Assembly: GCA_950097015.1 (NCBI GenBank) | Contig: CATNEN010000005.1 | Location: 5,766,001-5,830,000 of the forward strand | DNA length: 64,000 nt | Direction: 5' to 3' | Source: Macrostomum hystrix | Lineage: Eukaryota; Animalia; Platyhelminthes | In this document: one piece after another, positions 1 through 64,000 of the stretch | Layout of the letters: each line of letters opens with the position of its first letter | Numbering within the stretch: position 1 is the stretch's first letter | Position numbers and translations under genes: made by a program | The notes under the pieces: model-generated | What the model was told of the DNA's origin: nothing | Seen by the model: only the letters and a program-made list of their open reading frames with translations | Databases searched by the model: none

Positions 1-1462
1 AGCTGTCAGCCTAGTCCATGGCTTATCCACAGCCCTGTCATATTCTTCAGTGTCGGTGACTTCAACATAATCGTTGAATCTGATAATTCGTTTCTCTCTC
101 AGCTCTTGCACAGTTGGTCGGAAGCTCAGCTTTCTAGTCAGATATTTGATAATCTGCTCCTTCTCTGTTTCTAGGGCCGCTTCCGTCTTGTCGTGCAGAA
201 TATTCCGACACTGCAGCTCCTCCGGCGTTGGTCTCTGACTAAGTCGACGCTCCAACACGCTGCCGATTCTATCTCGCTCCTCCCGTCGCTCCTGCGAGGG
301 CACCCGCCGTATTGACAGGACCTGACGACGCTCGGCCTTTTGAGATTCCAGAAATCTGGCCAGAGAGTCTTTGCGTTTGATCTTGGCCGCTAATCCCGCT
401 CGAGGCGTTGATGAATTCGAGTCGGCTGTAGTAGCATTCGATGGCGACGTTGTCAAAACGGCGTCAGGTCGGCGAACATTTTTGCCGGACTGAAATTATT
501 AGATGATGGATTAGGCTCACATTGGCTCATACAATCTGAGACGAAGTCTGATGCAAGTGTCTGCTGCAGGAGACCAATTTCTACTTTCTGGACTAAGGAG
601 GTAAGTGGTCGAATTCGTTTAACTCTCGCACCAAGGTCCCCGAGCTCGATTCCGCGGCCAGGCCACATTAATTTGGCCATTAAGGGTCAACCTCCAAGGC
701 TCCTTTAGTGTCAAGTGAAAGTATACATGGCCTGACGATGAGAAAGTCAGGGCAGATGTACACACCTGTGTGCGTGTGTGCTCAGGAGTCAGCGAAATGG
801 GCAGAATTGCCTCCTCGCTGGCTGCGGGTCTGGTGTCACCAAATTATGTGCGATTGCCTGCAGCACTCTGCAAGCTGAGATTCGAACCCCTGACCTTTTA
901 GTCAAAAGATAAGATCTTTGCTTTATTTAAAAGCAGAAAGGCCATGGGGTATTTCAAATAGCCACGTTTCTGTATCTCCGAAAAAATGCCAAAGAATGGC
1001 TGAATCTCCCGCTCTATCAGACGAGACATTAAGATTTAGACACCTTTCAACCAATAAAGAAATTCATTCAGCTCCGGCCAATCACCTTGTCCTTATCCCT
1101 GGAGCCGGGTAGTTTAATGATGCCCCTCTCGGGCTGTCTGGTCAAGTCTGGCTCCTTCGCAGGCACCTGTTCGTAGCCATCGAAATTGCTGGCGGGAAAC
1201 TCGTCCTCAGCCTCATCCTCCTCCGCGTTCGCATCGTCCTCGTTGGCATCGTCGTTATTGTCGTCTTCGTCGGCCACGTCATCATAAAAACGATCGCCGC
1301 TTTTCTGATCAACATTCGCCGATTTGTCGTCTTCGACTTCGTCGTCATCTTCATCGTCGCTGTAGTCGTCTGGCAGCGGCGAAACTGACGACTGGGGAAC
1401 AGCCGCAGAAGCTGCAGCTGCCAGCATCTGCTGCTGTCTTTGGATTAACTGCTTCTGCAGCA

Positions 1463-1515
<53 letters not shown>

Positions 1516-4500
1516 TGTAGTCCGCCAACGGAGGAATAGGACAGATCAACAGTTGGTGCGGAACTAATACTTTGATTGTTTCGGCCGACGCCATAGTTAC
1601 CGTTGCTAACCAAACAACTGTTGTTAGCGTTAACACCTGGATGTTTGCGAATTAGATATTACTCGTACTTTTAAATATATTTTTTCATCAAGTTCAACCT
1701 CCAATTTCGACCCTAATGATCTAGACTAACTCTGAAGGATCTACACTAACCCTGAAGGATATATACTAACCCTGAAGGATCTAAACTAACCCTGAAGGAT
1801 CTACACTAACCCAGAATTATCTACACTAACCCTGAAGGATCTACACTAACCCTGAAGGATCTACACTAACCCTGAAGGATCTACACTAACCCTGAAGGAT
1901 CTACACTAACCCTGAAGGATCTATATTATAAAAGAATATAAAAGGAGAGAGTTTAACCAGCGACACTCACCACGCAGTTTAGTCACATCGGCGCATTCGC
2001 TTGCAGACTTTGGCGTTGAACTGAAGTGACGCAGCATAGACTGGTTACCAGTCGCGGATTGACTTGAAATCTGAGCCGGTCCAACTGGAAAAACCGCGAC
2101 ACCACCAGAAACTGGACAGGGGGGCGATTCTGAAAAGGGGAGAAAATCGGACTGGTTAGTTGTGGGAACTCGATCAGAGGAAGACTGAGGGGGCGGATGA
2201 CTCGATCAGAGGAAAACTGGTAGTAGACTGGTAGTAGTGGGCAGTAATATACCCAAAAAAGGTTTCAATAAAAAGATCTGCAAGCAATTTCAAGACAAAA
2301 AGTTGCTTTTTTTAAAGCAACCGACTCGTAAAATCACGCCAAAGCAGATAAGGGCAGGAATTTTAGTGGCTCAGCCATTGTCACAAGCGACTTCAAAAGT
2401 ATTTAATTCATGCAACGTAAATTTTGCATGAGAAAATGCTTCAATGAAATAAAGATATTTTTTACTGAAAACTTTTATTATTAGGTTGCAACGGAGAGAA
2501 AGAATATGATTAAATGATTAATGGTCGGAATCAATTACAGCTAATCAGCCTGGGGTAGAATGGAGATGATTCTAGCCAATCAGACTGGGGCAGAATGGAG
2601 ATGATTCTAGCCAATCAGACTGGGGCAGAATAGAGATGATTCTAGCCAATCAGACTGGAGCAGAATGGAGATGATTCTAGCCAATCAGACTGGAGCAGAA
2701 TGGAGATGATTCTAGCCAATCAGACTGGGGCAGAATGGAGATGATTCTAGCCAATCAAACTCGGGCAGAATGGAGATGATACTAGCCAATCAGACTGGAG
2801 CAAAATGGGGATGATTCTAGCCAATCAGACTGGAGCAGAATGGAGATGATTCTAGCCAATCAGACTGGGGCAGAATGGAGATGATTCTAGCCAATCAGAC
2901 TGGGGCAGAATGGAGATGATACTAGCTAATCAGACTGGAGCAGAATGGAGATGATTCTAGCCAATCAGACTGGGGCAGAATGGAGATGATTCTAGCCAAT
3001 CAAACTCGGGCAGAATGGAGATGATACTAGCTAATCAGACTGGAGCAAAATGGGGATGATTCTAGCCAATCAAACTCGGGCAGAATGGAGATGATTCTAG
3101 CCAATCAAGCTGGAGCGGAATGGAGATGATTCTAGCCAATCAGACTGGAGCAGAATAGAGATGATTCTAGCCAATCAAGCTGGAGCAGAATAGAGATGAT
3201 TCTAGCCAATCAGACTGGGGCAGAATAGAGATGATTCTAGCCAATCAGACTGGGGCAGAATGGAGATGATTCTAGCCAATCAGACTGGGGCAGAATGGAG
3301 ATGATTCTAGCCAATCAAACTCGGGCAGAATGGAGATGATTCTAGCCAATCAAACTCGGGCAGAATGGAGATGATTCTAGCCAATCAAGCTGAAGCAGAA
3401 TGGAGATGATTCTAGCCAATCAGACTGGGGGCAGAATGAAGATCGACCTGAGCTCGATTCCGCGGCGAGGCCACATTCATTTGGGGCGCAGCCGCGGAGA
3501 GAAGGCTTGGTGGTTTGTCGTGCAATTTACGCCCTTGAGGGCCAACCTCCAAGGCACAGTGAGAGTGTACACTGCCTGGCGATGAGAAAGTCAGGGCAGA
3601 TGTACACACCTGTGTGAGCGTGTGCCTATGAACAGTATTTGTGTGCGTGTGTGCTCGGGAGTCAGCGAAATGGGCAGAATTGCCTCCTCGCTGGCTGCGG
3701 GTCTAGTGTCACCAAATGATGTGCCATTGCCCGCAGCCCTCCTGCAATTAATAATTTTTATGCATATGCATAATTTTTGTCATGCTTTAAGCGGCCTTTC
3801 TAGCATGCATATTGTTTAATTGACGATCAGGATTGATTTTAGATTCATTTATTAATAATGCTTAATGCACCAAAGCTTCTGAATGCTGGCGCGAATTGAA
3901 ATTCTCGAAGCTGCTGCGGTTGACGCCGTCTTGTCCACTGATTTTGCGCAACAGCAGCACAAGCAACAGCAGCAGCAGCAGCAACAGGATCTGGAGACTG
4001 AGGCGATAAGACTAACATCGGTCGAGGCCGGGTAATTGATGGATGATTTGGAATACGTCGCAATGCTACCGGACCATCAATACGAAGCATACTTGGCTTC
4101 GATGAAGTAGCTGATGCTGCTGCTGCTGCTGGCAGCAGCCGCTGTCTAGATTTGATTGTCTGCTGAGCTGAGTTTTTGTATCATTGTCATTAAAAGCAAA
4201 AAAACAATTATTTAAAGTACATAGTTTTATAATTGAAGTGTTAAGTGTATCGTACAACTGTTATAGACCGTATAGACATTTACTGGCGAATGAAGAAATT
4301 GACTAGAATTAACAAAAAACTGCATAATTAATTACTGTCCTTCTCTAACCTATTAAACCCAACAAACAATTCTTAAACAGAGTTGAGTAAGCCAAAAAAA
4401 CGCAGTAGAAAAAATTGCGGATTAAACTAGTTTTTCAACATTTGTTAAGACATTTTATTAAGTTGTTATTCTATACTTTCAGATAATAATGCATATTGTA

Positions 4501-7470
4501 TATTCTGTATCGTCTAAAATATTCAACCCGCCATATTCGCCATGAAAATTCTGAAAACTTGCTAAACTTTTCTGCTTTATCCGATGAATAAAACTTCCGA
4601 AATCATAAAACATCGGCGTCGTCGAGATACGAGTATTCAACGCTTCTCGTCGAGGTGACTGGTGGCAAAAGCCATTGGGAGCCATCATGAAATAGGCAGT
4701 GGGCCCGCCGTGGTCATATGCATATTAAAGTAGTAGACTCACTTGCAGCTGCTGCTGTTGTTGCACACGGTACTGGAGAATACGTTGCAGGAGAATGATT
4801 TCCAACAGAGTTCAGCTCGACAGGATCTGTTGAAGTGCAAGTGAGATGCTTTCTGTTATGTTTGCCTTTGCGAACTGACTGTGAAAAACAACAGCCCATA
4901 ATTGTGGATAGTTTTAAGATTTCTCGATACAGCAACTACAGACACAGAACTATCGGGTCTTCTGTGAGAAACGCAATTGCTTAGAAAAAACTTCCAATTT
5001 ATTTATAACACTTAGTTGAGAGTGCAGAAAAAAAAGTAGACACATGTCTTTTGACTAATGTCAGTTGGTTGGTGCAGAAATCTGGTTGTATATTGGTGTT
5101 CAGACCAACAGAGTTACACAGCAGCCATAATGAATCATTTCTCTCTCTCTCTCTCTCTCTCTCTCTGAGACGCAAATGTACAGACTAATTTATAAAGACT
5201 ACATTTTTATACTACTTATCAGTTTGCATTAAAAAATTTTATTCAGTAGTCACAATCGGACACAATAACATATTAAATAACCTAAATGTCATTTTTTATT
5301 ATCAATAATTCATAATTTATAACACTGCCCCGACAGTACAGGACGCAAAACCAAACGTCAATTACTCCAGCCAATACTTGAACTTTAGATTTACGTCTCT
5401 TGCTAAAGGACGCAGTTTTTTTTCCACCGGAATCAAGAATCGAACCCCCGACCCTCAGGTCAAAAGTCCGACGCTTTAACCAACAGTCAAATTAAAACAA
5501 ATTTTACGCTTGAGGAAGAGTAGCCTTAATGCGCCAGCTCTTACTGTTGCTTTCTATCAGTTTACATAAAAGAATATTTTACTGATTATTCTTACCTCCA
5601 AAATTGCTAGCTTCATCTTGCTGCCTCAATGCTGGCTCCTGCTGCTCCAGCTGTGGCTGCTGAGCAGTCTTCTTCTTTTTCTTCCACTTCCAAGGCTTAA
5701 GCAATTTGCCTAGCCCAGACAGCTTGTGGCCAGTTTTCACATTTGCCGATGCCACAGCTGAAGACTTTGCTGCATTGCCAGTGGCAACTGAAAGACCAAC
5801 ATCACAGACACCATTGGTGGTGTCAATGTCTGGGGCTGCCGTATTTGCTGCCAGTGTAAGAACAGAAAAACTGGCACGCACTATTGGCTCATCAGCTGAT
5901 GGGTGAAAGGGTTAAAATTTATTTTATATTAAATTTTATTTTTTCAAAGTATGTCTGAGTAATTCAATGCTAACATATTTTGTCTGTGATCCACTATAAA
6001 AATGAAACAGTTGATAACAAAAACTGTTTTAAGCAATCAGTTTGCAAATTTTAGAGATCGTCATCAGAAGTTTAAAGATAAACAAAATATTTGCCTTTAT
6101 TTATATTTATATTTAAAGGGTATTTATACTTTAAATTTTAATCCTACATTCAACAGTTTAAATTTACATATCACTTTAGAAGAAGATGTAATTTGCTTTT
6201 TTAAGAAAATGTTTGTGCAAACAAAGGACTATATAGCTGCAAAGCCACATAAAGAACTACTTAAGTAATCTAGAGGATTATAATCATTTTGATCAGTCCA
6301 AAACTATGTATTTTGAGCCATTCTTTTCTGGATTAGCTATTTTCCTCTAAAGGTTGAACTAAATTGACATTGACCTAAAGAGGAGGGCGTGAGTAGGTCA
6401 GCAGCTGTCGCTGCCCCACTTTATAATGGTCACTGGTTTGTTCCTACTTCCAAGACATGATTATTTTGGGGCATAGTAGGAGGTTTGCAAAGTAGTGACT
6501 TGTGGAGATGCACCTTATTCTGTGCAACCAAAACCAATTTAAAATTAACCCTTGCCTTCTACATGCCAGCCTTTTTGTTTTTGTGCTTTTGAATTGGGCC
6601 AGGTATGAGGCATTGTATGAAGGGTAGGGCAGGTGTGCACCAGCCATGTGTGCTCTGAGTGGCGAGGTTTCACCAGCCATCTGCTCACATGGATTGGTCA
6701 TCTCATCCCTACCTTTCAGGCATTTAAGTCTAATTAAGGCATTGGTTTGATCTGCTCTGTGCATGTGTGGGCCTGGGGTGAGAAGCACTCCAGCTGCTGC
6801 CCCCTGAGTCCAGGGGTCTAGATGGTGCTATGGACAACTCCTGCCTAGTTTGCCAGCCTGGGGGAATGCCATTCCTATGTTCATGGATCAAGTGCCCCTG
6901 GCCCCTTGCAAATAAGTAAGTAAGACCTAAAAAGAGGCAGAATGACTCCACTCCAGATCCAGACTGATAGCTTGAAGCAACTAAAAACTAGGCCCCCCTA
7001 CATTTTTAATTTACACTAGTTTAAATTCTTTCCGTTTTTTAGCCTAGGCCTATGCTCAAATTTTCAAAAAAGGATGCCATGAAACAAACAACATTACCTA
7101 ATGAATACATAAAGAAAAATATTTACAAGGAAAACAATTTCTTAGGCCTATCATATGCAAATGTACATTAAATACCTATCTAAAACTTTACAAAATAACT
7201 TTACAATGTCCCGTTTAATACAACAATGTAGAACTAACCTGCTTCAACTTGAGTTGTACATTCACAGATTGTGCACTTTGCTACATTATCCCCAGCTAAA
7301 TGCTCACATTTAATTTTCTTATCATTGCCATTAGGAATTGATTTTTTGCCTGAAAAAGGCACATCTTTACTTGGGTTGGAGGCCTCAATACTGTTTTTCG
7401 TTGAGCTTTTATCAGAAGCATTTAAAATAGCATTTATTCCTGCAGCTGGAACACTTGTACTTCTTTGCAT
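1..7470 (-). CDS. PHACTR: Phosphatase and actin regulator (PHACTR/scapinin family, RPEL repeats); 3' end lies outside the window. Exons (minus): 7470-7239, 5895-5596, 4167-3871, 1636-1086, 489-<1
   Basis: Exon 5895-5596 encodes KLSGLGKLLKPWKWKKKKK, the PHACTR N-terminal motif. Exon 489-1, which is not in the ORF track, translates to GLAAKIKRKDSL...RRLSQRPTPEELQCRNIL...RKLSFRPTVQELREKRIIRFNDYVEVTDTEEYDRAVDKPWTRLTA, i.e. RPEL repeats plus the PP1-binding C-terminus. All junctions are GT-AG and phase-compatible (1,1,1,0). The boundaries of exon 4167-3871 are the least certain. Confidence 0.92.
598..875 (+). mobile_element. tRNA-derived SINE family A, copy 1
   Basis: Shares ctcgcaccaaggtccc-gagctcgattcc (B-box-like), cctgacgatgagaaagtcagggcagatgtacacacctgtgtg and gcagaattgcctcctcgctggctgcgggtc with at least 7 other copies in the window. 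Confidence 0.85.
1453..1513 (-). repeat. (CAG)n tract encoding polyQ within a PHACTR exon, followed by a D/E-rich segment
   Basis: A (gct/ctg) run on the + strand; the translation reads QKQQQQQQQQQQQQQQQQMLQKQLIQRQQQ. Confidence 0.95.
1728..1925 (+). repeat. Minisatellite, 20-bp unit ctacactaaccctgaaggat (PHACTR intron)
   Basis: Direct tandem copies are visible. Confidence 0.95.
2550..3440 (+). repeat. Minisatellite, 35-bp unit ctagccaatcagactggggcagaatggagatgatt (~25 copies, PHACTR intron)
   Basis: Direct tandem copies are visible. Confidence 0.95.
3447..3755 (+). mobile_element. SINE family A, copy 2 (5'-truncated, A/T tail)
   Basis: Same body as the other copies; ends ...cagccctcctgcaattaataatt. 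Confidence 0.88.
4743..4899 (-). CDS. Putative alternative first coding exon of PHACTR (MGCCFSQSVRKGKHNRKH...)
   Basis: ATG at 4899 and a GTGAGT donor after 4743 in phase 1, matching the 4167 acceptor. The candidate acceptors just upstream (e.g. 4935) are out of frame with exon 5596, so it cannot be a simple cassette exon. Confidence 0.6.
5139..5167 (+). repeat. (CT)n microsatellite
   Basis: A ctctctct... run. Confidence 0.9.
5330..5490 (-). mobile_element. Degraded tRNA-derived SINE (family B-like head)
   Basis: The reverse strand reads ggttaaagcgtcggacttttgacctgagggtcgggggttcgattc (A/B-box-like). The + strand carries tcttgctaaagga, also seen in the 34922 copy. Confidence 0.6.
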
Positions 7471-7852
7471 GTCAATCGCATAATAAACAATCCACAATTA
7501 GATTTCTAGGTAATTTTTATAAAAGACAATATTTAAATGACCCAGAAACAAACAAGAATAGAGGCAGTATTAACCAACTTTTATAGCGACTTAAAAAACA
7601 AGTGAACGCAGACGATCAAACGTATAAAAGAGTTTCTTTGAAAATGTGAGCAATCCTTCCGATTTATGATATTTAAAAATTGTAATAAGCTAAACAAACA
7701 GAAACAAAAACTTGCGCTTTAATAGCGCACAGACCATTTTTACTTACGCTTAAACGTTTTTTGTTACAAAATTTGTTAATAGAGTAGGATAAAGCAATCG
7801 ACGATAAATAAAATATTTGTTTTTCAAACCTATCGTGATTGTATTGTCAGGA

Positions 7853-9319
7853 GGGTCATTCTCAAAATTATGTACCGAGAAGGCATTAACAAAAAAATTG
7901 TTTTTTTTTCACTATCTTTATCGTTTTAAAGTGTGCTGCGAGGATTCAATCTTTTTGAAAGTTTTCTAAACATTTGAAAAAATGAAAAAATAGCGTTTTT
8001 ACTGCATTCTTACGTTGTTTAAAATCACAAATAATTTTTTTGCGAAGTTTTAAATTTTCCGCGCATGCGCATTTGCAATAAAGTTCGCGACTGCAAGCTT
8101 AATTATGATAAAATATTAAGTACTACTCCAGTCTAATGAATTTAAAAGTAATCTAAGCTAAAATGACTGTTAAATTTATGCCACTAAGTGCTGTGACTCA
8201 GCTTTTTTCGAAGTATTTCATTTGAAAACTAAAAGGTAAATAAATTCTGTGAGGTATTGAAGCTCCATTTTTGAAAGCGATTAAAATAAAAAAACAGAAG
8301 CAATTCGCATTCTCTTATATATATTTATATCACGATACTGTATCTGAATTAATTCTTAATTATTGGCAATATACTAATTGTATTTAAAAACAGTAAACAT
8401 AAAAAATATAAGATTCGACTCGAATGCTTATGCACAACAACACTGTCAAGAAAAATGATTTCTCGCATATACTGCTACCTTAATACATGGAAATATTACA
8501 GATATGATGCCACCTTCCTAAGGAATAAATCTACGTGTTGTGAATATTTCTAAATATTATAGAAAATGAAAGATACACCATAATTTGCTTATTGTAACAT
8601 TTTTTGTGTCTGGAAAAGGAGGTTTCATGACAAAAGAAATGCCAAAATAGTGTAAAAATGTGAATTTTTATTGACAAGACACGCACCTCTGAATTTCATA
8701 TCATCATTGCTTCATTTGATTACAAGAATTTCCTTGACGGCCAATTAAAAAAAAAATGTATACATTCCAATTGTTCTAAGCTTCTGGACCTTGGGAAATT
8801 TTCTGCTTTAAATTTCTATTACTTTCATTTATAGATATTATAGTGCTAATTTTAGGAGAATAAATATAATATGCAGACGGTATGCAGAATCCATGAATGT
8901 TATAGACAAATACTCGTACCTTTCGGCGTGCCTATTCTAGACAATGTCTTATATGCGCTTTTCTCAGAAAAAATGTACATTAAATTTGTTCATTTTATTA
9001 GATATAACAAAAAACAATAATAAAAGATTTTTCTAAAATAAGACAACTATGTTTAATATACGAAAACTTAAAAAAAAATATGCACTTTTTGTATGACCTT
9101 ATCTAATAGCAAAATGTACGTCAGAAAGCAAAATAATTTACGGTGTTTTTGAAGGCAATAAACAAATGTAAATGCTGGTCCATATTAATGTTATTTTGTG
9201 GTTCTGGTTTCTATTTTGCACTCTACTAGAGACACAGATTAGAATAAAGAAAGTTTTTTGCAATTGTCAAATTTTTTTTTACAACACACTATTTCAGAGC
9301 ATTAATTTGAGAATGACCC
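7853..9319. mobile_element. Non-autonomous TIR DNA transposon, 14-bp perfect TIR GGGTCATTCTCAAA, 4-bp TSD AGGA (Sola2-like termini)
   Basis: Left: agga|GGGTCATTCTCAAA at 7853. Right: TTTGAGAATGACCC|agga ending at 9319. The interior is AT-rich with no ORF. GRG...CYC termini with a 4-bp TSD fit the Sola2 group; the superfamily call is an inference. Confidence 0.7.
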
Positions 9320-11739
9320 AGGAACAGACTTCATGAACAAGGGGTAATTAACTAACAGCAGCTACTTGAAGTTAGGTTTCATGGCTAACTTTAGCAGCAG
9401 CTAAATTTTCGCAGTCCGTTAAGCTGCGGCTTTACGAATAGACTGGTAAAGCTAAGGCCGCTTGTATTGATTTAGAACGTCTGTCGAGCTATGGCTCAAA
9501 GTAAGGTTTTCTCGGGGCTGGTAACCGTTGGATTCATGAGCATACCAGCGCTGCTAAAATATCCACCTTTTTACGGTTAAAAATTAGCCTCCTACTTAGG
9601 TGGAAAATAAATGGATCTGCCTATTTACGACACCCTTTATTTGCTCGACGAAGAAACTGGGCCGCGTCCACACGAATTTCAGTGCGCGTGAACTTCATCA
9701 ACGACTGGAGTTTTGGACAGCGCTTTGGAATGTTGCCATTTACCTATTTGCCCTCATTGCGGTTCGGATTTACTCCCACGCGTGTCGCTTTTTAGATTTG
9801 GCCTCTGCTATCCGCAAAACCACCAAACAAAACCGTCTTTCGGTCTCTCGTTAGAGACAGTCAGAGATAGAAAAAGTTTTGTAAGGAAATTTATACATTT
9901 TTAAAGAACATACTAGCAGAGTAATAAAACGTACCAGTACAAGGAATTTCATAATATATGTACTTCAATCTATTGATTCTATGTTATAAAATTTTCTATT
10001 TAAAACGGCCGGCAGCGTCTCTCCTGGGTACCAAAATTTAGTTTTGTAACTTTAGGATGGCAAAATAGCTTATATTGAGAAAAAAGTTTCCAAGCCTTGA
10101 CATTTCCCTAAATAAAGCTAATTGAGGAGAGATTTCTGAAATACATGAGTTATCTTAACTCTGTCGTACTGGCATTACTTTAAAATTATCTTCGTTTATA
10201 GATAAATAAAATTGAGTAATAACATCGACATCGTTAAAAAGTTAAGTTCTAGCAATAGCTTAACACCAGTTAGAACAACAAAAATAAAAATGAAAAAAAG
10301 ATATATATTATACATTTAGCAACGGGATTTGAAAAGACATTTATCTGCGCTGTATTCTTTTTTTACCCCTAAAGACTAAATAAAAAGAAATTATCGAAAG
10401 AGCACTTCATGATATCTATTCATTAGTTAGCGTAGCTCTTAGCTCGAGAAAATGCTCAACATTTCAAATATTTTTCAAAAATTCTCAATGAAATCTACAC
10501 CCGTTAATGCATTAAAATTGTGAAAGTCTGAGTGTTTAATTACGCAACTTAAAACTAACAGTGAATAGAAATAAAAACGAGTGCGTAAAATTGGACTTTA
10601 AATTATTTTAAGGACAGGATGGAAAATAGAAATGAGAAACAGGTAAGGAGGAATAAGGTAGGACATAAAAAGGGGAGAAAGAGGAAGATGGATGAATGAT
10701 AGGGGTAGTACTCAGACGAAGCTAGAAAAATAGGAAGAGGGAGAAGCACGGGAGTTGGAAGGGAGAAGATCGGAGGATCTTGAAGGAAGAAGAACGAGAA
10801 GGAGATCGGAGTATGAAAGAGAACTTTTATAGAGGAAACAAAAAACGTGTATCTTTAAACTCATACGCATCGAAGCGTCTTGCGAATTGGTGACGTTCAT
10901 ACCACTGATAACAATGAAAAGCGATTTTTGTGAAAGTAGACTTGTGAATACGAGCGTATATTTTATCTTTTGAAAAAATACAATATTAATAGTAGTTAAT
11001 AATACACGCATATTTAATAATTACTAACACTTAACACTTAACACTTCAATAAAAAATAGGTACACAACTTTACAAGCATAAACAAAACTATTCGAAAACT
11101 ATTCGAAAAAAACATTGATAATATTAAACATCAAGTTAGGTTGGAGTAAAAATTACGATTGATTGAAAAAAGGTTGTGCATGAAGTATTAAAACAAAGCT
11201 TTACAAAAAATGGCTAACGAAGGATTGGAAAAATTCAGCGCAGATCAAAATCTATTCTGTTTCCTAAATATTATCTAGCATGTGTACTTGGTATGTTTCC
11301 ATGATTTCTAAGATATCTGCAGTTAAAAAGAACGGAATAATTTTCGTGTTCTTGTTTGTTATTATCAACACTAGAATTTTTTGAATATTTGAAGAACAGA
11401 ATCCGTCGATTTGGCTGAAGAATGCAGAACGCCCTCATTGCATGAACGTAAAAATACAAACAACGCATGGTACCCCATCTTATTACCACAAAAATCAGGT
11501 GAAAGTAAAAAAACACAGATGTAAACTATAACATATGTACATTGCAATGCATAGCACTCTGATAAGTCGATTCGCGCGTTACATTGTCCTGCGGCAGAGA
11601 CTGAACGGCAATTTTTAACATGTCACAGAAAATGAGCAAATTGATCGAATTAATTAATATAATAAAAAGTGCGCGCTTTTAATTTCTAAGCATTGGACAA
11701 GCGTACAAAATCACTGGTGCTATTTCTTACATCAGTATA

Positions 11740-11850
11740 CAGCAGCACAGCCGCAGTTATTGCAAGACTGCGTACAATAACTCAGTCCATGGACAGGAAA
11801 CAAGAGTTGTCTACCATTGTCTGAAGTTCGAACTTCAGACCTTGCTATGT
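11740..11850 (-). mobile_element. SINE family B relic
   Basis: gcagcacagccgcag...ctgcgtaca...cagtccatggac and a reverse B-box-like gttcgaac. Confidence 0.55.
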
Positions 11851-12977
11851 GAAAAGGCAGACCTACATGACAAGAAAACGAGTATTATAGAATTGATTGA
11901 TGTCAACAGAGATTGTAAAAAAGCTACTATGGTGCAAAAAATGAGCAGTAAAGCTTCCCTCCCAGCTTCATTTATTTGCTAGCAAACTAAGCAAAAAAAA
12001 TTTTGTGAGCAATATTTTTGTTTGACAGGTTGCAGAAAGCTTTGTTATTGTGGACAGCGAAATTAGACCAGTTTCATGGAAAACAACTAAAGTGTTGTGT
12101 TAGATTAACAAGTACAGTGCTTATTTCTATAAGCAGAAATATTTCTATATTTTATTCACTTTCGCATTTTTTTCTAGAAAACATAAATCAAACGTTAACA
12201 GAAAGTGGCATGCTACAGAATATTTATAGAACTTCACAAAGAGGTAAAAAAAGTTTTGTGCTAATAAAACAGTAGAATAGACACTTTAATTAAAACAAAA
12301 TTAGATTGATTATTTATTTTTTTTACTTTTGATTTTTCGAACTAACGTTGTTTAACATATTGCAGGCAATATATTATTTTAATAACGGTATTAATATAAA
12401 TATCGTTACAGAGAAAGACAAGATGAGTTTTTGTGAGATCATTTCAAAATTGCAACAGTTAAAAATAGAGAACGAAAAATGCAAATTTGAGAGAAATTTT
12501 AAAATACGCAAATATTATTCTACAATTTGCAAGATTGTCAAAAAAGCTTAATTTGTGGAATCGAACAGTTAATCCACTCATCTAATCTCTCCCGTTTGCT
12601 TCTTGAGCCATTGAAGATGTTTGAGGCGAAAATAATTGATTTTGCTAAATACAGGTGCCTAAAATCGGTAGCCAAAAAATGACAGTTTCACATTTCAATC
12701 GGACCAAGAGAGATTTACTAGATGAGGGAGGAATTAGCTGTCTTCGACATGCGGGTGGAGTAGATGATGGAGTCACGACGGATGCCTCATCAGAGCCTGG
12801 GTAGCCGAGAGCCAAGGGCCCGCCCCATCAAAGTGTCTCAGGTGACGCAGGAGTAAAAAAAGAAGATTTACGGAAGCGAGCGGCCGTCGCTTTTTTAGGG
12901 TGCCATTGCCCGGAAGCTAGAACTCAATTTTCACAATTGCAAAAACATCACAATAAAATCGTAACGACTAACCATGG

Positions 12978-13125
12978 GGTGAGTGGCAGGGGCGGTCCTG
13001 ACGATGAGAAAGTCATGGCAGATGTACACACCTGTGTGCGTGTGTGCTCAGGAGTCAGCGAAACGGGCAGAATTGCCTCCTCGCTGGCTGCGGGTCTAGT
13101 GTGACCCAATTATTATCACAATTAT
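12978..13125 (+). mobile_element. SINE family A, copy 3 (internally deleted)
   Basis: The head gagtggcaggggcgg is joined directly to cctgacgatgagaaagtc...gcctcctcgctggctgcgggtctagtg, followed by an attatt tail. Confidence 0.85.
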
Positions 13126-14961
13126 TACTAATAAACCTGATAAGGACTTCAGGTCGAAAATCATGAGCGAAATGATCGAGAATAGGCCGATAGCGATCAG
13201 GTGCGAAGACTTAAGCTGAATTTCAAATTATAGAACAATAGACGGCGCAGTTCCGCTGTGAAACCAGAAGAATTAAAAGCTTCGTCAGCAAGCAGCAAGA
13301 ATCTTATTAGTATAAGCACTTACATCTTGATTTCAAGTCTGTCTCGATTGACGTGTAACTTGTGCCTGAACCAAACAGCAGCATTGACCTCATTGGACAT
13401 TGTCAACAGCAGCAGCAGAACTGTATAGCTCAACTGCCACTTCAGCAATGGAAACGACGCGTTGCAGATGTTCAGCTGGCTGGCGAAACACATCAGCGGT
13501 TTCCTCCCATCTTCGGGCTGCCACTGAACCAGGTCCAACCGGCGAGAAGGCTTCGGTCTTGCGATGAATCAAGCTGGGATTTGCGTCGTCGATGGAGACT
13601 GTCGATTTCTCAATACTTTTGATTTTGTCCTTTAGGTAGCTGCTGATTTAATAGTCATCGGTCTCATTCGTTGCAATAGCCATTTGTAGTCTCCAATAAT
13701 TGTAGGAATAATTTAAATTTAGATCTGCAAGGCTCTGATCTGATTACAGCTTTCAAACCCACTTTTCATACACTGAAATGCTGTTTGAATGCAGTGCATT
13801 TTAAATTTGTAAAATAGTAAGCATGCATTTAGACTATATTTAGTTTTTTGGCTTAAAGGATGGACTTCTCAAATAAAAAAAAGAATATGTTTGTTTGAAT
13901 AAGAATATTGCTAAATTGTTATCAGTTGGTTAGTTAATCCAATTTATTGTTTAACCATTTTTTCTGATTAGGTCGTAAGAAACACACATAAATTATTTAT
14001 TCAGCTAAATACAAATTGCCATATAATAGACTGTTTTCTAAAGGAGTTAAAAATATAGGCTTAAAATATGCTTAAAATGCAAGACATAACTTTGACATCC
14101 ATTGGAGCCGTCGTAAAACTGTTAAATAAGTATCAAATAAATACACTCGTGCAAATAATACATAACAACACATTTCACTAAGATAATAAACATTTTCTTT
14201 GAATGATGGTTCGCTTTAAGCTTGCTTGAAACTGTCATCAATAAGGAACAAATTAATTGGGTCAGCATCGGAAATAAAAAAGTCAAAAAGGAACTACACT
14301 GAGTTATCGCAGAAAAGTATTTTAAAGAACCAAGTAATTAAGAAAGCTTTATTGTTTTTTGCTATCCAGCTTTTTTAAATATTTTTTCAGACTTTAGAAA
14401 TCGCTGGCAAAAATTCAGAAACCTAAAGTTATAATGTTATTCCCCCCGGCCTTTTTCGTTGATATGATAACGATCTTCAATCGATATCTCATCGCTTTGA
14501 AAATTGCAGCGTTGAGACTTCATAATAATATTATTATGCTAGGTAACAAACCATACATTTCCAGGTTTTTTTCATGGTAAAGTTGTTGTAATAATATCGT
14601 TATTTTTTTGAACTGGGCAAACTTGATCATGCTTTATATAGGCGATTTGGCTGTTGCATGAGAAATTCTCGTATGCGGTTAATAAGAAACTAAAAGTTTC
14701 ACAACGAACGAAATAAATTATTTTATTTTATACAAGCAAAGAAATTTACGACCTGAATAGTTAACTGCATTATGACTGTTTGCAACTTGCTATTAGTCTC
14801 TTTAATTATTAGGACTTTTTGTGCCAACTGAATAGATCGAACGAAGCTAGTATGTGTAAATGTACATGTGAAATGCCTCTTAACAGTAGAACTACCAAGG
14901 GGGGATTTTTCCAGCAAGAAAAATTGCAATACCCAAGTCGCCGCATAAAGCATGATCAAGT

Positions 14962-15110
14962 TTGCCCAGTTCAAAGCCTAAATATTAGGCGCAGCTCAAC
15001 CACGGTACACCATCGCCTAGTCTGTCAACCAATCAGTCACCACCCTACGCGGTTAGCTTTCAGGCGCTGTCAAAAAATGTTCTCAGGGGGCCCTTGGTAT
15101 AAAAACGGGC
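14962..15110 (+). repeat. Interspersed repeat family C, copy 1
   Basis: ~130 bp (tattaggcgcagctcaaccac...ctagtctgtcaacc-atcagtcaccacc...ccttggtataa) recurs at ~50590-50720. Confidence 0.7.
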
Positions 15111-15287
15111 GGCAAAGTGGCTTGGCAGTCCTACTGCTAATAGCGGCTGCATGCTTGGAAAAATAAATGAAATATGGCAATTTAGCTGCATTACAACGCT
15201 TTGCTTGATAAAAGTTACTCTTACTGAGTTATGATTGCTTGACATATATCACTTACGCTTCAGAGAAAATATAGTTTGTAGACTGGG

Positions 15288-16462
15288 TAGAGGGTGAGAC
15301 AGATAAGCGATGAGATGAGACACGCGAGGTATACGTCTGACTTATAAGTCGCAGCTGCACGCATTTTAATGTACATACTCTACCACCTTAAAAATGATTG
15401 AGTATACATTTTCAGCCTTTGCGCTCTTGTCAATTTTTCACAATCACTCTTCAAAGTCAATACCCCTACCAAACTGTACTCGCTCCAATGGAGTTGACAA
15501 ACCGCGACTTTCGTGCCATGATTGTTTACGACCAGCGTAAAGGTCTCGCACAAGAGCAATGCGTTGAAAGTTTACGTGCTGCCTTTGGAGATCAGCCGTC
15601 CGGAGAATGATCGACGAAGACCGGCGAGTGATCTGTGCCGAGATCAGGGAGGCTCTTGGCATTGAATCGGCAGCGGTTACGACCATCCTACACGACAAGC
15701 TGGGAGCCTCCAAGCGATGTGCCCGATGGTTGCCCCACAACCTGACGGAGGACCAGAAAGCGGAGAGGCTGCGTTGGTGCGAATTCATGCTCGAAAGATT
15801 CGACTCTGGCACATCGAAGCGATGCTGGGAGATTGTCACAGGTGATGAGACCTGAGTCTACCAGTACGACCCGGAAATCAAGCAGCAGTCGGCAGTTTGG
15901 TTCCTTCCGGATGATGCCACTCCAACGAAGGTCAAGCGGGCCCGCAGCGTCGGGAAGCAGATGGTGGCGACTTTCTTCAGCCAGGCTGGCGACTGTAGCG
16001 CTCCAAGACAGGCGTACAGTCAATTTCGACTGGTACATCAACCAGTGCCTGCCGCTGGTGTTTGATGCGTGGCGCAGACGCCGGCCGCGCACCGGACTTC
16101 GTGGCCTGCTGCTGCAACCACGACAATGCCAGTGCGCACACGGCTGCTGCAACATTGGCATTTCTGACCGAGAATGGAGTCCAGCTGGTGACGCATCCTG
16201 CATATTCGCCCGACCTGGCACCCTGCGACTTCTTTCTCTTCCCTTTGGTGAAGAACCAACTGCGCGGAACTCGGTTTGAGAACCCTGAAGCAGCAAGAAT
16301 CGACTTCGAGCGGGTGGTTTCAGCAGTGCCTGAAGAACAGTGGGCTGGAGCCTGGGCGCAGTGGTTTCACCGAATGAGGAAATGTGTACAAGCTGGTGAC
16401 AGAAAATTTGACACAGACACATTTGGTTTTGGTGCATCTCAAAACTTACAGTACACCCCTCG
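15288..16462 (+). mobile_element. Decayed mariner (DD34D) transposon; transposase pseudogene 15488-~16410
   Basis: Fragments read MELTNRDFRAMIVYD...AFGD, ARWLPHNLT, IVTGDET*VYQYDPE, HDNASAH and HPAYSPDLAPCDFFLF. There is an in-frame stop after GDET, frameshifts, and a deletion in the HTH region. The right TIR ends ...tacacccctcg-TA. The left TIR is only degenerate (tagagggtgagacagataagcgatgagatg), so the left boundary is uncertain. Confidence 0.92.
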
Positions 16463-17140
16463 TACGAGTCCTAAGCGTATTTTGCAACTTGAACAAGTTT
16501 TATCTGATTAACTGACTGCTTTGCCGCAATCCTAGATAAAATCTAGATAGAACAGAGAGTTGAAGTTAAAAACGAAAAATCTAGAAATCGAATGGCTCTG
16601 TTTAACGAAGAGAAATTTTATTAATGTGATTCATCGTAAATCAAGATAGGCGAACCATTTTCTGCATTTTAAAATGAAAAAAGATGGCTTTAGATAACCA
16701 ATTTACATCTTTAGAAATTGTTACAAGTTTATGAGTGCAATAATCAACAGCGAAACCTTTGGAACATACGGCTCGTATATTGTGATACACGTTTTTAAAG
16801 AATTTAACATGGTAACTTCGAAAGTGCTCGATCAGTCCACTGCGCAATTACCAAAACTGTGACCTTATCTTTTATTGCTGGTGATGATTTTACAGGTAGA
16901 TAAAATTGGCAATTTTGGAAACAAGTTTATATATTGCTTCAAGTGTGAAACAGATTTGAACATCTGACCTGTTTGGATGCAGATTTTGTTTTAAAGAACA
17001 GCTCGCAAACTTTTCGGCGTCATTTAGTGGGAAGATTTTCGTCATTAAAATATAGTGAATAATTAAAACTGTTAACATCAATATTGAGGACTTGTAACAA
17101 AGCACTTTATTCTAGTTAGATATTTCGGATGAAACGCCGG

Positions 17141-18508
17141 TCAATGATGAGCCGGTCGAGCGCAGTACTGCAGAAGCTCGCGAACTATAGAAACCAATCC
17201 ATTTCGAAAGGTCGGACTCAGAATAGTAGCTAAAATCGTGTGACTGCTCAGCAACAGTGGTTGCGCTAATATCATAATGCTATGATATAACACAGAGGCG
17301 TTTACGTGTAACCTATTTGCCAACAGGAGGATAAATGTTATAATTATGCCAAAAATTATCAACAGAATAAACACTAGACGACCAACCAGAATTTTCTTGA
17401 GCTCATTTGCCAGCAAGTGGCTGCCACCAGGCACTGTCGGCGCAATAACAATCGTCACAGCCGCAGCGTTGTCACAGGCATCATCGTCCTCATCGTCCTT
17501 ATCGACAGTGCTGTTTTTCAGTCGAGCATAACTCACCCGTGGTTGCTCAGCCACCGACTGCTCGGTGGGAGGTCCGCGGCAACAGGCACAGCACAGTTTT
17601 GAAGCGAACACAATCAGCATGATGACAGCTAGGACCATGAAGGTAAAGCAGAACATTAAAAAAAACAGAACATGAAATGTCACGAATTCGACCGAGTAGC
17701 GGGGATACGCTACAGCTAAAAGGTAGTTGACACCATTCTTTGTGCAGTAGAGGTAGCCGAAAAAGTTCAGATATGGACTGGCAACCAAAATGCCGATGAG
17801 AATGCCAATGAGCAGTGCGACTTTAACTCGCTTCAGGTTAACGAACAGCAGAACAGTCTGAGCTGGATGAGACCATTCCACAAGAAAGATGCCAATCAAT
17901 AGGTTGAAGACAAGGCTGGTATTCAGACAGATAAAATGTAAGCCGTAGTTAATATTCATCATGTAGACTAATATAGCAGCCGGTAGTACTGCTACAGAGA
18001 GACGCACCGATGAAATATAACCCCAGCAGATATCCATAACAGAGGCGGTCGAGAACGCCAAGCCCATGCCGGAAAGAGCCCTGAGCAGAAACAGCTGCAT
18101 GCCAACCTGGTCAGAGCCTTGACCTGTTGAACTTCTCTGCCTCAACCAGACAGCCAGTGAGATGAGACCAGCCAGCGCAAATAGGCAGTGAAGTATCACG
18201 GCAAGCAGTTTAATAGCGAATACATTTTCTTCGTTAAAGTGAAGAGCGACCAGTTCGCAATTATCGGATCGTTTTGTGACGCACATCAACGGCGGCAAAG
18301 TACTTTTAGCATCGCCAATGAGCCAACGCCAATTGGACAATCGGGTCTGATTGTCGGAACAGCGCCAGTGCATTCGAATTTTGTTCAGGTACAAAGCGTG
18401 ACTGTCCGAGTCCCATGGAGAATGATTCGCAGCGTAGTGCTCAGCGGAAATGCCACCCGGAAGAAAGTCTTCGTCCAGCATCTCCTGTACAATATTCTGA
18501 AGCCACAT
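17141..18508 (-). CDS. Intronless orphan seven-transmembrane receptor (divergent rhodopsin-like GPCR), 455 aa
   Basis: Seven hydrophobic segments follow a ~90-aa N-terminus with N-glycosylation sequons (NHS, NQT). There is a Cys in ECL2 (YLYC), a long acidic ICL3, a CCACC cluster after TM5, and an SPTFR helix-8-like end. The DRY position reads EWS. Confidence 0.75.
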   Translation of the reverse strand: MWLQNIVQEMLDEDFLPGGISAEHYAANHSPWDSDSHALYLNKIRMHWRCSDNQTRLSNWRWLIGDAKSTLPPLMCVTKRSDNCELVALHFNEENVFAIKLLAVILHCLFALAGLISLAVWLRQRSSTGQGSDQVGMQLFLLRALSGMGLAFSTASVMDICWGYISSVRLSVAVLPAAILVYMMNINYGLHFICLNTSLVFNLLIGIFLVEWSHPAQTVLLFVNLKRVKVALLIGILIGILVASPYLNFFGYLYCTKNGVNYLLAVAYPRYSVEFVTFHVLFFLMFCFTFMVLAVIMLIVFASKLCCACCRGPPTEQSVAEQPRVSYARLKNSTVDKDDEDDDACDNAAAVTIVIAPTVPGGSHLLANELKKILVGRLVFILLIIFGIIITFILLLANRLHVNASVLYHSIMILAQPLLLSSHTILATILSPTFRNGLVSIVRELLQYCARPAHH

Positions 18509-19004
18509 TTTCCAATGTATATTCTCTACTATAGTTGCTTGATGTTGGCGAATATTTTAAAGTTTAAAACCCGATTTTTTTATTCTCGATTTCTTAAATT
18601 TCTTTTTTTCAAACGAGCGCAGCGACACGCGGCCCCATGCCAACTTAAATAACCCGCCAACGCGCCCACCACCCCACCAGCAGGGGGGCCAGACAGGTGG
18701 TGGGGTGCACGCAAACGCTAGTTAGCTGGCAAGCAAACCAGGTCACTAGCTACTATAAGCGGCTTCTATAAATAAACAATTGCTGAATCAATACCCTACA
18801 GCAGTGCGACAAAGATTTTTATTATGTCATGATTGGCTAAAACGCAAAACCCATGCCACTGCAGCTGCTGCGGAGATGGCAGCAGTAAGACAGACAAATC
18901 TCTACATCTTTGTCAGGAGCTGCGTCTCTACAGCTGTCTGAAGCGGCAAGCCGGGAGCCACTCATGCCCTGGAGGTTAATACCAATGCTGATCTTTAAAA
19001 AATA

Positions 19005-19325
19005 AGCGATTTCTAAAAAATGCGATGTCTTAGAATAGTTATTTCAAAGAATTGCGATTTCTAAGAATTGCGATTTCTTAGAATAGCGATTTCTAAGAAT
19101 AGCGATTTCTTAGAATAGCGATTTCTAAGAATATAGATTTCTTAGAATTTTATTCTAAGAAATCGCTATTCTTAGAAATAACTATTCTTTGATTTAACTA
19201 TGAATTGATATTCTTAGAAATCGCAATTCTTAGAAATTGCTATTCTTAGAAATCGCTATTCTTAAAAATATTATAAGAATAGTGATTTCGAAAAACCTTG
19301 AGTTCTAAGAATAGTGAATTCTTTT
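19005..19325. repeat. AT-rich fold-back repeat (gcgatttctaagaata units, then the same units inverted); possibly MITE-derived
   Basis: gatttctaagaatagc copies at ~19010-19140 and gctattcttagaaatc copies at ~19160-19265. Confidence 0.75.
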
Positions 19326-19834
19326 TTGTGGTTTTTAGGAATAGCGGTTTTTTTAATTATTTTACTAAAAGATTTTAAAAAAATTATTTCTTAGAAAAAA
19401 GTGTTTTAATAATCGTGATAGCTAAAAAGCCAAGCATGTAAACAATAACAAACAAAAACCCTGCAGTTTTTAATCATAAAAATACGTTATTGAATCTAGG
19501 TAAAGCCGATTCGTCAAGCCATTTTTCAAAGTAGTTTTTTATGTTTCCTATATCAGCGAATGCAGATATTTCATTGCAACTTTGTTGTACAGTCGGTGAG
19601 GTAATCTATCTTACACAGAAGTTCACGACTATGACTTCTGTCTTCAGAGCTTCCAGGAGAAGAAAACAGAAATAGAGACTATTATCCTTAAAAATGTTTT
19701 AAATCAGCAAATACAGTTTAGCAATTTTGTGCAAATGCTTTATAGTCATAAGCCAATCGATAGTTGAGCAGATATTAGTAGCTTTTATTTATAGTACAAA
19801 AACTGCAGTTTTAAATAACGTTCGAGAAAAAAAA

Positions 19835-22800
19835 CTAGAACAGTTCAATCCGACCAGTCGTGGCACTCTTTCTAAGAAACTCCTTAGCAACAGGAAACGA
19901 GTCCGTCAGGCGAAACCCGGCAGTTCTGGCCCATCTTAGAGGGGCCGATAGCCAAGAGTCTGGGGATAGAGAGTAGAACCAGCCGAGAGCTTCGTTCACA
20001 ACAGCGACTGGGACAACCTGCGTCGGGTTGGGTGATCACGAATGTCAGTGCGAGAGGCGAACGCGTTAACTAACCGCTTCAACATACAAAACAGACCAGG
20101 GCACAAAAACTGACATCGAAACACCTCAGAACACACAAATAGACATATACAGACATCCAAAACAGACATTGACACACATCCAAAACAGACATATACTGAC
20201 ATCCAAAACAGAAACATACAGATAGACATCAAAAACAAAACAGACATACAGACATCAAAAACAGACATCAAAAAACAGGCATTGACAGACATACAAAAAC
20301 AGACACCAAAAACAGACACCAAAAACAGACACCAAAAACAGACATTGACAGACATACAAAAACAGACATTGAGAGACATTCAAAACAGACATTTACAGAC
20401 ACACAGAACAGTAGCACAGGCATTAAAAGTCAAGGCGGTCTCACCTGTCGCTGCCTCTGAGTCTCATAGTCTTTCAGGTAGATCGGATCGGCAGGATCAG
20501 CTCCGTTGCTAGCCGCCTCAATGAGCAGTTTGGTGAGACACGCGGCGTCCTCCATGCCGAGGTTCATGCCTTGGCCAGCTAGCGGGGAGAGTCGGTGGGC
20601 CGCGTCGCCAGCCAGGACGATTCGTTCGACGCTGTATCGATTGGCGTGCATGAAGCCTAGAGGAAACGCCGCCCTGCTAGACGGTTGAACGGCCGTAACT
20701 AAGGGCGCCGCTGATTGACCCGGTCCGGTTGCTAAGCGACGATTTAGACTAGCTAAAAAATCGGCGTCACTAGCAGCTAGAAGGGCTGAGATTTGATCGG
20801 ACCGATCGCACCAGACCAACGAGGCGTAGCGGCCTGGCAGGGGCAGCAGGGCGATCGGACCGTCGGGCAGGAAGCGTTGAAACGCTTCGCCGGAGAGGCC
20901 ATCCGGACCGTCGATCTGGGGTGACCAAGATAATTGAGAAGTTCTATTTCTTGATGCGATTCTTGCTTCGTTTCCTGCTTCGATTCTTTCTACTACGGTT
21001 CCTGCTTCGATTCCATATACAATGCTCTTGCTTCGATTCTAGCAACTATGTTCCTGCTTCGATTCTTTCTACTACGGTTCCTGCTTCGATTCCATATACA
21101 ATGCTCTTGCTTCGATTCTAGCAACAATGTTCCTGCTACGATTCTAACTAATACTTTTCTGCTTCGATTTTAGCATCTATGTTCCTGCTTCGATTCTAAC
21201 TACTAATTTTCTGCTTCGATTCTAGCAACTATGTTCCTGCTTCGATTCTAACTACTACTTTTCTGCTTCGATTCTAGGAACTATGTTCCTGCTTCGATTC
21301 TAACTACTACTTTCCTGCTTCGATTCTAACTAATACTTTTCTGCTTCGATTCTAGCAACTATGTTCCTGCTTCGATTCTAACTACTACTTTTCTGCTTCG
21401 ATTCTAGCAACTATGTTCCTGCTTCGATTCTAACTACTACTTTCCTGCTTCGATTCTTGCTACTAATTTTCTGCTTCGATTCCATATACTATGCTCTTGC
21501 TTCGATTCTAACTACGGTTCCTGCTTCGATTCTAACTACGGTTCCTGATTCGATTCTAGCTACGGTTCCTGCTTCGATTCTAACTACGGTTCCTGCTTCG
21601 ATTCTAACTACGGTTCCTGCTTCGATTCTAACTACGGCTCCTGCTTGGATTCTAAAAACACTTACTGCTTAGTTTGCAGCTACGAATATTACTAAGATAC
21701 GAGTATGAATAATTCTGTGAAAAGCTGATGCGATTCAAGCTGCGGTTCTAGCTCACCTCCAGTGTGGCAACCATAGCCCGATGCCTTGAATAGGGAATGT
21801 CAACAGCTTGGATGCCAGCCAATCGGCGCACAGGAGAACCGAATCCGTCGCAGCCAATCAGAAGTCGAGTTCGCAGAATGCTTTTATCATTCAGCTGCAG
21901 CCGCAGGTGACTCCGCCTATCGTAGCTGTTCTCGTCCACCAGGCGTTCCAGACGACAGCCTTCACGGAGTTGGGCGCCTGATCAAATACAAAAATTAGAT
22001 AATGTTCAGCTTAAGTGCTTTGTCCCCCGTAGATTAAAAAACCTGGTGGAATGTCACTTTAATAAGCAACCGTTTCAATAATGTCACTCTTAAGAGAATC
22101 ACTCGCTCAAAAGACAATGTCACTCCGAGAATAATCCCACAGAAAACAATGTCACTCCTAGGAGAATCGCACAGAAAACAATGTCACTCCTAGGAGAATC
22201 GCACAGAAAACAATGTCACTCCTAGGAGAATCGCACAGAAAACAATGTCACTCCTAGGAGAATCGCACAGAAAACAATGTCACTCCTAGGAGAATCGCAC
22301 AGAAAACAATGTCACTCCTAGGAGAATCGCACAGAAAACAATGTCACTCCGAGAATAATCGCACAGAAAACAATGTCACTCCGAGAATAATCGCACAGAA
22401 AACAATGTCACTCCGAGAATAATCGCACAGAAAACAATGTCACTCCTGGTGGAAAACAGAATGACTGAAAAACCCAGTCGAGCAGAGATTACTAACCAGA
22501 ACTAGCCGCTTTCCTTGCCAGCCTAGCTACAACAGGCGCCAGTTCTGTAACAGAGGCTAGTGCGCCATTATCACCGCCATCTATAGCATTATCGGTGGCG
22601 TTAAAATTCAACGCGGCAGTCGAATCGCTTTCCAGGACACGCATTCGACGAATTTTAGCTACGCGCGAATCCGAATCATCCCAGACACCCAGACGACGAA
22701 GCTGATCAACGGAACTAGGACTGAGGGCTACGGCTCGATTGCTGAAACCACCGCTGCCAGCAGATGCGGCATTGTTCTTCGGCTCATTCAAAGCTGGCAA

Positions 22801-23019
22801 ACGTCCGGCCTCTAATAAAAGTACACGATAATTCGGCGCATTAGTCGAAGCGCCAGCCAGGCCGCAAGCGATGGCCAAACCAACTGGACCGCCGCCAATG
22901 ATAGTGACGTCGACATCGGTAGAATCTGATGATAGACAGCGACTTCTCTGTCCGTTAACTGACAGACGAAGCCAGTTGACGGGCGCGCGGGCAGACAGAG
23001 GTAGCCGAGCTAGACTAGC
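19835..23019 (-). CDS. COQ6: Ubiquinone biosynthesis monooxygenase COQ6. Exons (minus): 23019-22497, 21977-21757, 20915-20445, 20017-19835; initiator ATG not present in these exons
   Basis: The translation contains DVDVTIIGGGPVGLAIA (FAD-binding), VLLLEAG, RAVALSP, LLIGCDGFGSPVR, AFQRFLPDGPIALLPL and LAGDAAHRLSPLAGQGMNLG. The four exons total 1398 nt in frame, with an Arg/Ser/Leu-rich presequence-like N-terminus. Confidence 0.93.
20095..20410 (+). repeat. Degenerate aaaacagacat-type tandem repeat (COQ6 intron 3)
   Basis: Short, irregular tandem units. Confidence 0.85.
20945..21660 (+). repeat. Minisatellite, ~24-27-bp unit ttcctgcttcgattctaactacgg (COQ6 intron 2)
   Basis: Direct tandem copies. 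Confidence 0.92.
22135..22450 (+). repeat. Minisatellite, 32-bp unit cacagaaaacaatgtcactcctaggagaatcg (COQ6 intron 1)
   Basis: Direct tandem copies. Confidence 0.95.
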
Positions 23020-23092
23020 CTGGAAGAGAAATTATAAGGCGACGTCTTATATACACGTCTTAAATTTAGTGGACCATAGACTATATGAATTC

Positions 23093-24563
23093 AGGCTCAG
23101 TGTGAGAGGACTTGGCTGGGTGTTGGATGGGGTTTGAGGCTCAGTGTGAGAGGACTGGGCTGGGTGTTGGATGGGGTTTGAGGCTCAGTGTGAGAGGACT
23201 GGGCTGGGTGTTGGATGGGGTTTGAGGCTCAGTGTGAGAGGACTGGGCTGGGTGTTGGATGGGGTTTGAGGCTCTGTGTGAGAGGACTGGGGTGCGTGTT
23301 GGATGGAGTTTGAGGCTCAGTGTGAGAGGACTGGGCTGGGTGTTGGATGGGGTTTGAGGCTCAGTGTGAGAGGACTGGGGTGCGTGTTGGATGGGGTTTG
23401 AGGCTCAGTGTGAGAGGACTGGGGTGCGTGTTGGATGGGGTTTGAGGCTCAGTGTGAGAGGACTGGGGTGGGTGTTGGATGGGGTTTGAGGATCAGTGTG
23501 AGAGGACTTGGCTGGGTGTTGGATGGGGTTTGAGGCTCAGTGTGAGAGGACTTGGCTGGGTGTTGGATGGGGTTTGAGGCTCAGTGTGAGAGGACTGGGC
23601 TGGGTGTTGGATGGGGTTTGATGCTCAGTGTGAGAGGACTGGGGTGCGTGTTGGATGGGGTTTGAGGCTCAGTGTGAGAGGACTGGGGTGCGTGTTGGAT
23701 GGGGTTTGAGGCTCAGTGTGAGAGGACTGGCTGGGTGTTGGATGGGGTTTGAGGCTCAGTGTGAGAGGACTGGGCTGGGTGTTGGATGGGGTTTGAGGCT
23801 CTGTGTGAGAGGACTTGGCTGGGTGTTGGATGGGGTTTGAGGCTCAGTGTGAGAGGACTGGGCTGGGTGTTGGATGGGGTTTGAGGCTCAGTGTGAGAGG
23901 ACTGGGGTGCGTGTTGGATGGGGTTTGAGGCTCAGTGTGAGAGGACTGGGCTGGGTGTTGGATGGGGTTTGATGCTCAGTGTGAGAGGACTGGGGTGCGT
24001 GTTGGATGGGGTTTGAGGCTCAGTGTGAGAGGACTGGGGTGCGTGTTGGATGGGGTTTGAGGCTCAGTGTGAGAGGACTGGGCTGGGTGTTGGATGGGGT
24101 TTGAGGCTCTGTGTGAGAGGACTTGGCTGGGTGTTGGATGGGGTTTGAGGCTCAGTGTGAGAGGACTGGCTGGGTGTTGGATGGGGTTTGAGGCTCAGTG
24201 TGAGAGGACTGGGGTGGGTGTTGGATGGGGTTTGAGGCTCAGTGTGAGAGGACTGGGGTGGGTGTTGGATGGGGTTTGATGCTCAGTGTGAGAGGACTGG
24301 GGTGGGTGTTGGATGGGGTTTGAGGCTCAGTGTGAGAGGACTGGGCTGGGTGTTGGATGGGGTTTAATGCACAGTGTGAGAGGACTGGGGTGCGTGTTGG
24401 ATGGGGTTTGAGGCTCAGTGTGAGAGGACTGGGCTGGGTGTTGGATGGGGTTTGAGGCTCAGTGTGAGAGGACTTGGCTGGGTGTTGGATGGGGTTTGAG
24501 GCTCAGTGTGAGAGGACTGGGCTGGGTGTTGGATGGGGTTTGAGGCTCAGTGTGAGAGGACTT
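23093..24563 (+). repeat. G-rich minisatellite, 44-bp unit gaggctcagtgtgagaggactgggctgggtgttggatggggttt (~33 copies)
   Basis: Direct tandem copies immediately upstream of the COQ6 acceptor. Confidence 0.97.
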
Positions 24564-26267
24564 AAGATAGATTTTAATCAAGTTTAAGAGCCATGTGTTT
24601 AAGCTCAATAAGGTTTAAAAAAGGTAAAAACAAAACTAGCAACGTTATTGATAAAATGGTAAATTAAACTCTGACATTAAGAACTACCGATTCAACTTTA
24701 TATTAAAAAACTGAATACAAATAATGTAAGTTTGGCAATTATTAAGTAAACTTGTAATTAAGCAGACTATAGAAGTAGTTAACCGTGATTTTTTAATTTG
24801 CAACAACGGCAAGACGGCATTTTAAATCATAAAAAAGTTGTCAATCCAGATAATTCACGTGTTAGACTGCTCTACGAGTTTGAGTGCAGCTATCTGGCCT
24901 GGGTCAGCATCACACTCAGCCTCATCAATTTGGTAACTAACTTGATATCCCAGCAGCAAAGGTCGAGACTCCAAATCTTCGACAATAGGGCGTTGTTGAC
25001 TAATCCCAGAAGCTGAAGAGGATCGAACTAACCGATGCCACAGTCTATTACTGTTGCTTGATTGTTGAGTGCGATTGTAAGTTTGAGATGGGCGCCAATA
25101 CAGTCGAGGTAGGAGATCCAACCAATGAGAACTTGTGCCGCTGAAATTTGAGATAATTGACATTTTAATTTACTATCAGCTAGACCAACGAAATTCCCTT
25201 TTTAAAATACTCCGACTCCAAAAGAGGAATTAAAAAACACTTTGAATTGAACTTAGAAGCCATTTAAATAGATAAAATAAGTAAAAAAGGAATACAAAGT
25301 TCATAGTTTTGTTGTTTTTGTAAATGGCAAAAATAAAATATTATTGTAAATAAATTTCTTTCCATTTTATCTTTAATAAACAACTCATTAAATTAAACTT
25401 TGTGGCAGAATATACTTGTATGAAACAAAAAATAACGTATATAGACAGAAACACTACTACCGCAGATTACGTAATTAAAGTAGTGCAAGAAGCGCATGAA
25501 ATTAATTATTTCAAGTTAAAAAGGTTAGACTTTTACAGAAAAAAACTAAAAACTAGCTTGGATAAAGCCAATACATCTGTACTTGAAGATAAGCAGTGTT
25601 TCTGCTTTTAGAAGTATACGAAAGTTTGCTGTACCGATGGAAGCAGCAACGATAAAAAAACGATTGACAAAAAACTTTGAGGACAACTAAATATGAAGAC
25701 AAAAATATGCTGATTGCACAAATAGAATAGTCTTAACACCAGAATAAATATTTGTAAACAGGTAATACGAGATATCATATATCTACTAGCAAATTGTGAC
25801 TCACAACTAACAAAATGATTACGAATGCAATAAATTAATAAACCGAAATATAAGACATTGCAATTAAAAAGTTTGTTCTATTAGAATATTAGTTTTGTTG
25901 CTCCGAAAAGGGAGAAAAAACAAAATGTTCATCCGAAAAACTCGGTAAAACCAACTAAAACAAGTATAGGCAACAAACATATTGCATTTTTGAATAAACT
26001 TATTGAGACCAACTTTAGAAGTTGTAGCCTTTTAAAGTGCAAAAATAGAAAAACATTCAAAGTTTTTGTTCGACATATTTTAGTAACCTTAAAAAATTCG
26101 ATAATTATTTCGCGGACTCACCTTTTCAGAAAGAAAAATAAAAAAAAAACATTTCACCACAAAATGGCAGGCTAAATGTTGTAGATTAGGAGTTAGTTTT
26201 ATAGTTATTCTATCTCAATTAAAATTGACCTAATGTTTAATATTTTATGAAAAAATACACACATCTT

Positions 26268-27345
26268 TAATGACCAATACATGGATCTTTAATGACCAAT
26301 ACATGGATCTAGAATGACCAATACATGGATCTAGAATGACCAATACATGGATCTAGAATGACCAATACAGGGATCTAGAATGACCAATACAGGGATCTAG
26401 AATGACCAATACCCAAATCTAGAATGACCAATACATGGATCTAGAATGACCAATACCCGAATCTAGAAACACCAATACAGGTATCTAGAATGACCAATAC
26501 AGGTATCTAGAATGACCAATACAGGTATCTAGAATGACCAATACAGGTATCTAGAATGACCAATACAGGTATCTAGAATGACCAATACAGGTATCTAGAA
26601 TCACCAATACAGGTATCTAGAATGACCAATACAGGTATCTAGAATGACCAATACAGGGATCTAGAATGACCAATACATGGATCTAGAATGACCAATACAG
26701 GGATCTAGAATGACCAATACAGGGATCTAGAATGACCAATACAGGGATCTAGAATGACCAATACAGGGATCTAGAATGACCAATACAGGGATCTAGAATG
26801 ACCAATACAGGGATCTAGAATGACCAATACAGGGATCTAGAATGACCAATACCCGAATCTAGAATGACCAATACAGGGATCTAGAATGACCAATACAGGG
26901 ATCTAGAATGACCAATACATGGATCTAGAATGACCAATACATGGATCTAGAATGACCAATACATGGATCTAGAATGACCAATACAGAGATCTAGAATGAC
27001 CAATACAGGGATCTAGAATGACCAATACCCGAATCTAGAATGACCAATACAGGGATCTAGAATGACCAATACAGGGATCTAGAATGACCAATACATGGAT
27101 CTAGAATGACCAATACATGGTTCTAGAATGACCAATACATGGATCTAGAATGACCAATACAGGGATCTAGAATGACCAATACAGGGATCTAGAATGACCA
27201 ATACAGGGATCTAGAATGACCAATACAGGGATCTAGAATGACCAATACAGGGATCTAGAATGACCAATACAGGTATCTAGAATGACCAGGTCCAATACAG
27301 GTATCTAGAATGACCAATACAGGAATCTAGAATGACCAATACTAG
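26268..27345 (+). repeat. Minisatellite, 22-bp unit tctagaatgaccaatacaggga (~48 copies)
   Basis: Direct tandem copies just downstream of the ATP9 stop. Confidence 0.97.
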
Positions 27346-27551
27346 ATCATAAATGAGTAATCCTAGATCTTGCTGGCACTATATTCTTAAAATTTTCTGT
27401 CGCATCTGACCTTTAAAAAGACAGTCAATTAAAAATAATCCAAAAAAAGAAATTTTTAAAACAAATTAATAGAAGAAACTTTTTGCCGATGAAAAGTTAA
27501 AACCAAGTAAACAAAAGACTGAATAAAGTGTTTAATAAAACAATAAGACAA

Positions 27552-30500
27552 TTACGCCTGCAGCTTTCTAGCAATGGGTGGACTCATCTGGTAGCGAACA
27601 AACTTTAGCAGGAAGAATGGAATCGAACTGACACCAGTGATAGCCAGCACCTTCCACAGGAAGTCTAGGGTTAGTATGAAGGCTCGATCTGCGGGAAAAA
27701 TAGTGGTTAGTGGCGGTACTGTTATAAAAAATATTAGCATTACACTACTGTTTAAGCGTTTAAGTAGAAATGTGCGCATTTTTACATTAAAAAATCTGTA
27801 AATGTAAGAAAAAAATGACGCGGACAGGATGAATGAGGAGAAGAGGAGAAATATTGATTGTTATAATGATCAGGTAATGGAAGGTAATGACTGGCCCTAG
27901 GACTCACCAAAGTACTCAGTAAGCACAAACATAGCAGTCACATAGCAGGTCAGACTAAGCAGTTCGGCCACAATCATTTGCCAGCACCAGGTTCGCACAG
28001 TTAAAGCAACCATGATGAGTTCGGTGAGCACAACGGCTGTAAAAGCGATGCTCACTACATGCAGGAAAGAGCCTTCGAATAGCCATAGAGAGCCGTACAT
28101 GATGATGCCGCCCTAAAAGGAATGAAACGTAGCAATTTAAAGTTTCCGTTACTTTTCTGCACCATTCCTACTTCCACCGTTACTTTAAGTGACTTTTATG
28201 GGACAGTAACTCCCACCGTTACTTTTTAGTTACTTTTCTGAAATAGCAAGTCACGCCCTTACTTTTTAGTCACTTTACAGAAAAATTTGCTCGCGCCGTT
28301 ACATTTGGTTACTGTTATGAAAACGTTACTCCTGTCGTTACTTTTCTTTAACAGTTGCTCACAAACAGGTTACTCGCGCACTTACTTCTGGTAACTTTTC
28401 TTGAATATTTACTACAACCGTTACATTCAGGTACTGTTCTGGATATGCTACTCACATCGTTACTTTTTAGTTACTAAAATATATACTCCCGCCGTTACTT
28501 TTAGTTACTTTTTGGAAGTACACTTACCTGGTAGAGCGAAATGGCTGTCCAAATAAAGAAAACTTTAGCCGACAATTCTCTGCCTTTGATTAGATCGCGG
28601 TATAATTCCGGAAATTTTTCAGCAGTGAAATCCGTCACGTCTTTATCAAATACTAGCGAAAATACTGGGAACATTGTGAACACGGTAGCGTAGCCAATCA
28701 TTAGGACGCCGGGGAATAGGCTAATAGCGACGTAGAAGAATACGGCTGAGAACACGGCTTGCATAGTAGAGATAATGAGGCCGCGGTGTACAATAAACTG
28801 GGCCAATACGGCCGTGTTCTTGTAGCACTGGCGTCCGTGTACCTAGGCGATGAAGCAATATATATGTGGCCTAGCCGCCGTAGAAACTACAGCTAGCCCA
28901 GTTGGGGGTGGGTTAGTGGCAGAGCGGTCTGACGAGCCTCCAAGGCCCAGTGAGAGTGTACACTGCCTGACGATGAGAAAGTCAGGGCAGATGTACACAC
29001 CTGTGTGAGTGTGTGCTCATGAGTCAGCGAAACGGGCAGAATTGCCTCCTCGCTGGCTGCGGGTCTACTGTGAGCAAATGCTGTACAGCCTTCCTGGTGC
29101 TTCTAAAAGATGTGTACAACTGTTCAGTCCATGGACTAGGGGCACTGGACACCACATTAAGATCCTAACCACTAGGCTACAAGCTCCATTGAATAGATAA
29201 AATTATAATATAGAAAAAGCTAAGGTATCAGTTACCAGCAGCAGCCTAGCAACGTGTTGAAATCTTGTGATGCTGAAATCGGCCGCAAGCGAAGCCTGCT
29301 TGCCCTCCTTGCCAACAATGCCCAGGCCGCAATCGGCCGCTTGAATCATGGCCACATCGTTGCCACCGTCGCCAACAGCGGCGCATCTTTTCCCCGTGTG
29401 CTCCTTCAATAGTTGGACAACTTCGGCCTTCTGGGTTGGCGAACAACGGCAGACAACAACGGCCGGGGCTTGGCAGGCCAGCTGAATGAAACGACGCTCG
29501 TCTTGTTCAACTGCGGCCTGCGAATTGGCGATTTTCAAGGTTTAGGGATTAAAGATTCATGATTAAATCTGATCTTGTTATGTCTACTTATTGCATAAAT
29601 AACACAGAATTACTACATAGGAGAGATCGGAAATGGGAGAGATCAGACATGGGAGAGATCGGACATGGGAGAGATCAGACATGGGAGAGATCAGACATGG
29701 GGAGATGAGAAAAGGGAGAGATGACCCAGGGGTGAGATGAGACAAGAAAGACATGGGACAAGGGAGAGATGAGACAAGGGAGACATGGGACAAGGGAGAG
29801 ATGAGACAAGGGAGAGATGACCCAGGGGAGAGATGAGACGCGGGAGAGATGAGACACATTAGAGATAAGATACGGGAGAGATGAGACAAGGGAAAGATGG
29901 GACATGGGAGAGATGAGACAAGGGAAAGATGGGACATGGGAGAGATCAGACACGGGGAGATGAGAAAAGGGAGAGATGACCCAGGGGAGAGATGGCACAA
30001 GGGAGAGGTGAGACACGGGAGAGATGAGACACGGGAGAGATGAGACACATTAGAGATAAGATACGGGAGAGATGAGACAAGGGAAAGATGAGACACGGAA
30101 GAGATGAGACACGGAAGAGATGAGACACGGAAGAGATGAGACACGGAAGAGATGAGACACGGAAGAGATGAGACACGGAAGAGATGGGACATGGGAGAGA
30201 TAAGACAAGGGGGAGATGACCCAGAGGAGAGATGAGACAAGGAAGAGGTGAGACACGGGATAGACGCGATATAGGGAACTAGTAATGTTGTAAGGGCCGT
30301 ATCAAAGTTGTTTTTTCATCTCTCCGCTTTTAATCTAGAAGTGCAGCACAGTTAGATGAGGTGAACGGTTGCAGCAAACACCAACCTGCATATGCTGGCC
30401 AGTGATAACGATTCCCTGTCCAGCTTCAACCCGTCTAGCCATGCTGCGAATTTCATTATCTAGATCGGCGCTACGACAGGACGCGGGTTCGAATACGTAC

Positions 30501-33500
30501 AGTCCGGCCGCCTTATCCACCAGCCTGGAGCTCTTGGCGATGCAGCAGGCGGTCTCTAGTTTGTCGCCGGTCAGCATCCAGACTCTGACGCCGGCATTTC
30601 TCAGAGTCTCCAGAGTCGGCCTAACGCCAGTCTGCAGACGGTCTTCAACGCCAGTGATGCATAGCAGCTCCAGGCCATTGTCCAATAGTTGCTGCACTCG
30701 GGCGACCTTCTCGGCTCGGTTCTCCATGGCTAGACGCGCCCGCTCGTACCTTTAACGTTAGGATTGGGATTTAGACTGCATCCGATGGGGGCTAAGGGGG
30801 TCAGTTGACCCACTTTACACATAATTTAGTCCTCGAATGATAATAGGAGGTCAACTGACCCCACTCATTCATGCTACTACTCTCGAATGATTATTGGGGG
30901 TCAACTGACCCCACTCATTCATGCTACTACTCTCGAATGATTATTGGGGGTCAACTGACCCCACTCATTCATGCTACTACTCTCGAATGATTATTGGGGG
31001 TCAACTGACCCCACTCATTCATGCTACTACTCTCGAATGATTATTGGGGGTCAACTGACCCCACTCATTCATGCTACTACCCTCAAATGATTTTAGGAGG
31101 TCAACTGACCTCACTCATTCATGCTACTACTCTCGAATGATTTTAGGAGGTCAACTGACCCCACTCATTCATGCGACTACTCTCGACTGATTATTGGGGG
31201 TCAACTGACCTCACTTATATTCATGAAACGATACAAGTTTGATTGAATTTAAGGGGGTCTAATGACCTCACCTTCCATCCTAGAGCAATTAAAATAAACA
31301 AAGGACACACGTTACTCACTTTTTATTCCACTCCTCGTAGAATTCCGGCCGCAAAACTCGCCTAGCAACAAGCAGCGTGCGCAGGCCTTCCCTAGCCAAA
31401 TTGTCCACTTCCTCTTCTAGCCAGTCGGCTGGTTGCACAACAGCGCCAATCACAGTGTCGGCGCCTTTGGCGTAGAATACAATCTCGCCGGTAAGATTAT
31501 CGCGCAAAATGATACCCATGCGTTTAGATTCGCTACTGAATGGAAACAGGTGCAGTACGGAGTAGGTCAGCTCAATTCCGTTGTCTGCTTTTAAAAGAAT
31601 GCTGCTTTGATCGCGCTGGGCCAAGGTTAGGCCGACGCTGGCTGTCCAATTCACAAGCGCCACTTCATCTGGACTGCTGGCCTATGCGAGGGGTTAAAAT
31701 GGACTGGTGTTAGTCGTACTTTCTCAGAATGTAGATATGGGTTTGTCAAGTGAATTTATACACTTTTAGGAGATCAGGTTGTTGTTCAAAAAAAGTACAA
31801 GAAAAGATAAAAAGATAAAATTTAATGATATGTTTACCATGTAGGAAGTGCGCATTCGTAGGTGGTGTTATTTAGAGAATGTACATTCCGAGGTGGGGTT
31901 GTAGCTTAGAGAATGTACATTCGGAGGAGGGGTTGTTGTTTAGAGAATGTACATTTGGAGGTGGGTTGTTGTTTAGAGAATGTACATTCGGAGGTGGGGT
32001 TGTTGTTTAGAGAATGTACGTTTGGAGGTGGGGTTGTTGTTTAGGGAATGTACATTCGGAGGTGGGGTTGTTGTTTAGGGAATGTACATTCGGAGGTGGG
32101 GTTGTTGTTTAGAGAATGTACATTTGGAGGTGGGGTTGTTGTTTAGGGAATGTACATTCGGAGGTGGGGTTGTTGTTTAGAGAATGTACATTCAGAAGTG
32201 GGGTTGTAGTTTAGAGAATGTACATTCGGAGGTAGGGTTGTTGTTTAGAGAATGTACATTCGGAGGTGGGGTTGTGTTTAGAGAATGTACATTCGGAGTT
32301 GGGATTGTTGTTTAGAGAAAGTACATTATATGAAAATGTAGCTAAGAAGAGACAGTATATTCAGAATAGGGTAACTATTTGTTGAACTCACCTGGTAGGT
32401 GGGCCCTCTAGTCGGTGTTGTGACAGCGCCGGAACCGCCCAGAGCATAATCCTCGCTATTGGAGACGTCATCGGCTGGGGAAGCGACGTCATCGTAGACT
32501 GGCGTGACATTGTGACACAGGGCGATAGCACGAACGGCTTCAGCAGTGCGACCTGCCAGATCTGCGCCTTGGCGGGTGATGGACAATCTCTTTGTCGGCT
32601 CCTGATCCTGCTGCTTGTCGTCTACTTTGCCAGTTACTAAGGCGACACTGTTGCGAACGTGTTCGCGAATTTCTGCATGAGAATCTGGCTCATCGGTGTA
32701 AACAATGGTGCCCAGGTGTAGCTTCTTGAATACCTGCATTATTGAGTAGGTCGTGAAGTCATTTCTCAATTAAGATTCTAAAAATAAACACGTATCCAGA
32801 CGTATGCATAACGAATTTCGCTTACCATTTCATTCTCTGTAAGCGTGCCAGTTTTGTCGCTAAGCAGGTAGCTAATTCTACCCAACTCTTCAGGAATGGT
32901 TGTGTTGCGCACAATGTTGCCTTCTAGTTTGTCGTCTCGCATTATTAGAAACGAATAAGTGATCTTGGCCATGTCGAGATTCACACGCAGTCTGCAAAAC
33001 AACAGAAACAAGAATGGTTTCTAATGGGATCTAATTGTGATAAGAAGGTAGTATCTGAGTAAGATTCAGGGAATTATCTAAGTAGATTCAGGGAAGTATT
33101 TAAGTGAGATTCAGGGCAGTATCTGAGTGAAATTCAGGGCAGTATCTGAGTGAGATTCAGGGCAGTATCTGAGTGAGATTCAGGGCAGTATCTGAGTGAG
33201 ATTCAGGGCAGTATCTGAGTGAGATTCAGGGCAGTATCTGAGTGAGATTCAGGGCAGTATCTGAGTGAGATTCAGGGCAGTATCTGAGTGAGATTCAGGG
33301 CAGTATCTGAGTGAGATTCAGGGGCAATCAGGGCAGTATCTGAGTGAGATTCAGGGCAGTATCTGAGTGAGATTGACAAGCTAGAGTACTGTCTCATACA
33401 CAGAATAAGCTTAGTCTGAAAACCTAAGCTGCAAACAATATAAATGAAATAGATTTCCAATGCAACAGATGTCCCAAAAAACACAATTCATAGGATCTAC

Positions 33501-36500
33501 ACACACCCAAAAACAAAATCCTTGGGAAACTATAAATAGAAGGGAACTGAATCACGTTCAGAGTGCACACACAAACACACACCCTCTGGTTTAGAATCGC
33601 CCACATTCAGGAAAGCACCTTGCGCTAAGGAAATACGAAAATGTAATCTGGTACGGTCGTTCTTCGCGGAACAAATCAACTTCTGAACCGATCGATAATC
33701 ACAGAAACCTATTGGTAGGAAAGAAAGCAAATGAGAAGGTAGAGTGGCACAAGCTTAGCCATGTGTACGCATTCAGTACTCTTGAAAAAATGAGCTAAAA
33801 ATTTGAGCAGAACTTGGCAGTCTAAAATCACAGTCCTAGCAGCTTAAGAAACTCATGAACGAATATGTCCGATATGTATAGAAAAATATATAAAAGCAAG
33901 CACTATAAAAAATTACACTTTAGGAGTTGATAACACCCAATAAGTGAGATGTTTGCCTATTTGTTAGAGCTTCGGACTCAGGTCTGGAGTTCGAATCCTA
34001 GCTCTAAAGAAAAAATGAAATTCAGGGAGGGTCAGGGTAGCAGCAGTCCATGGACTGAACGCATAGTTGAACGCAGCCACTGGACGCGCCACATAATAGC
34101 CTAAAAATCCACATAAACTAGCCGATATGTAGAGAAAAATGCAAAATAGCAATAAACTCACGCCAACGGTATGATGTAGGAGAATAGCAGTAGAAATCGC
34201 CAATAATATTTGTACCATTGTCCGCCGAAGCCTTTGAATGCCACCAAGAGTAGCGATAGTAGCAGAACACTGCCGACAAGCAGTTTAGTGATGTTATTAA
34301 TCTCTTGATCTACAAGGCCAAATTTGCTTCTAGGCGGTGAACTATTCATAGCGGCTCTGGTCTCGGCGCCAGTGTACACAACCACACCGAGAGCCCAGTT
34401 AGAAGCTACCACAGTGTTAGTCCATAGGGTATTCTCCACTGATAGAGAGGCCTGATCTGCGCCCACACCAGCGCCAGTAGAGTCCGGACTATCGGGCCCA
34501 GCCATGCTCAGAGTGCCAATGAAACTGTGAATATCTAGGCCCGGTCTCTCGGCGTACACGCTGGCCCCGGAGCGTAACAGTTGATCGTCTCCAGCCAATC
34601 GCTGGGTAATTGGCGGGGCTATTCGAAGCTTCCAGTCTGTTTCGCCGTCTAATTGATCGGTGCGCAGAAAGCAGGTGCCCATCTTTTCTGAGGTGCGCAA
34701 TAGAACTAGATCGGCTGGGACTCGCTCGTCTTTGTTGACGCGAATTACATCGCCAACCTGATGGATGATTCAACAGCTATTCGATTTTAGCGATAAAATT
34801 AAAAATAATGCAGCAGTTAAGACCTAAAGGTCCGGAGTTCGAATCTCAGCCTATGGAAGAATAATTCAGTTCGCTATGATACAAAATAGAGATCAGGGAG
34901 ACGGTTGGGTTAGGGTTTAAAGCATCTGAAGGCTGCGTAGCTACTGCTGTTCAGTCCATGGACTGAGAGCGACGCCACACCCACTTGTACCCATTTTTAA
35001 CAGCAGGGTGAACTGAAGCAAAGCAGATTTAAGGGTCTTGCTAAAGGACATAATTGTTCTAGTTGAGTCGGGAATCGAACACCCGCCCTTAATTCGTGAG
35101 CCCTAGTTATCCAAGTTACTCAATAGATGAGTAGTTATCTATTTGACTCACCTTCAGAGCACTGCTAGGTACCATAATCGACCTGTCCATAGTCAATCGT
35201 TCATACTTGGTGCCGTTCAGTTCTCGATCTCGGCTCCAGCGTCTAAAATCGTCTACAGCCTCTCTGACCATTGTTACAAAGACCACAAATATGAGTGGTC
35301 CCCAGTAGGTGTACAAGTAGCCAATCCGTAACGGAGGCACAAACTGGGATAAGGCCATCACTAGGAAGCAGAAGTTTAGAAACAGTTTAAACTGTTCAAA
35401 CAATACCAAAAATAAAAAGCTGAATATGGAGTATTTCTGATTTCTAATTAGATTTGCCGGATATTTCACAGTCTTGCTATGTCGGCCTAGAAACACCACA
35501 CGCGGCAGGTATTTCTTTGGAGGATTCAGACACAAACAAAAGCATTCCCAGCACCTGCGGAAAGGTTTAATGTAAGGCAGTGAGTACTTATATGTATATA
35601 TAAACAATTAAATTATTTAAACACACACATAGGGTGTGCAAATTTGCTAAGACATTCTCATTGTGAGACAGTGTACACTGTGCCTTGAAAGTTGGCCTTT
35701 AACAGCTTCAATTACAAGACAAAACCCACAAGCATTCTCTTAACAATAGAAAGTCCACACTATTTCCCCCCTGCCCTGAGGGTATGTAAAATACCCATTG
35801 CCTATGTCACAGAAGCTCCTAAACCATATGACTATTTGTGAGATATGCAGAAATTCTTGTCAAAGACCCTGGTGACAAGGATAACTAACATTGCTCTGTA
35901 TAAACCAGTATGATAAATTGATATTAGCCCAATAATATGAATCCATCAGTTTTAATATTCATAAAATAGTTTTTTAATGTTCATTGGTCTTGTTATGCCA
36001 TTTTTACCATATTGATAATTTTTGTGCCATTTTGGTACTATAGGTACAAAGTGCCAAAGTGCCAAATAAATTTGTTATATATCACTCTATCAAAAATTTT
36101 TAATCCTTTAAAATTAAAAACTACACTGGACATGTCTCCAAAATGTAATTTTTCCTAGAGGGATATGCTATGCATACATTATGGCACAAAAACCAAAGCC
36201 TAACATGTCCATAAGAAATATTGAATATTTCAATAGTACCAATGTTTTGTAATTCTGAAAGTTCTTTAAATAGATTGAGTAGAAAACATCAGCTAAAGTT
36301 AAGGATTTTCATGGAAATTGGAGATCCTTGAATGAATGTAAAAAATATTATATGTAGCTATTTGAAATACCTCCCTCTGGTGATTCTACATTCAATGGCT
36401 GTTCCAAAACAAAAATGTGACTTTATCATAGAATCAGGCTCAGAGTCATGAATATTTCTATAATTTTCAAAAATATTAGACTATAATCCTATCACTACTG

Positions 36501-36986
36501 ACCCTTAAACATGAAATTAATATGTGAACTGTCATTATAATACTTTGTATGAATTCACTCTTTTATCAACAAATAGTAAACCTGAAAATCTGTCTAATTT
36601 TAAATAAATTTGATTTTCCTCAACAAACATCTTAAAACAATATCAATGATAAGAAAATTTAATGAACTGACTAGCAGATTTTGCAGACAACAAAAAATTT
36701 TTGGCATAGTTACCATTGGCTTTAGTTAAAAAGAGGCTTAGTTTATTTAAAACCATTTTAAAGTATAATAGTAGTAGGCCTAGTATTTAAAAATTCTAAG
36801 GGGCTAATTTTTTGCTAAGTCTTACCTTGCAAAGCAGGATTTTTCTTGCTTCTTCTGTGTAGCAGCTTCTGCCTCTTGAATTGATGAGTATTGGTGTTGA
36901 TTGGAGCCATTCATCTGCTCATGGTCTAGCAAACATGCTGACATTGAGCTGGAGTCTCGATCTTGCAATTTAATGCAGTCGGCCAT
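27552..36986 (-). CDS. ATP9: P4-type phospholipid flippase ATP9A/B (NEO1 class), 1110 aa. Exons (minus): 36986-36826, 35554-35152, 34757-34162, 32991-32826, 32733-32392, 31681-31320, 30749-30386, 29517-29236, 28842-28528, 28112-27908, 27688-27552
   Basis: Motifs [92 protein letters not shown] and VGDGGNDV are all present. The 11 exons total 3333 nt, all junctions are GT-AG, and the frame is preserved. Confidence 0.97.
28140..28505 (+). repeat. Degenerate ccgttactttt tandem repeat (ATP9 intron)
   Basis: Recurrent gttact motif with irregular spacing. Confidence 0.75.
28905..29075 (+). mobile_element. SINE family A, copy 4 (abuts an opposite-strand family B relic at ~29085-29180)
   Basis: gtggcagagcgg head, cctgacgatgagaaagtcagggcag and gcctcctcgctggctgcgggtc; followed by gttcagtccatggact. 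Confidence 0.85.
29620..30262 (+). repeat. Purine-rich minisatellite, ~18-bp unit gagagatgagacacggga (ATP9 intron)
   Basis: Tandem copies; this array is the source of the spurious SHLS/CLIS ORFs. Confidence 0.92.
30795..31272 (+). repeat. Minisatellite, 50-bp unit containing the hairpin GGGGTCA-AC-TGACCCC (ATP9 intron)
   Basis: tcaactgacc recurs at 30901 and 30951; each unit has ggggtcaactgacccc and tcattc...gaatga. Confidence 0.95.
31865..32325 (+). repeat. Minisatellite, 34-bp unit tttagagaatgtacattcggaggtggggttgttg (contains palindrome GAATGTACATTC)
   Basis: Direct tandem copies. Confidence 0.95.
33050..33375 (+). repeat. Minisatellite, 23-bp unit gtatctgagtgagattcagggca
   Basis: Direct tandem copies. 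Confidence 0.95.
33975..34110 (+). mobile_element. SINE family B relic (ATP9 intron)
   Basis: gagttcgaatcc B-box followed by cagtccatggactgaac...cgcagcc. Confidence 0.55.
34922..35118 (-). mobile_element. SINE family B copy (ATP9 intron)
   Basis: Collinear with 45003-45297: atctgaaggctgcgta, gttcagtccatggactg, gtacccatt, gggtgaactgaagcaa, gtcttgct, gtcgggaatcgaac. Confidence 0.8.
35655..35725 (-). mobile_element. Old SINE family A fragment with no CpG left
   Basis: cagtgtacactgtgccttgaaagttggcc...caagcattctct matches the reverse complement of the family A middle section. Confidence 0.55.
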
Positions 36987-39266
36987 TTCTAGGCAACTGT
37001 ACTGTAACTGTAGCTAACTAGACCTAGTGATGCAAGTGAAACTTTTGCCTTGGATGCTCAGCAGAAATATAATGCTTTTTCGAACCTACAACCTCAAGTA
37101 GGGGCTTTAAAATGATACGATATTAGATATAAAATATTTATTTGCGGTTGCACCTACTTCGTGCAACTGCATTCAGATCATTTTACCTTTGCCTGTCAAT
37201 AGTAATAGTAAAACAATATATCAGAATATTTATTTTACTGATTGCAATATTTTTATACAAAGCGAATGTTGCGTCTAAAGTTTCGACAGCGACTTATTGC
37301 AGACAATTTTGTGTTATGTTTTATTGTATTATTATTTTCTTTTAGAGCCTTAGTATTAAGGCTTTCGATATTGTTCAGCATAAATTGCGTCAACCGTTTT
37401 GACTGTTCTGTTCTATTCCAAGAAAAGAACATTATAAATTACAAGTTCAAACGTAGCAAATCTGCATAAGTAACCCTTAAATTTATGTCTATATTCTAGA
37501 ATATAAAAACGATGTGTGTAATTTGATTAGTTTAATCGCTACTTCGTGCAAAAAAAATTGTCTTGCGATTATGTTTTGTTTTATCATGTTGCAGTTATCG
37601 TGTTTACGTATATTTGGCCAATAAAAATCACACAATTTTAAGTAACTTCTAACACATTCTTCATTGGGTTTTTGTATGATAAGAAGTACAAAATAGAATT
37701 GTAACTTTACGATGCTATGCAAAAGACGCTATAAATAGTACCATTCAAGGACATGGACAACTAGAGTAGCCTCTTAATTAATCATCAAATTGTCAAGTAT
37801 TAAAACCTTATAATTATATCAGCATGCCTTACGTTCAGGAAGGTCGTCTTACAGCGCTCTTCAATAAGATCGTGGAGATTATTAATATACGTTATTTTAG
37901 TCGTCCTAGGTTATCATATGAAGCAAACTCTGCTTTTCCGATAGAGCTAAAAATGATATCCTTGATCCGAATATATTTTCATAGAATTCCTTACCTTATA
38001 AAGCATGCTTTTTAAAAAGGATTGAAATATCATTACCTTATGTTACCAAACTTGATAGTGGCTTCTAAAATTCTAACCTTTTAAAATCGAATGTGCCCTA
38101 TCTTAATTATGTACTTGACCATTCGCCTTGCCTTCAGCTCGTCCTATATAGCTGCAGGGTGGTCCATGGACACAGCGATCGAGGGACACCGCTAACCCCT
38201 GTAGTCCCGCAGACAGGCGATGGCACGGGACCGGTCATGATGGTACCGTCCTGCAACTTAGATAAAGAAAGGGCAGTGGCAGACAAAGTGCTCGGGATCG
38301 ACGAGCATCTGACATGCCGACGGTCGTACTTACTTATCATACTAGCTGTCTACGTACCTAGTAACGGGATCATCAGTTCAGGATTCGCTTAACATGAAAT
38401 AGAGTTGTTGTAATCAAAAAAAATTGGAAGTTGTGAATTTTTTGTATTTAAAAGTAGCTGAAATACAATAAATAAATCATTAGCTGAGTGAGAGAGAAAA
38501 GCAGAAAGCAGGTATAAGGTTGCACACAAATTAGCTCTTTAGTTGCAAAAATAAGCAAACCTTTCGAGAGTACAGGTAGTAACAAATTCGATTGAAATTA
38601 AATATGGTCATGGTAATTTGTGGATTTAGATCCATTAGCCATTATTTAGTCGCATGTTTGTTGTTGACAATTAAAGTCTTTATCAATTTTATATAAATTC
38701 TAGTTTCGCTTGGTACAAATGACGCGCTCCTAGAAAAAGACTGGCATTAAAAGCAGCTGCGCATGAAAAGGAAAAAACATAGTGTAAAATTAAAAAGTGA
38801 TTAAATTTAATTACTCGGAAAAAAAGAGAATATAAATTGTAAATAATGCGAGGGAAAGCTATATGCTTTGCTTTCGTGTTAGTGTTTGTAATTAAGATAT
38901 ACTCGTATTAGCTCGTATAAACACCAATATTACTTGGTTTTCTGTATCAACAAAAAAAATTACTTTTCATAACATCAAGATCATGCTAGTCAATCGAAAA
39001 GTTTCAAAGTTTATCCTCCAGCAGACTCAAACGATCGAGAAATGTCTTCTTTAATTTGCTCTTCAGATTGTTCTGCAAGAAATGTATAGTAGCGTATTGT
39101 TTTCTGATTGACCTCTATAAATTGTGGTGTCTGACTCATTGCATGAAACTGCAGAGACCCATGAGCTTTGACTCGGTGATGACAAGCTCATGAACTAGAA
39201 AGCTTAATAAAGCTGTGCTATTGGGCACTGCTGATTGGGGTGTATGGGAAAAAAGCTGACTATCAG

Positions 39267-42200
39267 TTACAATCGTTGAATATCTCGAGGTTCTGGATCC
39301 AGAATCTGTTTTAAAATATGTTCCATAATTTTCTGCTTTGTTTTTCAGTCGCAGCAAAACATTGTCAAGGAATATCCCTTTCGCTCGGTACTTTTTCTAT
39401 TAAAAAGGTTTTTAATCTTGAGTTTGAACATACTTGTAACTATAGTGAATACTTCTTCGGTGTTTAGCAAACACACGGGCTCGAGTCAAATTGCAGCTTC
39501 TCCTAAAAGTGCTCTCTTACTTCGTTGGTGATTTCACCAACACGTGTAACAAGGAATTACGGCATTCTTCTAAGAAATGTAATAATAATTGCTTACCGAA
39601 TCCCTAACCACATCTGCTAGTTTGTAGTGCACTGTCCTAGACTGCACCAGAGTATCCTTGTGCTCAAGAACTAGTCGCACTAGTAGGTCTTGGCGTCCCG
39701 GGCGCTTGCAGTGCTCAGTCAGCAAGTCAATTTCGCTGGTGTCCATCTCAGCGTCGAGCATTTCGTTAAACCAGCCGCGAATTAAGCCTTCGTCCGGTTC
39801 TGGACGGCCGCAGTCGCGGAGCAATCCCAGGTAGAGACTCTTGGCCAGGGCGTCGAAATTGGCCGCGTAAAATTCGTCGTAGCGAAGCAGTCGGCGCGGA
39901 AATTGAATCACCCCGGCTGGCAGGAAGTCGAATCGGAACGGGCGAGCTTGCGGAGCCTCCTAAAATTCGTGAATTGTTTAAAACTTATCTCTAAGTGTCT
40001 GTTTTGAGACTAACCAAAAATAACATGACTAATTGGCCTGTAAGCAACGTCAGCTAATGAGTGACTCGTATACTCAGTTAATAATTATAGAAGGGCTGCG
40101 GGAACTGGCACATCATAGACCTGCAGCCAGCGAGGAGGCAATTCTGCCCTTTTCGCTGACTCCTGAGCACACACGCACACACAGATACTGTACGCAGGTA
40201 CGCGCTCACAAAGGTGTACATCTGCCCTGAATTTCTCATCGTCAGGCCCACTTCACTGTGCCTTGGGGTTGGCCTTCAAGGTCATAAATTGTACGACAAG
40301 CAACCAAGCCTTCTCTCCGCGGCTGCGCCCCAAATTAACGTGGCCTCACTCACTGCGGAATCGAGCTCAGGGACCTTGATGCGCTTTAGACCGCTCTGCC
40401 ACTCACCCTCCTTAATGGTTTGAGCTTCACACTGACTGAGAAGTTGTCCTTGAGCAAAACTGAACAACTGTACATACTCTTTAGAAGATGTACCCAATTA
40501 GCCGTGCATCGGTTTGGTGTAATTTCTATCTCTGTGTTCCCTGCTTCGGATCGGGAAAAATAGTGTCGAGTGGTGTCTATTTCTCATTTTTTAGATCTCA
40601 AAGTAAAATCGCACCTGTACAAAGCAGAAGCGCCATGCCGAGTCATTGTTTAGTAGGCATTGTTGCACAGTGTCGCTGGTTGCGTCTGTCGATGAAAGTT
40701 TGAGACCGCGCATAGGCCGATGGCCGGAAAGTAGCAGCTTTTCTAGGCGACCCAACGCCTCAGTGGGTTGATCGTAGCGCAGATAAGCCAGCGCAGCGAT
40801 GCACTCACGCGTGGTCCTGGCACAGTCAGGCAATCTTTCAATGTCCTCCAGCAGAGCGCTCAGACTGCCGCGACTGTCGCCCTGACCGCCAACTGACAAT
40901 TCGCGAAGGCACCAGCGAATGTACTCGAACAGTTCGTGATACTCGAGCGGCTTCTGATTTTCGGCTGACGTAGGCCAGCTCTGTCGAGTGTCCTGTGAGC
41001 GAAGTATATGACGGACCTGCTTGCTTCGCGGCAGCAGCATAAACGGATGATAATATAGGCCTTTGTTTGGTCTGAGCGGTTGCAGCTGCCTCACAAACTC
41101 GACGAGAACCTCGCTAAGTCGCTCTCGCACGTCCAAGACCGCTGCCAGAGTTGGTCGACTATCACCGTCAGCACTGCTCACATTGTCGGATCGTTTTAGC
41201 GGCAGCGGCGCGTCCGGAAAGAAGAAGCTGTGCATTGTCCCCTCCTTCTGCGTCGGCACGTGCGGATCCACGTTCTGCTCCAAGTCCTGGGCTAGCTTGT
41301 CCAGCGCCATGGCTGTCAGTTCCGGCAGTCGGTTTGTTCTCCACATATCTGGTGGCGTCTCGCGCACCATGCGAAAGGCCAGCGTCTTGGCATGGAACGA
41401 CTTTAATTGGCCTCCGCGTTGATTGATGACCCGTTTGACAAGGTACTTTAAGATTATGTACAACTGGCCCTTAAAATGATAAGCCAGCGCAGCGTCAGCT
41501 GTTTAACCAAATTCCAATGGATTTCTGGATAACAAACCTCCTGACAACATACCTGGACATTGTTGAAGCTGCGCACCAATGGCAGTTCCAGCCATTTTGT
41601 ACTGACGCGCAATTGCTTGCCCTCCTGACCGGGCAACGACGCGCCAACTAGCGGACAGGCCTCTGTGCATACCAGCTCCGCTCGCAGCTGGCTGATGAGC
41701 TCGGGCGATAGGTAACCGGGCGAGTTGAGGATGTGCACGTCGGGATAGGCGCAGAAGCGGTACATCAGGGCCATATCCATTGCTGGACGACCAAGGCAGC
41801 CGTATTGAGTGCGTGCTGGTTGGGCGGCTGTTATGATGGCAAATTACAGATTATACAAAGTTGGATTAATGAGCGAATATTAACTTTCGAGAATTTTTTT
41901 TCGGCAATATAAAATTATTCAAGCGACTGAATCGTATCGAATCGTAAAGTAGTTTAAAAGCATCTTTACCATATCCGTTGAATCCAACGTGTCCCATTTT
42001 GTAGGTGAGGGTTTCTTGCTCCCTCAGCATGTCGTCAGCGGACTCCTGCGCGGAGTCCTCATTGACGCTGCTATTTTTAACTGCGCTGTCGTCTTCACCG
42101 TGGCGATTACATTTACACTTTCCACTCAGGTGATAGAGCCGATCGTCCGCATATTCGGACACGTCGATATCTGAGTCGGAGTCCACCCGACCGCTGAGTC

Positions 42201-44484
42201 GCGTCACGGAGCTGCCCCAACCTTCGGCGTAGCTGCCGCACAGGTGAATTCGATTGTTCGCTGAGTACTGGCGAATTAGTGACTGCAGGTGGTCGGCTGC
42301 GGCTGATTGTTGCGAGGCTCGCGACTGAACAAAACCGGCTGCAACCATAGCAGACTGAAGCCTGGTGCCGCTTTAGAGAGGTTTTGAATACAAATACGTC
42401 TCAGGAAGTTCATCAAGTATTCGTGGATAATAGAGCCACTTATAAAGCCACTAAGTTCTTACTAAACCTCAAAATAAAAAAGTTGCCGTATTTTTTTTCT
42501 TAAACATCGACAACGAATAATCGACAGCAAAAAAAGCTAAACGATTCGACGTACGACGTTCGATGCACGACGTTCAAAGTACGGCTCTCTACGTACGACT
42601 TTCGATATATGTCATTCGAACGACATCTACATGTATCGACATCGAACGGCATCATCGAAATTTACATTCATGGACTCGAGAAGTTGTTAATAAAGACATC
42701 ATTTTAGTTTGATGCCTTCTATCATATAATTAAATCACATCACTTGTACACATTTTAAAGACTCACTCGATGATTCGAATATTTTTAGTTTTCCTGGTCT
42801 GCTCAAGCGCCACCCTTTTATCGAGCTCCGTAACGAGCCTATCTAGCCTGTTGGAACCGTCGGATGATGAAGGAACAGCGTCACGAAAGCACTCGCGAAG
42901 CCAATCCCTGAAGCAGCTAGTTGAGTTTGCGCTAGTCCGTATCTTGGCGAGTATCGCCATGGCGCAGCCGGTGTGCTGGAAGAGCACGGCAACATCCAGT
43001 GGAGTCAGCAGCAGTCTCTTCTCCTGCTGCAGCGGATCTGCACCGTGAAAGAGCAGCACCTCGAGGGCGTTGGTCCGACCGCTCATTGCAGCCAGATGCA
43101 GAGGTGTCCAGGTGTCTCTCAACTGCAGGCTAACCTGGGCCTCATTTTCTAATAGGCAGCGAGCGATCTCTGCGTCCCCTGTCCATGCAGCCACATGCAG
43201 CGGAGTCCAACCGCGACGACCTTTGGCAAGCACGGCGTCTCTGCTGTGCTTCAGCAGGGTTCGAACTACGTCTAGTCGACGCAAACGGCATGCGACATGA
43301 AGCGGCGTCCAGCCGTCATTTGAAATCACAATCTGAGAGGCGCCATAGTCAAGGAGTAGTCGAACAACTTTAGTATGGCCTCTGTGAGCAGCGTAGTGAA
43401 GTGGCGTTACACCTTGGATGCTGTCGCGCAAGTTGACTATAGCGTCGGCCTTGAGCAGCACTTCGACCGCCTTCTCGTGCCCGCTGTCTGCGGCGTGGTG
43501 CAACGGTGACCAACCCTTCATGTCCTGCAAATCTAGGTTGACCCAGTCCGACTTTTCAATTAGAAGTGAAACAACAGCTACGTGACCGCGACGGGCCGCT
43601 CCGTGAATTGGCGCCTGAAAATTTAGGCGACAATAAACCATCAGCGATCTATGATCCGAGAAAGCGCCTGTTAAAATCCATTCAAAAATTAAAGCACAAG
43701 GATAGACTACGATTGAATTCGAGGCTATACAGAATTCAAAACACTGGTAATTGTCTATGGTAAAAGCTCCATTATTTGGACTCACTTGTTGGCTACAGTA
43801 TCTTACAATGACACTGTACTATGCACTATTTAACAAATGATAGTTGAGCTACAACCAATCAGGGAAGCAACTGACCCATCCGAGCTGGTTGCGCTTGTTG
43901 ACGTCGATATTTTCGCACTTCAGCAGAACCTGCACCAGTCCAGGAAAGCCCCGTAACGCTGCCGTATGCAGCGGCGCCCATTGGGCATTGTCGACCGCAT
44001 TGACAGTTGCACCGTAGCGAATGAGCATTTCGGATACTTTGGGATTATTATGCTCGCAAGCAGCGTGCAGAGGCGTTCTACCTAGATTATTAGATAGATC
44101 GACCATTGCTCCAGCCTTCAATAACTCCGTTGTAGGCTCCAAGTGGCCTCTTAAAGCTGCTAGGTACAACGGAGTTGCGCCTTCTTTGTCTCGCGTATTC
44201 AACGTTGAAGTCCGATTGACACCATCTCCAAGGCCAAGGTCAAGGCCGGTTTGATGTTTACCCGCCAGGAAGGAATGTGCAACATTTGCGCTGATGTTGC
44301 ATCGTTGGAGAAGCATACGAACGGTAGTTCCGTCTTTATGCAGAGTGGCTTTGTGCAGCAGAGTGCGTCCTTTGGCATTGCGACAGGCTTGCAGCTCATT
44401 GGGGCTAAGTGCTTTAAGCACAGTTTTCAGTGCTTCGATTTGGCCGGCCTCAATGATCAGGAATACCTGCCTGCAAATATTCAT
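39267..44484 (-). CDS. Ankyrin-repeat + cGAS-like/Mab-21 nucleotidyltransferase (cGLR) fusion protein, ~1138 aa. Exons (minus): 44484-43876, 43614-42767, 42370-41970, 41827-41553, 41469-40615, 39959-39597, 39332-39267 (last exon tentative; alternative ATG at 44517)
   Basis: About 11 ankyrin repeats (GATPLYLAA, GRTPLHAAC, GWAPIHGAA, GWSPLHHAA, GVTPLHYAA, GWTPLHVAC, GWTPLHVAA, TWTPLHLAA...). The NTase region has GSYAEG...DSDIDV, AMDMAL, LRVSTKWLE, YIILKYLVK, LKSFHAKTLAF and MHSFFFPDAPL. A GTGAGT donor overlapping the apparent ankyrin stop (ATC GA|gtgagt, 42766) joins the aaag|C GGC acceptor (42371) in phase 2. Confidence 0.8.
40075..40410 (-). mobile_element. SINE family A, copy 5 (in the ANK-cGLR intron)
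   Basis: The reverse strand reads gagtggcagagcggtctaaagcgcatcaaggtccctgagctcgattccg...gcctcctcgctggctgcaggtc...cccgcagccc-attatt. Confidence 0.88.
42520..42670 (+). repeat. Short degenerate tcgacgt/acgacgttc repeat within the ANK-to-cGLR intron
   Basis: CpG-rich microrepeats. Confidence 0.6.
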
Positions 44485-45002
44485 CTGTGAGAATAAAATC
44501 GCTCTTTTGAATGGCATTTAGGCTTCAATCTTCAGTCCTACATAAGTTCGCCTGCCCTAAGTTAAGCATTTTATCTCTTTCATTAGGCTATGTACTTTAA
44601 GCGATTCTATTTATTCTGCAGCTCGGCAGACAGCGTACATTTGATTCTCAGAGAAGCTTACTGCTCAAAGGTGGCAAGTTGTAAAAAAGAAGTTTAAGTG
44701 TCAGAGAAACAGGCAGAGAAGAGGCAGAGAAACATTATACTCGTATTTGGAAGATCATGTCCAATTGCGCACATGAAGCACCCAACCCCATTGCTCTGAG
44801 CTGTGCAATAAACTGTCATTATGGTACCGTGTTACTGTGCTATTAGTGGGTAGGGCTTTTCATAGTTTTTTTTCATGCCACAAGGATGTATTTATTACTA
44901 GCCGCTTATAAAAATATCCAAATGAAACGTGATGCATATTGAATAATTTCCCTATGCACATATAAACTTTTTTTCTATGAATCGTATTCGAGCACTATAT
45001 TA

Positions 45003-45297
45003 GGTCGTAATAATAATTGATTACACCTGCCCCGATTGGGTCAGATGTGCAGCCGACAGCACAACCGCAGCTATCTGAAGGCTGCGTACAGCTGTTCAGT
45101 CCATGGACTGGGGGAAGGACGCCACACCCTCCATCAATTACCCCAGAAAATTCTCGTACCCATTCAACAGTTGGGTGAACTGAAGCAATGCAGAGAAAAG
45201 TGTCTTGCTTATTGTCACAATTTGTTCCAGCGTAGTCGGGAATCGAACCCCCGACCTTCAAGTCGTAAGTCTGGCGCTCTCACCACTAGGTCACTAG
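45003..45297 (-). mobile_element. tRNA-derived SINE family B, near full length
   Basis: Reverse strand: tagtgacctagtggtgagagcgccagacttacgacttgaaggtcgggggttcgattccc (A and B boxes), then agcaagacacttttctctgcattgcttcagttcacccaactgttgaatgggtac, cagtccatggactg and an (att)n tail. Confidence 0.88.
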
Positions 45298-45391
45298 GCA
45301 AGAAAAAAATAAATAAAAACAGCTTTCAAATATTAGGAACTTAATAACTACTGTGATATTACACTTGTATAAGTTATAAGCAAATGTTCGT

Positions 45392-45615
45392 CCGGGTTGA
45401 AGGTTGGAGGTTCGATTCCCGACTCCACTGGAAAAATTTGTATCATTTAGCAAGACACTGGGATAATTAAGGGTAGGTGTGGCGTCCCTCCAGTCCATGG
45501 ACTGAACAGTCTAAGTACGCAGCCTTCAGATGCGCCGCCCAATAGCTGCGGCTGTGCTGTCAGCTGCACATCTGGCCCAATTAGGGCGTGTGTAATAAAT
45601 TGTTATTACTTTATA
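45392..45615 (+). mobile_element. SINE family B copy, head-to-head with 45003-45297
   Basis: gaaggttggaggttcgattcccgact...agcaagacact...cagtccatggactgaacag...cagctgcacatctggcccaat...ttattac. Confidence 0.85.
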
Positions 45616-45900
45616 ATCATACTGTAATGGACATTTATATCTATCACTCGCTTGAAGACAAAGCCTGTCAGCTTGTTATCTATGATCGTAAATCAGTGTC
45701 ACTAGCGATATACACAGAACGAGTATTAAATGCTGTAGCTTCTTACCTTTCTAAATATGAATCGTGTGTTTCGTGCAGCAACGAATGCTGCGATTCAATC
45801 TGATACGAAATATTGCAGACCGGTGACCCCATAACAACAAAACAAAATTCACTTAGCATCAGCTACACAAAGCTTTTAGTTTTCACTCAAAACTGCAGCA

Positions 45901-47352
45901 ATGGAATCGATGGAATCTAACGCCAATGCGGCCGACATTGAGACTGAAAGATTTCTAAGCCAGTTTGTTGGTATGCACTTTGCCGGCCAGTTGACATCGG
46001 ATCTCTACAGCGATTGGTCGGACGTCTATGAGCTGGTGAGTTTTTGCTGGTTGCATTTCATGCATTAGAAGTATAGCTACAAGTACATACGACGCCACAA
46101 AAATAGTTTTTCGAAATTCATTTGCAACTGAACAAAGACCACATGACTCCTTAATCATGCTACTAAATAAAGAGCTAAAAGGAGTTACTGTTATTAGTCA
46201 AACTAGCTGATCGTTTTACTTCCTTCAGAACATTCTGAGCATGAGCAGCGGCTACAGGCATCCAGATGCTATAGCGGAAATTGCAGCAAGTGTTCTGACA
46301 GACAAGACCTGCAGAATTCTCGATGTCTGCGCGGGAACAGGACTTGGCGGTGTAGCGGTAAGTCTCATATGTACACTCGAACTACTACTCGCTCTGTCAT
46401 AACAGTAGTAGGGAGTCAGTGGCAGAGCGGTTAACGCGTTTGCCTCTCGCACCAAGGTCCCTGAGCTCCGTGGCGAGGCCACATTTTTTCGGGGCGCAGC
46501 CGCTTAGAGAAGGCTTGGAGGCTTGTGACAAGGCTCCAAGGCACAGTGAGAGTGTACACTGTCTGACGATGAGAAAGTCAGGGCATATGTACACACCTGT
46601 GTGCGTGTGTGCTCAGGAGTCAGCGGAATGGGCAGAATCGCCTCCTCGCTGGCTGCGGATCCAGTGTCACGAAACGATGTGCCACTGCCCGCAGCCCTCC
46701 TGCAATTATTATTATTATCATAAAAGTAGAATTTCGTAAAAAAAACTCGTTTCAGCTAAGATCTCGAGGATTTACAAAAATAGACGCTATTGATGGCAGC
46801 GCGGGAATGCTTGACAAGGCCAGGCAGAAGGGAGTCTACAACAATATCTACTTGGAAGTGATTGGAACTGATAAATTGAAGACAGTAACTAGCGGTAAGT
46901 ACCTGAAAGTATCTATATATTCCTGAAATGACTGTGAATTCGTGCTGTAAAACTAAAAGCATTGTGAATTGAGTGTCTGTCAGTTCTGTAGGATCAGTGC
47001 TGATTTAGCGTCTTTTTTTAAAAAGATCGGCTGTTCTAAAAAGATCCAGATGTTTTTTAACGCACTCACATGAGCAGGAGCGTACGACGCCATTGTGACC
47101 TCTGGCTCGTTTGTACCTGGGCACCTGGGCCCCTCGCAGCTGAGAGTGCTAGCGGACACTCTCAAACCTAAGCTTGGTGTGTTCTGCATGGCAATGCGAG
47201 AGGCCTACCTCCAATGCGACTATTTGAAAGGCCTTCGAGCGGAGATGCAATGCATGGAACAGGATGGTGTTTGGATGGTCGAACGCTGCGATCGGATGGA
47301 AAATTATCACAATGGCTTACCTGGGCGGGTCTTTGTCTGTCGCCGTATCTAG
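45901..47352 (+). CDS. METTL27: Class I SAM-dependent methyltransferase, METTL27/WBSCR27-like, 225 aa. Exons: 45901-46035, 46229-46357, 46756-46894, 47078-47352
   Basis: LYSDWSDVYE, ILDVCAGTGLGG (motif I), IDAIDGSAGMLDKARQKGVY and YDAIVTSGSFVPGHL are present; the exons total 678 nt in frame. Orthology to METTL27 is based on recognised motifs, not a search. Confidence 0.82.
46411..46720 (+). mobile_element. SINE family A, copy 6 (full length, in a METTL27 intron)
   Basis: gggagtcagtggcagagcggttaacgcgtttgcctctcgcaccaaggtcc (tRNA-like head) through ...cagccctcctgcaattattattattat. Confidence 0.9.
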
Positions 47353-47744
47353 TAAATTTTTAGTCGACAAGACCGCAAAGGGCGAGTGATTGGTTACGCA
47401 CGTTGTATTGAAAACTGGATTGTGATTGTCTGAACATTACTCGTTTAATGGTCTTGGATAAAAATGTCTTAGAATAACTACGAGCGTATATTTTTCCTTT
47501 GTTTTCCAGAAAACAATTTGTTTAATTTAATACTTTTATACGTTTTTCAAACGAAAAACGCAAAGCAAAGAAACACCCATTGCAAATAAAATGGATAGAC
47601 TTCTGAAGAAACTTAATCCAATTAAAACAGGCAGAGATTATTGCGTGATCATTAGTTAAGTTTCTCGGCAGAGAAGATGAATTATGTTTCCATTTTAGCT
47701 TTACAATGAAAATATTTATTTTTTGCAGCACTTGGCACTGAAAA

Positions 47745-49154
47745 TCATAATCTACAGTCCAGGCTATATTGCAACACGGAGTGCCATATCTTGTGCCAGT
47801 GTACGTCAATGACTGTGCTACCCTCTGAGATCAGGAAAATATGGTCCACGATCGACTCAGAGGCGAGGCTGGGAATCAAAGTTGTGAATCCGTGACCCCT
47901 TCTGAACTTACTTGCTGGAACACCCACCGAAGCGGCCAAGGTCCCTGTGACGTGAACATCGTCAATCCAAAAGAATTGTTTAAAAAATGAGCACAAGTAC
48001 ATGTCCGGGATGCTTATGGCGTGCAAAATGTATGCGAATCCTTCGCAGTATGTGGGATAAAACGTGCCTGAGAATTCCTGCCAGGACACTATCCACTTTG
48101 ACTTAGAACCCTTGGATGGTCGAAAAGGCTTCGAGCGCTGTGTTGCTGAGCAGTACAGTCCTGCAGGATTCACCCTGCTCAGGAATGTGGCCAGATGAGC
48201 CACGTCCGTGAACGTGTCGTCGTCGACCTTGACGAGGTACCGCGCCGACCGGCAGTGCCTCAGGAGCCACTCGTACACACCCAGGTGCTTGATGGTCAAG
48301 TTCCTGTAGTTCTCGGTGAAGCCCAGCTGCACAATGTCTCCGAAGCGGTCGCTCTCTGCTCCGATCCGAGCCCGCAGCTGAGCTCCAGTCGCTCCGGACT
48401 CGTCCGAGTCTCCCGACGCTGGCAGGCCGAGGAAGAACGCCACCTCGATGCGGAACTGGCCGATGTACCGGAGCGAGCCCCACGTCCTACGGATGGTCGC
48501 TCGTCGGGCGAGGTTCTTCGCGTTGCTGTGCACCGCTACCAAGGCCAGCAGCTCGCCAGAGCACAGGTGCTCAGCGCTGCGCACAAAGTCGTAAGACTGC
48601 ACGTAGCGCAGCGTCGGTGTCTGGCCTCCGCACTTGCTCGCCGCGACTCCCAACTGCTCCTCCGTGACTGCCGATCCCAGCCACTTCAGCTTGGACCGCA
48701 TCTGAGCGTACAAGCTGGGGCTGCTCGCTGCCTGGATTCGCTCCATCAGAGTTCTCGGTTTCGGCCCAGGTGAATCCTTTGCTGGTTTCAGTTTCGTTAC
48801 ATCTTCAAGTGGATTTTCTATGACAAAATCATTCGCTTGCACAAATTGTTTCTTTTCTTTGATGCGAATTTCAATCTTCGTTGATATCGGATTTTCTAAA
48901 GTCTTGTTTCTCATATAAGTGACTTTTGTTGAAGCTGTCGGATGAGTGGGTTTCGTGTCCCGTCCGGTTGCGGTCGGTGTTTGACGGCCACCTGCAGTTT
49001 GTCGAACAGCGACTGTCAGGAGCAGAAGCGCCAGCAGAAGCAGCACCCAGCAGCACTGCTTGAAGCAAATCTGCAGCATCCTGACCCAGAAGATTAGGAC
49101 TCGCGTTGTTTTGCTCGCAAATAGTTGTCTTGTCTTCCGACTACATGTATTCAT
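47745..49154 (-). CDS. Beta-1,3-galactosyltransferase (GT31, B3GALT/brainiac-like), paralog 1, intronless type II membrane protein
   Basis: An N-terminal TM segment (WVLLLLALLLLTVAV), then VAVHS...RRATIRRTWG, FGDIVQLGFTENYRNLTIK, YLVKVDDDTF, YPTYCEGFAY and WIDDVHVTG. The true start may be the second Met (MLQICFK). Confidence 0.92.
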   Translation of the reverse strand: MNTCSRKTRQLFASKTTRVLIFWVRMLQICFKQCCWVLLLLALLLLTVAVRQTAGGRQTPTATGRDTKPTHPTASTKVTYMRNKTLENPISTKIEIRIKEKKQFVQANDFVIENPLEDVTKLKPAKDSPGPKPRTLMERIQAASSPSLYAQMRSKLKWLGSAVTEEQLGVAASKCGGQTPTLRYVQSYDFVRSAEHLCSGELLALVAVHSNAKNLARRATIRRTWGSLRYIGQFRIEVAFFLGLPASGDSDESGATGAQLRARIGAESDRFGDIVQLGFTENYRNLTIKHLGVYEWLLRHCRSARYLVKVDDDTFTDVAHLATFLSRVNPAGLYCSATQRSKPFRPSKGSKSKWIVSWQEFSGTFYPTYCEGFAYILHAISIPDMYLCSFFKQFFWIDDVHVTGTLAASVGVPASKFRRGHGFTTLIPSLASESIVDHIFLISEGSTVIDVHWHKIWHSVLQYSLDCRL

Positions 49155-50586
49155 GAAGCACTGCGAAGAGGTGTGCTCAGACTTTAAAAAACTCGACTTT
49201 TATGAGTCAGAGCAATTTATGAAAAATTCATTGCGCTAGAAGCTGATTGTACGACTATAAAAGATTCTCAGAGTACAGTGTCCCCAGCCTATCTAGATCA
49301 GCAGTTTTGACACTACATTGTGCATTGCCTATTGTGCTGTTTTACCACCCACTCACTGTATTTGTTCATAGCATATGAATTCTAAGGCATTTACGGTTAA
49401 TGCTAGACTGGAAAAACTGAAGGAAATTTCGAGTAGACTAGAAACATGTGCGATGTTATTCTTTTTCAAAGGTGTCACTGGTGGTGAAACTTGTCAACAG
49501 TTAAAGTTAGAAACGGAGGCTGAAATAATAATTGGTTGAATATATTGTATCACATCTATGCCCCGTTTGCAAACAGCTAGTTCTGTGTAGATCTCAGAGC
49601 CGCAAAGCAAAAAAATAATTATAAATGCTTTTGTCAACAGATATGGCACTCGCATTTGCTTTCTAGTTTTCAGTAGTATAATTTGCATTTTTTCGTCTTT
49701 TTATAGCAAAGAGCATTCAGATATGTTCGTGTACAGGAGGAAAACGGAAGGGTAGGATGTGACAATGGAACAGCAGACAAAAGAAAAGCAGTGTAGCATG
49801 TACTTAACAAGATAATCACACAGAAAAACTGCATTCTGGATTATTTTAAAGTGCACCGGATGTCGCAGTAGTGAATTGTACAGACCAATCTGAAACAACT
49901 ACAAATTACGCATATAATCATAATTATATAATCATAAAAGCATACAAAGCATCAAATTTAGAAAACACTTCAAAAAAGGTTTAGTACTGAAATTCTCGTC
50001 TCTAGATAGGCAAATACTTTATTAGATCAAAGCGACATCGAACACATTTGGGCCAGATGTACAGTCAATGGTACAGCGGCACCTATTCTACCCCATCTGA
50101 TGCTGAAAGCCTGTTACACAGCCATGTGAGATGAAGAACATGGGAATCAGCTTAACAGTAGAACAACCATGAAGGGAGGGGCATTCCCCCTGACAATTTT
50201 CGTGCTGCACCCGAACGGAGCAAAGCAAGCACACGAAACTCAAGAACACGGGCCAACTCTTTGTTGCGCATCTTCTGAAACAATAAACAAGTCGCCAGCT
50301 CTTCAGACCGTCAAGATATTCAAATGGTTCTGGCCGTAGGTCGGATTTTCCCCATAAGCGCTAGTGTATTTCCTACACCCCGATACACGAATTCGCACTG
50401 CGCCTCAGTGCGGCCTTGCCAGGTCTTCAAACTTTATAAGCATGTCACCCGAATGTGCCTGCAACATCTCCGTCTTCGGTGGTCACCTACCTTTATCTAG
50501 ACGGATTTGCTGGACCTTCAAGGGCTACAAAAGGTGTAAATAGGCCCCTATGGACAACCTGACGCGAATTTCTCCAATTTCACTGC

Positions 50587-50800
50587 TCAAGCCAAAGTAT
50601 TAGGCGCAGCTCAACCACAGTACATGATCGTCTAGTCTGTCAACCTATCAGTCACCACCCAACGCTGTTAGCATTCAGGCGATGCCAAAAAAATTTACTG
50701 GGGAGACCCCTTGGTATAAGTACGGGTGGCCTTGTCGTGCAATTATACGCACACGAGGGCTCAACTCCCAAAGCACAGCCAAAGGACGAGAAAGTCAATA
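50587..50800 (+). repeat. Interspersed repeat family C, copy 2 (3' part resembles the SINE A middle section)
   Basis: Matches 14962-15110, then continues ttgtcgtgcaattatacgcacacgagggctcaactcccaaagcacag, similar to SINE A ttgtcgtgcaatttacgcccttgagggccaacctccaaggcacag. Confidence 0.7.
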
Positions 50801-50942
50801 CAGTCGCATAATGCAAGTGTTATTAAAGTTTCCAAATATTAAATATGACCAGAGCAATTTTCTTCAAAAAATCAACATGCTTTCATGACGTTTCAATAGA
50901 GGCATATCAGGAAGCGCATTTTTATAGTGTTTATACTGTCGA

Positions 50943-52313
50943 TCACAGGTTCAAATCTAAACTATAGTGCAGCACCGAAAGCCACAGTTTTCGCCACAAG
51001 ACATCAAAGAAGTCGCCGCTTCGTTCGGTCAGAAAAATGAAGTCCGTGATGGACTCAGAGGCGAGGCTGGGAAGCAGAATTGCAAATCCGTGACCATTGC
51101 GGAATCGAGACACTGGAACACTCATCGAAGTGGCCAGGGTGCCTGTGACGTGAACGTCGTCGATCCAGAAGAATTTCGTGAACAGTGAGCACAGGAACAA
51201 GTCGGCAATGTGATTGGTGGAGACTACATATGCGAATCCTTCACAATAGGTTGGATAAATGCTTTGGGAATATTCTTGCATTGTGACTACCCACTTGACA
51301 TTTTCACCAAGAGGAACTCTATAGGGCCTCGAGCCTTGTGTTGCCGTGCAGTACAGTCCTGTAGGACTCACTAGGCTAAGGTAGGTGGCCAGGTGAGCCA
51401 CGTCCGTGAACGTGTCGTCGTCGACCTTGACGAGGTACCGCGCCGACCGGCAGTGCCTCAGGAGCCACTCGTACACACCCAGGTGCTTGATGGTCAAGTT
51501 CCTGTAGTTCTCGGTGAAGCCCAGCTGCACAATGTCTCCGAAGCGGTCGCTCTCTGCTCCGATCCGAGCCCGCAGCTGAGCTCCAGTCGCTCCGGACTCG
51601 TCCGAGTCTCCCGACGCTGGCAGGCCGAGGAAGAACGCCACCTCGATGCGGAACTGGCCGATGTACCGGAGCGAGCCCCACGTCCTGCGGATGGTCGCTC
51701 GTCGGGCGAGGTTCTTCGCGTTGCTGTGCACCGCTACCAAGGCCAGCAGCTCGCCAGAGCACAGGTGCTCAGCGCTGCGCATAAAGTCGTAAGACTGCAC
51801 GTAGCGCAGCGTCGGTGTCTGGCCTCCGCACTTGCCCGCCGCGACTCCCAACTGCTCCTCCGTGACTGCCGATCCCAGCCACTTCAGCTTGGACCGCATC
51901 TGAGCGTACAGGCTGGGGCTGCTCGCTGCCTGGATTCGCTCCATCAGAGTTGTCGGTCGCGAAGTTGTTTTCGGGCCTGATTTTTGCGAAGTTGTTCTTG
52001 GCTCTGATTTTGAAGTCTCTCCAGCAGACTTTGTGCTTCTATCATCTTGAAGCGGACTTTCGAGCACAAAGTCACTGGGTGCTACCTCTTCGCGCTCGAT
52101 TCTCGAATCGATGACAGCTTTGATAGAATTCTGATTCAATGTATTCGTAGCGGGGCTTTTCATTTCCTGCTCATTCTGTTGATTCTGAGCTGTTCTCGAG
52201 TCATTGAGCCGGACACTGAGTGACAGAATCAGTAGAACAAGAAGAAATGAGCATCGATGGAAGCCAATTGGGACGGTCATTTGCAGCAATTCTTGCAGGC
52301 TAGGCCAGATCAA
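50943..52313 (-). CDS. Beta-1,3-galactosyltransferase (GT31), paralog 2, intronless
   Basis: Same motif set as paralog 1; TM segment FLLVLLILSLSV. Confidence 0.92.
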   Translation of the reverse strand: MIWPSLQELLQMTVPIGFHRCSFLLVLLILSLSVRLNDSRTAQNQQNEQEMKSPATNTLNQNSIKAVIDSRIEREEVAPSDFVLESPLQDDRSTKSAGETSKSEPRTTSQKSGPKTTSRPTTLMERIQAASSPSLYAQMRSKLKWLGSAVTEEQLGVAAGKCGGQTPTLRYVQSYDFMRSAEHLCSGELLALVAVHSNAKNLARRATIRRTWGSLRYIGQFRIEVAFFLGLPASGDSDESGATGAQLRARIGAESDRFGDIVQLGFTENYRNLTIKHLGVYEWLLRHCRSARYLVKVDDDTFTDVAHLATYLSLVSPTGLYCTATQGSRPYRVPLGENVKWVVTMQEYSQSIYPTYCEGFAYVVSTNHIADLFLCSLFTKFFWIDDVHVTGTLATSMSVPVSRFRNGHGFAILLPSLASESITDFIFLTERSGDFFDVLWRKLWLSVLHYSLDLNL

Positions 52314-53540
52314 ATTTTGGTTTAGTGAGACCTAATTGAGCAGTTTGTTCATCTTATAAGCACCGAAAACTGTGTGCTCTAAGCCTATATACTTCCTGGC
52401 CTTCTCTGGCAGCATTGTTCGTGCAGGCACATAATTGTTTGCCAGCATAGTTCTTGTCTTTCTTCTCTTGTTTGGCCAAGTTCACAACACAATTGGCGAC
52501 CGAGTGGCAAAGAGTTTAATAGAATACAACCAGATTTCTTAATTGTGCATCTTCTCTTGCTCATGTACTGCTTTGGATTGAGAATTAGTAAGCAAATAAT
52601 GAATGTTTCCATAAGCCTGAGATGTGCGGTGAGATAGAATCTATGAGAGACAATTTCCGCATTGCTTTAAAGACACTCTTTACGGTTCGCCTAGTCCTGT
52701 TTTAATATTAGCTAATTTCGTATACAAACTGGCAAAAGTTTCTATACAAGTTGATAAATTGCTATGATTAGCAATTTAGACTTTCCCACGATGGCATCTC
52801 GAACGAAAATTGAGCAGGAAAAACTAAACTACGAGTATGAGCAATATAAAAATATCTTTATCAATTTTGTCAGGGAATATTTGGTCCGACGTTTCGTCTA
52901 AAAAATTTTTTTATTTACTTGAAGTTTCTGACAATGAAGACATGGACACAGTTTTTTTATTTCACTGATGAAATGCCATATTATTGCAATAGCTTCATAC
53001 CATCTATCTATACGTGAAAAATCCTGTGCATGAATACAAAAAATACAACGATAAGAATGCTACGGATAGTACTTATAGTACTTATGTTGCAAAACTATTC
53101 TTCTTAACATATATTAGCAAACTAAAAATTGAGAAAACATAATTAGTTTTCTTTGAAAGGCCGTTGCCAAATCCTACAATTATACTATGATTATTGTTAT
53201 TGAAATGCGCACTTGAAATAGAAAAATTGAGTGCTGATTTTTGTTTATTTGATTTTGGTAACAAGGCTGAACAATTCGTTAAAAAAAGGCGATAGAAAAT
53301 GAGTAGCATGCATAGGATTAATTTTAGGTGAATAAAATTTGTGAAATTTGAAAACAAAAGCATTAAAACAAAAAATGAAATATTGAAATTAAAAGTGGAA
53401 ATTCAAACAGAGACTGAAATCACTTCGCTCCCGAAAGGAGAATAGCTATTGTGTTTTTGCAAGTTACGATCAAAAATAAGAAAACTAAAACTCAACCTAT
53501 AATCAAGCATTTTAACTATGGGTCTCAGGGCAGTGGCTTT

Positions 53541-53995
53541 TTATCTAGCTTTAAGTATGCTTTCTATGAAGTCCACAAAACTTTCTGTTAAGTCTGTGCT
53601 TTCCTGTGTCATTAAATACAAAATTTGTTCATCAGCTGTTAGGCTTTCGAAATTTCGAACAGTACCTGCCACTTTCTCTATGAATTTATTTCTAATTGGA
53701 ACAGGAACGGACCAATCGCATCTAAAGAGAATATGAGTTTCGCTCTCTACCTCGACTCTACATTTTGAACATGCTCTGTTTTCATAGGCGATTTTCGGTC
53801 TTACAGTGCGCAATGTCTCACAGGCCAGTTTGTGGTTTCCTAGACGAAATCGGGACATTATGCGCCTTTGTTCTGGGTTAGAGATTATTGTTAGGTACTT
53901 TTCTCTGGAGAATTCTTTCTTAAACATGTAATAGAAGTGGCTGGGCTTGGCTGATTTTCCCATCCTCTGAGTCCAGTGCCTTCGGAACTCTGACT
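53541..53995 (-). mobile_element. 3' fragment of a non-LTR retrotransposon ORF2 (C-terminal Cys/His region), 5'-truncated
   Basis: RRIMSRFRLGNHKLACETLRTVRPKIAYENRACSKCRVEVESETHILFRC is the R-x-S-x-H-x-L-x-x-E...C-x2-C...E-x-E-x-H-x4-C pattern typical of LINE ORF2 C-termini. There is no RT domain in the window. Confidence 0.75.
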
Positions 53996-55071
53996 CAAAG
54001 TTCTCCCTGTGCGTTTTGGTGGAATTTGTTTTTCTAGTCTTTGTGTTCTGTATCTGCCACCAATTTCGCGATTGTCGCGACTTTCGTCTCTGCCTTCTGT
54101 CCTCTATTCACTCTTTCGTTCTCTGCACTTTTCTTGTTTACATCGTCCAGTTCAATCTAGTTCTTTCTTCCTCGTTATCTCTGCGGCTGATCTCTCATTC
54201 TCTATCCTTTCTTTCTTTCCTCTCTTCTGATTGGTCCGCCGCTCACGTTCTAGCCTCCTCTCATACCCTCAGTCGCGCACTCTTGTTATCGTACCGCCAA
54301 CCTCCTCCAGTCTGTCCAACTTAACCATGTTTAAATATATAGTCCAGGGCACAACGCCCTCTCACACTTACTTCACTTGACTTCGCTACTCTCCATAAGC
54401 TACCTGCAGGCCAGCTTGACAATTCAGCCGGTCTCTCTCAGTTTGCTTAACAGCGATGATAGAGTCTGGTCGGCTCCGAACTGAGGACCAGTATTGAAGG
54501 CCTCTTTTTTTGAATACTATATAATAGTGGTAGTCTTCCTAATTCTGACCGAGCACCAATTGCTGGCAGTGTTTGGACTAACTTGCAGAATCGACTTGCA
54601 CATTCTAAAATTAATTCTCTCTATAAGGTTCCGATCCCGTGTACCCAGTTTCCTGTACCATAAATGTTATATGAAGCGCTGATTCATTGCTGCTGATTTC
54701 TTTACGAGAAGAATAGGATAGCCATTTTTCATTAATTTCTGTGCCATGGTCCATATCCTAATTGAATTCGGTGTTATTGTGCATAGTGGCACCGCATCGC
54801 GCCTGCTGCATTCAACTGCGTAATTTGTTGGTTAAATTCGCAGGTGTGGTTAAAAGCCACTTCATTTTCGGGTCTAGCTGCGCCAGCTAAACACACGCTT
54901 ATCGAGTAGCAGCGAAAGAGAGAGCAGACGGCCAAAAAGCATTGGCAGCCAATAGCAGTTCTTAGCCAATAATAGCAATAATATTTAGCAAGTAGAAGCC
55001 TATATAAGTGCCAACAGCAATTAACGGATTTGGCAATCAAAGCAAGCAAATAATTAAAAAGGCTTATCTGA

Positions 55072-56568
55072 ATGCCTTTCCTCATAGCCGATATTGTCAG
55101 ACACACAGTCGTGGAGCGCCACCTGCAGCACAGGGTTCAAATGCCGCAACTGAGCATGAGAAGATGGACCTGGCTGCTGCTGCTGCTGCTGTACCTGGCG
55201 CTCACAGTGCAACTGTCAGTTGGAGGTAGGCAGATCCGTCACGCGACTGTTGCCAACACGCAGCAGACTGCGGTATCAGAAGATCAAGTTCAACAGAAGA
55301 AGCCAGTCCCGGCAAGCAGCAAATCCAGAAGTGCTGATCCTTTACTTTTCGGAGGGGTCGAGGAAGCAGCGACTGCTACTCAAAGACCTACTCAAAGACC
55401 TACTCAAAGACCTACTCAAAGACCTACGATTCCGGAAACAATAATGTCAAAAGAGAAAAAGTCTAAAGCACCGACGAAAACAAACTCCCTGGCAAAACCG
55501 AAAAAGCACCAAAAAACATCAGCAGCTGAGAGGATGCCTACGACTATAGCCAACCCGAGAACTCTGATGGAGCGAATCCAGGCAGCGAGCAGCCCCAGCT
55601 TGTACGCTCAGATGCGGTCCAAGCTGAAGTGGCTGGGATCGGCAGTCACCGAGGAGCAGTTGGGAGTCGCGGCGAGCAAGTGCGGAGGCCAGACACCGAC
55701 GCTGCGCTACGTGCAGTCTTACGACTTTGTGCGCAGCGCTGAGCACTTGTGCTCTGGCGAGCTGCTGGCCTTGGTAGCGGTGCACAGCAACGCGAAGAAC
55801 CTCGCCCGACGAGCGACCATCCGTAGGACGTGGGGCTCGCTCCGGTACATCGGCCAGTTCCGCATCGAGGTGGCGTTCTTCCTCGGCCTGCCAGCGTCGG
55901 GAGACTCGGACGAGTCCGGAGCGACTGGAGCTCAGCTGCGGGCTCGGATCGGAGCAGAGAGCGACCGCTTCGGAGACATTGTGCAGCTGGGCTTCACCGA
56001 GAACTACAGGAACTTGACCATCAAGCACCTGGGTGTGTACGAGTGGCTCCTGAGGCACTGCCGGTCGGCGCGGTACCTCGTCAAGGTCGACGACGACACG
56101 TTCACGGACGTGGCTCATCTGGCCACATTCCTGAGCAGGGGTGCTCCATCAGGATTCTTTTGCTCAGCTACGATAGGAGCGAAGCCCCAGAGAGTTCGCA
56201 GAGGCTACAATGCGAAATGGATGGTTAGCCAAGCCGAATTTGCAGACAAGTTCTACCCGACCTACTGCGAAGGATTCGGCTACACTGTGCACACAAAGCA
56301 CGTAGCCAATATTTATCTTTGCTCGTTGTTCAAGAAGTTCTTCTGGATCGACGACGTTCATGTGACGGGCATCCTGACCAAGTCGACGGGTGTTCCAGTT
56401 ACCAGGTTCTGGAGAGGTCACGGCTATACTGTTCTGGTGCCTAGCTTGGCTTCCGAAGCCATCACGGACTACATGTTCCTGACTGCTTTCAACAGCGAAT
56501 TCTTTGCGGGTCTCTGGACCAAGCTGTGGCATGCAGTGCTTCGCTACAGTCTAGACACTGCACTGTAG
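55072..56568 (+). CDS. Beta-1,3-galactosyltransferase (GT31), paralog 3, inverted relative to 1 and 2; probable start MPQLSMRRW at 55141
   Basis: Same GT31 motifs; TM segment WTWLLLLLLYLALTV; TQRP x4 repeats in the stem (12-bp unit ctactcaaagac, ~55375-55425). Confidence 0.92.
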   Translation: MPFLIADIVRHTVVERHLQHRVQMPQLSMRRWTWLLLLLLYLALTVQLSVGGRQIRHATVANTQQTAVSEDQVQQKKPVPASSKSRSADPLLFGGVEEAATATQRPTQRPTQRPTQRPTIPETIMSKEKKSKAPTKTNSLAKPKKHQKTSAAERMPTTIANPRTLMERIQAASSPSLYAQMRSKLKWLGSAVTEEQLGVAASKCGGQTPTLRYVQSYDFVRSAEHLCSGELLALVAVHSNAKNLARRATIRRTWGSLRYIGQFRIEVAFFLGLPASGDSDESGATGAQLRARIGAESDRFGDIVQLGFTENYRNLTIKHLGVYEWLLRHCRSARYLVKVDDDTFTDVAHLATFLSRGAPSGFFCSATIGAKPQRVRRGYNAKWMVSQAEFADKFYPTYCEGFGYTVHTKHVANIYLCSLFKKFFWIDDVHVTGILTKSTGVPVTRFWRGHGYTVLVPSLASEAITDYMFLTAFNSEFFAGLWTKLWHAVLRYSLDTAL

Positions 56569-58425
56569 CGACTGACATTCTAAGGACTGTAGCGACTGAC
56601 ATTCTAAGGACTGTAGCGACTGACATTCTAAGGACTGTAGCGACTGACATTCTAAGGACTGTAGCGACTGACATTCTAAGGACTGTAGCGACTGACATTC
56701 TAAGGACTGTAGCGACTGACATTCTAAGGACTGTAGCGACTGACATTCTAAGGACTGTAGCGACTGACATTCTAAGGACTGTAGCGACTGACATTCTAAG
56801 GACTGTAGCGACTGACATTCTAAGGACTGTAGCGACTGACATTCTAAGGTCTGTAGCGACTGACATTCTAAGGTCTGTAGCGACTGACATTCTAAGGACT
56901 GTAGCGACTGACTTTCTAAGGACTGTAGCGACTGACGTTCTAAGGACTGTAGCGACTGACATTCTAAGGTCTGTAGCGACTGACATTCTAAGGACTGACA
57001 TAGCGACTGACATTCTAAGGACTGTAGCGACTGACATTCTAAGGACTGTAGCGACTGACATTCTAAGGACTGTAGCGACTGACATTCTAAGGACTGTAGC
57101 GACTGACATTCTAAGGACTGTAGCGACTGACATTCTAAGGACTGTAGCGACTGACATTCTAAGGTCTGTAGCGACTGACATTCTAAGGACTGTAGCGACT
57201 GACATTCTAAGGTCTGTAGCGACTGACATTCTAAGGACTGTAGCGACTGACATTCTAAGGACTGTAGCGACTGACATTCTAAGGTCTGTAGCGACTGACA
57301 TTCTAAGGACTGTAGCGACTGACATTCTAAGGACTGTAGCGACTGACATTCTAAGGACTGTAGCGACTGACATTCTAAGGTCTGTAGCGACTGACATTCT
57401 AAGGACTGTAGCGACTGACATTCTAAGGACTGTAGCGACTGACATTCTAAGGTCTGTAGCGACTGACATTCTAAGGACTGTAGCGACTGACATTCTAAGG
57501 ACTGTAGCGACTGACATTCTAAGGACTGTAGCGACTGACATTCTAAGGACTGTAGCGACTGACATTCTAAGGACTGTAGCGACTGACATTCTAAGGACTG
57601 TAGCGACTGACATTCTAAGGACTGTAGCGACTGACATTCTAAGGTCTGTAGCGACTGACATTCTAAGGACTGTAGCGACTGACATTCTAAGGACTGTAGC
57701 GACTGACATTCTAAGGACTGTAGCGACTGACATTCTAAGGTCTGTAGCGACTGACATTCTAAGGACTGTAGCGACTGACATTCTAAGGACTGTAGCGACT
57801 GACATTCTAAGGACTGTAGCGACTGACATTCTAAGGACTGTAGCGACTGACATTCTAAGGTCTGTAGCGACTGACATTCTAAGGACTGTAGCGACTGACA
57901 TTCTAAGGACTGTAGCGACTGACATTCTAAGGACTGTAGCGACTGACATTCTAAGGTCTGTAGCGACTGACATTCTAAGGTCTGTAGCGACTGACATTCT
58001 AAGGACTGTAGCGACTGACATTCTAAGGACTGTAGCGACTGACATTCTAAGGACTGTAGCGACTGACATTCTAAGGTCTGTAGCGACTGACATTCTAAGG
58101 TCTGTAGCGACTGACATTCTAAGGTCTGTAGCGACTGACATTCTAAGGACTGTAGCGACTGACTTTCTAAGGACTGTAGCGACTGACATTCTAAGGACTG
58201 TAGCGACTGACATTCTAAGGACTGTAGCGACTGACTTTCTAAGGACTGTAGCGACTGACATTCTAAGGACTGTAGCGACTGACATTCTAAGGACTGTAGC
58301 GACTGACATTCTAAGGACTGTAGCGACTGACATTCTAAGGTCTGTAGCGACTGACATTCTAAGGTCTGTAGCGACTGACTTTCTAAGGACTGTAGCGACT
58401 GACATTCTAAGGTCTGTAGCGACTA
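56563..58425 (+). repeat. Highly homogeneous minisatellite, 24-bp unit gtagcgactgacattctaaggact (~77 copies)
   Basis: Tandem copies differ mainly at a single a/t position; the array begins at the paralog 3 stop codon. Confidence 0.98.
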
Positions 58426-58984
58426 TTCTTTCAACTGCTCTAGCGAAGGCAGTCTAGTTATGCTAACTTTTTAGTATTAACGTAGTTTTCAAATCAAATC
58501 AACGTAGACTGCATCAACTGAAAATGAGTTGTAATAATTAAGTCAATTAGAACAACAGCCGTGTTACGTAGAGCTTAGTCGGTTCTGAAAATAGCATTTG
58601 AAACAAACTTGTTAAAAATGTGCTTGCGTGTATTTGTCGTTCTTTCTAAAATTAGCATAGAAAGTGTACATGACGAGAAAATTTATGGAAATTGAATCGA
58701 AGTTTCGATAACTGTCATAATAACTTGTACCAATTTTAAATGCTTCTGCCGTATTGCTTGATTATTTGGTAATAAATGGATACGTGGACGAATTTATGGA
58801 TTTAAGTAAGAAGTGCCAATTTTTGCTTTTAAAAGCTTATTAAGCTATTTTTTAATTTGTTCTTTTTTAAACAAAAAAGTCTTCAGTGAGGAAATGGAAA
58901 AATTCTTGATAAGATAAAAATGTGAAGAGCAACCATTAAAAGCGTTAAAACGTGCTTAGGCACAGAGGCTGCACTCATTTGGGT

Positions 58985-59280
58985 CGCAGACGCGATATGG
59001 TCGGTTAATCGTGCCGTTTACGCCCTTGCGGGGCCAAACTCCAAAGCTCAGTGAGAGAGTAGACTGTCGGACGATGATGTACACACCTGTCAGGGCAGAC
59101 AGGTGCAGATTTACACACCTGTGTGAGTGATTGCCCGTGTACTGAACATGGTGTGTGTGTAGGCGTGCTCAGGAGTCAACGGAACGGGCAGAATTGCCTC
59201 CTCGCTGGCTACAGGTCGACTGTCACCAAACGAAGTGCCATTGCCCAGAAAGCCTTCCAGTGCAAATAATTTTATTATTA
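58985..59280 (+). mobile_element. SINE family A, copy 7 (diverged)
   Basis: tttacgcccttgcggggccaaactccaaagctcagtgagagag...gcagaattgcctcctcgctggctac...tgccattgccc, followed by an att tail. Confidence 0.8.
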
Positions 59281-60224
59281 GCATTTTGTAAGTACGAGCG
59301 AAGATGTCAGCCTCGCGACACAGCCGACGGTATCAGTGACTCTGACAGTGATTAGGAGTGATCGCTTGAAACTGAAATCCAAAAATCGTATTTGTTGTTT
59401 TTGATGTTTAATGCAAAATTCATTACAACTTTTGATCAGTTTATCCGATTGCGCTGAAATTTTAGGACATAATAAAAATAATCTTATTGCAATTGCATAT
59501 CAAATTTCAAGTGATTTGGCCATTTCAACTCAAAATGGTGACGTCAGTCCGGAAACTTTTGAAACACCCCTCGTATTTTGTGAGTTTCCTTGTCGGTTTC
59601 AGCTCACGTTTTCCCATTTGAGAATTATAATAGACCGGCTATTTATAGCTCTAGAAAGACAAGACAGGATTCAATTTGAAAGTACTATTACCGATTCAAT
59701 TTAAAATTATTTGGCAATGGCACTAAGCGTTAAATACTTGTACGTCGTACGTAATATTTCTACTCGTAATTCTAGAATATGTGGTCTAATTTTAGCATAG
59801 AGTCTGTGACCGCTATTTATATGGTCAATAGGCCAATAAACACTCAAGCTGCTATTTACTATGCGAACTGAGAGCAGAAGGAACTGCAGGTTTACAACAC
59901 ATCGACCCGTATGCTGGCTGAAGAGAACGAGAAAACGGTGCATTTATGTAATTGTCGTCAATAAATAGAGCCTCGTTGCCAGCTTGTATCTCTATAGCAT
60001 AGGCGAATCCCTAACAGTGAAATGCTTTGAATTCCTTTCAAAGGCAGATAATAATTAAGCAAGTGTTTACTGGCACCGATCTGTTTACATTTTCTGTTGC
60101 TTGAAAACAGACAAGTTATAAACAGAAATATGACTCAGAATGCAGCCGCTTATCATGCTAATGCTTAATAATTAACAAACTGAAAGGCTGTTCTAAGTAA
60201 AATTCTACTTGTGAAATTCCTTTC

Positions 60225-60464
60225 GGGCGCAGTCGCGGAGAGAAGGCTTCGAGGGCTTGTACCCAAGGTACAGTGAAAGTGCATACACTGCCTCACGATG
60301 AGAAAGTCAGGGCAGATATACACACCTGTGTGAGCGTGTGCTTGTGTACGGTATCTGTGTGCCTGTGTGCTCAGGAGTCAGCGTATTGGGCAGAATTGTC
60401 TCCTCGCTGGCTGCGGGTCTAGTGTCACCAAATGATGTGCCATTGCCCGCAGCCCTCCTGCAAC

Positions 60465-60497
<33 letters not shown>

Positions 60498-60500
60498 TAT
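60225..60500 (+). mobile_element. SINE family A, copy 8 with a long (att)n tail
   Basis: gggcgcagtcgcggagagaaggctt...gatgagaaagtcagggcaga...cccgcagccctcctgcaactg(ttat)n. Confidence 0.88.
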
Positions 60501-60979
60501 ATCCTTCTTAGTAACCATGCTCTCAAATCACGCCTTAAAATAAAATTTAATTTAAACAATTTTTCCAGTGACCTCAACGGCCGTTTTAAACAGCTAATTT
60601 TTTAATTAAGATTTACATGAACAGTACCAGATCAGATATTTCAGAAAGAGATCATGATGATTGACAATTGGAACCGCAAATTTGCACCCTGCGTAACAAA
60701 TTTCAACAGTCCATCATGCAGTGACAGTTAGACATTTGAAGGAATGCAATGGACCAACTTCAGCACCGGTTCTGCTATAGTGAATTTCAAAAACTAGCTG
60801 CGTCAATTTGTGTTTAATCTGCACTTTGCACTTTTGACCGAAAGCTAACTTCAGAAAATGGAAAGTGTCTGCATTGTACGAGACTTGCTAGATAATGCAT
60901 AAGATGTGCCATTTCATTGGCTACTTTCTTATCCACCATTCAACTATAAAACTAAAAGCATCCGAAAATTGCATATTTT

Positions 60980-62800
60980 GCATTCACCCCTTCTTGTCAT
61001 TATTCACCCCTTCTTGTCATTATTCACCCCTTCTTGTCCTTATTCACCCCTTCTTGTCATTATTCACCCCTTCTTGTCATTATTCACCCCTTCTTGTCAT
61101 TATTCACCCCTTCTTGTCATTATTCACCCCTTCTTGTCATTATTCACCCCTTCTTGTCATTATTCACCCCTTCTTGTCATTATTCACCCCTTCTTGTCCT
61201 TAATCACCCTTCCTGTCCTTATTCACCCCTTCTTGTCATTATTCACCCCTTCTTGTCATTATTCACCCCTTCTTGTCATTATTCACCCCTTCTTGTCATT
61301 ATTCACCCCTTTTTGTCATTATTCACCCCTTCTTGTCATTATTCACACTTCCTGTCCTTATTCACCCTTCCTGTCATTATTCACCCTTTCTTGTCATTAT
61401 TCACCCATTCTTGTCATTATTCACCCCTTCTTGTCCTTATTCACCCCTTCTTGTCATTATTCACCCCTTCTAGTCATTATTCACCCCTTCTAGTCATTAT
61501 TCACCCCTTCTAGTCATTATTCACCCCTTCTTGTCCTTATTCACCCCTTCTTGTCATTATTCACCCCTTCTAGTCATTATTCACTCCTTCTAGTCATTAT
61601 TCACCCCTTCTTGTCCTTATTCACCCCTTCTTGTCATTATTCACCATTTCTTGTCATTATTCACCCCTTCTTGTCCTTATTCACCCCTTCTTGTCATTAT
61701 TCACCCCTTCTTGTCCTTATTCACCCCTTCTAATCTTTATTCACCCCTTCTTGTCCTTAATCACCCTTCCTGTCATTATTCACCCCTTCTCGTCATTATT
61801 CACCCTTCTTGTCATTATTCACCCCTTCTTGTCATTATTCACCCCTTCTTGTCATTATTCACCCCTTCTTGTCATTATTCACCCCTTCTTGTCCTTATTC
61901 ACCCCTTCTTGTCATTATTCACCCCTTCTTGTCCTTATTCACCCCTTCTAATCTTTATTCACCCCTTCTTGTCCTTAATCACCTTTCCTGTCATTATTCA
62001 CCCCTTCTTGTCATTATTCACCCCTTCTTGTCCTTAATCACCCTTCCTGTCATTATTCACCCCTTCTTGTCATTATTCACCTTCTTGTCATTATTCACCC
62101 CTTCTTGTCCTTATTCACCCCTTCTTGTCATTATTGACCCCTTCTTGTCATTATTCACCATTTCTTGTCATTATTCACCATTTCTTGTCATTATTCACCC
62201 CTTCTTGTCCTTATTCACCCCTTCTTGTCGTTATTCACCCCTTCTTGTCCTTAATGACCCTTCCTGTCATTATTCACCCCTTCTTGTCATTATTCACCTA
62301 CTTGTCATTATTCACCTTCTTGTCATTATCCACCCCTTCTTGTCATTATTCACCCCTTCTTGTCATTATTCACCATTTCTTGTCATTATTCACCCCTTCG
62401 TGTCCTTATTCACCCCTTCTAGTCATTATTTACCCCTTCTTGTTATTATTCACCCCTTCTTGTCCTTATTCACCCCTTCTAATCTTTATTCACCCCTTCT
62501 TTTCAATATTCACCCCTTCTTGTCCTTATTCACCCCTTCTAATATTTATTCACCCCTTCTTTTCAATATTCACCCTTCTTGTCCTTATTCACCCTTCCTG
62601 TCCTTATTCACCCTTCCTGTCATTATTCACCCTTCTTGTCATTATTCACCCCTTCTAGTCATTATTCACCCCTTCTTGTCATTATTGACCCCTTCTTGTC
62701 CTTATTCACCCCTTCTTGTCATTATTCACCCTTTCTTGTCATTATTCACCCCTTCTAATCTTTATTCACCCCTTCTTATCCTTATTCACCTCTTCCTGTC
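60980..62800 (+). repeat. Minisatellite, 20-bp unit tattcaccccttcttgtcat (~90 copies, with 19/28-bp variants)
   Basis: Tandem copies; this array is the source of the SLFTP/IIHPF ORFs. Confidence 0.97.
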
Positions 62801-63384
62801 TTCATTCACAACTTTATAAATGTATTCACACATTCGTGGCCTTGTCATGTCACCAAGACACATTTCTTGTTATAATTCACAGAATCCTCTATCATTCACA
62901 ACATTTTTTTCTTCATTTCTTATAATGAATAAGGTAGCATTAACTACATATACGAGCTTCAAATTGCACACACGAGTACATTTCTGGGTGGAGTCACAGA
63001 TAACTATGACTTCTTGGAATATAAAGGATTTAAAGGGAAGTCTGGCCCAGATATTTAGGATTATAATGCACCCCAATAAATCTTAAGTATGAGTAATAAG
63101 TGAACTCTTAGAGAGAGAGTTTTGTCATCCACTTTGCAGGGACGAGTTAGTTTTTAAGAAATAGAGCCTAGGCAACTAGATAACTAAGTAAAAGCTATAC
63201 AAATAAAATAGGAGCCCAATTCATCAACCAGTTAGATGAGAGTTACTGACTGACTGATGATAGATAAGCACGAGGCCTTCTAAAGAAAATTAATTGCCTC
63301 TACAGGCCTCTACTTTGGGTTTTATATAAGATCAACCAAACCTTGCTCCTTGCTCTTAGCAGCTTTTCGAATGGGATAGTTTTA

Positions 63385-63915
63385 AGGAATTTTATTGAAT
63401 CCCTTATCGATAATCCCATTTAGTAGATTATGAATCCTTTATCGATAATCCCATTCAGTAGATTATGAATCCTTTATTGATAATCCTATTTAGTAGATTA
63501 TGAATCCTTTATCGATAATCCCCTTTTAGTAGATTATGAATCCCTTATCACGAATCCCCATTCAGTAGATTATGAATCCCTCATCACGAATCCCCATTCA
63601 GTAGATTATGAATCCCTCATCACGAATCCCCATTCAGTAGATTATGAATCCCTCATCACGAATCCCCATTCAGTAGATTATGAATCCCTCATCACAAATC
63701 CCCATTCAGTAGATTATGAATCCCTCATCACGAATCCCCATTCAGTAGATTATGAATCCCTTATCACGAATCCCCATTCAGTAGATCATGAATCCCTTAT
63801 CACGAATCCCCATTCAGTAGATTATGAATTCCTTATTGATAATCCCAATTCAGTAGATTTAGAATCCCTTATCGATAATCCCTTCTAGTAGATTATGAAT
63901 GCCTTATTACTAATT
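63385..63915 (+). repeat. Minisatellite, 36-bp unit aatccccattcagtagattatgaatccctcatcacg
   Basis: Direct tandem copies. Confidence 0.93.
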
Positions 63916-64000
63916 CCCGTTCAGTATAATATGGATTCCAAAAAATCGAATTTAATCCTGAATTGATGTAGACTCATATGCATTTGTTTTTAAGTTTTTT

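What the first reader, a model, noticed from the sequence alone, without database searches (positions are those of the whole stretch)
22880..23040. COQ6 has no genomic start codon in its first coding exon; the flatworm spliced-leader AUG could supply it
Seen: a strong acceptor tttctcttccag|GCT at 23019 in phase 0, with an in-frame TAA five codons upstream. There is no ATG before the FAD-binding GGGPVG motif; the first in-frame ATG lies well inside the catalytic domain. Adding a single Met gives MASLARLPLSARAPVNWLRLSVNGQRSRCLSS, a plausible mitochondrial presequence, and a 466-aa protein of normal COQ6 length. Established: platyhelminth spliced leaders end in AUG, which can serve as the initiator Met. 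Inference: translation and mitochondrial targeting of this essential enzyme depend on trans-splicing, possibly as a downstream cistron of ATP9 (same strand, stop 4.5 kb upstream). This relies on the organism being a flatworm.
Basis: partly seen in the sequence, partly recalled or inferred. Interest (0 to 1): 0.7.

Follow-up and report, generated by a model that had tools for sequence, protein, structure and literature searches.

The report
Spliced leader supplies COQ6 start codon
In this Macrostomum-type flatworm the ubiquinone-synthesis gene COQ6 has no start codon of its own, and RNA assemblies show the AUG-ending trans-spliced leader joined in frame to its first codon; this is a new example of a mechanism already known in flatworms.

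Summary
On the minus strand the acceptor tttctcttccag|GCT lies at 23019, an in-frame TAA lies at 23034-23032, and there is no in-frame ATG before GGGPVG (22896-22879). The first genomic in-frame ATG is codon 127.

The main inference is supported by RNA-derived contigs. In two runs of one study, 1.5-kb contigs match exon 1 without a difference. They skip intron 1 and continue past the acceptor with GCGAAGACTCAATTTATTGCAT-G. These are the last 23 nt of the published 35-nt Macrostomum spliced leader, which ends in ATG. The mRNA therefore reads ...UUGCAUG|GCUAGU, with the leader AUG as first AUG and in frame.

Exon arithmetic gives 466 aa. The exons match the UbiH/COQ6 monooxygenase family models. 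The 32 residues before the catalytic core have 5 Arg and no acidic residue, like a mitochondrial presequence.

Initiation at the leader AUG is inferred, not shown. The ATP9 operon idea is untested and looks weak: the spacer is about 1.96 kb after removing tandem repeats, against a published 1-kb cut-off.

The mechanism has been known since Cheng et al. 2006. This scan has already confirmed it for other genes of the same genome (CHMP6, SFMBT, PPP2R3C). I rate it a new member of a known kind, of modest interest.

The parts
23020..23031 (-). Polypyrimidine tract and trans-splice acceptor tttctcttccAG. The spliced leader is joined immediately 3' of 23020.
   Evidence: Sequence. The leader-bearing loose end lies at 23020 in contigs of X3 and X4. 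The site fits the [T/C]TNCAG motif.
23032..23034 (-). In-frame TAA in the outron. It closes the COQ6 frame to any upstream genomic start.
22497..23019 (-). COQ6 coding exon 1 (523 nt). It has no genomic start codon. It encodes the 31 presequence residues that follow the leader Met, then the FAD-binding beta-alpha-beta fold (GGGPVG at 22896-22879). The donor is G|GTTAGT.
   Evidence: RNA contigs cover 22496-23020 with 0 differences. TIGR01988 E 1.7e-21 and TIGR01989 (COQ6) E 3.9e-18, both starting at exon residue 36-37.
22642..22644 (-). First in-frame genomic ATG (codon 127), downstream of the FAD-binding motif. A protein started here would lack both the presequence and the Rossmann motif.
21757..21977 (-). 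COQ6 exon 2 (221 nt). Acceptor tttgatcag|G, donor GAG|GTGAGC.
   Evidence: The loose end at the exon 1 donor in X1, X3 and X4 matches 21976-21947 exactly. Family hits. Boundaries.
20445..20915 (-). COQ6 exon 3 (471 nt), holding the conserved ...LAGDAAHRLSPLAGQGMNLG... FAD/substrate region.
   Evidence: TIGR01988 E 3e-47 and TIGR01989 E 1.9e-43. PDB hits to UbiI/VisC-type hydroxylases. Boundaries are inferred from GT-AG, frame and profile continuity.
19835..20017 (-). COQ6 exon 4 coding part (60 codons plus TAG at 19837-19835). An AATAAA follows about 45 nt downstream. The contig lengths imply a 3'UTR of about 84 nt.
   Evidence: No family hit for this short C-terminal piece.
23093..24562 (.). 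44-bp tandem array (33.5 copies, 95% matches) starting 74 nt upstream of the acceptor. It presumably lies in the outron or spacer.
27552..27688 (-). Last coding exon of the upstream same-strand gene ATP9 (class-2 P4-ATPase). Stop TAA at 27554-27552, ATTAAA at 27536.
   Evidence: PhoLip_ATPase_C hit on the preceding exon.

Best explanation
COQ6 in this Macrostomum-type flatworm is transcribed as a precursor whose first coding exon begins at a splice acceptor (23019) and has no start codon. The spliceosome removes the upstream outron, which carries an in-frame TAA. It joins the spliced leader to the acceptor; the leader ends in ...UUGCAUG. The leader's terminal AUG becomes the first AUG of the mRNA, 32 nt from the cap and directly in frame with GCU AGU CUA. 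Shown: the mRNA structure, meaning the leader-exon 1 junction and the exon 1-exon 2 junction. Inferred: scanning ribosomes start at that AUG and make a 466-aa COQ6. Its first ~32 residues, MASLARLPLSARAPVNWLRLSVNGQRSRCLSS, would act as a mitochondrial presequence, with a possible R-3 processing site RCL|S. Only trans-spliced transcripts can then encode a functional, targeted enzyme.
For: 1. Two contigs (X3 1505 nt, X4 1514 nt) match 22496-23020 with 0 differences. They continue past 23020 with ATGCAATAAATTGAGTCTTCGC on the + strand. On the mRNA strand this is GCGAAGACTCAATTTATTGCAT plus the G at 23020. That string is the 3' end of the published spliced leader CGGTCTCTTACTGCGAAGACTCAATTTATTGCATG (PMC8629364). 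[quoted passage not shown]
2. This 23-mer is absent from the 64-kb window even with 3 mismatches. It is therefore not a nearby cis exon.
3. The same contigs skip the 519-nt intron 1, and the loose end matches 21976-21947. They are therefore processed RNA.
4. There is an in-frame TAA upstream and no in-frame ATG before codon 127. All earlier ATGs in exon 1 are out of frame.
5. The leader contains no other ATG (read from the sequence quoted).
6. The exons match the UbiH/COQ6 family models. Homology starts at exon residue 36-37, which leaves an N-terminal extension.
7. That extension has 5 Arg, 0 Asp/Glu, and 16 of 32 residues Ala, Leu or Ser.
8. Use of the flatworm leader AUG as initiator Met is established. 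More than 40 Schistosoma mansoni cDNAs require it (Cheng et al. 2006, as summarised in PMC9851317, and PMC12582326).
Against: - No ribosome-profiling or N-terminal peptide data exist, so initiation at the leader AUG is inferred.
- The junction rests on assembled contigs from two samples of a single study. The contigs of the second study (X1, X2) stop short of the acceptor.
- Contigs show the dominant form only, so a minor cis-spliced isoform cannot be excluded.
- The run kind is not on record as RNA. It is deduced from the removed intron and the leader.
- The -3 position of the leader AUG is U, a weak Kozak context, although +4 is G.
- The hydrophobic moment of the presequence is not above shuffles (586 of 2000 reach it). 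No dedicated targeting predictor was available.
Confidence: 0.85

Rival explanations
1. An upstream cis-spliced exon supplies the ATG, for example the 25163-24855 ORF with the phase-0 donor CAA|gttagt. The leader-bearing form would then be a minor or alternative product.
For: A 102-codon ATG-initiated ORF with a donor-like site exists on the same strand 1.8 kb upstream. Contigs cannot exclude rare isoforms (caveat).
Against: Both contigs that reach the acceptor carry the spliced leader, not this exon. The ORF has no family match (best Pfam E 0.15) and is low in complexity. It would put about 73 residues in front of the presequence and bury it.
Confidence: 0.05
2. The leader is added, but translation starts elsewhere, at a near-cognate codon in exon 1 or at the internal AUG (codon 127). 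The leader AUG would be skipped.
For: The leader AUG has U at -3. Non-AUG initiation on trans-spliced mRNAs has been reported in nematodes (PMC9851317).
Against: The leader AUG is the first AUG, lies 32 nt from the cap, has G at +4 and is in frame. Starting at codon 127 would remove the FAD-binding motif and the presequence. The next AUGs in exon 1 are out of frame. The leader AUG is reported to act as initiator in schistosomes.
Confidence: 0.05
3. The leader on the contigs is an assembly chimera and does not reflect a real molecule.
For: The leader is shared by thousands of transcripts, and de Bruijn assemblers can mis-join at shared words. Only 22-23 nt of the leader are present.
Against: The same junction appears independently in two runs. 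It lies exactly at a canonical AG acceptor that fits the trans-splice motif. The truncation at about 23 nt is what is expected when 31-letter words stop being gene-specific (my inference). The genome offers no other start.
Confidence: 0.03
4. COQ6 is the downstream cistron of an ATP9-COQ6 operon. One promoter upstream of ATP9 would make a polycistronic precursor that trans-splicing resolves. This adds to the best explanation and does not replace it.
For: ATP9 is the next gene upstream on the same strand. No ORF with a family match lies between them. About 40% of trans-spliced M. lignano genes are assigned to operons, and repeats inflate the spacers (PMC8629364).
Against: The distance from stop to acceptor is 4532 nt. 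About 1960 nt remain after subtracting the two tandem arrays, above the paper's 1-kb repeat-adjusted cut-off. Most trans-spliced genes are monocistronic.
Confidence: 0.2

Closest known systems
[quoted passage not shown]
   Same: The leader ends in AUG and is joined directly in frame to a conserved ORF that has no usable AUG of its own. The acceptor sits where the start codon would be.
   Different: The organism is a free-living macrostomorph, not a schistosome. COQ6 is not named in this context in any paper I could search (0 papers). Translation from the leader AUG was not tested here.
Macrostomum lignano spliced-leader trans-splicing (Wudarski 2017, PMC5730564; Ustyantsev & Berezikov 2021, PMC8629364; Wiberg 2023, PMC10468722)
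   Same: The leader 3' sequence is identical. The acceptor fits the [T/C]TNCAG motif. The gene is conserved with human genes, which is the class enriched among trans-spliced genes. Repeat-rich spacers are also described there.
   Different: Those papers count trans-spliced genes and operons. They only remark that the terminal ATG is 'sometimes' or 'likely' a start codon. They give no tally or list of genes that depend on it.
Other genes without a start codon in this same genome, found by this scan (CHMP6, SFMBT, PPP2R3C confirmed; NDUFA5, DPH7, NSA2, HYI, NUDT12-like noted)
   Same: The pattern is the same: an acceptor directly before codon 2, no genomic ATG, and leader-AUG contigs.
   Different: Here the donated Met heads a presumed mitochondrial presequence. 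NDUFA5 would be a similar mitochondrial case but has not been followed up.
COQ6 / UbiH-UbiF-UbiI family flavin monooxygenases (TIGR01989, TIGR01988)
   Same: It has the GxGxxG FAD fold, the GDAAH...G-G-N-G motif region, a length of about 466 aa and an N-terminal extension ahead of the core.
   Different: The start codon is not encoded in the gene.

Membership tests
mRNAs initiated at the spliced-leader AUG (flatworm slORF) | The organism's spliced leader ends in AUG | tested here: met
   The leader fragment on the contigs ends ...TTGCAT+G. The published Macrostomum leaders end in ATG.
mRNAs initiated at the spliced-leader AUG (flatworm slORF) | The leader is found joined to this mRNA at the proposed acceptor | tested here: met
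   The loose end at 23020 in contigs of X3 and X4 equals the 3' 23 nt of the leader. The 23-mer is absent from the window.
mRNAs initiated at the spliced-leader AUG (flatworm slORF) | The leader AUG is in frame with the conserved ORF | tested here: met
   ATG|GCT AGT CTA is phase 0 at 23019.
mRNAs initiated at the spliced-leader AUG (flatworm slORF) | No alternative genomic in-frame AUG could give a complete protein | tested here: met
   TAA at 23034-23032. The first in-frame ATG is codon 127, after the FAD motif.
mRNAs initiated at the spliced-leader AUG (flatworm slORF) | Translation actually starts at the leader AUG | not testable with these tools
   This needs Ribo-seq initiation mapping, N-terminal proteomics or a reporter.
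COQ6 (ubiquinone biosynthesis monooxygenase, TIGR01989) | Sequence matches the family model | tested here: inconclusive
Exons 1-3 each hit TIGR01988 and TIGR01989 as the two best families, with TIGR01989 bits of 65.6, 37.1 and 149. COQ6 is the animal member of this family (general knowledge).
COQ6 (ubiquinone biosynthesis monooxygenase, TIGR01989) | N-terminal GxGxxG FAD-binding fold and GD(A/S)AH motif | tested here: met
   IIGGGPVGLAIACGL is in exon 1 and LAGDAAHRLSPLAGQGMNLG is in exon 3.
COQ6 (ubiquinone biosynthesis monooxygenase, TIGR01989) | Mitochondrial presequence | tested here: inconclusive
   The first 32 residues have 5 Arg and no acidic residue, are rich in Ala, Leu and Ser, and contain an R-3-like RCL|S site. 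The hydrophobic moment is not above shuffles. No MitoFates or TargetP was available.
Macrostomum SL-resolved operon (criterion of PMC8629364) | Adjacent same-strand genes with the downstream gene trans-spliced | tested here: met
   ATP9 stops at 27552 and COQ6 is trans-spliced at 23019.
Macrostomum SL-resolved operon (criterion of PMC8629364) | Repeat-adjusted intergenic distance under 1 kb | tested here: not met
   4532 nt from stop to acceptor, about 1960 nt after removing the TRF arrays. This is measured from the stop codon because the ATP9 poly(A) site is unknown. Interspersed repeats were not assessable beyond this window (no copies within it).
Macrostomum SL-resolved operon (criterion of PMC8629364) | Polycistronic precursor RNA spanning both genes | not tested

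The most novel reading that the evidence does not exclude
The loss of COQ6's own start codon might not be a one-off. It could be part of an old, lineage-wide ratchet in which essential mitochondrial and housekeeping genes (COQ6, perhaps NDUFA5 and others in this genome) became dependent on the leader AUG. Respiration would then depend on trans-splicing, and the leader's terminal AUG would be held fixed across all flatworms. A further possibility is co-transcription of COQ6 with the flippase gene ATP9 through a minisatellite-filled 4.5-kb spacer.
Probability: 0.2. Interest if true: 0.45.

Novelty: new member of a known kind. Interest (0 to 1): 0.3.

Why it matters
- Annotation: gene finders that need a genomic ATG will truncate this COQ6 to an inactive fragment starting at codon 127, or will invent an upstream exon. 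Knowing that the Met comes from the leader gives the correct 466-aa protein with its targeting sequence.
- Biology: this is an essential respiratory-chain cofactor enzyme whose translation and presumed organelle targeting both depend on trans-splicing. It adds a case from an early-branching free-living flatworm to a phenomenon documented mainly in schistosomes. It also supports the idea that such dependent genes keep the leader's terminal AUG conserved.
- Limit: it does not change the understanding of the mechanism.

Tried and rejected
- Word search with exon 1: 857 candidates shared words, and none scored E<=1e-5. The length filter (96-305 aa) excludes full-length COQ6 proteins, so this blank says nothing.
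- Cheng et al. 2006 is not held in the library. I could not check whether COQ6 or other mitochondrial enzymes are on its list. Its content is cited only through PMC9851317 and PMC12582326.
- 'COQ6' together with 'spliced leader' returned 0 papers. The search for 'mitochondrial targeting' with the leader terms returned two papers. The one I read (a schistosome phytochelatin synthase study) was irrelevant; the other, a Trypanosoma brucei paper, I did not open.
- The large HMMER representative search was not run.
- The upstream ORF 25163-24855 has no family support as a cis exon and no RNA support.
- The unique spacer segments were compared by blastn with the rest of the window to look for interspersed repeats. 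No copies were found, so the repeat-adjusted distance could not be reduced further.
- Species cannot be assigned from the leader. M. lignano, M. cliftonense and M. hystrix share the 3' 40 nt.
- The hydrophobic-moment test of the presequence did not beat shuffles.

Full report
**Observation**

The minus strand at 23060-23000 reads agacgtgtatataagacgtcgccttataatttctcttccag|GCTAGTCTAGCTCGG. The AG acceptor is at 23021-23020 and the first exon base at 23019. An in-frame TAA lies at 23034-23032, five codons upstream.

From 23019 the frame is open for 174 codons. It reads ASLARLPLSARAPVNWLRLSVNGQRSRCLSSDSTDVDVTIIGGGPVG.... A script listed every ATG in the exon. Only the one at 22644 is in frame. It is codon 127 when an added Met counts as 1, 84 residues after GGGPVG (22896-22879). 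The other eight are in the +1 frame.

**What the gene is**

Pfam gives FAD-binding monooxygenase domains on the three larger coding pieces. With NCBIfam, exons 1, 2 and 3 each have TIGR01988 (the UbiH/UbiF/VisC/COQ6 family) and TIGR01989 (COQ6) as their two best families. The TIGR01988 / TIGR01989 E-values are 1.7e-21 / 3.9e-18, 6.6e-10 / 1.7e-9 and 3e-47 / 1.9e-43. The closest solved structures are bacterial UbiI/VisC-type hydroxylases.

Homology begins at exon residue 35-37. The residues before it form an extension outside the catalytic core.

Exon boundaries with canonical GT-AG sites and continuous profile positions are as follows:

| Exon | Coordinates (minus strand) | Note |
|---|---|---|
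| 1 | 23019-22497 | donor G\|GTTAGT |
| 2 | 21977-21757 | |
| 3 | 20915-20445 | |
| 4 | 20017-19835 | includes stop TAG at 19837-19835 |

I did not send the joined protein to any tool.

**The decisive test**

One run search on 22450-23100 found six holders in two studies. I laid four of them on 22448-23092.

- Runs X3 and X4 (organism B, study P2) each give one contig, of 1505 and 1514 nt. Both lie on 22496-23020 with no difference.
- At the low end both contigs continue with a sequence that matches 21976-21947 exactly. Intron 1 (519 nt) has therefore been removed, and the contigs derive from processed RNA even though the run kind is not on record.
- At the high end both contigs continue for 22 nt with ATGCAATAAATTGAGTCTTCGC on the + strand. 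On the mRNA strand this is GCGAAGACTCAATTTATTGCAT, followed by the G at 23020 and then GCTAGTC.
- That 23-mer is the 3' end of the published 35-nt M. lignano spliced leader, CGGTCTCTTACTGCGAAGACTCAATTTATTGCATG (PMC8629364). [quoted passage not shown]
- The aligner ran one base into the acceptor only because the last G of the leader ATG equals the G of the AG. The mRNA sequence is unambiguous: ...UUGCAUG GCU AGU CUA.
- The 23-mer occurs nowhere in the 64-kb window, even with three mismatches.
- The contig lengths fit the four-exon model with a 3'UTR of about 84 nt ending shortly after an AATAAA.
- The contigs of the second study (X1, X2, organism A) cover only inner parts of exon 1 and say nothing about the 5' end. 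They differ at two sites: one is synonymous and the other is T60N.

**How it most likely works**

Shown:
- The mature COQ6 mRNA begins with the spliced leader, joined at 23019.
- The acceptor TTCCAG fits the trans-splice acceptor motif [T/C]TNCAG reported for M. lignano.
- The leader has no other ATG (read from the sequence). Its terminal AUG is therefore the first AUG of the mRNA, 32 nt from the cap. It has G at +4 and U at -3, and it is in frame.

Inferred:
- Ribosomes start at that AUG and make MASLARLPLSARAPVNWLRLSVNGQRSRCLSS-DSTDVDVTIIGGGPVG....
- The first 32 residues have 5 Arg and no acidic residue, and 16 of 32 are Ala, Leu or Ser. They contain an R-3-like RCL|S site, as expected of a matrix-targeting presequence.
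- The amphipathicity measure was not better than shuffles (586 of 2000), so this part rests on composition alone.
- An unprocessed transcript cannot make COQ6. The outron frame is closed by TAA, and the next AUGs in exon 1 are out of frame.

**Comparison with what is known**

All reported flatworm spliced leaders end in AUG, which can provide a start codon (PMC12582326, citing Cheng et al. 2006). [quoted passage not shown] 2006).

For Macrostomum, the genome papers note that the terminal ATG is likely or sometimes the start codon. They report that 20-39% of genes are trans-spliced. I found no list of dependent genes and no paper linking COQ6 with a spliced leader.

This scan has already noted 27 such cases in the same genome. 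Follow-up agents confirmed the same junction type for CHMP6, SFMBT and PPP2R3C. I did not re-test those.

The present case is therefore a well-supported new member of a known kind. Its one particular feature is that the donated Met heads a presumed mitochondrial presequence of an essential enzyme.

**The operon suggestion**

ATP9 is indeed the next gene upstream on the same strand. Its last exon ends with TAA at 27554-27552 and aligns to the C-terminus of human ATP9A (PDB 9vdk, E 9e-8).

The spacer is 4532 nt. It includes a 44-bp x 33.5 array (23093-24562) and a 22-bp x 48.5 array (26269-27342). About 1960 nt remain without them. That is more than the 1-kb repeat-adjusted cut-off used to call operons in M. 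lignano.

The remaining 1.7-kb AT-rich segment has no copies elsewhere in the window. Its one ORF, 25163-24855, has no family match. No reads could be laid there because the single call was used. I put the operon at about 0.2.

**Rivals**

- A cis-spliced upstream ATG exon is not seen in either contig. It would also bury the presequence (0.05).
- Initiation elsewhere on the trans-spliced mRNA would lose the FAD motif or need a non-AUG start despite an upstream in-frame AUG (0.05).
- An assembly chimera is unlikely. Two runs give the identical junction, exactly at a canonical acceptor (0.03).

**Limits**

- The junction evidence comes from contigs of one study, not raw reads.
- Isoform proportions, the transcription start, the translation start and the localisation are all untested.

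Noticed in passing
window 20106-20411, 20972-21659, 22103-22447, 23093-24562, 26269-27342: Every COQ6 intron and the upstream spacer are filled with distinct tandem minisatellites, with units of 13-78, 32, 44 and 22 bp and up to 48 copies at 94-96% matches. The 44-bp array starts only 74 nt upstream of the trans-splice acceptor.
   Followed up: partly
window 23046-23053 (minus strand): A TATA-like TATATAAG lies about 27 nt upstream of the trans-splice acceptor. If it were a real promoter element the outron would be extremely short. It is probably chance in AT-rich sequence.
   Followed up: no
window 17141-18508 (minus strand): An intronless 455-aa ATG-initiated ORF with many hydrophobic segments lies about 1.2 kb downstream of the COQ6 poly(A) region on the same strand. 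It has no Pfam match. It may be a lineage-specific membrane protein.
   Followed up: no
window 22678 and 22844: Contigs of runs X1 and X2 (organism A, a second study) differ from the window at two exon 1 sites: one is synonymous (D115) and one is T60N. This could be an allele, a homeologous copy or another strain.
   Followed up: partly
window 27552-28100 (minus strand): The 3' exons of an ATP9-type (class 2) P4-ATPase flippase gene. The C-terminal 43 residues align to human ATP9A (PDB 9vdk).
   Followed up: partly

Follow-up and report, generated by a model that had tools for sequence, protein, structure and literature searches.

An expressed seven-exon ankyrin-cGLR fusion gene of a large Macrostomum family in Macrostomum hystrix

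An ankyrin ORF and a neighbouring ORF of unknown type in the genome of the free-living flatworm Macrostomum hystrix are parts of a single expressed fusion gene, in which ankyrin repeats are joined to a cGAS-like NTase. The gene lies in a window (the whole stretch of DNA analysed) of 64,000 nucleotides, GCA_950097015.1 CATNEN010000005.1:5766001-5830000, and all positions are counted from its first letter. The best explanation of the data, to which we give a probability of roughly 0.8, is that this is an expressed seven-exon ANK-cGLR gene, orthologous to BOX15_Mlig026362g1 of Macrostomum lignano, whose product would act in ligand-gated nucleotide signalling.

Gene structure and expression

The gene is encoded on the minus strand, and its seven exons form one uninterrupted frame of 1150 aa in the exon model and its translation (Table 1). 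All six joints are present without mismatches in each of two single spliced contigs from study P2, the 4016-nt X3 record 16 and the 3684-nt X4 record 18. Every intron reads CT..AC on the plus strand, equivalent to GT..AG on the minus strand. The ankyrin-to-NTase joint, for which a preliminary description of this DNA had proposed a search of junction reads, is also found in a second study (X1 record 6, a 239-nt contig with 0 mismatches) and is thus seen in three runs from two studies; intron 2 has no contig depth across 42446-42642. The run type is recorded as '?' or 'RNA? (a guess)', and the RNA nature of the runs was deduced from their intron-less contigs, which are uninformative with respect to transcript start, end and level and from which rare variants are dropped.

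These contigs bear out the earlier proposal that the separate ORFs are only apparent. The donor (ATC GA/GTGAGT) and acceptor (aaag/C GGC ACC) are exactly as first described, and the apparent ankyrin stop (42765-42763) falls within the exon 2 donor and is spliced out in the contigs. A phase-2 intron with a GTRA donor always reads xxG-TRA when unspliced; the stop is therefore no special device. The count of seven exons also holds, but the predicted length of ~1138 aa does not, and the left boundary formerly placed at 39267 falls inside intron 6, with the last exon at 39072-39004. An in-frame TAA immediately precedes the start ATG at 44517. At the other end, the translation terminates in ...SLLEDKL, and the 3' UTR runs leftwards beyond 38900 in the X3 and X4 contigs.

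Intron 5 holds a high-copy interspersed repeat (approximately 40116-40355). Across 40082-40475 the contig depth reaches thousands and numerous variant contigs are present, and searches of the repeat against tRNA and Rfam models gave no match.

Table 1. Coordinates of the ANK-cGLR gene and its predicted catalytic residues in the window
Feature	Position	Strand	Content and evidence
5' untranslated leader	44518..44555	-	X3 record 16 reaches 44555 (contig limit)
Exon 1, 214 codons	43876..44517	-	start codon, ankyrin repeats 1-4 and first half of 5; joint 43876/43614 (transcript contigs)
Exon 2, 848 nt	42767..43614	-	ankyrin repeats 5-11 and linker; phase-2 end at donor GA/GTGAGT; joint 42767/42370 (transcript contigs)
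Exon 3, 401 nt	41970..42370	-	N-terminal spine helix, G542-S543, D564, D566; joint 41970/41827 (transcript contigs)
Catalytic G542-S543	42237-42232	-	exon 3 sequence
Catalytic D564	42171-42169	-	exon 3 sequence
Catalytic D566	42165-42163	-	exon 3 sequence
Exon 4, 275 nt	41553..41827	-	third catalytic Asp D648, LRVSTKWLE strand/helix; joint 41553/41469 (transcript contigs)
Third catalytic Asp D648	41777-41775	-	exon 4 sequence
Exon 5, 285 codons	40615..41469	-	Mab-21 C-terminal (HhH/H2TH-like) lobe, LKYL...LKSFHAKT; joint 40615/39959 (transcript contigs)
Intron 5	39960..40614	-	skip 40615 to 39959 in contigs
Exon 6, 121 codons	39597..39959	-	C-terminal TPR-like helical domain; joint 39597/39072 (transcript contigs)
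Exon 7, 22 codons and stop	39004..39072	-	joint 39597 to 39072 in X3 and X4 contigs

Domain architecture and active site

The product is probably a cytosolic protein of four parts: 11 ankyrin repeats (residues ~20-450), a short linker, an NTase core (~498-848) and a helical tail of ~300 aa. The ankyrin motifs are of the xxPLHxA type and lie ~33 residues apart, one of them being split by intron 1. Pfam Ank_2 is matched in exon 1 (E 3.7e-28) and exon 2 (E 8.3e-50), and the ~11 repeats counted previously agree with these matches and with the motifs. The conserved C-terminal helical domain, absent from the preliminary description, is family-specific and begins within exon 5, from ~41091.

All of the NTase motifs named earlier are present: GSYAEG (residue 542), DSDIDV (562), PAMDMAL (645), LRVSTKWLE (703) and LKSFHAKT (744). 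They follow the cGLR active-site pattern of a G-S loop, [DE]h[DE] on strand beta2 and a third Asp on a later strand. As judged from its sequence, the cGAS-type active site of the protein is complete, as had been claimed, and its residues are conserved in a 36-sequence family alignment (G542 in 36/36, S543 in 35/36, D564 and D566 each in 34/36, and D648 in 30/36).

Predicted fold and relationship to other NTases

The fold was predicted, using this alignment, for the M. lignano orthologue (P0067:175-822, 63% identical) and not for the window protein itself. The AF2 model of its NTase and tail has a pLDDT of 86.6 and a pTM of 0.89, and places the active-site residues at three points: following strand 46-49, where strand 72-86 begins, and within strand 156-165. 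A bilobal cGAS/Mab-21 fold for the NTase part is supported by this model: the best Foldseek matches are cGAS and Cv-cGLR1, and VIA comparison yields Z 19.8 and rmsd 3.6 over 269 aligned residues with mouse cGAS (model 5-353 versus cGAS 149-506), Z 18.8 with Cv-cGLR1 (8gjw) and Z 18.4 with human MB21D2 (7lt1). The AlphaFold/Foldseek comparison suggested at the outset thus points to cGAS, albeit through the orthologue. Both the SYH.KT helix and an active site of the form GS / [DE]x[DE] / D are common to these three proteins and the window protein, at an identity of just 13-18%. Unlike them, the window protein has an insertion after DID that is rich in Cys, His and acidic residues, as well as sensor-type repeat domains on its flanks, and its core is acidic (pI 6.2) in contrast to their basic DNA/RNA-binding surfaces. 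The C-terminal tail of the orthologue is modelled with a pLDDT of 83, and its best PDB matches are TPR/HAT proteins with Z <=8.

Among PDB entries, the family profile matches cGLR1 (8gjy, E 3e-5) and cGAS (E 3.5e-5), in alignments that include the exon 5 part, while MAB21L1 (5eog) is matched at E 0.68. The nearest protein language-model neighbours are Mab-21 clusters from Cnidaria and Mollusca (score 0.96). The Pfam check that had been recommended succeeded for the ankyrin part and gave a mixed picture for Mab-21: PF03281 has no match at E<=1 in window exons 3-4 or at E<=0.01 among eight family members, and PF20266 (Mab-21_C) is matched in window exon 5 at E 4.3e-4 and 20.8 bits, under its cut-off of 24.1, which is exceeded in paralogues P0001 (26.2) and P0026 (28.4).

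Two other assignments were rejected. MAB21L1/2-type developmental proteins have a degenerate (non-catalytic) active site; the triad is intact here, and the profile gives E 0.68 for MAB21L1 versus 3e-5 for cGLR1/cGAS. NTases of the OAS or PAP/TUTase type are found nowhere among the best 50 Foldseek or VIA rows.

A Macrostomum family and its published catalogue

The gene belongs to a large ANK-cGLR expansion specific to Macrostomum. A phmmer search of 1.84 billion representatives with exon 5 returned only 66 matches; the family comprises about 65 clusters at 50% identity, mostly with the identical fusion layout. Thirty of the relative clusters were looked up, and all are from M. lignano bar one JGI metagenome protein, in keeping with the flatworm origin first guessed from the DNA. 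Paralogues of 1100-1170 aa can be aligned across residues 100-1053 at ~30% identity.

The orthologue, P0067 (PAA83814.1), is 63% identical to the window protein over residues 311-1130, a region that crosses the ankyrin-NTase joint. Exon 6 is the part best conserved with this orthologue (77% identity, tblastn versus the M. lignano locus), and ankyrin exon 1 is 47% identical between the species. The M. lignano locus likewise has a phase-2 intron with a stop in its donor, at the identical place between ankyrin repeats and NTase. The signature GS[YF][AS]EGWG...SDID is likewise common to both species, as is the order of ankyrin repeats, NTase and helical tail. Ankyrin exons lie upstream of the annotated start in M. 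lignano, indicating that the public model of the orthologue is cut short at its N-terminus.

The preliminary description had left open whether this architecture was catalogued; it was, in 2023, this Macrostomum family included, and the gene is no new kind of system. ANK-cGLR fusions were described by Li et al. 2023 (10.1101/2023.02.22.529553), and M. lignano PAA* proteins carrying Ank_2 appear in Table S2. Five M. lignano NTase domains, given as rows 89-93 of Table S3, were cloned for the screen of 140 enzymes in that work. These entries share the GS..GWG..SDID signature with the window protein family, and two of them (rows 90-91) are PAA45980.1, of the P0045 cluster (exon 5 match 4.1e-9), and PAA57558.1, of the P0044 cluster (1.6e-9). 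The main text covers 15 selected active cGLRs and names none of the five cloned M. lignano enzymes; the orthologue accession is not among the listed rows of the tables. The ANK/death-domain cGLRs of Stylophora pistillata (Fig. 1C/4C of the same work) resemble the Macrostomum proteins in placing a cGLR core on ankyrin repeats presumed to bind a ligand or protein, and the Macrostomum family additionally has a TPR-like C-terminal domain. Apart from the JGI protein, no relative outside Macrostomum was found with exon 5 at E<=1e-3 among the 30 clusters looked up, which suggests that the Macrostomum fusion may be independent of the ANK-cGLRs of other animals.

Alternative explanations

It is improbable that the Mab-21 domain is a non-enzymatic scaffold, or signals without nucleotides, with the ankyrin and helical domains mediating protein-protein signalling. 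The models for such a role would be developmental MAB21L1/2 and crustacean Mab21 proteins, for which activation of IKK-epsilon outside nucleic-acid sensing has been reported; non-canonical Mab21 signalling of this sort is proposed in PMC12928593. The two large protein-interaction modules of the window protein suit this role, as does the silence of Li et al. on the M. lignano enzymes in their main text. However, the window protein and 30-36 of 36 diverged paralogues, at ~30% overall identity, retain the GS, DxD and third Asp, a pattern that is hard to account for without catalysis, and the family profile fits MAB21L1 far more poorly than cGAS or cGLR1 (E 0.68 versus 3e-5). Moreover, many cGLRs seem inactive in vitro only for want of their ligand (10.1101/2023.02.22.529553).

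We consider it very unlikely that the NTase is active with another chemistry, either making linear 2'-5' oligonucleotides in the manner of OAS or tailing or nucleotidylating an RNA or protein recruited by the ankyrin repeats. The GS-x20-DID spacing is longer than that of cGAS, and the only Pfam trace on the catalytic exon is the palm of an MTPAP-like poly(A) polymerase (E 0.2, or 0.008 in paralogue P0001), but the MTPAP matches are far under the cut-off, the sequence profile matches cGLR, cGAS and Mab21 only, and the fold of the whole domain is matched by cGAS, Cv-cGLR1 and MB21D2, with no OAS or poly(A) polymerase in the best 50. Finally, two adjacent genes (ankyrin ending at the 42763 stop and NTase starting at ATG 42348, as the ORF track has it), with the joined form a rare read-through or an assembly chimera, can be dismissed, even though contigs are blind to transcript starts, ends and levels and lack rare variants. 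The GT..AG joint is in phase and free of mismatches in all three runs from both studies, and intron 2 has no contig depth. The M. lignano orthologue carries the joint in its annotation and conserves it, and dozens of paralogues have the identical layout.

Proposed mechanism

For the ligand-gated ANK-cGLR that we favour, we infer an enzyme that would be inactive at rest until a ligand is recognised. Once active, it would convert NTPs into a nucleotide second messenger, a cyclic dinucleotide being the likeliest product, while its three carboxylates coordinate two Mg2+/Mn2+ ions; a STING-type receptor would then detect the signal. By the rule of Li et al., nucleic-acid sensors have a pI above 8.5 (10.1101/2023.02.22.529553). 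The NTase core of the window protein has a pI of 6.17, which makes a ligand bound on a basic nucleic-acid groove less likely, although the pI argument is weak and values of 5.4 to 9.4 occur among the paralogue cores; recognition or regulation would more likely proceed via the ankyrin and/or helical flanking domains.

A fuller reading, in which the Macrostomum ANK-cGLR-TPR-like proteins are non-nucleic-acid sensors, is unlikely as a whole. The fast-evolving ankyrin solenoid (47% in exon 1) and the conserved tail (77%) would together recognise a cue, either a pathogen protein or another non-nucleic-acid signal; recognition would free an acidic, auto-inhibited cGAS-like core, and the nucleotide product would be read by soluble doubled TIR-STING proteins. 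The flatworm phylum is said to have largely lost the cGLR-STING pathway; if this reading were true, Macrostomum would represent a complete lineage-specific cGLR-STING pathway in flatworms.

Significance

Among animal pattern-recognition receptors, the cGLRs form a major family whose members are mostly orphans, and ankyrin or TPR modules are carried by a minority of them. The locus described here provides a fully resolved, transcript-supported gene model of one such ankyrin/TPR-bearing cGLR, and amends the public model of the orthologue in M. lignano, which is truncated. In Macrostomum, a regenerating model-flatworm lineage in which RNAi is routine, this family has very many members; cGLRs are reportedly absent from other flatworms.

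Gene structure and transcripts

A single minus-strand gene, encoding a fusion of ankyrin repeats to a cGAS-like receptor (ANK-cGLR), occupies 39004-44555 of the window. Its reading frame is unbroken over exons 1-6, as determined by reading the strand and testing the splice sites by script, and an in-frame TAA lies immediately 5' of the ATG. One ankyrin repeat is split at the end of exon 1 (...NQLGW/APIHGAARRGH..., with the slash marking the splice) and is whole only after splicing. The exon 2 donor (ATC GA/GTGAGT) and exon 3 acceptor (ctctaaag/C GGC ACC) are identical to those read in the preliminary description. The single frame across seven exons proposed there also stands, but its 3' end and length (~1138 amino acids [aa]) do not: exon 7, placed by the last contig joint, falls outside the left boundary of 39267, and the protein is therefore 1150 aa in length.

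Exons of the ANK-cGLR gene and neighbouring open reading frames (ORFs), in window coordinates
Feature	Position	Strand	Evidence
Exon 1	44517-43876	-	strand reading and splice-site script
Exon 2	43614-42767	-	strand reading and splice-site script
Exon 3	42370-41970	-	strand reading and splice-site script
Exon 4	41827-41553	-	strand reading and splice-site script
Exon 5	41469-40615	-	strand reading and splice-site script
Exon 6	39959-39597	-	strand reading and splice-site script
Exon 7	39072-39004	-	last contig joint; encodes NNLKSKLKKTFLDRLSLLEDKL and the stop
P4-ATPase N-terminal domain ORF	35116-35607	-	PF16209, E 1.7e-15
Galactosyl_T ORF	47745-49154	-	PF01762, E about 1e-33
Galactosyl_T ORF	50943-52313	-	PF01762, E about 1e-33
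Galactosyl_T ORF	55072-56568	+	PF01762, E about 1e-33

Six public sequencing runs contain this stretch, and the contigs of four were aligned to 38900-44800. Four of the six contain ~0.58 of its sampled words, which is near the exon share. The runs are not registered as RNA; their RNA nature is shown by intron-less, canonically spliced contigs. One mRNA carries the whole gene: single contigs of 4016 nt (run X3) and 3684 nt (run X4) cover all exons without a mismatch and lack every intron (skips at 43613/43875, 42370/42767, 41827/41970, 41468/41552, 39958/40614, and 39072/39597). The skipped introns read CT..AC, corresponding to GT..AG on the gene strand. The ankyrin-to-NTase joint (42767->42370), predicted earlier from sequence, is present in two studies, in the X3 and X4 contigs and in a 239-nt contig of run X1. 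No contig depth is observed over the introns, except at a repeat in intron 5. The transcript contig begins 38 nt upstream of the ATG, and the 3' UTR extends beyond 38900.

In run X2, a 140-nt contig (record 13; 41442-41581) follows the genome without a break across intron 4 (83 nt), and another contig of the same run has this intron spliced out. The collinear contig represents either unspliced pre-mRNA, a frame-shifting intron retention, or DNA in the run. The intron 5 repeat (40116-40355) is a high-copy interspersed element whose contig depth sums to thousands in both X3 and X4; it is represented by dozens of variant contigs with odd "joints" and loose ends, and the flanking intron is without depth. 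ARAGORN and Rfam searches of the gene region, including this repeat, gave no match.

Intron 2 is in phase 2, so that the unspliced sequence reads GAG-TGA. The M. lignano orthologue (PAA83814.1, BOX15_Mlig026362g1) has an intron at the same place, with a donor AA/GTAAGA that reads AAG-TAA. A regulatory role for the stop codon within the donor was considered and rejected, as every GTRA donor of a phase-2 intron reads as a stop when unspliced; the feature is a conserved intron position.

Domain organization

The protein has an ankyrin - cGLR - helical-tail layout. Pfam ankyrin matches are strong in both exon 1 (E 3.7e-28) and exon 2 (E 8.3e-50), and 11 xxPLHxA-type motifs are spaced roughly 33 residues apart, in agreement with the ~11 repeats previously counted. 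Beyond the ankyrin part, the exons yield only two faint Pfam signals: a Mab-21_C match in exon 5 (E 4.3e-4; 20.8 bits, under the cut-off of 24.1) and an MTPAP-like palm (E 0.2). The N-terminal Mab-21 family (PF03281) is unmatched in the window protein and in eight relatives.

The tail (residues ~849-1150) is family-specific and conserved, with the motifs FHPF, LPDCA, DSAWKFCF, and NF. It matches no Pfam family and, as a 294-aa sequence, has no sequence relative in the PDB (best E 0.1). A separate AF2 model of the tail (pLDDT 83) is mostly helical and weakly resembles TPR/HAT solenoids (PDB Z of 8 or less, Atlas TM 0.40-0.49), with scores that fall inside the noise range for helical repeats. 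A firmer identity was dropped given these weak matches, and we name the tail only as TPR-like helical and lineage-specific.

cGAS-like fold and active site

When a profile of 36 family sequences covering the NTase and tail region was run against PDB sequences, it retrieved only cGLR1 (8gjy, 3e-5), numerous cGAS entries (3.5e-5 to 2e-4), and, as a weak match, MAB21L1 (0.68). The profile alignment pairs LK(S/T)YHAKT with cGAS SYHVKT and LRVST.FLE with WRLSFSHTEK, both as proposed in the preliminary description, though the latter stretch is non-significant on its own. The cGAS-type active site claimed there is intact and conserved: with the window protein added to the alignment, G542, S543, D564, D566, and D648 occupy columns conserved in 36, 35, 34, 34, and 30 of the 36 sequences, respectively.

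The structural proxy was the NTase and tail region of the orthologue, folded with the same alignment, rather than the window protein. This model (pLDDT 86.6, pTM 0.89) has the anticipated cGAS-type fold. The best 50 Foldseek matches are all cGAS, except for Cv-cGLR1 at rank 3, with a probability of 1.00. VIA-align superimposes model residues 5-353 on mouse cGAS 149-506 with a Z of 19.8 and an rmsd of 3.6 over 269 residues, followed by Z values of 18.8 for Cv-cGLR1 and 18.4 for human MB21D2. A protein-language-model search gave cnidarian and mollusc Mab-21 clusters as neighbours (score 0.96). In the orthologue model, the active-site positions follow strand 1, begin strand 2, and fall within a later strand; this is the Pol-beta-type arrangement, in which D564, D566, and D648 are predicted to cluster in space.

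Relatives in Macrostomum lignano

The family is a lineage-specific expansion. When exon 5 was compared exhaustively with 1.84 billion cluster representatives by phmmer, only 66 proteins matched; 30 of these clusters were looked up, and all but one metagenome protein are from M. lignano. A search with the NTase region of the orthologue returned five M. lignano paralogues only, the window protein not being among them. The relatives are mostly 800-1600 aa in length, with ankyrin repeats N-terminal to the NTase, and have in common the signature GS[YF][AS]EGWG-x-L-x-G-x-SDID.

PAA83814.1, a protein of 822 aa, aligns with residues 311-1130 at 63% identity, across the ankyrin-NTase joint. Its public model is N-terminally truncated: the gene is annotated at 1769-6782 of its locus (NIVC01000405.1), and ankyrin exons homologous to residues 3-215 are located upstream of this, at 837-1410. 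A complete layout like that of the window gene is probable for the orthologue as well. Conservation between the two species ranges from 47% identity in the first ankyrin exon to 77% in tail exon 6, and synonymous sites are probably saturated at 63% protein identity. By its relatives, the window organism is thus a flatworm of the Macrostomum type other than M. lignano.

One family member (P0040/P0107; PAA59752.1, PAA80948.1) has an N-terminal cGLR core and the UniProt name "Caspase family p20 domain-containing protein", and may be a cGLR-caspase fusion. Two other M. lignano proteins, P0001 (1346 aa) and P0020 (997 aa), each contain the GS..GWG..SDID signature twice and are tandem double-cGLR proteins, resembling the fusions of several cGLRs described by Li et al. 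2023 (10.1101/2023.02.22.529553).

Genomic surroundings

Searched with the protein by tblastn, the 64-kb window contains no further copy of the gene. The large ORFs between 27 and 64 kb are galactosyltransferases, a flippase exon, and a repeat. The three Galactosyl_T ORFs are paralogous, single-exon, and 456-498 aa in length, forming a small local cluster that adjoins the cGLR gene. The PF16209 ORF probably belongs, as one exon, to a flippase gene spanning about 29-35 kb. At 56489-58457, ORFs of 638 and 643 aa are open on both strands with scattered repeat-type Pfam matches only (e.g. Gp5_trimer_C), and this region resembles a tract of low complexity or tandem repeats more than a gene. The base composition shifts sharply at 60001-64000, with a GC skew of -0.41 to -0.43 and an AT skew of about -0.2, against values near 0 over most of the window. 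The cGLR gene's neighbours in the window show no sign of an immune gene cluster.

Prior knowledge and proposed mechanism

Among ~3,000 cGLRs surveyed by Li et al. 2023 (10.1101/2023.02.22.529553), 87% are stand-alone and some are joined to ankyrin or TPR modules; those of Stylophora can bear ANK and death domains. Entries in Table S2 of that study include M. lignano PAA* proteins with Ank_2, and rows 89-93 of Table S3 list five NTase constructs from M. lignano that bear the family signature and were cloned for a 140-enzyme screen. PAA45980.1 and PAA57558.1 belong to the P0045 and P0044 clusters of M. lignano relatives, which exon 5 matches at 4.1e-9 and 1.6e-9, respectively. M. lignano is absent from the main text, which describes the 15 selected active enzymes. 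Our literature search revealed no study devoted to cGAS, cGLRs, or STING in Macrostomum, and among the papers searched none has a main text that treats Macrostomum together with cGLRs or STING. The architecture and the family are therefore already catalogued, but functionally orphan. The original observation is thus confirmed with a corrected 3' exon, and its interpretation is partly supported.

Judging from what is established for cGAS and cGLRs, the enzyme would be inactive in its resting state and would then be activated by a ligand; its three carboxylates would direct two-metal catalysis of a cyclic (di)nucleotide, and a STING-type receptor would read this signal. Nucleic-acid-sensing cGLRs have a pI above 8.5 (10.1101/2023.02.22.529553). 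Set against this rule, the acidic core of the window protein (residues ~498-848; pI 6.17, family range 5.4-9.4) weakly favours the flanking repeat domains, rather than a basic nucleic-acid groove, as the site of recognition or regulation.
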